IMG/VR virus record: IMGVR_UViG_3300012953_000080
Location: 1-37,644 of that record
Length of the DNA stretch: 37,644 nucleotides
Direction: 5' to 3' (one strand)
DNA from: a virus
Taxonomy: Duplodnaviria; Caudoviricetes
The notes below the pieces were generated by a model. It was not told where the DNA came from and did no database searches. It saw only the letters and a list, made by a program, of their open reading frames with translations. A program made the position numbers and the translations under genes. Positions 1-37,644 of this stretch are shown here, in pieces (within the stretch, counting starts at the first letter, position 1; every line of letters starts with the position of its first letter).

Positions 1-456
1 CTTTGCACCTTTAACACCTCTTCTTGACTTATGCTCTTCTCTACGCTTATCAATAGTCTTACCTCTCTTATTCTCTGAATCAAACATTGCAGGTTCACCG
101 TGTCCTGGTCCAGACCTTCTATAATTTCTGATAGATGCCTTACCATAATCTGAACGACCTTTATCTACCTTTGCTTCAACTTGTACTTCTTCAGTTTTAT
201 TCTTAGCATTGGAATGATGTGAGGCATCACCAAACGCAGGATTATTCTTATATGGTTCTGATTGCTTTGCCTTTTCTTTCTTTAATTTTTCTGCTTTCTT
301 CTCAAGGTATTTTTTCATAACACCTTTTGGTTTACCATCTCCCTTATAGAGACCATACGATTCTCCTTCCTTCACACAATCATTAACAGTTTTACCGCCT
401 TTCTTTTTGGTGCCAACTTTCTTGTAACCTTTCCAGCAGTTTAATTTAGTAGCCAT
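1..456 (-). CDS. Lys-rich hypothetical protein with CWxGY...CV motif, 3'-truncated at window edge; possible head-internal protein
   Basis: Not in the ORF track. Hand translation from ATG at 456 gives MATKLNCWKGYKKVGTKKKGGKTVNDCVKEGE..., open to base 1. It starts 1 nt after the TAG of the upstream gene. The motif recurs in small proteins of marine T4-like phages. Confidence 0.8.
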   Translation of the reverse strand, partial: MATKLNCWKGYKKVGTKKKGGKTVNDCVKEGESYGLYKGDGKPKGVMKKYLEKKAEKLKKEKAKQSEPYKNNPAFGDASHHSNAKNKTEEVQVEAKVDKGRSDYGKASIRNYRRSGPGHGEPAMFDSENKRGKTIDKRREEHKSRRGVKGAK

Positions 457-457
457 A

Positions 458-1003
458 CTAGCCTCCAACAACCTGAACTTGTTCTACAACTACACCACCA
501 GATCCAGATCCAGCAGTCAGTTTAACTGCTCTTGATACTTGAGGAATATTTCCTGCAGTAGCATCAGCAGCAGATAATGCATAGTCACCAGATGCAGAAG
601 ATGCATCTATATCAGTTGTGATAGTAGTGCCAGTAGCAGATGCCACTTTCTTACCACTAGATGCAGCAGATTCAAATGCAGCAACGAAACCATCTGTATC
701 TCCACCATCTACGGTTTCGATATAATCATCAGCACTGAATGTATGACGACCACCACCAGAGAATCCCTGAATAGTTAATACAGTAGGGTTAGCATCCGTA
801 GCAGCAGAAATCTTTGCATGCTTTGGTTTACCACAATAAATTAATATTGCTTCACCAGCAGCAAGTGTAATTGCTGGACCTGCGTCTACTTGAATACTTG
901 ATGCTGCTGTTGCGAAACATCGAAGAACTCCAGTTTTAACCACAACGTATGCACTGCCACTGGCAGACACCGTTTGTGTATCTAATACATTTAATACTGA
1001 CAT
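458..1003 (-). CDS. hypothetical protein (181 aa, beta-rich) downstream of gp16
   Basis: ORF has a GAGG SD a few nt upstream of the ATG and a late promoter at 1038-1045. Codon style matches neighbouring genes. Confidence 0.8.
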   Translation of the reverse strand: MSVLNVLDTQTVSASGSAYVVVKTGVLRCFATAASSIQVDAGPAITLAAGEAILIYCGKPKHAKISAATDANPTVLTIQGFSGGGRHTFSADDYIETVDGGDTDGFVAAFESAASSGKKVASATGTTITTDIDASSASGDYALSAADATAGNIPQVSRAVKLTAGSGSGGVVVEQVQVVGG

Positions 1004-1036
1004 TGTTGCCTCTCTAGGTATTACCTATCTACAGGA

Positions 1037-1459
1037 TTATTTATCTTGTTTTTGTTTTAAGAACTTAGCAAGTTCTGTTGTGCTACCAACGAACATGGTG
1101 TTGTTAGTAACCTCTGTACTCTTAGAATTTTTAGGATTTTCTATATCATTAACTTTCTTATGTAAATCAGCAAGTTTATCTGCTACGTCACCTACATGTT
1201 TAATTAACTGACCAGCAACCTCATATGCTCTAGGTTGATCTGATTCCTGTGCAAGTTCCAATATACCATCAACTGCCTCCTGACCCTTCTCAATCAATGA
1301 ATATAAATTTCCACGGGTATACTCATAATCTTTCTTAAGTTCTTGAGTGGTATCCTTAACAGGTACCAACTTGTCTGTTCTTTTAGCACAACCGTTCTCT
1401 GGTGCAGTGATTGCTTCTACATCCAGAGCTTTCTCTATGCCGTCGAAACTATTCGTCAA
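1037..1459 (-). CDS. gp16: terminase small subunit (T4 gp16-like)
   Basis: Motifs DYEYTRGNLYSLIEKGQEA, HPR-like QPRAYEVAGQLIK and NNTMFVGSTTEL; lies directly after gp15. The start is placed at TTG 1459 (MTNSFDGIEKALDV) rather than 1543, which overlaps gp15 by 95 nt. The start is uncertain. Confidence 0.88.
   Translation of the reverse strand: MTNSFDGIEKALDVEAITAPENGCAKRTDKLVPVKDTTQELKKDYEYTRGNLYSLIEKGQEAVDGILELAQESDQPRAYEVAGQLIKHVGDVADKLADLHKKVNDIENPKNSKSTEVTNNTMFVGSTTELAKFLKQKQDK
1038..1045 (-). promoter_or_regulatory. T4-like late promoter GATAAATA overlapping the gp16 stop codon
   Basis: Minus strand reads GAT AAA TAA, about 35 nt upstream of the ATG at 1003. Confidence 0.65.
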
Positions 1460-2249
1460 CGCCTGTGCTTGGGTTTCTTGACTTTCCATCAGTAAATTCA
1501 CTGTAAATTTCATTGAATCCAAAATCATCATCTGGATCTGCATTTGCTGGATCAGGAGTTGCGGTATACCGAACTTCCCTAGGTGCAGTTACCTTAGAAT
1601 CAGTAGCATAATCAATAATTGCCTTAGTGATAACCTCACCTGTAGCAACCTGAACAGGACCGTAAAGATAACTCTTAGCAACAAACTGTAATGTATAAAC
1701 TAGAGTTCTACGTGTATCAAAATCCCCTTCATATACATCCTCATAACTAACATCTTGTAATGTCACTGGATAATCTTTTGATTCACCTATCTCAGGAACC
1801 AAATTTAAAGTAATATTAAATGATGGTTGGAATACAGGTAAGATCTGCTCTATTATTTGTAGAGCATCATCCTGATTCTTTGCTAATATACCCAATTCAA
1901 AATTGATATTATATGGTACTGGCATGAAGGATTTCTTAGTCGATCCATCATCAGCAGTATATCTTATATATTGAGTTGGAGAAAGTTTTCTCTGAGGGTC
2001 ATATGATATGCCCTGCATCTCAAATGAAATACGAGGAAGAGTGATCTGTGCAGCATCCTTAGCTGATAGATCACCAACAGCACGAAGACGTGCTAAGAAT
2101 TTTTGTTTTGGACCATACGCTAAAGGTACCTTCATCACCTGAACGGCACCACCAGATCCAGTGCGACGCACTTCTATGTTATTAAAAAGGGTACCGAATC
2201 CGACAACCGTCTTTCTAATTATTTCATGATATGTATAGGTACCTAACAT
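1449..2249 (-). CDS. gp15: tail sheath stabilizer / tail completion protein (T4 gp15-like)
   Basis: Motifs YHEIIRKTVVGFGTLFNNI, KVPLAYGPKQKFLARL, TLPRISFE, PVPYN and QIIEQILPxFQP; synteny gp13-14-15-16. Confidence 0.93.
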   Translation of the reverse strand: MLGTYTYHEIIRKTVVGFGTLFNNIEVRRTGSGGAVQVMKVPLAYGPKQKFLARLRAVGDLSAKDAAQITLPRISFEMQGISYDPQRKLSPTQYIRYTADDGSTKKSFMPVPYNINFELGILAKNQDDALQIIEQILPVFQPSFNITLNLVPEIGESKDYPVTLQDVSYEDVYEGDFDTRRTLVYTLQFVAKSYLYGPVQVATGEVITKAIIDYATDSKVTAPREVRYTATPDPANADPDDDFGFNEIYSEFTDGKSRNPSTGVDE

Positions 2250-3124
2250 TATAGAGATCCACTAGAGTTTCCAAATTCACCGAAGGGATTACCTTCAGTA
2301 AAGTCAACTATGCTATCAGCTTGAGTTTCAAACGTTTGATTCTGATCCCAATCAGAGCTAACATTATTTAGTGTATTATAAGAAGCGGTTGTCCAGGCAG
2401 CACCACTGGTCTGTCCTGTAACTGTTTCTGGTATTGAGAATATTCCAGATCTGTTAAAGAGTTGTAGTTGTCTGTTAGTAGAATCCCAAGCTTTAACTTC
2501 TGCTGTAACATTAGAAGTTCCACCAGCAACAATCTCACCAACAGTGAAATCACCTGTTCCACCCACAGCAAAGTTAGCAGTGATTGCAACAGAGAAATCC
2601 TGTTCGATCTTATCAATTGCAGCAACACCTGTTGAGAAGTCTTCGTCGCTGTATTCGAATAACTCACAACGTATACCCCAAACATATTGCTGACCCAACT
2701 GGTAGAAGGGTACTTCATGCTCTACAAATTGTATCTCAAAAATCTTATTTGCCAATGGGAAGTAAATTAAGTCTCCCTCATTTGGTCTACCTTCTACTAT
2801 AAGAGTAGCATTATCATCTACTGCAGAAGTAAATCTCCTCTTAGAGCAAATGAATGTTACCTGATCAGATATACGAACACCAAACTTACTAAACATATCA
2901 CCGTCACCACGAAATCCACCTGAATCCTCAATGTACATCTCAACTATATGAGCAGATGCAAATGCACTAGCAGGATCCTCAGAGAATATAGTATTCTCAT
3001 TGACTAATGTACGGGGCATATAATACACATCCTTTCCGAACATTTTAATTTGTTCGTCAATAAGATCTTGAACTAATCCCTGTTCACCAGTGGTTCCTTG
3101 ACTGAAGTAAGTGTTAGTAGCCAT
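2249..3124 (-). CDS. gp14: neck protein (T4 gp14-like)
   Basis: Motifs EQIKMFGKDVYYMPR, SKFG, RPNEGDLIYFPL, FEIQFVEHExPFYQLG and C-terminal DFTEGNPFG; TAATG coupling to gp15. Confidence 0.93.
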   Translation of the reverse strand: MATNTYFSQGTTGEQGLVQDLIDEQIKMFGKDVYYMPRTLVNENTIFSEDPASAFASAHIVEMYIEDSGGFRGDGDMFSKFGVRISDQVTFICSKRRFTSAVDDNATLIVEGRPNEGDLIYFPLANKIFEIQFVEHEVPFYQLGQQYVWGIRCELFEYSDEDFSTGVAAIDKIEQDFSVAITANFAVGGTGDFTVGEIVAGGTSNVTAEVKAWDSTNRQLQLFNRSGIFSIPETVTGQTSGAAWTTASYNTLNNVSSDWDQNQTFETQADSIVDFTEGNPFGEFGNSSGSL

Positions 3125-3125
3125 A

Positions 3126-3926
3126 CTATCCTATCATGTCTAATGGTGGTGTTTCCCAAACAGATCTAAGTTCTTCATCCAAATTCTTTAATTCTTCAAC
3201 AGCATCGTTATATATCATTTCTCCATTAAGAGTCACACCACCAGGCATTTGAACGTTTTGGAACTTAGTCATATTCTGACCCCACTGCTTTTTAAACTTA
3301 GCAGTGACATAATCTTTGATCCACATTTGATTGTAGATCTCTGTCCATGTATTAGGATCGAGTGCTCTCCAACAAGCAATGACAATATATTGATCTTCTA
3401 AGGCATCTTGTACCCAGTCAAAATCAATATAAATTTTATCTTGAACATTATTAAAACGAATTGGTTTCATACCTTCTAGTAGGAAATTAATAGTTTCAAG
3501 ATGTTGTTGTATCATATAATAATGATAAAACTGTGTAGAGGTAAAGTCATACAGGTCATTTAAACGCATCTGATATCTAATATCAAACATGTTACGTGTA
3601 CCCTTATCAGTAAATCCAAAGATACCTTCAATAGCCGTTATATGATCTGGTATTGAAATAAAATTATTCTGAGTCATCCATACAGTAGAACCATCAGCAG
3701 CATTCTCATTAGTATTAGTTATTGCATTCTCAATTTCTGCTGCAGTAAGTTTATGTTTCAGATACACTCTCTCTGCACCCTCATAGTGGAAGTTCTGAAA
3801 CTTCTGAATAGCATAATCAATAGCATCGTCAGCTTGATCGTCTGAGATGTTAACCTCCAAGACTGGTTTACCCAGTCTACGTAGAGCATACTCTTTAAGA
3901 GTTGATTTTGTTGTAGGAATTGCCAT
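3126..3926 (-). CDS. gp13: neck protein / head-tail adaptor (T4 gp13-like)
   Basis: Motifs LKEYALRRLGKPVLEVN, WIKDYVTAKFKKQWGQNMTKF and MPGGVTLNG; synteny. Confidence 0.93.
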   Translation of the reverse strand: MAIPTTKSTLKEYALRRLGKPVLEVNISDDQADDAIDYAIQKFQNFHYEGAERVYLKHKLTAAEIENAITNTNENAADGSTVWMTQNNFISIPDHITAIEGIFGFTDKGTRNMFDIRYQMRLNDLYDFTSTQFYHYYMIQQHLETINFLLEGMKPIRFNNVQDKIYIDFDWVQDALEDQYIVIACWRALDPNTWTEIYNQMWIKDYVTAKFKKQWGQNMTKFQNVQMPGGVTLNGEMIYNDAVEELKNLDEELRSVWETPPLDMIG

Positions 3927-3930
3927 TTAC

Positions 3931-6900
3931 TTATAGAGCAGCGATTCTGAGTTTAAATGCAGCGAAGTTTGCCGACGCAGCAACCTCAGCTTTGAGGGTA
4001 GCTAATGTAATTGTTTCTGCTTGTAGTGCAGAATCAGCAGTTGCACCTTGTGCAGCAGTAGCATATGCAGTTGCAGCAGTGGTTGCGACAGTGCCGAGTC
4101 CAAGGGTTGTCCTTGCAGCAGCAGCGTCAGCATCATCAATTAAATTGCCACCGAATGTACTTACAGCAGACGCAGCGAGTGCAGCGTCAGCAGTTGTACC
4201 CTGTGCAGCAGTAGCGAAATCACCTGTAGCAGCAACAGCAGCAGTGCCAAGTCCAAGAGTGGTTCTGGCAGCAGCAGCGTCAGCATCATCAATTAGAGTT
4301 GCACCGTAAACACTTACAGCAGAAGCGTCAAGTTTTCCAGTAATACCTGCTACAACACGAGCATCAGCACGTGCGTTGGTGTAGTAAAGATTGCTTGACC
4401 CTTCTGATAAATCATCAGTATCAGCAGCAGCAATACGTGCGTCTGCTCTAGCGTTAGTGAAGAATACGTTAGTGGATCCTTCAGTTACGTTATCAGTATT
4501 AATATCTGACTGAGTAACACTAAGAGTACCACCACTGTGTGTGATACCTGTTCCATATGTAAAGTGACCTCTAGTTCTAGCAGCAGTTGTAAAGAGGTTA
4601 GATGAACCTTCAGTTACATTGTCAGTGTCAATGTCTGCCTGTGTTACAGAAAGGGTTCCACTACTGTGTGTGATACCAGTACCATATGTGAAGTGAGTAC
4701 GTGTACGAGCAGCAGTAGTAAAGAGATTTGTTGATCCCTCAGTTACAGTATCAGTATTAACATCTGCCTGTGTAACTGATAATGTATATGTGTTAGCAGC
4801 GTCATCATAAACTTTAGTAACACCAGTACCAGCAACGATAACAGCATTCAATCTGTCATCAACTCTTTCATTAGTAAAGTAAAGATTTGATCCTTCTGCT
4901 ACATCATCTGTATCATGGTTGGATAGAGATGCAATAGTAGTTGGAGTTGTGTATGAGAATACACCAGTAGAAGCATTATATGATAATGATCCAGTTGCAC
5001 TAATATGTCCACGAGTCCTTGCAGCAGTTGTGAAGAGATTGGTTGAACCTTCAGTTACGTTATCAGTGTTAATGTCTGCCTGAGTAACAGAAAGTTCTCC
5101 ACCACCCGATAACGCGACACCTGTTCCGTAGGTGAAATGCGTTCTCGTTCTTGCTGCAGTGGTGAAGAGGTTAGTACTACCTTCAGTAACGTTGTCAGTA
5201 TTGATATCTGCCTGAGTAGTACTCAAGGTTAAGATATTACCAGCATCATCATAGGTAGCAGTGATACCTGTACCACCAGTAATTAACGCATCAACTCTGT
5301 CGTCAACACGCTCATTAGTGAAGTATAGGTTTGTTGATCCTTCTGTTAGAGCATCAGTATCATGGTTAGCAATACTACCAACCTGTGACTGACCAAAAGT
5401 GATGTTACCAGTGATATTCAAGTTACCTTGAACTTCGAAGTCAGTTGTTGATCTGAAGTTATCTACAGTTAATCTGTTTGTAGAAGGATTGTATGTAAAG
5501 TTTGTCGAGTCTGTACGAATCTCTGTGTTACCAGTATTCGTAGAAACGAAAGCAGGATAGTATGTTAGGTTTGAAGTAGTAGTGTCAGTAACATTGACAA
5601 GACTTGTACTAGCAGCGTTACCTGTCAACTCACCAGTTACATTACCAGTAATCTGTCCTGTGACTCCTAAAGTTCCACCGATAGTAGAATTAGAAGTTAC
5701 ATCAAGAGTATTTGTTGTGGTTAATCCTTCGAATGTTGCAGCACCAGAAGTAGAATTAAGAATAATCTTATCTGTGCCAGATCCATTCTGAAGTTTTAAT
5801 GTCTTAGAAGCACCACGTAGAACGAAATCATCTTTGAATAATGAAGTGCTGTTCTGTGTGATAGTTCCACTGAAGGTGGAGTTACCATCTACATTTAAAG
5901 TAGTATCAAAGTCAACTGCACCAGTTACATTAAACTGATCGTCAATGGTTGTGGATCCTCCAACATCTAAGGTTCCAGCAATGTCAGTGTTACCATTAGA
6001 ACCAGTAACCTGGAACTTATCGGTGTTGACAATAATAGAACCACCGATAGTTGCGGTAGCAGTTGTCGTTATGCTTGAAACATTCAGAACTGCTAATGTT
6101 GTGTTACCAGTTACATCTAGGGTTCCAACAATATCAGTGTTACCAGTAGCACCATTGATGGTTACCTTTGTAGCAGCGTTAGCACCAACAAAGATATCTG
6201 ATCCAACATAGAGATCTTCATCAATAGTTGCACCACCAGCAGTTACCATCAAGGCAGCGTTACCAGCAAGAGATGTTGGGTTAGTGTTATTAGTAAGAGA
6301 TGTGAGTCCAGTTACACCTAATGTATTAGTGATATTTGAAGCACCATTTACATCTAGAGTTCCCTGAATATCTGTATTACCTGTTGCTGAAGCAACCGTA
6401 AATTTATCCGTGCCATTATCTAACTGAATCTTAAAGTTCTTGTTATCAGCATTCAATATAAGATTGTCTTGGAAAGTACCAACACCATCTACATTTAGAG
6501 TGCCATCTAAATCAGTTGCCTGAGTAACATTGAATGTGTCATCTATTACTGTAGCACCCTCTACATTGAGAGTACCCTGAATATCTGTATTACCATTGTC
6601 TGTATCAATACTAAACTTAGTAGAACCACCAGCAGTCTGAACACTAACAAGTTTGTTGTCTGCCTTGACTGTTAAAGCATCGGTAATGGTAGTTAAACCA
6701 GAGATGTCTGCTGTACCAGTAACAGTTAAGTTATCATCTACCTGTGTTTCTCCAGTGGCAGAGTCAAGAACTAAATTACCATTAGCAGTATCAATTTCAG
6801 ATGAAGCAGCAACACCAATTCTAATGTTGTCAGCAGTAATATCTGTGGAAGTAATCGCTGCGTTAAATGTTGATGTTGCATTTACAGTTAATGTATCTGT

Positions 6901-9900
6901 AGCATCATCACCCAACGTTGTATTGCTATCAACCTGAAGGTTTCCATCAACCTCTGCATTATCAGTTATGTGAACCTTACCAGCATTGGAATCTAGGACA
7001 AGGTTGCCAGCAGTTGTGCTAATTTCATTGCTTGCATCAACACCAATCTTAATATCATCAGCAGTGATGTCAGTAGAGGTGATTGCCTGATTGAATGTTA
7101 CTGTACCTGTAACGGAATGAGCATCACCAGATGCGTTACCGATAGTAGCGTTTCCATCAACTATTAATGTACCATCAACTTTTGCATTTCCATCAACATT
7201 TAAATTATTATCTACGTCTAGATCATCAGTAACATTAACTGTACCGTTAGCAGAATCAAGGACTAGATTACCAGAGGTAGTACTAATCTCATTAGAAGCA
7301 TCAACACCAATTTTAATGTTATGAGCAGTGATATCTGTGGAAGTGATTGCTTGGTTGAACTGAACTGTTCCGTTGACAGTGTGTGTATCTGTTCCAGCAT
7401 TACCAATAGTTGCATTACCATCTACCGCTACAGTACCAGCGATTGTGGTGTTACCAGTAGCAGCAGCAACCGTGAATTTGCTAGTAGCGATGTCAAAGTT
7501 TCCATCGATACCAACATGAGAATCAACATCAAGAGTACCATCAATTTGTGTATTTCCAGCTACATCTACATTTTCTCCAACGAATAAACTTAATCCAATA
7601 CCAGCACCACCACCAACTATAAGTGCACCACTTGAAGCAGTAGTTGCATTAGTAGTATCAAATAATTTAACACTACCTGCGTCTATACCAGTACGAGTTC
7701 CACTAAACGCTTCAGAGGAGTTAGTAGCATTATGAAAGAGTGCAAATCTTGAAGCAGTATTATCCCATCCAAAGAATCCAACCTTAGCAGATCCATCATA
7801 ATAACGGAATTCAATACCACGATCTTTTGCATCTGCACCTGAAGGAGCAGTATCACCACCAAGAGTAAAGACAGGATCGTCTAAAGTCTGGGTAGTAGAA
7901 TTGATAGTTGTGGTTGTACCATTTACAGTAAGATTACCCTCTACAACGGTATTTCCACCCACTTCTAGGTTTTTCCCTGCAGCAAGAGTTACATCACCGT
8001 TAAACGTGCTTGTAGCGTTGACTGTGAGGGCATCAGTATCAGCATCACCAATCGTTGTTTGTGATCCTGTTATATTAACTTCTCTATTAAATGTTGCGTT
8101 ACCATGAACAGTTAAAGAACCATCAGTTGCGGTACCCTGTCCAACCCTACCAATTGTAGTAGCACCAGACTCACCTAATACTTGGAACTCAACGTTCTCG
8201 TTGGTTGTTGCCTTACCAATATAAAGGTCATCACCAATATGTAAATCCTGAACAATACCAGCACCACCAGAAACACGTAAGTTTGCATCTGCATCATCAG
8301 CAAATGCTGCATTATGTGCTGAGGTAGAACCAATATATTGACGATACTTGATATCTACATTATTAAGTAAAGAAGGTCTTGTACGAGCAGTACCAGCATC
8401 CTTAACTACGATACGATCAGATACATATAAATCTCCACCAACACGTGCGTCTACATCTACGTTAAGACCACCATCAATATCAACTGAACCTTCAGAAGAT
8501 TTAGTGATAGCAGACTCAGATGCAGTAGCATCAACTGTTATATTTGTTGTCTTCTCAAATGTTGCTAAAGAATTAATATTAACTGTGCCTTCAATATCTG
8601 TATTACCATTCGTTGAACTGACAAGGAATTTAGTATCAGTACCATTAGTAATCTTAAATTCTTTACCAGTGACATCCATTAGGAAGTCATTGTGGAAGAC
8701 TACATCATCATCAACATCTAATGTACTATTAAATGTTACTCCAGCATCAACATCTAGTGTGCTGTTAAATGTTACACCAGCATCAACATCTAGAGTACCA
8801 TCTGAATGTGTGTTACCGTTGTCTGTATCTATGTCAAATACACTGACACCAGCAGCAGTTTGAACATCAAATTTCTTATTGTCTGCTTTGATAATAACGT
8901 TATCAGTAATAGTGGTCTCTAGTTGAATATCAACTGTACCTTCTATTACTGTATTACCATTATCATAATCAACAGTAAACTTATCTACTCCAGCGTTAGT
9001 CTGTATATTAAATGACTTATTATCTGCTTTAAAGATTACATTATTATTAACTTCTGACTGTCCTGCAATAGTGACAGTACCACCTATATGTGCGTTCTCA
9101 GAGAGTCCTAATCCCCCCGTGACCACCAACGTGCCCGTCGTGGTGGAAGTTGATCCTGTGTTTGTTGTGAGTGCGAGGTTGCCAGCAATGATAGGAGCGT
9201 CAGTGCCAGTGAAAACTTCATTGGTGTTAGTGGCGTTGTAGAGGAACCTAAACCCGCCAGTGCTAGACCATAGGTTAGCATTTGCATAATCCTCGTCCCA
9301 CCCGAAGAACCCGAGCCTTGCTTGCGTGTCATAATACTTAAATTCTATACCACGATCTTTGTTATCGTCTGCTACTGGAGTAGTATCACCACCCAGTGTA
9401 AATATAGGATCATCAATGGTAACAACAGTTGAATTAACCGTGGTTGTTGTACCATCTACCTGTAGATCTCCACGAATCTGAACCTTACCAGAGATATCAT
9501 CGTCATCATTAGGATCCAATACCATTGTAGCATTGGTTGTAGAGAAAACGTTATCTTGGAAATGATAGTCCTCAACATTAACACGATGATCTACATCAGT
9601 CGCACTAATTGTAATATCTTGATCAGCAGTAATATTAATAGTTGCATCACCAGCACCAGCATTACCAGAATTAATATTTAATGCACGGTTAACTGATTCA
9701 TTGACTTCTAATGCAACTTCAAAGTTACCACTAGTTCTTTTTATAAATTGATCAGCCTTTGAAACATCTAAAGTAAGGTTTCCAGATAAGGTTGTGTCAA
9801 GATTAATATCTACAGCACCAGTGAGAGATGAACCACTTGTAGCACTTCCATTACCATTAGCAGTATCACTGTTAACAGCAGGATAGTTATTACCTTGAGA

Positions 9901-11247
9901 TAGAATAGAAGGTTGGAATGGGTACTCACCAGTATCATATCCAACTACTCGGAAAGCAGAACCACCACTACGGTTATTAATATTAAGATGGTTGATCTTA
10001 GTAATACCATGATATGCGTTATCAGTGGTTCTTTCCTTATCAAGATCAAATGTTTCAGTGGCAGCCTGGTCTGTAAACATTAGTTTACCACCAGATTGAA
10101 GTTGTGTATTTTCTACACTTGCTTCTGAAATACTTACGTGACCACCAATAGTTCCGTTGGTTCCGTCCCAAACAGTAACATCAAAATCTTCTTGAGCAAA
10201 AGACGCAAGACCTTTCTGCTCTATTTGTGCAGTCCAAAGGTATCTCCATCCACCTGCATCACTAGCATCAGTGTGTGATGGTTCTCCTAAACCAGCACCA
10301 ATATCTCTTATAGCAGCCTGATAAACTCTAGCACCACTTGTTTCAACTATTACAAATCTACTATATGCAGTTGCATTATCATATGCTGCGTATGTAGATC
10401 CCTCTTTAGCAGTGGCAATAGGAATTGTCTTTGCTTGAGTTGAACGACCATAACGGTCAAAAGTTATCTGAGAAGAGTTAACAGTCTCATTACCATTACC
10501 AGCAATTGATATTAGAGATGGGTCAAGGTTACCATTAGGGTTATATTGTCCAACAACAACAGCAGTATCAGCAAGATCAACTATAGGATTTAAACTTTGT
10601 CCTGAACCATTGGTTATAACAATTCTACCAGCACCACCAGTTACCTCTCTATTAGTAAGAGTACCAGCAGCAGAACGAGAAACGAGACCAAATCCCGTCA
10701 TGTTTGCTAACGAACTTAAGTCAGCATCAAGAGGTTGAACGTCAGTAATACCATAAGTTGAATAACTTGTAGGGTTTGACGCATTAATAACACGACCACG
10801 AGAGTCAAGTGTTATCTGTGTATATGTTCCTGTAGCAGATAAATTATTGGCATCGTAGTGTGGCAGTGACGTAACATAATTCAATTCAGCAGTTATGTTT
10901 ACGTTAGCAGATCCATCAAAGCTAGCAGAACCAGACATGTCACCTGCTAAAGTGAACGATCTAGTGTTGGCAAGACGAGTAGCAGTAGCAGCATTACCTA
11001 TAATTGATGCAGTTATGGCACCTGCAGCAAAGTTACCATCAGAATCACGTTTAACTAAAGTATTGGCAGTATTAGATTCCGTTTCAATTGGTCTCTCATA
11101 CTTAAGCGAGTTCCAAGGAGTTACACCATCACCGATCTTGATACGAGAAGTATCAATCTCAATTCCTAGTTCTCCTTGAGCAAGTATTGGGTTAACGTTA
11201 GCCCACTGTTGGGCACCATCACGTCTTAATTGTATTCTATTTGCCAT
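3931..11247 (-). CDS. long fibre protein (2438 aa) with Mtd_N/hyaluronidase-like N-terminal anchor, beta-repeat shaft and C-terminal repeats
   Basis: N-terminus IQLRRD...W...NPILAQGELGIExDT.RIKIGDGVTPWNSLKY is a common phage fibre anchor. The shaft has G/T/D/N/V-rich (GxLxV) repeats. The gene has its own perfect late promoter and occupies the pre-gp13 slot held by wac in T4. Confidence 0.85.
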   Translation of the reverse strand: MANRIQLRRDGAQQWANVNPILAQGELGIEIDTSRIKIGDGVTPWNSLKYERPIETESNTANTLVKRDSDGNFAAGAITASIIGNAATATRLANTRSFTLAGDMSGSASFDGSANVNITAELNYVTSLPHYDANNLSATGTYTQITLDSRGRVINASNPTSYSTYGITDVQPLDADLSSLANMTGFGLVSRSAAGTLTNREVTGGAGRIVITNGSGQSLNPIVDLADTAVVVGQYNPNGNLDPSLISIAGNGNETVNSSQITFDRYGRSTQAKTIPIATAKEGSTYAAYDNATAYSRFVIVETSGARVYQAAIRDIGAGLGEPSHTDASDAGGWRYLWTAQIEQKGLASFAQEDFDVTVWDGTNGTIGGHVSISEASVENTQLQSGGKLMFTDQAATETFDLDKERTTDNAYHGITKINHLNINNRSGGSAFRVVGYDTGEYPFQPSILSQGNNYPAVNSDTANGNGSATSGSSLTGAVDINLDTTLSGNLTLDVSKADQFIKRTSGNFEVALEVNESVNRALNINSGNAGAGDATINITADQDITISATDVDHRVNVEDYHFQDNVFSTTNATMVLDPNDDDDISGKVQIRGDLQVDGTTTTVNSTVVTIDDPIFTLGGDTTPVADDNKDRGIEFKYYDTQARLGFFGWDEDYANANLWSSTGGFRFLYNATNTNEVFTGTDAPIIAGNLALTTNTGSTSTTTGTLVVTGGLGLSENAHIGGTVTIAGQSEVNNNVIFKADNKSFNIQTNAGVDKFTVDYDNGNTVIEGTVDIQLETTITDNVIIKADNKKFDVQTAAGVSVFDIDTDNGNTHSDGTLDVDAGVTFNSTLDVDAGVTFNSTLDVDDDVVFHNDFLMDVTGKEFKITNGTDTKFLVSSTNGNTDIEGTVNINSLATFEKTTNITVDATASESAITKSSEGSVDIDGGLNVDVDARVGGDLYVSDRIVVKDAGTARTRPSLLNNVDIKYRQYIGSTSAHNAAFADDADANLRVSGGAGIVQDLHIGDDLYIGKATTNENVEFQVLGESGATTIGRVGQGTATDGSLTVHGNATFNREVNITGSQTTIGDADTDALTVNATSTFNGDVTLAAGKNLEVGGNTVVEGNLTVNGTTTTINSTTQTLDDPVFTLGGDTAPSGADAKDRGIEFRYYDGSAKVGFFGWDNTASRFALFHNATNSSEAFSGTRTGIDAGSVKLFDTTNATTASSGALIVGGGAGIGLSLFVGENVDVAGNTQIDGTLDVDSHVGIDGNFDIATSKFTVAAATGNTTIAGTVAVDGNATIGNAGTDTHTVNGTVQFNQAITSTDITAHNIKIGVDASNEISTTSGNLVLDSANGTVNVTDDLDVDNNLNVDGNAKVDGTLIVDGNATIGNASGDAHSVTGTVTFNQAITSTDITADDIKIGVDASNEISTTAGNLVLDSNAGKVHITDNAEVDGNLQVDSNTTLGDDATDTLTVNATSTFNAAITSTDITADNIRIGVAASSEIDTANGNLVLDSATGETQVDDNLTVTGTADISGLTTITDALTVKADNKLVSVQTAGGSTKFSIDTDNGNTDIQGTLNVEGATVIDDTFNVTQATDLDGTLNVDGVGTFQDNLILNADNKNFKIQLDNGTDKFTVASATGNTDIQGTLDVNGASNITNTLGVTGLTSLTNNTNPTSLAGNAALMVTAGGATIDEDLYVGSDIFVGANAATKVTINGATGNTDIVGTLDVTGNTTLAVLNVSSITTTATATIGGSIIVNTDKFQVTGSNGNTDIAGTLDVGGSTTIDDQFNVTGAVDFDTTLNVDGNSTFSGTITQNSTSLFKDDFVLRGASKTLKLQNGSGTDKIILNSTSGAATFEGLTTTNTLDVTSNSTIGGTLGVTGQITGNVTGELTGNAASTSLVNVTDTTTSNLTYYPAFVSTNTGNTEIRTDSTNFTYNPSTNRLTVDNFRSTTDFEVQGNLNITGNITFGQSQVGSIANHDTDALTEGSTNLYFTNERVDDRVDALITGGTGITATYDDAGNILTLSTTQADINTDNVTEGSTNLFTTAARTRTHFTYGTGVALSGGGELSVTQADINTDNVTEGSTNLFTTAARTRGHISATGSLSYNASTGVFSYTTPTTIASLSNHDTDDVAEGSNLYFTNERVDDRLNAVIVAGTGVTKVYDDAANTYTLSVTQADVNTDTVTEGSTNLFTTAARTRTHFTYGTGITHSSGTLSVTQADIDTDNVTEGSSNLFTTAARTRGHFTYGTGITHSGGTLSVTQSDINTDNVTEGSTNVFFTNARADARIAAADTDDLSEGSSNLYYTNARADARVVAGITGKLDASAVSVYGATLIDDADAAAARTTLGLGTAAVAATGDFATAAQGTTADAALAASAVSTFGGNLIDDADAAAARTTLGLGTVATTAATAYATAAQGATADSALQAETITLATLKAEVAASANFAAFKLRIAAL
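4010..4330 (-). repeat. two 51-aa (153-nt period) SAVS..LIDDADAAAARTTLGLGT repeats at the fibre C-terminus
   Basis: 28-nt identical core gcagcagcagcgtcagcatcatcaatta at 4115 and 4268. Confidence 0.9.
4350..5385 (-). repeat. eight TDx(V/L)xEGS(x)N(L/V)(F/Y) repeats in two subtypes (..FTTAARTR.. and ..YFTNERVDDR/NARADAR..)
   Basis: Read directly from the translation; the DNA copies are similar but synonymously diverged. Boundaries are approximate. Confidence 0.88.
8710..8800 (-). repeat. 36-nt tandem repeat encoding TLDVDAGVTFNS x2.5
   Basis: Translation reads TLDVDAGVTFNSTLDVDAGVTFNSTLDVDD, and the DNA copies are near-identical. Confidence 0.85.
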
Positions 11248-11286
11248 TGGTTATACGAATTGTGCCAGCTAGCCATGCTACTTTGT

Positions 11287-11294
11287 TATTTATA
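11287..11294 (-). promoter_or_regulatory. T4 late promoter TATAAATA (perfect) for the fibre-gp13-gp16 unit
   Basis: Plus strand tatttata, intergenic, about 40 nt upstream of the fibre ATG and just downstream of a terminator. Confidence 0.85.
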
Positions 11295-11302
11295 TGCTTA
11301 AT

Positions 11303-11328
11303 AAAAAAGGAGTCCCATTAGGACTCCT
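11303..11328 (-). terminator. intrinsic terminator
   Basis: Minus strand AGGAGTCC-TAATG-GGACTCCT-TTTTT: perfect 8-bp stem plus U tract. The upstream gene's TAA lies in the loop. Confidence 0.85.
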
Positions 11329-11554
11329 GAGTTCCCTCTGGGGATTCCCCTTCGGGAGATTTTTCTTCTTCCACTTCAGGTGGATTCAGATATTCCAAGG
11401 TCTCGATAGCACCAAGTAGTTTAAGTGCTTGAGTTTCATTTTGCTTGATCGTTTGAGCAAGCTCTTTATTTTGTTGTAAAATTCCTTCGTACCTTTGTCT
11501 GAACTGTGCTAATAGTTCTTCAGGTGGTAATTGTTCGGTCACGTCAACGGGCAT
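11318..11554 (-). CDS. small acidic coiled-coil hypothetical protein (78 aa)
   Basis: Heptad pattern and LKLLGAIETLEYL motif; overlaps the upstream gene by 11 nt and is followed by a terminator. Confidence 0.8.
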   Translation of the reverse strand: MPVDVTEQLPPEELLAQFRQRYEGILQQNKELAQTIKQNETQALKLLGAIETLEYLNPPEVEEEKSPEGESPEGTQES

Positions 11555-11801
11555 CTTTGTTCTCCACGAGTTTTAATAACATTGATTTCATGTCACTTAT
11601 ATCTGATTTTAGTGCATCTACGTCATTTTGTAAAGTGTCAACACTATGTTCCTTTTGTGATCTTTTTTTGTGAGCATTCATATATTTATGATAAGCATCC
11701 GCATTCGTATTGACGATAGCGTTGGAATATGGATCTCTCCACTTATGTTCATGACCTTCAACAGGTATGAATCCTTCCTTTTTTGGATCAAGGCTTGACA
11801 T
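11544..11801 (-). CDS. small hypothetical protein (85 aa) with C-terminal coiled coil
   Basis: PVEGH..RD..SNAIVN...Y..Y motif followed by heptads LQNDVDALKSDISDMKSML, as typically seen after the VrlC-like gene in marine T4-like phages. ATG at 11801 is preferred over GTG at 11828. Confidence 0.8.
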   Translation of the reverse strand: MSSLDPKKEGFIPVEGHEHKWRDPYSNAIVNTNADAYHKYMNAHKKRSQKEHSVDTLQNDVDALKSDISDMKSMLLKLVENKDAR

Positions 11802-11823
11802 AAATCTATAATCTAAGTACAAT
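11795..11823 (+). promoter_or_regulatory. candidate sigma70-type promoter, antisense to the late operon
   Basis: TTGACA (11795-11800), 17-nt spacer, TACAAT (11818-11823); lies mostly in an intergenic gap. Confidence 0.55.
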
Positions 11824-11850
11824 AACACTGTAAGGGTTCAGGGGAACCAC

Positions 11851-14800
11851 CTACGTAGCTAAAGCTGTTGCTCTAAGATCAGCAATAAACGGTACTGATG
11901 ATTGATTCTTAGACTTCATTACCAATTTAACTTGGAATGCGTTAAAGTTCAATCCAGTAACCTCATATTCAAAATCTTTCCACAAAATTTCTTCAGATGG
12001 TGTTGTGTCATAATTTATATTTTCAGGGAACGGAGTCCAATCAACATCTTCTGGTCTAGTAGAAGCACCGAAAGTAAATGTTTTGTAGTAAGGGTAGATG
12101 AAAGCATCCGCACTTCTAGTAATCTGGAACGCTAGTTTTAGTGTTCTTGATTCTTGTGCTAGTCGCGCGAGACGAGTGAGATACACTGCAGCATTCTGAT
12201 CACCAGTAGGATCAGTAGAGGTGTCTCCTGCTCTATCTATATTTGCTTGAGATGGTATTGCTGCAGAACCACCTGGCCAATAGTTTATTCTATTGGAAGT
12301 AGTGATTAGTGAGCAACGATCCAAGTCAACGACAGGTGTTAAGTTAACGTTATCTGTCGCCAATTGTATTTGCATAGTAAAGGACTTGGCACCTTCCATC
12401 TTATTGTTCTCATTAATCTGAGAAGCAATTAACTTTGGATTAGGGAAGAAGTTTCGATTGTTTAATGTAACTTCTAAGAAATCTCCATTGTTAATGAATG
12501 ATGCTTGATCAATTGTAGTTGAACCATCACCAATAGATGTAGCAGTAGTTGTATTAACCAATGTACGAATATCCGTTTCGGGAAGATTCATGGTTAACAC
12601 AGTAGGAGTTAGTGTTTCAAACTGTACATTTTGTGTTGCAAATGTACGCTTACCACCACCACGTATACCATTAGTAGCAACACTAGTAGTATGTAACATG
12701 TAGGAATCTAACCAAGGACAAGAGATTGATGTATGTGTTTTATTCAATTCTGTCAATGGGATACCATCAAGGTTGTAACATTCAACTGCTGTACCAGAAG
12801 CATGTTCTGCTGCAGTTGTATCATTACTACCTCTACCACTAGTTGAAACAGTTATAGTTTGACCTGTATTTGATATACCACTATAAGCAATAATTTCATT
12901 TCCAATCTTAAGATAACCAGGATTAGATGTAGAAATAGGTGCGTTGTTTATTGTTTGATGGAATGATAATGCATCTTGTACAGCAATTGTTGTTGCATCT
13001 GATGCAAGAGTAGATGTCAACGTTGTTGAACTAATCTCAGAAATTAAACCTTCAACAGTAACATTGTTAGCACGTTCGTGCATACCATGATTTCTGTGAT
13101 AGACAAGAACTTCTCTATCTGCATTCTCATAAGTAGGTGTCGCAGTTGGATATGCGTCATATGAGTCAGCAGTTGATAGATACACAACTCCACTTGCCTG
13201 AATACTTGCCTGTACAGTTGGAGTACCACCAGTGATAGTGTCAGTATCAGCAAACAAACCTTTAACGTAGTTTGCTTCTAATACTCCAGTACCAACTGTG
13301 AATGATGTAACTACTGCTTCAGCATTTGAACCGTTAGTAATAATATCTCCTACAGCAAAACCACTAGCAGGGTTAACAACAGAACATGTAATGGTTACTT
13401 TAGATTGAGATGATTTCAATACTTGATAGATACCACCACCAGATTGAGTAAATCCAGAAGCAAACGTTCCCTGTATATCTGTTAACGTTACTTTAGGATT
13501 TGCACCTGTAGTATCAAATTCTGTAACTGTACCCGCAGCACCAGAAGGATCCTGTACAACTCTCGCACCTACAGTAAATGATGCTGCAGCATTAGAGAGT
13601 GATAAGTTTCCAGTTGGTAGATCTAATATCTGTTTTGGTTTAAGTGTAAGGATTGGATTCTCAATTAGATTGTGAACACCACCATTACCTTTTCCAAGTG
13701 TGCAGTTATTAAAGGTTGCAACACCGTTACTAGGTCCAAATTGACAACGGTACATTGTAAACTTAAGATCTTCATACTGATCAGCAGTCCATGTAGATGC
13801 GTTCTGTGATTTAAATAGAACACCAGCATATGGCTGTTCAGATATTGTTCTAGTACCAGTGATGTCAACATCACCCATTCTAGATATCCATACCTTATAT
13901 TCGTTAGAGTCAGATAAGAGTACGAAACAATATTCTGTAGACTTCTTAAGATATACAGGAGCACGGAAAGTAAATTTCGTTGCAATCGCTGCGTTCTCAG
14001 AAGTTTCAACCTGTGTTGGGGTTAGAGTAACATCAGAGAAAGGAAGAATGGAAGCAGTAGGATAACCATTTTCCATAGTTCTGATCTGCATAGAGATCGG
14101 AATGTTACCATCTTTACTTGCAAAGAATATATCAACTGAGTTGATAAATGTACCACCATCTTCATCTAGAATGAATGATTGTGCAAGAGGGTCATACCAA
14201 CCAACCTGACGTTCCTCAGTTCTAGTAGTTGTAACAACTCTATCTTCAGATACAGTGTCACGAACAATCTCAGCGTTTCTAACAGCAAGAATGTTTTCTC
14301 TTACAGTTTGTAATGTACCTCTTGCTTCATATGTTGTTTCAGCAGATGAATCAACAGTTCCAGGTAATTTACTATTTTCTTCGTTAGTAGTAAATCTAAG
14401 GGTACGGGTACCAGTTGCAAATCTTGGGTTTGAATCTTCTTTTGGATTAGGAATAAACAAAGTACCAGATGTTTCTCCAACGTTATTAGAAATAACCTTA
14501 CGATCTTTTACAACTGCTCTAGCACCAGATGTTTGTCCTAATAGAATTTCACCAACTTGAATGTTTCCATAGTAGTCAGGATTCTTTGTTTCTGCCATTG
14601 CAGAAATATCAACATTTAAGATATCAGTTTGCGATGCATATGATTCTGGTAATAATGTTTCTATTCCTGAATAAGGATTGTATTGTCCACCGTCATTAGG
14701 TAGTGCTACAAGAAGTCTACATCCAGAAGTCTGACCAATTACAACTTCACCCACAACATATGGAGTTTCATTAGTTGTTGGATCTGAAGAAGAGTTCTTA

Positions 14801-17800
14801 ACTAACTCAATAATTTTAGGTGTAAGATAAGTTGAAACATTTACATTATCAAAGAATGCATGGAAACGAGTATTAGGTTTCATACGAGCAACCTTATACC
14901 CAACGTTTCTAGAACGTATCCAAGGAATTGTTGTCTGTGATAGTATTGAATCTCCTAAAGATTTACGATCAATTCTAGGTACCACACGACTTCTAATACC
15001 TTGACGTGCTTGGTTATTAACAACACGATAAGTACGACGTTCATGTAGATAGAATAAACCTTGACGACGTTGACCATGACCAGCACGACCTAACTGACGA
15101 CCAACACCAAATGTACCTGAAGAAGATCTATTTTGAGAAGAAGATTTTAATGTTTCACCAGTCCAGTTAGTCTGCCATGAACCCCATTGGATAGGTGCAA
15201 AACCATTCTGGTCAACTTGCATATCAGCAGAGACAGATGAGAAGTCACCTTCAACGTTCTCGACTCTTGCTGGTAATCTTTCTGTATCTACCCAGTCATC
15301 AGATGATGGAGTTAAATCTATTCTTCCGATGAATGTAAACACGTTGAATGGGTTAACATTCTCTTGACGTGAAGCATAGGGTTGTTCAACAATTTTCTGT
15401 TCAGTAAATTGAAGAGTAATGATATTACCTTCATGTCTAACAATATTACTAGAAGCAGTTTCATTCCACTCTAAAGCAACGTTAGTTGTATAGTGTGATG
15501 GTCTAAGCAATCCTTCTGCAAAATCTAAAGAACACTTATAATCTGTACTTAATACATCACCAACAGTGTGATCAGTGAAATCATCAACTACATATCCATT
15601 CTTAAATCTATCAAATCCATTTTCATCATATGCTTTAGCACTATCTGCAGATGCCTCAAGCATTGATAGTGATGTATAGAATTCAACTTGACCAAGGCGT
15701 TTTTCCAAATCACCAATATCTTTCATCGTATAACGACGAATCTGTTCAAGTTTTACAATTACATCTCTTTCAGGATCATAGCAATATGGTTTAAGTTCCA
15801 ACGTTGCTATAAGCATTGCGTTTTCAATTTTATCTGGAGGAACCAAATCATCACCTGGTTTACCTTGAGCAACGATTAACTCGTTATTATGTCCAAGATA
15901 TAGGTAATCCATCCTACCCTGATACCAACTATAGTCAGCACGGAAATCTGTTTCCACACGCATGATATCAAAGATAGTTGATCCACCTTGACCACCAGTT
16001 GTGTTAAATTCTCTTGAATCAAAATCAAATGATGTACAGTTTACATAATATGGTGATGTAACTGTACCTGATCCTTCTGCCTGTTCACCAACACCAGGTC
16101 TGAAATCGATTGTGTCAACTAGGAAGTTAATGTTACCATCTAACTTATAATTGGGGATATCCTTAAATGGAATACCTGTGTATGACTGTGCTGAGAAGTA
16201 ATCACCAGTTTGTTCATGTAAGAAGTAATCAAATACAACCATCAATCTTCTAGTTGGTGGAGCAGTATTTGGTTCACGTATCAGTTTAGACACATCATAG
16301 AAATGTGAATTCTGACCAGGATCAAGATTAAATTGAGATGTAATGTTCTTAGCACCCAATATGACAGATCCATCAGCATCATCAATTAGTGCTGTTAGTG
16401 GAGCATCAGTGTCATCATATCCGTCTATAATTTCACCAGGAATGAAAGGTATCTCATTCAGTCCTACGTTATATAAACGAAGTGTTGAGTTAACAAATGA
16501 TATTACTCTTGCTCTTGCACCTGAAGTACGACCAATGATTACACTTCCAATATTAAAGAAAGTAGATTCATCTAGAACAACGTATGGTACTTGAGCATCA
16601 TTTTCATCTGAAGATTCATATACAGCATGAATCTTATAAACATCATTCAAACCGAATGATATCTCTTTATCTTCAATACGAGTACCATAAAGGTTACCAT
16701 ATGCAAGACCGAACTTAAGAACGTCATCTTGCTTATCAGTTTTAATTACCTTCATGACACGCATCTTAGATGCAGTCTTAATCTTACGTGCAACAGTGTT
16801 CTTAGACACCAATGCATTTAAATGAATTTGGGTAACGTTAGTAAGACCAGCAACAGATACCGACTGTCTCTCTGCACCAAAGGTTACTGTAAGGTTACCA
16901 GCAGTATCCTCTGTGTCTAGATCTAAAATTTGTCCTACAACATAAGCAGAACCAGATTGAGCAGCAATTGTGACAGTATAGTCACCTTTTGCTAAAGCAG
17001 CAAATGCTTCTGATTCAGGTAGAGTAATAGTGATGTCACCGTTACTTACAACCTTATTAATAAATGATCTGTAAACGTAGAATGATTCATCATCCAATGA
17101 TTTCATTGAACGATATGGTAAGTCAATTGATAGTTCACCATTCTGATAGTCCTTATTAAAGACATAAGGACGCATTCTAACTACAGTACCCTGTGTATAA
17201 TCTCCATCTGGTGTTGTTCCTTTACCAGTTCCAAGAAGTGCATGTTGTTGTGCATAGTCAAAAATGATGTTAGAAGCACCAGTACCAGAGTTTGCAGCAC
17301 TTAGGTTGATGTTTGTATCATCAATACTACGAAGTCTTAGGGTTTTTTCTGCTTTTTGGGTTGTACCAACTACACGAATAACTTCACCTGGTCTCAACTC
17401 TGTACCAAAGTTAGATCCATATCCTTCAATTCTATTATTACCTGCTTGATCAACAATAACGTTATAGCAATCGATCTGATACTGATCGTTCATTGCTAAA
17501 CTAGCACCAAATATAATAGCATTACCTGTTGTTCTACCCACTACTGAACGAGTATCAGTGAATTGATAAGGGAATACAGCATCAACTTCACCAACTACTC
17601 TTCCGTCACGAGTCACAACTTCATTATTATTAAATTCTCCAGAGATCTGATAGAGTAATGCGTAATCTCTTACACCATAGTTACCACTATTTGCACCTTG
17701 GAATACATATCCACGTGCACCAGAGGTACGTCCGATAATTAGATCACCATCATTCAAAGTTACATTCGCTTTGAAGTTAATAGCGGTGAACATTTGAATA

Positions 17801-19233
17801 TCAAACAGGAATAGATTATGGAAATCTGTTCCTAATTGGGTATCAGTCTTGTAGAACTTCATTTGTACTACACGAGCCTTACCAATTATCTTTCCTTGGG
17901 CAGTACCAGTGTAATCTGAATAGTTTGCAGTACCATTTGGAGCAATATTCCAACCATCTCTTAATTCAATAGTCTGATATGCATTAGTAATACCGTCTCC
18001 AGTTAGATGTGGATTACCAAATACATCATATACTCTGACATATTGACCAAGTTCGAATGAAATAATTCCATTCTCTCTACTTAAGAACGTTCTTGGTTTT
18101 GGAATAGACTTATACTGAGGTGTTAAGAACTCAGTTCTATATCCTCTAACGTATGCTCTACCTGGACCAACTTCTACAGCAAGGTATTCATCGGAAGCAG
18201 CAACACCATCCTTTGATGTTGTACCTTGTCTGAAGACACCATTGTTAAAGAGGTCATCTAAATGCTCACGAGGTGTTACATCAAAACTATCAATAACATA
18301 GTCGCCACTCTCTTCATATGTGCGACGTGCCATTGTCCTTTCAAGTTCTGAATAGGCAGTCTTATTAACTAACTGCTCTACCTTACTATTGTTTAGACGT
18401 AATAATTCAATAAAGTTCTTATCTGTATCATCATTGATTGCTTTCTTAGTTAAAGCAGTCTTAATACGGAAACGGTGACCACCTGGTGCTGAATAGTTTG
18501 ATGCTCCAGCAGCGTTATCATTTAAAGATGAGTCATCTTCAGGTGTAATAATAGATTCAGATACCTCTAGTCCTATCCTATAAGATGGATTGTTTGTATA
18601 TTGATCTAAAAGAAGGTGTGCTGATTGAACATCAACAAAATAACCACGTATGAAATATACACCAGCATTAATATAAGCAACAGATCCAATTTCAGTTGCA
18701 TTTGCAGGTAATAACTGAGCAAATGGTGAACTTACTTCGATCAAAGTAGTACCAAATGTTATTTCATTCTGAGCATATAACTGCTCATTATCAATGAATC
18801 CTTTAACTGACTCAGCAGATACAGTATCACCAGAGTCAATATATTTTACATATAATGTTATATAACCTTTCGTCGATTCTGTCGCAGGGATAGAATATAA
18901 TACTTTTGCTTTAACACCAGAAGTAACACCAGTTATTACTTGTCCAGTAAGTTGATTACGATAATTCTCAACATCAACTCCTAAGAAATTCTGTTGAAGA
19001 ATGACTGCTTTAACATCTAGGTCATAACCGATTTGACCAGGAATAACCATTGAGCCTTCTTTAAAGAAGTGCTGACCCATCGATTCAATCTGATTCTGTA
19101 GAATCGATTGCATGGTCGTAAGTTCCCTAGCCTGGATTGGGAATCCTGGTCGGTAGAGTACTCTGTAAAAGTTTTTATCCTTATCGAAGTCGTCAAAATA
19201 CGGACTTATATTAAGGTTGGTAGTCTGTGGCAT
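11851..19233 (-). CDS. large virion structural protein, VrlC-like / DUF4815 family (2460 aa)
   Basis: N-terminus NLNxxPYFDDFD..KNFYRVL.RPG.P.QARELT..QSILQNQIE, plus YTMKDIGDLEKR, DRFKNG.VVDDF, NVNPFNVF, DPLAQSF and LFKSQNASTW; directly after gp8. Confidence 0.85.
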   Translation of the reverse strand: MPQTTNLNISPYFDDFDKDKNFYRVLYRPGFPIQARELTTMQSILQNQIESMGQHFFKEGSMVIPGQIGYDLDVKAVILQQNFLGVDVENYRNQLTGQVITGVTSGVKAKVLYSIPATESTKGYITLYVKYIDSGDTVSAESVKGFIDNEQLYAQNEITFGTTLIEVSSPFAQLLPANATEIGSVAYINAGVYFIRGYFVDVQSAHLLLDQYTNNPSYRIGLEVSESIITPEDDSSLNDNAAGASNYSAPGGHRFRIKTALTKKAINDDTDKNFIELLRLNNSKVEQLVNKTAYSELERTMARRTYEESGDYVIDSFDVTPREHLDDLFNNGVFRQGTTSKDGVAASDEYLAVEVGPGRAYVRGYRTEFLTPQYKSIPKPRTFLSRENGIISFELGQYVRVYDVFGNPHLTGDGITNAYQTIELRDGWNIAPNGTANYSDYTGTAQGKIIGKARVVQMKFYKTDTQLGTDFHNLFLFDIQMFTAINFKANVTLNDGDLIIGRTSGARGYVFQGANSGNYGVRDYALLYQISGEFNNNEVVTRDGRVVGEVDAVFPYQFTDTRSVVGRTTGNAIIFGASLAMNDQYQIDCYNVIVDQAGNNRIEGYGSNFGTELRPGEVIRVVGTTQKAEKTLRLRSIDDTNINLSAANSGTGASNIIFDYAQQHALLGTGKGTTPDGDYTQGTVVRMRPYVFNKDYQNGELSIDLPYRSMKSLDDESFYVYRSFINKVVSNGDITITLPESEAFAALAKGDYTVTIAAQSGSAYVVGQILDLDTEDTAGNLTVTFGAERQSVSVAGLTNVTQIHLNALVSKNTVARKIKTASKMRVMKVIKTDKQDDVLKFGLAYGNLYGTRIEDKEISFGLNDVYKIHAVYESSDENDAQVPYVVLDESTFFNIGSVIIGRTSGARARVISFVNSTLRLYNVGLNEIPFIPGEIIDGYDDTDAPLTALIDDADGSVILGAKNITSQFNLDPGQNSHFYDVSKLIREPNTAPPTRRLMVVFDYFLHEQTGDYFSAQSYTGIPFKDIPNYKLDGNINFLVDTIDFRPGVGEQAEGSGTVTSPYYVNCTSFDFDSREFNTTGGQGGSTIFDIMRVETDFRADYSWYQGRMDYLYLGHNNELIVAQGKPGDDLVPPDKIENAMLIATLELKPYCYDPERDVIVKLEQIRRYTMKDIGDLEKRLGQVEFYTSLSMLEASADSAKAYDENGFDRFKNGYVVDDFTDHTVGDVLSTDYKCSLDFAEGLLRPSHYTTNVALEWNETASSNIVRHEGNIITLQFTEQKIVEQPYASRQENVNPFNVFTFIGRIDLTPSSDDWVDTERLPARVENVEGDFSSVSADMQVDQNGFAPIQWGSWQTNWTGETLKSSSQNRSSSGTFGVGRQLGRAGHGQRRQGLFYLHERRTYRVVNNQARQGIRSRVVPRIDRKSLGDSILSQTTIPWIRSRNVGYKVARMKPNTRFHAFFDNVNVSTYLTPKIIELVKNSSSDPTTNETPYVVGEVVIGQTSGCRLLVALPNDGGQYNPYSGIETLLPESYASQTDILNVDISAMAETKNPDYYGNIQVGEILLGQTSGARAVVKDRKVISNNVGETSGTLFIPNPKEDSNPRFATGTRTLRFTTNEENSKLPGTVDSSAETTYEARGTLQTVRENILAVRNAEIVRDTVSEDRVVTTTRTEERQVGWYDPLAQSFILDEDGGTFINSVDIFFASKDGNIPISMQIRTMENGYPTASILPFSDVTLTPTQVETSENAAIATKFTFRAPVYLKKSTEYCFVLLSDSNEYKVWISRMGDVDITGTRTISEQPYAGVLFKSQNASTWTADQYEDLKFTMYRCQFGPSNGVATFNNCTLGKGNGGVHNLIENPILTLKPKQILDLPTGNLSLSNAAASFTVGARVVQDPSGAAGTVTEFDTTGANPKVTLTDIQGTFASGFTQSGGGIYQVLKSSQSKVTITCSVVNPASGFAVGDIITNGSNAEAVVTSFTVGTGVLEANYVKGLFADTDTITGGTPTVQASIQASGVVYLSTADSYDAYPTATPTYENADREVLVYHRNHGMHERANNVTVEGLISEISSTTLTSTLASDATTIAVQDALSFHQTINNAPISTSNPGYLKIGNEIIAYSGISNTGQTITVSTSGRGSNDTTAAEHASGTAVECYNLDGIPLTELNKTHTSISCPWLDSYMLHTTSVATNGIRGGGKRTFATQNVQFETLTPTVLTMNLPETDIRTLVNTTTATSIGDGSTTIDQASFINNGDFLEVTLNNRNFFPNPKLIASQINENNKMEGAKSFTMQIQLATDNVNLTPVVDLDRCSLITTSNRINYWPGGSAAIPSQANIDRAGDTSTDPTGDQNAAVYLTRLARLAQESRTLKLAFQITRSADAFIYPYYKTFTFGASTRPEDVDWTPFPENINYDTTPSEEILWKDFEYEVTGLNFNAFQVKLVMKSKNQSSVPFIADLRATALAT

Positions 19234-19236
19234 TTT

Positions 19237-20772
19237 TTAAAACTCGATTACGATCTTGATATCTTCGATTTGGTCACCAGCACGAGAGATCGCACTCCTA
19301 TTATCTATGTAAATTACGTCACCTGAGTTTGGTTGAATCTCAGGAGTAGCATAACCATTAGTAAATGACATACCCAAATCATATTCAGTGTTATTAATAA
19401 CACGGGTTGATGAACCAGCAATGATTGGGAAGTTAATATCGGGGTCACCTGATGTACCAGATGTAGCACCCACTATTGCGTTACCACCTTCAAAGTCAAC
19501 TAGGTTACCTGTAATTTCAGGAAACACACCATCAACTCTGTTTTGATAGTACTTCAAAACTTTTGTAGTACTGTTCCAAGAAATAACTCTACCTCTTGCA
19601 GTTACCTGCTGACCACCAACGGTACGAGATTGAGTAATAATTTCATCAGTTTGGAACTGACCAGTAAATGTAGGTGAGAATATTGCTGCATTTGTACCAG
19701 ACAAAGTTAGATCTGCTACCAATTCGCTAGTACCAAACCTGTCAGGATTCATAACAAGACCAATACGACGATAGTCGTTATCAGTTGGGAAGTCACCTGA
19801 ACCCTCAGCGTAGGTAAACTTAGTGTTGATCATCACACGATAAGCACCAAGTTCAATGGATGGTACTGAACCATGACCATTAATAGGTGGAACAATAACA
19901 TCAATAGCAGCACCAGAACCAGTTCCAGCACCAATACCATTAATCTCATCAATAATAACTTTACCAAATGTGTATCCAGAACCACCAGATGTTACAGTTG
20001 CAGAAACAACTTTACCACCATCCACAACAATAGAAACACGACCACCAGTACCATCACCTTTTATAGCGACGTTTTCATAAGTACCATTGTTATATCCAGC
20101 ACCAGATGCCTGAATAACCACAGTATCAATTTCACCACCAACAGCATCAGACACAACAGCAGTGTCAGATAATACAGGCATGTACTCGTTAGAGAAGAAT
20201 TTTAGGACTTGACCAACAGGGATCGTGTACATATACTTCCAACGGTAGCCATCAGCAGTTGTGATAATGCTGGTGGACGTTCCTGTAGGTTCAATAGTAG
20301 AAGGTTTACCATTAGGATCAGAAGGAGATGTGCCGTTGTAAATGCACTTGTAAACTTGATAGGACGAGTTAACAACGAAGAAATCTGCGTCGTATAATTT
20401 CGTAGCACCAGACGATGCCGTTTTAGTCGAGGAGTAATCATGACGATACATATCATAAACATAACCCAGACCACCAGTGGTCTGTTCTGGAGGAGTCCAG
20501 TCAACACGTCTTATAACTTGAATTACATCATTCGCTAAAACACGTTTGAGTGATATCAAATCATCGTAGACATCAGAAAATTCCTGAAATGAATCTACAG
20601 GAGTAGGTGGATTATTTTCATTATCCCATGTTTGAGGTCTTCCTATGAAGACGTATAGACGATCTCTACTGGCACCAGCAGCAGCATCAGACTGTATTGG
20701 ATCTGGTCCTTCTAAAGCCTTGATGAACTTATTGGCAGTAAAAATTCTAAATTGGTCAGTAAGTAGTGCCAT
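19237..20772 (-). CDS. gp8: baseplate wedge subunit (T4 gp8-like)
   Basis: Motifs LYVFIGRPQTW, VIRRVDW, YDMYRHDY, VYKCIYNG, DGYRWKYMYTIP, NDYRRIGL and C-terminal SGDVIYIDNR.I.R..DQIEDIKIVIEF. Confidence 0.92.
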   Translation of the reverse strand: MALLTDQFRIFTANKFIKALEGPDPIQSDAAAGASRDRLYVFIGRPQTWDNENNPPTPVDSFQEFSDVYDDLISLKRVLANDVIQVIRRVDWTPPEQTTGGLGYVYDMYRHDYSSTKTASSGATKLYDADFFVVNSSYQVYKCIYNGTSPSDPNGKPSTIEPTGTSTSIITTADGYRWKYMYTIPVGQVLKFFSNEYMPVLSDTAVVSDAVGGEIDTVVIQASGAGYNNGTYENVAIKGDGTGGRVSIVVDGGKVVSATVTSGGSGYTFGKVIIDEINGIGAGTGSGAAIDVIVPPINGHGSVPSIELGAYRVMINTKFTYAEGSGDFPTDNDYRRIGLVMNPDRFGTSELVADLTLSGTNAAIFSPTFTGQFQTDEIITQSRTVGGQQVTARGRVISWNSTTKVLKYYQNRVDGVFPEITGNLVDFEGGNAIVGATSGTSGDPDINFPIIAGSSTRVINNTEYDLGMSFTNGYATPEIQPNSGDVIYIDNRSAISRAGDQIEDIKIVIEF

Positions 20773-20794
20773 TTAGCTGCGTTTACCTTCTTTT

Positions 20795-20802
20795 TATTTA
20801 TG
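20795..20802 (-). promoter_or_regulatory. T4-like late promoter CATAAATA upstream of gp8
   Basis: Intergenic, 22 nt before the gp8 ATG, with an AAGG SD-like element between. Confidence 0.75.
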
Positions 20803-20807
20803 TGAGT

Positions 20808-22673
20808 TTACTCTGGTTCGTTTCTCAACTGGGAGTCGTAGGTGATTTCCCAAGGTTTTATAGATGCACCAGATGTTCCACCAACAACATTTTCTGCTGT
20901 AGTGAACTGATATTCTGCGCCATTGTTTGCAGGAGTTTTCACATCTAAGTATGAAAATTGTCCAGAAGCGGAGGCAGGAGTCCATGCAGTTACAACTGCA
21001 GTAACCCCTGTAGTAGAACCAGAAACAGTTTCGTTAACCTGAAAAGGTGTTGCAACTGGCCAAGTCTTACTTGATATACGATATGTTGAAAGATGTACTT
21101 CACCATCACCAAGTTGACCAGCAGACTGAACTGAGGCAACTAATTGTGATTGACTTCCATCGTAGATTGAATCACCTATTGCTAATAGCGTGGTATTCTG
21201 TCCACCAACTGTCTCTTCAATACCATATAGTGAAGATGCAAGACCACCATCCAAACTAGTTTCATATTCATAATCTGTACCAGTGTTCACTAGGTCAGGA
21301 ATACCATCACCAGCACCAGACAATTCGTCATCATCTTCAAATGTCTTATTCGGAAATACCGTTAAAGGTTCAGTGAAGAGTATAATTTCATCACCATTGG
21401 AATCAAGTAATACATGTGGTTCAACACCCGTACTGGTAGAACTTGCAACACCAGCAACGAATGCAACGATTGATGCTTCTGTCTGAGAACGACCTGCATC
21501 TATAAATGCAAGTTCATCTACTTGGAATACTAGATATAAATCTCTTGTTGCAGGTCTCCAATCATATACAATAGCAATTTTATTATCACTATTTTCTTGT
21601 ACACGACGAACTCTATCATTAATGGTAAATTGATACCCAGTTATTCCAGTCCCAGGATCATCCTGCAATGTATCTAAGGTTACTTTTTGATCATATTTAA
21701 AATTAATACCTCTACTAATTCCTTTAAATTGGGTAGCAGTCTTAGAGGTATATCGAAAAAGTTCTTTTCCTATTAACGCTTTTCCAGAACCAGGAAATGC
21801 ATTCGTAGTTTCAACGTTAATAGTTACATCAGAAACAGCAACATCTTTAGTAAGACCAGTAACGTTATATACTACTGAATTTAAAGATTGACGATTTCTT
21901 GTTGTTCTTATTAAGTTTGTATTTCTGGTGAAAATTATATCAGGTGCCTTTAAAGGATCAGGACTGTATCCACCACCAGGATTAGTGATAGTAATATCTG
22001 TAATCTTACCGAGACTAATCTGTGCTTCAGCAGTACCACCACTACCACCTCCACCAATAATTTGAATGATAGGAGGAGTTTCGAAGAACTCACCTTCATT
22101 ACTAATTGTAATATTTTCTAACTTACCAAACTCATTAACCTCAGCAATACCAGTGGCACCTTCACCTCCTCCACCACTAATAACTATAGTTACATCATCT
22201 CTACTATAATTTCTACCTTGATTCTCTAATGATAAACCAGTAACAAATCCAGTAACAGGTACCAATTCTGCACCTGCTCCACCACCACCTTCTAATCTTG
22301 CTGTAGTACCACCAAAATAATTATCACCATTGGTACGCATCTGTATCAGATCAATGCTACCATCTTCTTTTAAAAATAAATCTGCATCTGCACCAAAAGA
22401 ACCAGCATCAGTACTTTCAACTACAAGTCTTAATGGATCATATCCTTCACCTGGATCAATAATCTCTACAGACTGAATCTCTCCAGCAGTATTAATGACA
22501 GGACGTAATACTGCATCACGAACAGGAGTACCACAATTAGAAATAACTAATTTTGGTGGATCTCCAGCAGTATATCCAGTCCCACCAGACACCACAAAAA
22601 TATCTTTAACACCATAAGTGCTGTTAAAGACTGGTGTTATAGATGCACCTGATCCTGGGACTGTTCTTGCCAT
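20808..22673 (-). CDS. Gly-rich virion/baseplate structural protein (621 aa)
   Basis: Repeated GxG(Y/F)...P.I.I.GGGGxG(A/G).A units typical of cyanophage baseplate-region proteins; 1-nt spacing from the upstream gene. Confidence 0.78.
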   Translation of the reverse strand: MARTVPGSGASITPVFNSTYGVKDIFVVSGGTGYTAGDPPKLVISNCGTPVRDAVLRPVINTAGEIQSVEIIDPGEGYDPLRLVVESTDAGSFGADADLFLKEDGSIDLIQMRTNGDNYFGGTTARLEGGGGAGAELVPVTGFVTGLSLENQGRNYSRDDVTIVISGGGGEGATGIAEVNEFGKLENITISNEGEFFETPPIIQIIGGGGSGGTAEAQISLGKITDITITNPGGGYSPDPLKAPDIIFTRNTNLIRTTRNRQSLNSVVYNVTGLTKDVAVSDVTINVETTNAFPGSGKALIGKELFRYTSKTATQFKGISRGINFKYDQKVTLDTLQDDPGTGITGYQFTINDRVRRVQENSDNKIAIVYDWRPATRDLYLVFQVDELAFIDAGRSQTEASIVAFVAGVASSTSTGVEPHVLLDSNGDEIILFTEPLTVFPNKTFEDDDELSGAGDGIPDLVNTGTDYEYETSLDGGLASSLYGIEETVGGQNTTLLAIGDSIYDGSQSQLVASVQSAGQLGDGEVHLSTYRISSKTWPVATPFQVNETVSGSTTGVTAVVTAWTPASASGQFSYLDVKTPANNGAEYQFTTAENVVGGTSGASIKPWEITYDSQLRNEPE

Positions 22674-22674
22674 A

Positions 22675-24171
22675 TTAGACTATAGTGAGGTTTCCTACCA
22701 TTGCACCATGTATTGTGCACTGATAAACATAAGTTGTACCAGCAGCAACGGTCATGGGAACCGTATATACTATTACTCCAGAAGTTGATCCAGAGACACC
22801 CTCAGTAAGAGCAGCACCACCTGAACCCACACGTAATTCAAATGGATGGTTGGTACCTGGACCGCTGTTATTGAATCTATATGTAAATCCTCTGTACAGG
22901 AATAGTGTTGGGTTATCTGTACTACTATTCACACCTGGACCTGTAAGTCTATATGAACCAGCAGCATTATTAGTAGTCACATAAGACAATACTGGAGATG
23001 CAAATGCACCCATAGTATTTGCTGCAGTAGCAACAATATTTTGACCTTCTGCAACTGTTGGTAATGCTGAAGCAGTGCTGTTTATAGTAAGAGTGCTCCC
23101 AGTAATACTAGTAGATATGTTGGACCCACCAGAAACAGTAAGAGTAGAATCACTAGCAGCAGCAGTATAAGAACCCGTATCCGCAGTTGCCGTTTGGAGG
23201 ACATTCTGTACGATATTTGGGGCATCATTTGTTATTGTAAGGTTATCACCTGATACAGCAGTGCTAACTCCAGTACCACCAAGAAGGTTAATAGTAGCAG
23301 TTGTACTTGCTGCAGTTTTATTACCCGCATCTGAACCAATTGTTGAAAAAAGGTTTTGGTCTGGATCACCAAGTGTCCCTGTCATTGCTATCGTGACAGT
23401 ATCACCTGCAATAGACGTAGCAATATTGGTTCCACCAGCAAATATTAATGTATCAGTAGCAGCACTTGCAGTTGTTGTACCAGTATCAGCATTAATTGTC
23501 TCAAAAAGGTTTTGAGTTGATCCACCACCACCTCCAGAAGTTGTTTCATCATTAGCAGGTGACCACTTTGATGTTGATGCAACCCACTTAAGAACTTGTC
23601 CATCTGAAGGACCACCATTAACAGTTGTATCAACGTCACTTAATAATGTTACACTACTGTTCTCTGAGATGAGAGGGATCCAAGCAGAGTTGTGAGAATA
23701 ATATCCTTTACCTGTGTCATGTGCATGAGCAAACATACCATGATATGTTCCTGCTGCAGGAAGACTTGCCTCATCAGTATAAGGAGCATTCCATTTAAAA
23801 TATCCATCAGCACCATCACAAACAGCATATGCTTGACCACTACCACCTGCCCAAAATTTAATATCACCAGTACCATTTGGTTTTATAACTACATCACCAC
23901 TAGAACTAGAGACAATATAATTTCCACCAACATCTAAATCGGATGTCAATGCATCATAGTTTGCACCTTCAAATGCTGTATTTGATGAATTCCATTTCAA
24001 TACTTGGTTATCTGTTATACCAGCACCGATGTTGATTTGCAAATCAGCATTGTTACCAAGTTTCGTATATAATTCATCGAAGTTGGAATTGAGTTTAACT
24101 GCACCATCACGAAGGGTATCACCCGTGCCGTCGTTAGCAGAAGAACCAATACCAATAGACTGTTTTGCCAT
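22675..24171 (-). CDS. T4 gp9/gp10-like baseplate-fibre connector with C-terminal cupredoxin-like domain (498 aa)
   Basis: N-terminus KQSIGIGSSANDGTGDTLRDGAVKLNSNFDELY is the gp9/gp10 N-terminal signature. Three ~48-aa QN(L/V)..T..(A/S)D.G repeats follow. The C-terminus is HPF...YQCTIHGAMVG. Confidence 0.82.
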   Translation of the reverse strand: MAKQSIGIGSSANDGTGDTLRDGAVKLNSNFDELYTKLGNNADLQINIGAGITDNQVLKWNSSNTAFEGANYDALTSDLDVGGNYIVSSSSGDVVIKPNGTGDIKFWAGGSGQAYAVCDGADGYFKWNAPYTDEASLPAAGTYHGMFAHAHDTGKGYYSHNSAWIPLISENSSVTLLSDVDTTVNGGPSDGQVLKWVASTSKWSPANDETTSGGGGGSTQNLFETINADTGTTTASAATDTLIFAGGTNIATSIAGDTVTIAMTGTLGDPDQNLFSTIGSDAGNKTAASTTATINLLGGTGVSTAVSGDNLTITNDAPNIVQNVLQTATADTGSYTAAASDSTLTVSGGSNISTSITGSTLTINSTASALPTVAEGQNIVATAANTMGAFASPVLSYVTTNNAAGSYRLTGPGVNSSTDNPTLFLYRGFTYRFNNSGPGTNHPFELRVGSGGAALTEGVSGSTSGVIVYTVPMTVAAGTTYVYQCTIHGAMVGNLTIV

Positions 24172-24194
24172 CTTTTTCTAGTCCTTTACAATGT

Positions 24195-24201
24195 TATTTA
24201 G
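24195..24201 (-). promoter_or_regulatory. late-promoter variant CTAAATA overlapping the YHYH gene stop
   Basis: Lies 23 nt upstream of the gp9-like ATG, with an AAGGA SD between. Confidence 0.55.
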
Positions 24202-25778
24202 GTTTGATCGAATCGACTTGTTGTACTGTCGAACGTTGCATTAGTATTATCGAATGTATTATCTGTTGAACCACCCACACCAGTAACAGTAAGAGTAGCA
24301 ACATCAGATTCAAGTGGAGAGTTCTGAGCTGGTGTATCACCAGTCGGACCTGCAACAACACACTTAAACTTATACCCAGTCATGTACGACAATGCCGTAA
24401 ACTGGTAAGTAGATGAAGTTGCACCATTGAGAGTTGAATATGCGAATCCACCATCTGTAGATCTGTACCACTGATATGTCTTAGGTCCATCTTGAGGACT
24501 AATGCTGACCGAGATGGTAAACGTAGCAGTTTGACCAGAATTGACAGTAGAATTCTGAGGTTGTGCAGCAATCTGTAGTGTTGCTGGTGGTGCCTCACCA
24601 TCACCACCAGAAGGAGGTGCGGCTGGTGCTTGAGCACCATTATTTGCTGGTTGATCTAATACTTCTCTAGTAGTAACACCAATCATATAAGGGTAACCTG
24701 GATCACCCTGTTCATTCACACTAAGGAAATATGCATATGTACCAGCAGGATATTCTGGTGTAAAACAGAAACGTCCATTATGGTAATCTAAATCACCAAG
24801 ACCTTCATTATATTCCCAGTCTTGTATAAACGAACCAGCAGAAGGATTTGCTAATGAGTTTCCATAAGCAGGTCTTCCTGCTGTCTCTGTTGCTTTCAAT
24901 TGATAAGAAGACCTCATAGTCTTAATACCACTACTAACACCAAATGGTTCTACGTATGAATAAGGACCATACACAGGGAATCCATCAAATGAATAACCAA
25001 GGACTTTTGAATGTCCATCTGGATGTCTTAATGAATCACCGTTATACTGACTCAGACCATAGTAATCATTATATGTTGACATAATAGAATTATTATTCCA
25101 ACACTCAATAAAGTGCGTATCATGATAATGATACTGTCCAGTCTGTTCTGGATGACCACCACATGAATCATCACCAAAATCTACAGGTGAATATTCATAA
25201 TGCGCATTCCAATTAAATCCTGCGGGTGGGTTTCCACCAAGACCTGCAGATGGGTTAAAGATAACAACACCGTTTGCAACCATTCCAACTGCACCTAATG
25301 GTGTTTCTGTTCTACCATTTCTTTGATCATAATATGTGTATGTACCACTTACATATTGAGATGTACTTGTAACTAACTGTAAATTAGTATCAGTAGATCT
25401 CCAACAATATCCATTACTAGAAGTAAATGTTGTCCCATTATAAACAAACATTTGATGTCTACCATCACTAAATTTAAATAACAAATTATCTCCAGGTCTT
25501 ATCATTCCTGTAGTTTCATCACCCAATAATGTATTATCTGCAGAAGATAATGTAATGTTTATAGCATACCCTTCCTGAGTAAATGCATTACTATCAAATG
25601 CTCTTTCAACACCAAAGGTACCACCACGGTATGTGAAATCATGATCGAAATCTTGTTCAGTAACCGTATTGGGGTTATTCAGGTTGGGGAATGATCCAAA
25701 CGTAACAGGACTAGGTAGTCCGTTAGATGAAATATCTAAGATATTTGTGCCTGGATTGTAAGTGGCGGTAGCACTCAT
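24198..25778 (-). CDS. YHYH-domain protein with C-terminal Ig-like domain (526 aa)
   Basis: Motifs TPLGAVG...NGVVIFNP, D.CGGHP...GQYHYH, HSKVLGYSFDGFPVYGP and GDLD..NGRF..TPEYP.GTYAYF. The Ig-like part is IAAQPQNSTVNSGQTATF...YQWYRS. Confidence 0.87.
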   Translation of the reverse strand: MSATATYNPGTNILDISSNGLPSPVTFGSFPNLNNPNTVTEQDFDHDFTYRGGTFGVERAFDSNAFTQEGYAINITLSSADNTLLGDETTGMIRPGDNLLFKFSDGRHQMFVYNGTTFTSSNGYCWRSTDTNLQLVTSTSQYVSGTYTYYDQRNGRTETPLGAVGMVANGVVIFNPSAGLGGNPPAGFNWNAHYEYSPVDFGDDSCGGHPEQTGQYHYHDTHFIECWNNNSIMSTYNDYYGLSQYNGDSLRHPDGHSKVLGYSFDGFPVYGPYSYVEPFGVSSGIKTMRSSYQLKATETAGRPAYGNSLANPSAGSFIQDWEYNEGLGDLDYHNGRFCFTPEYPAGTYAYFLSVNEQGDPGYPYMIGVTTREVLDQPANNGAQAPAAPPSGGDGEAPPATLQIAAQPQNSTVNSGQTATFTISVSISPQDGPKTYQWYRSTDGGFAYSTLNGATSSTYQFTALSYMTGYKFKCVVAGPTGDTPAQNSPLESDVATLTVTGVGGSTDNTFDNTNATFDSTTSRFDQT

Positions 25779-25787
25779 TTTTCTGAT

Positions 25788-25795
25788 TATTTATT
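25788..25795 (-). promoter_or_regulatory. late promoter AATAAATA overlapping the giant gene's stop
   Basis: ATAAATA lies 9 nt before the ATG at 25778. Confidence 0.55.
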
Positions 25796-28700
25796 GTTGA
25801 AAGATCTGGGATGGATCGAAGTTGGAGACGACTGTGTTACCAGTTTGTACAGATAGGACTGCAGAGTTGGAGTAAACAGGAGTTGCACCAGCATAAGTGA
25901 TTGCAACACGGAACTCATCTGCGTCATCAGCTTGTATAGTTGCATTACTGTTATATGTTGCTGCTGTAGCACCAGTTATGTTAGCCCAGTTAGTTTCACC
26001 ATACTGCTTACGTTGCCACTGATAGTTAAGTCCGACTATTGTTTCAGCAGGATCACCATCTGCAGCACTGAAGTGTGCTACAACAGTGAAGCTAGCAGTC
26101 TGACCTTGGTTAACTGTTACGTTAGAAGGATTACGTGTGATAGCAATTAGACCAGCTTCAATTTCTATTGGTTCACCAGTTTGAGCATTAATTCCTTCAC
26201 CTGCGTAGACATCGAATCCACCGTTAACTGGAGGTCCATCTGGAGATACAAATGTATCTTCAACGGTATTTTCTACAGCAACGATTGGTTGTGCGTATCC
26301 AATACCTGCAGATCCAATATCAATTCTAGCAACGCCCATTAAGGCACGTACACGACCATCAAATCCAGTAGATGAAATAACACTAACTGAAGGAGTCTCA
26401 GTGTAACCGTTACCTGGGTTGGTAATTATTGTTTGCTCGATAGTACCAGAGCGAACACTTGCCAATGCAGCAGCATTACGTCCCTTAACAGTACCAGTAT
26501 ATTCGAATGTTACAAGAGAATTGGAAGACTCAATTAGTGCAACCTCACGTGGAACAATCTCATCTTCACCTTCGATGAAGAGTTGGTCACCTGCCTCAAT
26601 TGGAGGTACGACTGTAGCAGCAATAACGTCTGCGTCAGAACCAATGTAGGAGAATCCAACAAATGTTGTTCCCGCACGTGGGACTTCAGCAAAGATGATA
26701 CGTGAACCAACTAGTTCGTAACCTACGCCTGGTTCCTGAATAACACCGTTGAGTGAAACCATGATGTTATTCTCTGGTTTAATCACGTTAGACTGAACAC
26801 CTTCAGTTAGTGTTAATGAGTAGAATCCACCACTTTGCTTAAGGTTGAATGAAGATCTTAATGAGTCAAACTCGAAGGAAATATCATCCAACTGACGTAA
26901 TTTACCAATGTAGTATCCGATGAAATCAGATCCAACATCAGGTGCCTCAGCAAATGTGATAATGTCTGAGGATGCAGTGTAAGCACCAGTAGCACCAGGT
27001 GGTTGTAAAATTCCATTAACGAAGATCAACATGTGACCAGCAGGATCAGGTAGATATTGCTGACCATTAGAGATTGTAAGATTGAACTGTGTCTGCGTAC
27101 CGTCAAATCCACGGAAGTAACGATCAACACGTCCAAGTAAATTCTGAGCAGTTGATACACCAGCGATCCATCCACCATCGGACTTAACTGTCATGTTATC
27201 TACAAAATCACCTTGTACATCTTCTAACCAACAACGGGCAGTAATACCAGATTGTTCGATAGCAATTATCTTACCGTATGAAGAGTATCCTGTCTCAGTG
27301 TAGTTTGATGCTGTTGCATAGATTAATGGGAAGTTCTGTAAGTTATCAAACTTACCAATGTTGTATCCACCAGTTGCGGCTAAAGACCCATCAGGTTCAG
27401 TTGTTGGTTCTGATGCATCACCTGTCCAGTAATTTTGCAATCCAGCAATATAGAGATCGTTAACGTTATCGTCAGGTCTGTTATCATACTTGGTTACATA
27501 TCCCCACCAGCCAGGGTTTGTTGGTGTGGTTCCCTGAAGTAGATAAACTTTATCACCTTTAACAAATGTACCAGAATACTCACTGTCTGTAATTACCTGA
27601 GATAATGTTAGTTTTCTAACTTTCTCACCATGTATGTAGGTGTTAATTGTAATTGGAGAACCACCATCTGTAATGCCTACAAAATCAAGGATTTTTTCTG
27701 TCTTAGATCCGTAGATTATATCACCAGACTGGAAGGTACCAGTAATAGTTTCAACGTCTATTGTTACACGACCACCGCTATTATCTGTAAGAACACCTGA
27801 CTTATTATCATAACTGCTTAGATATGCTTCTGTAGCAGTGGTATCCTTAAACATCCAATCACCTTGTAGGAATTCACCTACCTTAGTGTTGATCAACATG
27901 CGATCTTCAACCACTGCAGTTACAATAGCAGTTGCACCAGAGTCAACACCTTCAATAGTTTGACCAGCAGAAATAGTTCCCTGAACTAGTTCAAGTTTGA
28001 TCCAACCTAATTGGTTCTCATCTCTAATAACCCTCTGCATTACATAACCATTATTAGCAGTTGCACCTTGTACTTGAACTTGCTCACCATTCACGAATGA
28101 TATGGAAGACATGGTATTTAAACCATAGTACTTGAAGGTTTTAACAATATCTGCATTGTTGATGAAACTGCTTGCAATTTCAGCAGATGCACCAGTTGTT
28201 GTACCAACTAGAACGTCAGCAATATTAAATCCAGCAGTTATTGGTTGATCAATATCACGTGTACCATAAGTGTTAGCAATACGATCAATTCCAGAACGAC
28301 GAACTGTGAAGAATTGCTGGTTACCAGCATTAGTTGTATCTAATGCAAATGGACGGTACCTTGCATCATGCTTAGGCATACGAGCAATCTCGAACCAATC
28401 TGCCTGTGCGTTGAGGACATAGTAATAAGGTTGATCATTAGCACCAGATAATGAATTAGCAGATGCAAGAACATATTTAACAACATCACCACGACGGAAG
28501 AAGTTAGTTCTATTAATTCGTGCACGATTCTCTTCTCTTTCATATCCAACTTCAACTGTTGGTGTTAGATTAACTAGAGCAGGATCGGTATTGTAATCAA
28601 CACCTTCATCGTACTTGTTAGAGTAGTTAACTACATCAGTAGCAGCATTAAATGTTACTAAGTTATCTGTTGGGAATGTTGCTCTTTCTATAGCAAATTC

Positions 28701-31700
28701 TAAGCAGTTTAGTGAACTATCAAAATTAAATTCTGTAGTTTCCTGATCCCATTCTAGGTGACGACGATATCCTTGTACTTCAGGATAACGGTAAACATCG
28801 TAAGTATTCCATCCAGCATTCTCTGGATCTTGAACAACTTCCTTAGCATATTCTCTTATTTTGTTTACACCATATAATAAACGAATTCTATCTACAGTAG
28901 GATAAGCGATGAATTGACCTTCTCCATCAAACCATGTTCCAGCAAGTTCAAACGCAGAAGCATTACCATCTGTAGTTAAATCATATATACCTGCTTCAAG
29001 AACTGCCTGGAAGAATGGTAAATCTGGATTGTCACCAAGAGGATAATTTGCTAGAGTTGCAGCAAGAGCACGTGAAGTAATTGCTTGATCATTAAATCTC
29101 AAGTAATGTCCTGTATTGCGATTAGAGTATGAACCAGCACCAAGAGTATCCGTAATTAAATCAAACGCAGTGGTCATTGCTGAAACAACGTTATAGCAAG
29201 TATACTGTTGATAAAGTGTATTGGTGTATGGTGGTACAGTTCTTGTTAAACCACTTAAGTGATTTGTATTAGTCTTAGCACTTTCTATTGTATTAACAAC
29301 AACATCAAATAATGTGCTTATAGCAGAAGCAGTAGTTGAACATGTTTGATCCCAAGTTGCAGCAGCAGTTTGATATGTGACTGTTAGATCTCTCTCAGAA
29401 ACGTCACCGTGATAATGGCATGGCCAGATAGATGGTAACGAGCGATTAACAGAATCAAGACTTGAACCAGAATTGATGGTATCTGTAATAATACCAAACA
29501 TGGTAGTTATTGTTGCAGCAACATTAGCACAAGGACCATTACCTGAACCTGTAGGTAATGTACGAGTACCACTAACTGCATTGGTGCTAATTGCATCCAT
29601 CACAATATCAATTAATGTAGTTGCAGCAGCGACCTCTGTTGGACATGCTGGTTGCGTTACATCAGTAGTAATTGTTGTATCTCTATACTGAATTAGGTTG
29701 TGGGTACCATATACAGGGGTCTGAATATTTCTAATAATTTGAGTAATGATTTCTTTGGTAAGAGTCATAATACCAAGACTCCATTTCTCCTCAAAGTAAT
29801 TGTTGAGGTGAGTCTGAGTAACATACTCCATCGCCATATCATATATCTCATTGTTACCACCATATGCAATATGGTATGCAACACCTCTCAATATACGCTC
29901 AACGTCATCACAGCAATTCTGATTTCCACCAGGAATTGTGTAAAGTTTGTTGATTGAATTATCATGTGCACGTACAAACTTATGGGTGTAAGAACCACCA
30001 GTTTGTATAGCACCAGAAGTTGCACTCACAAATGTATGATCATGCACTCCACCAGTGATTACACATGCCTTAGTAATACCATCATTTGAACCACTTACGA
30101 ATGTATGTACAGTAACATTGGTTGAAGGAATAACATCAAGAACAACAACTTCAAATGTGTCAGTAGTTACATTTTGTACTTTCAACCATCTACCTGACAT
30201 TGGGTCAGTAGATCTAGGATATGCATGGTTTCCACCACCTTGTGTACAAGTGAAGGTTACAGCATCATCATCGAATTTAACATATTCATCATTCTCTAAT
30301 TTATGAGCAGCAGCAGTCTTAATTGTCATCACACCTGTTGTTGGATCATAAGTTGTACCTGAAGCAGCAGTCAACTTATTCTCCATTCCTACCCATACGT
30401 GAGCATGTTGATTAGCAGGGAGAGAATCATAACCAACGTTAATTGTAACGGTACCAGTTTGTTTTAAGATTCCATTAGCAACAGCAGATGCAAAGTTGTG
30501 TTGTGATGTATTTTGAGATATACCAACGTTTACATCAAACTCATTTGTTTGTACGTTGAATATTGGTAACCATCTTCCAGCAAACGGATCAGTTGCACGA
30601 GGATATGGATGAAGTGAACCGAAGTCGTCTTTACCACAACGGAAGACTAATGAATCATTTACAATCTGGATGTAAGCATTTGCTTTCTCGATTCCACCAC
30701 TTGCTGCGGAAACGAATGTATGTGTATAGTTACCACCAGTGATCAATGCCTTAGTTTGTTTCTTAAGTGCACTACCAACAGAACTTACAAATTTGTGTGC
30801 ATAGTTACCACCAGCAATTACTGAGTTAGCAAGTGCAGATTGGAATACATGAGTTGTAGTATTTGTAGACGGTACATTATTAAGAACATTGATTGTTATG
30901 GAAGTAGAGTCAGCAGCAATGATAGGTAATGAATTATCATATGATGGGTCACGCTTGGCAAGTATACCATTAGCAGATGTTGCTGTACATACGTGAGTAG
31001 TTGTATTTGTTGAAGGAATATTATCAAGTACAACGACAGTAAACTTACTAGCATTTACATAAGTAATCTTCAACCAACGACCATTTACAGGGTCGGATGA
31101 ACGTGGATATGTATGATCGCTTGCTTGACCATCTTCATCACATCTGAAGGTTAATGAATTTTGAGCAATCTGAATCCAATCTCCAGTGTTTAAATTATGA
31201 GGTCCAGCGGTCTGGATCATCAAAACACCAGTAGTAGGATTATATGTTGTACCACCAGATACAGCAGTATGATTATCAGTAAGACTTCTAGGATATGCAT
31301 GATCTGATGATTGACCATCTTGATCACAACGGAAAGTAAGTGCATTCTCTGCTAACTTAATACTGTCTCCCTGTGAAAGGGTATGTGATCCAATAACGAT
31401 CTGCATATTACCCGTAGTTGGGTTGTATGAAGCACCAGTTGGAGTGTAATTTACTATAGGAGTGCTGCCAACATTTACATCGAAAGTATTTTCTGTGATG
31501 TTAGATACATCCATCCACTTACCTGATACAGGGTCGGATGAACGTGGATAGGTATGATCTGTAGCATAGTCATCCATCTCACATTTGAATGTAATTCCAT
31601 CATCATCAATCTTAACTTTTTCACCTAGATTGAATCCATGCTTAGGAACAGTAACAGTCATCTTACCACTTGATGCTGTATATGATGCATCGATGATAGT

Positions 31701-34700
31701 ATGTGATGTTTGACCAGTAGCAGCATTAACGAAGTTGTGAGCAAACTGATTTGAACTAGCAGCAACACCAACATCAACAGTGATTGTTTTCTCTGTAGAA
31801 TGAACTATATGAAGTGGTACATTATATGCAGGATCACTAGATCTTGGATATGCATGATCTGTAGCGTAGTTGTCTTGTGCACAACGGAATGTTAATGAAT
31901 TTGCTTCAAGTTTAACAGTCTCACCAGCATGTCTAATACCATTCTTTGCAGCAGCAACGAAGGCATGTGATGTAGTGTTAGTTGGTGAAGTTCCCTGAAG
32001 AATATTACATTCAAATGTATTTGTTTGTACGTTTGATATAGTAATAAACTTATCACTAGCAGGATCAGAAGCACGTGGATATGTGTGCTCAGTTTGATTA
32101 CTATCCTGACCACATGTGAATGTTAATGAATGATCAGCAACCCTTATCTTATCACCATTAGCAAATCCATGATTAGGAACAGTAAGAGTTAATAAACCAC
32201 TAGAAGCATTATAAGTAGCACCCGTTGCTGTATGATCTGTATGACCACGAAGACCGTGAGGTCCAGGTGTGGTAAGAGTCATATAACCAGTTGTCTGATT
32301 ATACTCAGCATTAGATACATCCCACTGTACTATTGGAGATTTACCAACAATAACTTCGAATGTGTTTGTTGTGACAGAGGTAATTGTTAACCACTTATTT
32401 GCAACAGGATCACTCTTTCTTGGATATGTGTGGTTGGAAGATCCACTATCCATTGTGCACTGGAATGTTAATGAATTAGGAGCAATCTTAATTTGATCAC
32501 CAGCAGTAAATCCATGACTGTTTAGAGTCATTTTCATTACACCAGTCTTAGCATTATACTGTGCACCAGTTACCTGATGTGTAGTTGATGCAGCAAAGTT
32601 ATGTCCACTAATTTCCAGTGTCATTACACCAGTTGTAGGTACATAAGTTGCATCAGTAGCAGTATGTTGTGTTGATCCTACAGAATCAACATTAATAGAG
32701 GTATTGAAGAATGGATCTGCTCCACCATCTCCTGCGATTCTTCTAGGATATGTTTTCTGTGCAGAGTTTCCATCCATTGCACAAGTAAACTTCAGAGTTT
32801 CAGCACCAAGTTTTAACTTATCACCTGTCTTCAATCCGTGTGATCCAATGGTTAGAACCATTACACCAGTTTGATGATCATAAGTTGCAGTTGATACATC
32901 ATAATTAACATTTGGTGTTGAACCAACGTTGATAGTGATTGATCCGTCTTGCTTCTCTAATCCATTGTTAGAAGCACTAACAAATATATGTGCAGATTTA
33001 TTAGGGGAAGCACCGATATTAACTTGGAATGAACTTCCTGATACTCCAGAAATAACTAACCACTCATCACTGAATGGATCTGTTGCACGTGGATATCTAT
33101 GCCATGTATCATGTTGATCAGCAGCACATGTGAATACTAATGATCCATCTGCAATTCTAACTCTGTTACCATTAGAGAATCCATGATCAGGTATCTGGAT
33201 AACTAAGTTACCAGAACTAGGATCATAAGTTGCACCTGTAACTGTCTTAGATATAGTACCAACTTCCTGAATTACAATATTAGTATTTCTAGTTGGATCG
33301 GATGCTCTTGGATAAGTATGGTTTGTACCATTATTATCCATACTACATGTGAATGTTAAAGAATCATCAGCAAGTTTAATTGTTGATTTTTCAGTTAGAT
33401 TATGTAAACCAATATTCAACCACATATCACCAGTTTCAGGATTATATGTAGCAGCAGTTGGAGTGTAATTAACAGCAGCAGTTGTTCCAACATTTACGGT
33501 AACGGTACCGTCTTGACTCTTAACACCACCAGTTACAGCAGAAACAAAGGTATGCTGATATAGTGGGTTGAATTGAATAGCACCAGCAAGAGCAGACTGC
33601 CATACGTGAGTTGTGTTATTAGAAGAAACACCAACGTCAATAGTAATAGTTGTACCAGTTATTGCAGTAACAGGAACATGCTGTTCGAATGATCTATCAC
33701 GCTTTTGCTTAATTCCATTAGCAGTACCACTTACAAATGTATGAGTAGTTACGTTTGTAGAAGGTGTAGTTGTTAAGACTTTAACTGTAAATGTTTGTCC
33801 AACAACAGCGGAAACTTGTAACCACTTACCACTTACAGGGTCAGTAGATCTTGGATATGAATGGTTGCCACCACCCTCTAAACAAGTAAAGGTTACAGCA
33901 TTATCTTCAAACATTACCCAGTCACCTACCTTAATACCATGTGTGGTTCCTGTGTCAACAACCATGAGACCTGTAGTTGGACTATATGTTGTACCAGTAG
34001 TAGCCTGATGTGTATCAATTATATTTCTTGGATATGCATGATCGCTTGCTTGACCATCTTCATCACAACGGAAGGTTAATCCTCCAGTCTTGATCATAAC
34101 TTTAGAATCGACAGAAAGATCATGAGATCCGATTGTTAACTCAAGAAGACCAGTAGTCGGAGTGAATGCTGCAGCAGTTGGAGTGTACTCAATAACTGGA
34201 GCAATATGTACATCAACTTTAAAACTATCGTTCCATGCTTCTGTTACTGGTAACCACTCGTCACTAGCATAGTCAGTATATCTTGGATATGGATGTAGTG
34301 ATTGATGATTATCAGCATCACATGTAAATGTAAGTGCACCATCTTCAATTAAGACAGAATCATTTGCTTTCTCAAATGTTGATTTAGTAATTGCGTTACT
34401 TGCAGTTCCACCATTATATGTGTGGACTGTTGTATTTGTAGAAGGAGCATTTGCCAATACCTGAACATCGAGTGTGTCAGTAGTAACATTGAATGCTCTA
34501 ACATGTCCTGCAGCAGCAGGGTCAGCATGTGTAATTCCGTTAGCAGCACCACTTACAAATACGTGAGCACTAACGTTACTTGAAGGAGTAATCTCAAGTA
34601 CTTTGACTTCAAATGTACTTGCTGTAACATTTGATATTCTTAAGAACTTACCACTAGCAGGGTCAGATGAGCGAGGATATGTGTGGTTAGTAGCATTGTT

Positions 34701-37644
34701 ATCTCTTGCACAAGTAAAGGTTAATGCGTTATCAGCAAACTTAATCCACTCACCATTTGCTAAGTTATGAGCAGAAGTTGTTGTGATGCTCAATATACCT
34801 GTAGTTGGATTATATGTTGTACCTGTAGTAGCCTGATGTTGTGATACTTGTGCACGAGGGTAACTATAAGTACCCCCACCTTGTGTGCAAGTAAAGTCTA
34901 ATGAACCGTCAGTAATCTTAATAAATTCGCCATTCTCAATTCCGTGTCCTGCACTAGTAAGTGACATTACACCTGTTGTTGGATTGTAGTCAGCAGCAGT
35001 TACATTTAACTGAGCAGTAGCAACAAACTTATGTTGACCAGCAGCAGCAGTCTTACCAATCTGTACTTCAAATGTACCGTCAGTTATATTGAATACAGGT
35101 AACCACTTATCACTAGATGGGTCAACACCCTTACGTGGATATGTGTGGTTTGTATTGTAGTTATCATTATCACACTGGAATGTTAATGCATCATGTGAGA
35201 ACTTAATTCTATCTCCATTTCTGAAGTTATGATTAGCAACGGCTAATTTCATAATACCAGACTCAGGATCATAATCTGCATCAGATACAGTATATGCTTC
35301 TGATTGTCTTAATCCATGTCCAGCAAGAGTTAAAGTTAATGCACCTGTTTCAGCATTATAATCTGCATCTGTTGGTGTATATGCAGTACTACCAACGGCA
35401 GTAATTGCTAATCTTTCATTGTATGAAGGATCAGTTTCACGAGGATAACTATGCTCTGAAGCATGACCATCTTGATCACAAGTAAAGATTAATGCATTTG
35501 CATCTATAGAAATAGAATCATTAGTAGTTAAATTATGTGATGGTAGAGATAATACTAGATTACCAGTTGCAGCATCATATGTTGCATCAGATGGAGTAAA
35601 CTCAGTTACAGGTGTTAAATCATTATCTCTTGTATAACGATATACTGCTTCTTCAGCAACAAAACGAGAGTTGTTGAGAATTAACTGATAAGTATCAGCA
35701 GACTTATTGACATTAATACCACCAACTAACTGTGATGCTTCCATAGTAGGATTGTCACGATCCTTACTATTATAAGGATAATGGTCTAATTGTTCAAAGA
35801 ATGTCTGAACCTTACCGTGAAGATTTTGACCACGTGCAATAATTGGAATATTACGCATCGCCTGAATTGCCATATCTCTTGCCTGATTAAAGGCATATAT
35901 TGGCATCTGATTTGTTAAATGATATGTTGATGCACTTCTATAGAAATCAGCAGCATCCCAAACTCTACTGTTTCCACCGTACTTCATATTGAAGACCATA
36001 GAACGTAGGAAGTCACATACATCATCCGTACAAGACTTATCACCATTAGTGATATGAAGTTGTGGATATTGAATATTTGCACGATATACTGCTTCTTCTG
36101 AGATGAATCTAATATTACGTTCTATAATATTAGCAGCATCAATTTGTCTTGAAACAACTGGGTTTTGATCGTATGAACTAACACCAGGATCATTAGCACC
36201 AACAAGTGTATTAACATCACCAACACCTTGAGCATAGAAGTTATCACGTCCAAAAGCATTTCTCATTGTGAGAATTGCCATATCTCTTGCTACCTTATAA
36301 GTGTAGATAGATGCATCTTCTTCATCCTTAATATGTTTGATACTATTATTTTCTGGTTCGATATAGTAGTTCGAAGCATCCCAAACCTTACTATTACCAC
36401 CAAGACGAAGATCGTGAATAACTGCGTCAAGATAGTCATTAACATCATCAACACAATCTTGCTGAGTTTGACCTGCAGGATAAGTATGATCTTGGAATCT
36501 AGCAGTATCGTTCATTGTATGAACTGCTTCCCAAGCAATTTGATCCTTATTCCTTTCGATCATATCAGCTGCATCTAGGAATCTATCTCCATCAGAGCGT
36601 CCTGGATCATAACCTTGTGAATCAGGTAGGAAGGTTATTGTATCCCAATCAGCATCAGTATTATGAACTGTAGTAGGAGCAAGTTGTGTGTATACAGCAG
36701 TGTAGTAATCATCTATATTTGTTTGACCTTGATTACTATCAGGTGAATTACCAAACTGAACTAGAAGTTGGTTTGCTGCTTTAATTGATAAGAACTTAGT
36801 AAATTCAATAGCATCCAACATTGGAAGAAGTTCTTCATCTACATGAAGGATATCCTTCTCCTCATTTAAATACCTGTCAATAACTTCATTAGTACCAGCA
36901 TTACCACCAGTAATTAGATCGGCAATAATACCAGGAATAACGAAGTCTTTAATATCTCTTTCACAATATGGTTGACCATAACCAGGCATCTCTAACTTAT
37001 CATAAGTTGTGCCATTAATTTCGACTTGCCACTTATCCTGAATATAACCAGCAACCTCTTCAGCAATGAAATCACGGTTCTGCCACATAGCATCACCAGC
37101 ATCACGATATCTGTCACCAGTAGGTCCAAGAATATCAAGAATACCATTAACTAATGATGTAACTTCATTCTGTACGGTTGAAGATGCAGGAGATGAGAAG
37201 TTGTTAGGAACACGTAATCTATCAGTATACTTAACAGTCTCATAGTTCTCTAAATCACTACTTGTTGTAGTGATTACAAAGTTCATTATCTCTCCAACTT
37301 TCTGCCAAGCATACAGAGTTTGTAGGAGTTCTTTATTAACGAAATCTAATCCACCAGTTGCAGTTAAGTATCCTTTAGCAGCAACAGTAGTATAGTAGTT
37401 ACCACCATACTTAAGATCTTTAATGATAGCATCGATGATATACTCTTCAGTATCCCTTAAGCAATAGTAAGTACCAAGGTAGTTATTAGTTGAAGGATCA
37501 TCACCAGGAATAGTAAAGTCCGAGAACTTAGCCTTCATCATTGCAACAGCAGTCTCAGAAATCCACTTATCATTCTGTAGTATGGATGCTGCAGCACGAC
37601 GATGCTCATCTCTACCAAGATCTACATCTTCAATAATTACACGA
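25791..37644 (-). CDS. giant baseplate-associated structural protein (cyanophage 'gp7' position), >3950 aa, 5'-truncated
   Basis: The frame stays open from 37541 to the window end (RVIIEDVDLGRDEHRRAAASILQNDKWISETAVA-MMKAK), so the true start is outside the window. It contains helical C-x-(R/D)-D repeats, 18 His/Cys beta-repeats, FDG..T.F.L / LDDIS..FD / LNGV.QEPG modules and a terminal Ig-like domain. The gp7 label is positional only. Confidence 0.85.
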   Translation of the reverse strand, partial: RVIIEDVDLGRDEHRRAAASILQNDKWISETAVAMMKAKFSDFTIPGDDPSTNNYLGTYYCLRDTEEYIIDAIIKDLKYGGNYYTTVAAKGYLTATGGLDFVNKELLQTLYAWQKVGEIMNFVITTTSSDLENYETVKYTDRLRVPNNFSSPASSTVQNEVTSLVNGILDILGPTGDRYRDAGDAMWQNRDFIAEEVAGYIQDKWQVEINGTTYDKLEMPGYGQPYCERDIKDFVIPGIIADLITGGNAGTNEVIDRYLNEEKDILHVDEELLPMLDAIEFTKFLSIKAANQLLVQFGNSPDSNQGQTNIDDYYTAVYTQLAPTTVHNTDADWDTITFLPDSQGYDPGRSDGDRFLDAADMIERNKDQIAWEAVHTMNDTARFQDHTYPAGQTQQDCVDDVNDYLDAVIHDLRLGGNSKVWDASNYYIEPENNSIKHIKDEEDASIYTYKVARDMAILTMRNAFGRDNFYAQGVGDVNTLVGANDPGVSSYDQNPVVSRQIDAANIIERNIRFISEEAVYRANIQYPQLHITNGDKSCTDDVCDFLRSMVFNMKYGGNSRVWDAADFYRSASTYHLTNQMPIYAFNQARDMAIQAMRNIPIIARGQNLHGKVQTFFEQLDHYPYNSKDRDNPTMEASQLVGGINVNKSADTYQLILNNSRFVAEEAVYRYTRDNDLTPVTEFTPSDATYDAATGNLVLSLPSHNLTTNDSISIDANALIFTCDQDGHASEHSYPRETDPSYNERLAITAVGSTAYTPTDADYNAETGALTLTLAGHGLRQSEAYTVSDADYDPESGIMKLAVANHNFRNGDRIKFSHDALTFQCDNDNYNTNHTYPRKGVDPSSDKWLPVFNITDGTFEVQIGKTAAAGQHKFVATAQLNVTAADYNPTTGVMSLTSAGHGIENGEFIKITDGSLDFTCTQGGGTYSYPRAQVSQHQATTGTTYNPTTGILSITTTSAHNLANGEWIKFADNALTFTCARDNNATNHTYPRSSDPASGKFLRISNVTASTFEVKVLEITPSSNVSAHVFVSGAANGITHADPAAAGHVRAFNVTTDTLDVQVLANAPSTNTTVHTYNGGTASNAITKSTFEKANDSVLIEDGALTFTCDADNHQSLHPYPRYTDYASDEWLPVTEAWNDSFKVDVHIAPVIEYTPTAAAFTPTTGLLELTIGSHDLSVDSKVMIKTGGLTFRCDEDGQASDHAYPRNIIDTHQATTGTTYSPTTGLMVVDTGTTHGIKVGDWVMFEDNAVTFTCLEGGGNHSYPRSTDPVSGKWLQVSAVVGQTFTVKVLTTTPSTNVTTHTFVSGTANGIKQKRDRSFEQHVPVTAITGTTITIDVGVSSNNTTHVWQSALAGAIQFNPLYQHTFVSAVTGGVKSQDGTVTVNVGTTAAVNYTPTAATYNPETGDMWLNIGLHNLTEKSTIKLADDSLTFTCSMDNNGTNHTYPRASDPTRNTNIVIQEVGTISKTVTGATYDPSSGNLVIQIPDHGFSNGNRVRIADGSLVFTCAADQHDTWHRYPRATDPFSDEWLVISGVSGSSFQVNIGASPNKSAHIFVSASNNGLEKQDGSITINVGSTPNVNYDVSTATYDHQTGVMVLTIGSHGLKTGDKLKLGAETLKFTCAMDGNSAQKTYPRRIAGDGGADPFFNTSINVDSVGSTQHTATDATYVPTTGVMTLEISGHNFAASTTHQVTGAQYNAKTGVMKMTLNSHGFTAGDQIKIAPNSLTFQCTMDSGSSNHTYPRKSDPVANKWLTITSVTTNTFEVIVGKSPIVQWDVSNAEYNQTTGYMTLTTPGPHGLRGHTDHTATGATYNASSGLLTLTVPNHGFANGDKIRVADHSLTFTCGQDSNQTEHTYPRASDPASDKFITISNVQTNTFECNILQGTSPTNTTSHAFVAAAKNGIRHAGETVKLEANSLTFRCAQDNYATDHAYPRSSDPAYNVPLHIVHSTEKTITVDVGVAASSNQFAHNFVNAATGQTSHTIIDASYTASSGKMTVTVPKHGFNLGEKVKIDDDGITFKCEMDDYATDHTYPRSSDPVSGKWMDVSNITENTFDVNVGSTPIVNYTPTGASYNPTTGNMQIVIGSHTLSQGDSIKLAENALTFRCDQDGQSSDHAYPRSLTDNHTAVSGGTTYNPTTGVLMIQTAGPHNLNTGDWIQIAQNSLTFRCDEDGQASDHTYPRSSDPVNGRWLKITYVNASKFTVVVLDNIPSTNTTTHVCTATSANGILAKRDPSYDNSLPIIAADSTSITINVLNNVPSTNTTTHVFQSALANSVIAGGNYAHKFVSSVGSALKKQTKALITGGNYTHTFVSAASGGIEKANAYIQIVNDSLVFRCGKDDFGSLHPYPRATDPFAGRWLPIFNVQTNEFDVNVGISQNTSQHNFASAVANGILKQTGTVTINVGYDSLPANQHAHVWVGMENKLTAASGTTYDPTTGVMTIKTAAAHKLENDEYVKFDDDAVTFTCTQGGGNHAYPRSTDPMSGRWLKVQNVTTDTFEVVVLDVIPSTNVTVHTFVSGSNDGITKACVITGGVHDHTFVSATSGAIQTGGSYTHKFVRAHDNSINKLYTIPGGNQNCCDDVERILRGVAYHIAYGGNNEIYDMAMEYVTQTHLNNYFEEKWSLGIMTLTKEIITQIIRNIQTPVYGTHNLIQYRDTTITTDVTQPACPTEVAAATTLIDIVMDAISTNAVSGTRTLPTGSGNGPCANVAATITTMFGIITDTINSGSSLDSVNRSLPSIWPCHYHGDVSERDLTVTYQTAAATWDQTCSTTASAISTLFDVVVNTIESAKTNTNHLSGLTRTVPPYTNTLYQQYTCYNVVSAMTTAFDLITDTLGAGSYSNRNTGHYLRFNDQAITSRALAATLANYPLGDNPDLPFFQAVLEAGIYDLTTDGNASAFELAGTWFDGEGQFIAYPTVDRIRLLYGVNKIREYAKEVVQDPENAGWNTYDVYRYPEVQGYRRHLEWDQETTEFNFDSSLNCLEFAIERATFPTDNLVTFNAATDVVNYSNKYDEGVDYNTDPALVNLTPTVEVGYEREENRARINRTNFFRRGDVVKYVLASANSLSGANDQPYYYVLNAQADWFEIARMPKHDARYRPFALDTTNAGNQQFFTVRRSGIDRIANTYGTRDIDQPITAGFNIADVLVGTTTGASAEIASSFINNADIVKTFKYYGLNTMSSISFVNGEQVQVQGATANNGYVMQRVIRDENQLGWIKLELVQGTISAGQTIEGVDSGATAIVTAVVEDRMLINTKVGEFLQGDWMFKDTTATEAYLSSYDNKSGVLTDNSGGRVTIDVETITGTFQSGDIIYGSKTEKILDFVGITDGGSPITINTYIHGEKVRKLTLSQVITDSEYSGTFVKGDKVYLLQGTTPTNPGWWGYVTKYDNRPDDNVNDLYIAGLQNYWTGDASEPTTEPDGSLAATGGYNIGKFDNLQNFPLIYATASNYTETGYSSYGKIIAIEQSGITARCWLEDVQGDFVDNMTVKSDGGWIAGVSTAQNLLGRVDRYFRGFDGTQTQFNLTISNGQQYLPDPAGHMLIFVNGILQPPGATGAYTASSDIITFAEAPDVGSDFIGYYIGKLRQLDDISFEFDSLRSSFNLKQSGGFYSLTLTEGVQSNVIKPENNIMVSLNGVIQEPGVGYELVGSRIIFAEVPRAGTTFVGFSYIGSDADVIAATVVPPIEAGDQLFIEGEDEIVPREVALIESSNSLVTFEYTGTVKGRNAAALASVRSGTIEQTIITNPGNGYTETPSVSVISSTGFDGRVRALMGVARIDIGSAGIGYAQPIVAVENTVEDTFVSPDGPPVNGGFDVYAGEGINAQTGEPIEIEAGLIAITRNPSNVTVNQGQTASFTVVAHFSAADGDPAETIVGLNYQWQRKQYGETNWANITGATAATYNSNATIQADDADEFRVAITYAGATPVYSNSAVLSVQTGNTVVSNFDPSQIFQQ
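29943..35616 (-). repeat. block of 18 nested ~100-aa repeats (AxYxPxTG..H..LxFxC..HxYPR..DP..HxFVS)
   Basis: Hand count: 18 opening motifs, 18 FxC...YPR cores and 18 closing His motifs. Boundaries are approximate. Confidence 0.88.
35617..37644 (-). repeat. helical repeats R.DA..I..N..(F/W)I..E.V...C.(R/D)D....A...DL..GGN (four in this span plus the N-half of a fifth, completed at ~29942-29700)
   Basis: Cys codons at 37461-37463 (CLRD), 36963-36965 (CERD), 36453-36455 (CVDD), 36030-36032 (CTDD) and 29910-29915 (CCDD). Confidence 0.82.

Follow-up and report, generated by a model that had tools for sequence, protein, structure and literature searches.

A nested tree of 18 predicted beta-barrel units in a gp7-position protein of a T4-like marine cyanophage

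Gene block and giant protein

The window (the whole stretch of DNA analyzed here, 37,644 nucleotides) is the structural gene block of a T4-like marine cyanophage, and all its genes are on the minus strand. The largest feature is a giant baseplate protein at the gp7 position (25791-37643, minus strand; 3950 aa; phrog_701/18802/5342). Its ORF is 5'-open at the window end, and the N-terminal part and gp6 lie beyond the window. Orthologues with ~90% identity reach at least 5949 aa (contig L016). The other genes of the block encode a YHYH/Ig protein, a gp9/10-like connector, a wedge subunit, gp8, a DUF4815 protein, a long fibre-like protein, neck and sheath-stabiliser proteins, and the small terminase.

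The giant protein belongs to the cyanophage gp7 family by both gene order and homology. The ORF is followed by gp9-like, gp8, and neck genes in the T4-like order, and the order gp7-gp9-x-gp8-VrlC of P-SSM4, where gp7 is annotated (7312 aa), matches that of the window. Outside the repeats, the C-terminal 692 aa are 40% identical to P-SSM4 gp7 (E = 3e-131). In S-CREM2 virions, a protein at the gp7 gene position was detected by mass spectrometry according to Table 3 of PMC10665884; it corresponds to the protein described here by position only.

Two other proteins of the block have features of their own. The YHYH-domain protein (24198-25778, minus strand) has a C-terminal Ig-like domain similar to the one that ends the giant ORF (31% over 112 aa). 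The fibre-like protein (3931-11247, minus strand; 2438 aa) starts with Mtd_N and contains long beta-helix-like repeats, and near its C-terminus (aa ~1960-2300) there are near-exact tandem repeats of ~37 aa.

The repeats of the giant protein occupy 29943-35606 on the minus strand (aa 680-2567, from about aa 676). A Pfam search of this region gave no hit. The region matches 366 phage records, every one with less than 60% identity, and all 366 are named Synechococcus, Prochlorococcus, Cyanophage, or Marine. A search for more copies of the repeat unit in the rest of the giant ORF and in eight additional large ORFs of the window found none.

Nested order of the units

The giant ORF contains 18 YPR motifs, 18 hairpin openers, and 18 F-x-C cores. 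The earlier note, made from the letters of the sequence, had counted equal numbers of openers, cores, and closers; the motif counts agree for openers and cores. Hand-tuned regular expressions for five segment types gave 18, 18, 18, 17, and 18 matches, with a false closer at aa 1681, a missed closer at aa 2554, and a missed strand at aa 2368.

The formal parse was obtained by jump-alignment, in which free jumps between profile positions are allowed without any stack rule; the stack was laid over the result afterwards. The barrel profile consists of 44 uninterrupted units from related loci. They were found with a seed of the six leaves of the window, and the six leaves and three atypical units were then dropped. 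The alignment of the giant protein contains 18 openers and 13 continuations. With a tolerance of 8 positions, 12 of the 13 continuations resume at the suspension position of the innermost open unit, two of them under a clause allowing an unseen short strand, and no unit is left open. The 13th continuation is a 9-aa orphan beyond the closed tree. When all segments were shuffled, 12 or more resumes occurred in 0 of 200,000 trials, and when the continuations alone were permuted, 12 resumes occurred in 6 of 200,000. The proper bracket nesting previously read by hand is thus recovered by a parse that contains no nesting rule.

The tree is (1(2(3)(4(5))(6(7)))(8(9)(10(11(12(13(14))(15(16(17))))))(18))). 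It is 8 levels deep, and a hand reading that places unit 15 within the final strand of unit 13 makes it 9, in agreement with the earlier estimate of 8-9 levels. The four insertion loops named alongside that estimate (after the first His, between YPR and DP, after the post-DP strand, and before the closing His strand) are all real, and a fifth site was found after the His of the closing strand. Units 4, 15, and 18 come after the His strand of units 3, 13, and 10, respectively, and the last few residues of these hosts reappear afterwards. It is the counting of this fifth site that gives depth 9.

All parts of the tree (29943-35606) are on the minus strand. Unit 1, the root, has its first piece at 35385-35606, resumes at 33474-33518, and closes at 29943-30002. 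The subtree of unit 2 (units 2-7; 33519-35384) is inserted after the post-DP strand of unit 1, and that of unit 8 (units 8-18; 30003-33473) before its closing His strand. Unit 11 has its opening hairpin at 32586-32672, and the remainder, with the core, YPR, and the closing strand, follows 635 aa later at 30459-30680. The six uninterrupted leaves are unit 5 (34524-34841), unit 7 (33705-34013), unit 9 (32949-33254), unit 14 (31926-32240), unit 17 (30957-31274), and unit 18 (30066-30380).

With boundaries set by hand, the 18 rejoined units, 102-109 aa long, take up every one of the 1888 residues of aa 680-2567, with neither gaps nor overlaps. Each rejoined unit scores 87-143 bits over at least 96 of the 105 profile positions, and the units are mutually 25-57% identical. 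As the earlier note states, the ~100-aa unit is interrupted by other units and not tandem. The pile-up of deferred closing strands is also seen, with three closing strands in succession at aa 2265-2321. Because these three closers are consecutive, a linear permuted array formed from adjacent segments is impossible. A tandem or circularly permuted array with a fixed cyclic order of segments was rejected, as runs of openers and runs of closers are observed and the stack order holds. An assembly artefact was also rejected, since the DNA repeats are old (60-85% identical) and the same segment pattern is observed in three other contigs (L001, L016, and L017; ~90% aa identity). The nested architecture is almost certainly real.

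Relatives of the protein were analyzed as 120 listed of 196 homologues. In these 120 relatives, suspensions cluster near profile positions 26, 56, 72-75, 81-83, and 95-97, with a minor site at ~22. Among their host-leaf-resume triplets, 73 of 81 resume within 6 positions of the suspension, in related proteins whose events are not independent; shuffling gave a mean of 31 and a maximum of 43 in 10,000. The orthologue P0001, 47% identical, shares segments 2b to 14 in order and has two extra guests in unit 13. P-SSM4 gp7 has 11 units in a tree different from that of the window; its parse gives 11 openers, 8 resumes, and one mismatch, settled by eye from a degenerate closing strand near aa 5325. 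In the distant loci L002-L014, of which several are incomplete and which contain segments outside the barrel profile, a simple parser left 2-5 units open in 13 of 13. These loci and L018-L022 constitute a second lineage, with a different tree and an extra insertion site near profile position 22.

The residue at profile position 65 provides an independent check of the one ambiguous pairing, that of units 11 and 13. In the relatives, 71 of 78 guests at the pre-closing site lack Trp/Phe at this position, and 153 of 186 guests at other sites have it. The last-in-first-out pairing of units 11 and 13 fits the subtype of both units, while the crossed pairing fits neither.

The barrel tree itself interrupts a helical module, between the first helix and the C-x-x-D...GGN segment. 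Three earlier helical modules likewise lack their last helix ahead of the tree. The four modules left open are located at 35646-37112 (minus strand; aa 178-259, 354-465, 498-598, and 647-666), and four Cys-bearing closing helices come after the tree, at aa 2666, 2702, 2768, and 2816. The fourth module, host to the entire barrel tree, has its remaining part and its closing helix at 29589-29915, and the three more deferred closing helices, those of the outer modules (aa 2702, 2768, and 2816), are at 29133-29540, both on the minus strand. The helical modules, on the two sides of the tree at 35646-37643 and 29133-29915, contain conserved Cys and show a weak Pfam hit to phycobiliprotein (E = 1e-7 summed). 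Judged by segment order, with a helical-module profile from two sequences only and without a null test, the whole tree appears to lie inside four nested helical modules, which adds up to 12-13 levels in all.

A second kind of short repeated beta motif is observed at ~27200-28400 (minus strand; aa 3090-3480 of the giant ORF) and at aa 1700-2000 of L016; these motifs lie to either side of the helical nest. In L016, a stretch that we take to be LamG-like seems to interrupt one of them. The nesting may continue outward past the helical modules.

Predicted fold and growth of the tree

The subtree of units 15, 16, and 17 (30756-31709, minus strand; 319 aa) was modelled with AlphaFold2 using 48 alignment rows, chosen for register agreement with the profile and not hand-edited. 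Two structure alignments took 52 and 44 homologues, picked for register agreement with the profile. The three-level model has a pLDDT of 92.6 and a pTM of 0.76, and both deferred closing strands are confident. It consists of three concentric barrels, and solved single barrels align to the ranges 1-319, 85-300, and 143-252. Among the 50 structural matches listed, 12 span 1/4-319, 15 span 84/86-300, 22 span ~143-252, and one has another range, with 65-87 aligned residues per match. The concentric ranges coincide with the stack pairing, and each closer is placed on its stack partner.

The best match listed is the barrel of the phi92 endosialidase (4hiz; Z 9.0, rmsd 1.9, 76 residues, 16% identity). 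The next ones listed are the neck protein of phage FCWL1 (9jlf_E; Z 8.0) and the E1 FCCH domain (Z 7.2-7.8), followed by common barrels of the reductase/EF-Tu type (Z 5-6.4). The top matches overall show Z 7.2-9.0 and rmsd 1.9-2.7 over 75-77 residues, of which the rank 1 match alone exceeds the usual chance range of the aligner. A Foldseek search of the 319-aa model found nothing clear in PDB, and against viral models mostly other cyanophage proteins. When PDB sequences were searched with the alignment, no relative came up (best E 0.06). At the sequence level, none of the six leaves passes the Pfam gathering score for PF12195 or PF16190; matches to PF12195 (End_beta_barrel) are weak in two of the six (E 0.09-0.11, far below the threshold). 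The relative P0019 passes the cut-off of PF16190 (FCCH).

The barrel unit superposes on the solved small closed beta-barrels of endosialidase and FCCH. Each unit is thus predicted to be a six-stranded beta-barrel of the endosialidase-barrel/E1-FCCH type, and carries an added F-x-C...YPR hairpin. As modelled, the barrel unit is the same fold as the endosialidase barrel and not a filed member of that family.

Unit 11 was also modelled as two separate chains, one for each of its halves, which lie 635 aa from each other. The pair scored 0.70, and the best control scored 0.04; the mark is reached by 116 of 157 solved pairs versus 2 of 215 mismatched pairs. The runs have at least 91% of their contacts in common, and the partner pLDDT is at least 75. 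Halves of one domain can pass this test by likeness to solved barrels, and preference for a particular opener is outside its scope. A six-level model of 739 aa has a pTM of 0.36, and deferred closers show a pLDDT below 50 where the alignment is out of register. No clear Foldseek match was found for the 739-aa model, and a second aligner matched the leaves alone. The three-dimensional nesting is therefore modelled to three levels only. To that depth, the idea that excised inner and rejoined outer units fold alike is borne out by the models, in which both the concentric barrels and the two halves of unit 11 adopt one fold.

Another reading is that the bracket order is history only, with strands swapping between units or chains, or with permuted neighbours forming a linear array. 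The units are 25-57% identical, so their strands may be interchangeable; the two-chain test of unit 11 does not show specificity, and the deep closers have low confidence in the 739-aa model. However, runs of openers and of closers cannot make whole barrels from neighbours, the three-level model puts each closer on its stack partner, and the distant halves are concordant in the position-65 subtype. T4 gp7 is, in addition, monomeric (PMC3004832, table). This reading is very improbable.

In the reading preferred here, the segments follow a last-opened-first-closed order to a depth of 8-9, with the whole tree putatively within four nested helical modules, and each split unit would refold from its separated pieces, as the models suggest. 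A guest would then hang from a loop of its host by two strands. The ends of the barrel adjoin, which would suit it to either role, guest or host; close termini generally favour domain insertion (PMC13114784, section 2.2).

Guests at the same site are 41% identical to each other, compared to 36% for guests at different sites (13 of 20,000 permutations). The five guests inserted before the closing strand cluster with the root unit, with weak support except for units 6 and 16, which group at 98/96. The DNA repeats are 60-85% identical, and the repeat families D11 and D19 span host-guest junctions. The two extra guests in unit 13 of P0001 are most similar to the subtypes that occupy the corresponding sites in the window. 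Across relatives, about five insertion sites are used repeatedly, each with guest subtypes of its own, and whole units are gained or lost. Such a pattern points to the copying of host-plus-guest cassettes.

T4-like phages are well equipped for homologous recombination. In the simplest scenario, a few junctions, in about five loops, would have arisen once by non-homologous insertion, and homologous recombination between paralogous units would then have copied host-plus-guest cassettes over plain units. By such copying, any leaf could become a subtree. Growth by repeated insertion of a self-similar module, as proposed in the earlier note, fits the data, but the evidence favours the reuse of a few old host-plus-guest junctions over fresh insertions.

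Possible function and known systems

Since each copy is predicted to be a small beta-barrel, the region is likely to be a branched appendage. The explanation we favour, and consider reasonably probable, is a nested 18-barrel tree in a gp7-position protein that likely forms a branched appendage pointing outward from the baseplate and, by analogy, likely serves as a multivalent scaffold for host-surface adhesion. In T4, gp7 is monomeric, and six copies of it sit at the periphery of the baseplate (PMC3004832). With six copies per baseplate as in T4, about 108 barrels would be carried by each particle.

The adhesion part follows from the nearest solved barrels. The endosialidase barrel is reported to carry a polysialic-acid site and to affect host discrimination (PMC12632334), and FCCH domains are described as pointing outward on siphophage tail tubes (PMC13576161); both favour a multivalent adhesion scaffold. 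The same unit is also nested in unrelated proteins of 640-1100 aa (P0043, P0044, P0019, P0030, P0034, and P0040), which match phrog_1276 and the tail-fibre family phrog_17885. Its presence in separate virion proteins indicates that the module moves between virion genes, and the tail-fibre matches are counted toward adhesion by analogy. The least certain step is that the barrels might bind surface glycans weakly with high avidity, and that the variable tree might tune host contact.

The tree could instead be real but have a purely structural role, as a spacer, a strut, or a hydrodynamic arm placing distal domains or fibres without itself binding anything; its size would drift because each insertion is nearly neutral. 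The most conserved residues, His24 (95%), Cys43 (98%), Asp59 (98%), His92 (97%), and YPR, could be purely fold-defining. The DNA copies are old (60-85% identical), the number of units varies (11 in P-SSM4 and 18 in the window), and T4 gp7 is a scaffold (PMC3004832). On the other hand, spending ~1900 aa per copy on a neutral feature is expensive, several distinct virion proteins, fibre-like ones included, contain the module, and the nearest solved domain is a glycan-binding barrel. We consider a purely structural role unlikely.

The conservation of His24, Cys43, and His92 at 95-98% over 384-582 segments also fits a metal ion in each barrel, bound by these residues and often by Asp46/His52, which would lock the deferred closing strand or display Fe/Zn. 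Of 180 complete units, 40 have lost Asp46 and His52 as a pair, and each unit has one Cys, thus no partner for a disulfide within the unit. However, the confidently predicted contacts to the His24-bearing opener do not include Cys43, though a residue missing from that set is simply uncertain. The metal motif of phage fibres is of the trimeric His-x-His type, from which the unit motif differs. Metal-binding phage fibres have been proposed in print (PMC11705849; 10.1101/674382). Metal binding by the barrels seems rather improbable.

Beyond the multivalent adhesion scaffold, a bolder picture can be offered tentatively: a cyanophage protein dendrimer, in which one chain with at least 12 nesting levels of two folds, regrown from leaf to subtree between lineages and present in about six copies per baseplate, might form a hundred-site canopy for glycan or metal binding that governs how hosts are captured in dilute seawater.

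The complex case put forward by a 2026 survey of 2.7 million domains is nested to six levels (PMC13114784). The tree in the window goes deeper, using a single self-similar module, and its family is widespread. Because the root barrel can close only after ~1870 further residues have been made, the protein makes it possible to test how deeply discontinuous domains fold. For the design of branched proteins, the tree offers a natural scaffold whose five loops are permissive, and it is a concrete candidate for the variable structures by which abundant ocean viruses contact their hosts. It shows why collinear alignment and domain annotation overlook such proteins. In the literature searched, which was light on subscription papers, nested barrels in cyanophage gp7 are not described.

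Among known proteins, T4 gp7 (119 kDa, three domains; PMC3004832) shares the genomic position with the protein described here, and the gp7 of P-SSM4 (7312 aa) is homologous at the C-terminus, with 11 units in a different tree. The endosialidase barrel (PF12195, 4hiz), the FCCH domain (PF16190), and 9jlf_E resemble the unit, and are small accessory domains of larger proteins. The units of the window differ from the endosialidase and FCCH barrels in scoring below both Pfam thresholds and in the extra F-x-C...YPR hairpin, and self-nesting of those barrels is not described in the literature examined.

In architecture, the tree works like two known systems and belongs to neither. In the evolved Dit of Efquatrovirus, a siphophage, a carbohydrate-binding module lies in a loop of a similar module, itself inside a galectin domain (PMC13517437). 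The fold is different, and Dit as described there contains one self-similar insertion, compared to 17 in the window's protein. In SI3 of the cyanobacterial RNA polymerase RpoC2, one small beta domain is recursively self-inserted, with 8 domains on 6 levels in the showcase described (PMC13114784). As in the window, domains of the same fold lie inside one another over several levels. The host protein of SI3 is the beta' subunit of RNA polymerase, whereas the tree here lies in a phage structural gene block. Judging by the structural matches, the fold probably differs as well: the hybrid-motif (HABAS) domain is absent among the 50 matches listed, and the best matches of the units are to another barrel type. 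In contrast to the 8 domains and 6 levels of SI3, 18 domains on 8-9 levels (12-13 with the helical hosts) are nested here at about five sites, and the trees differ between related phages.
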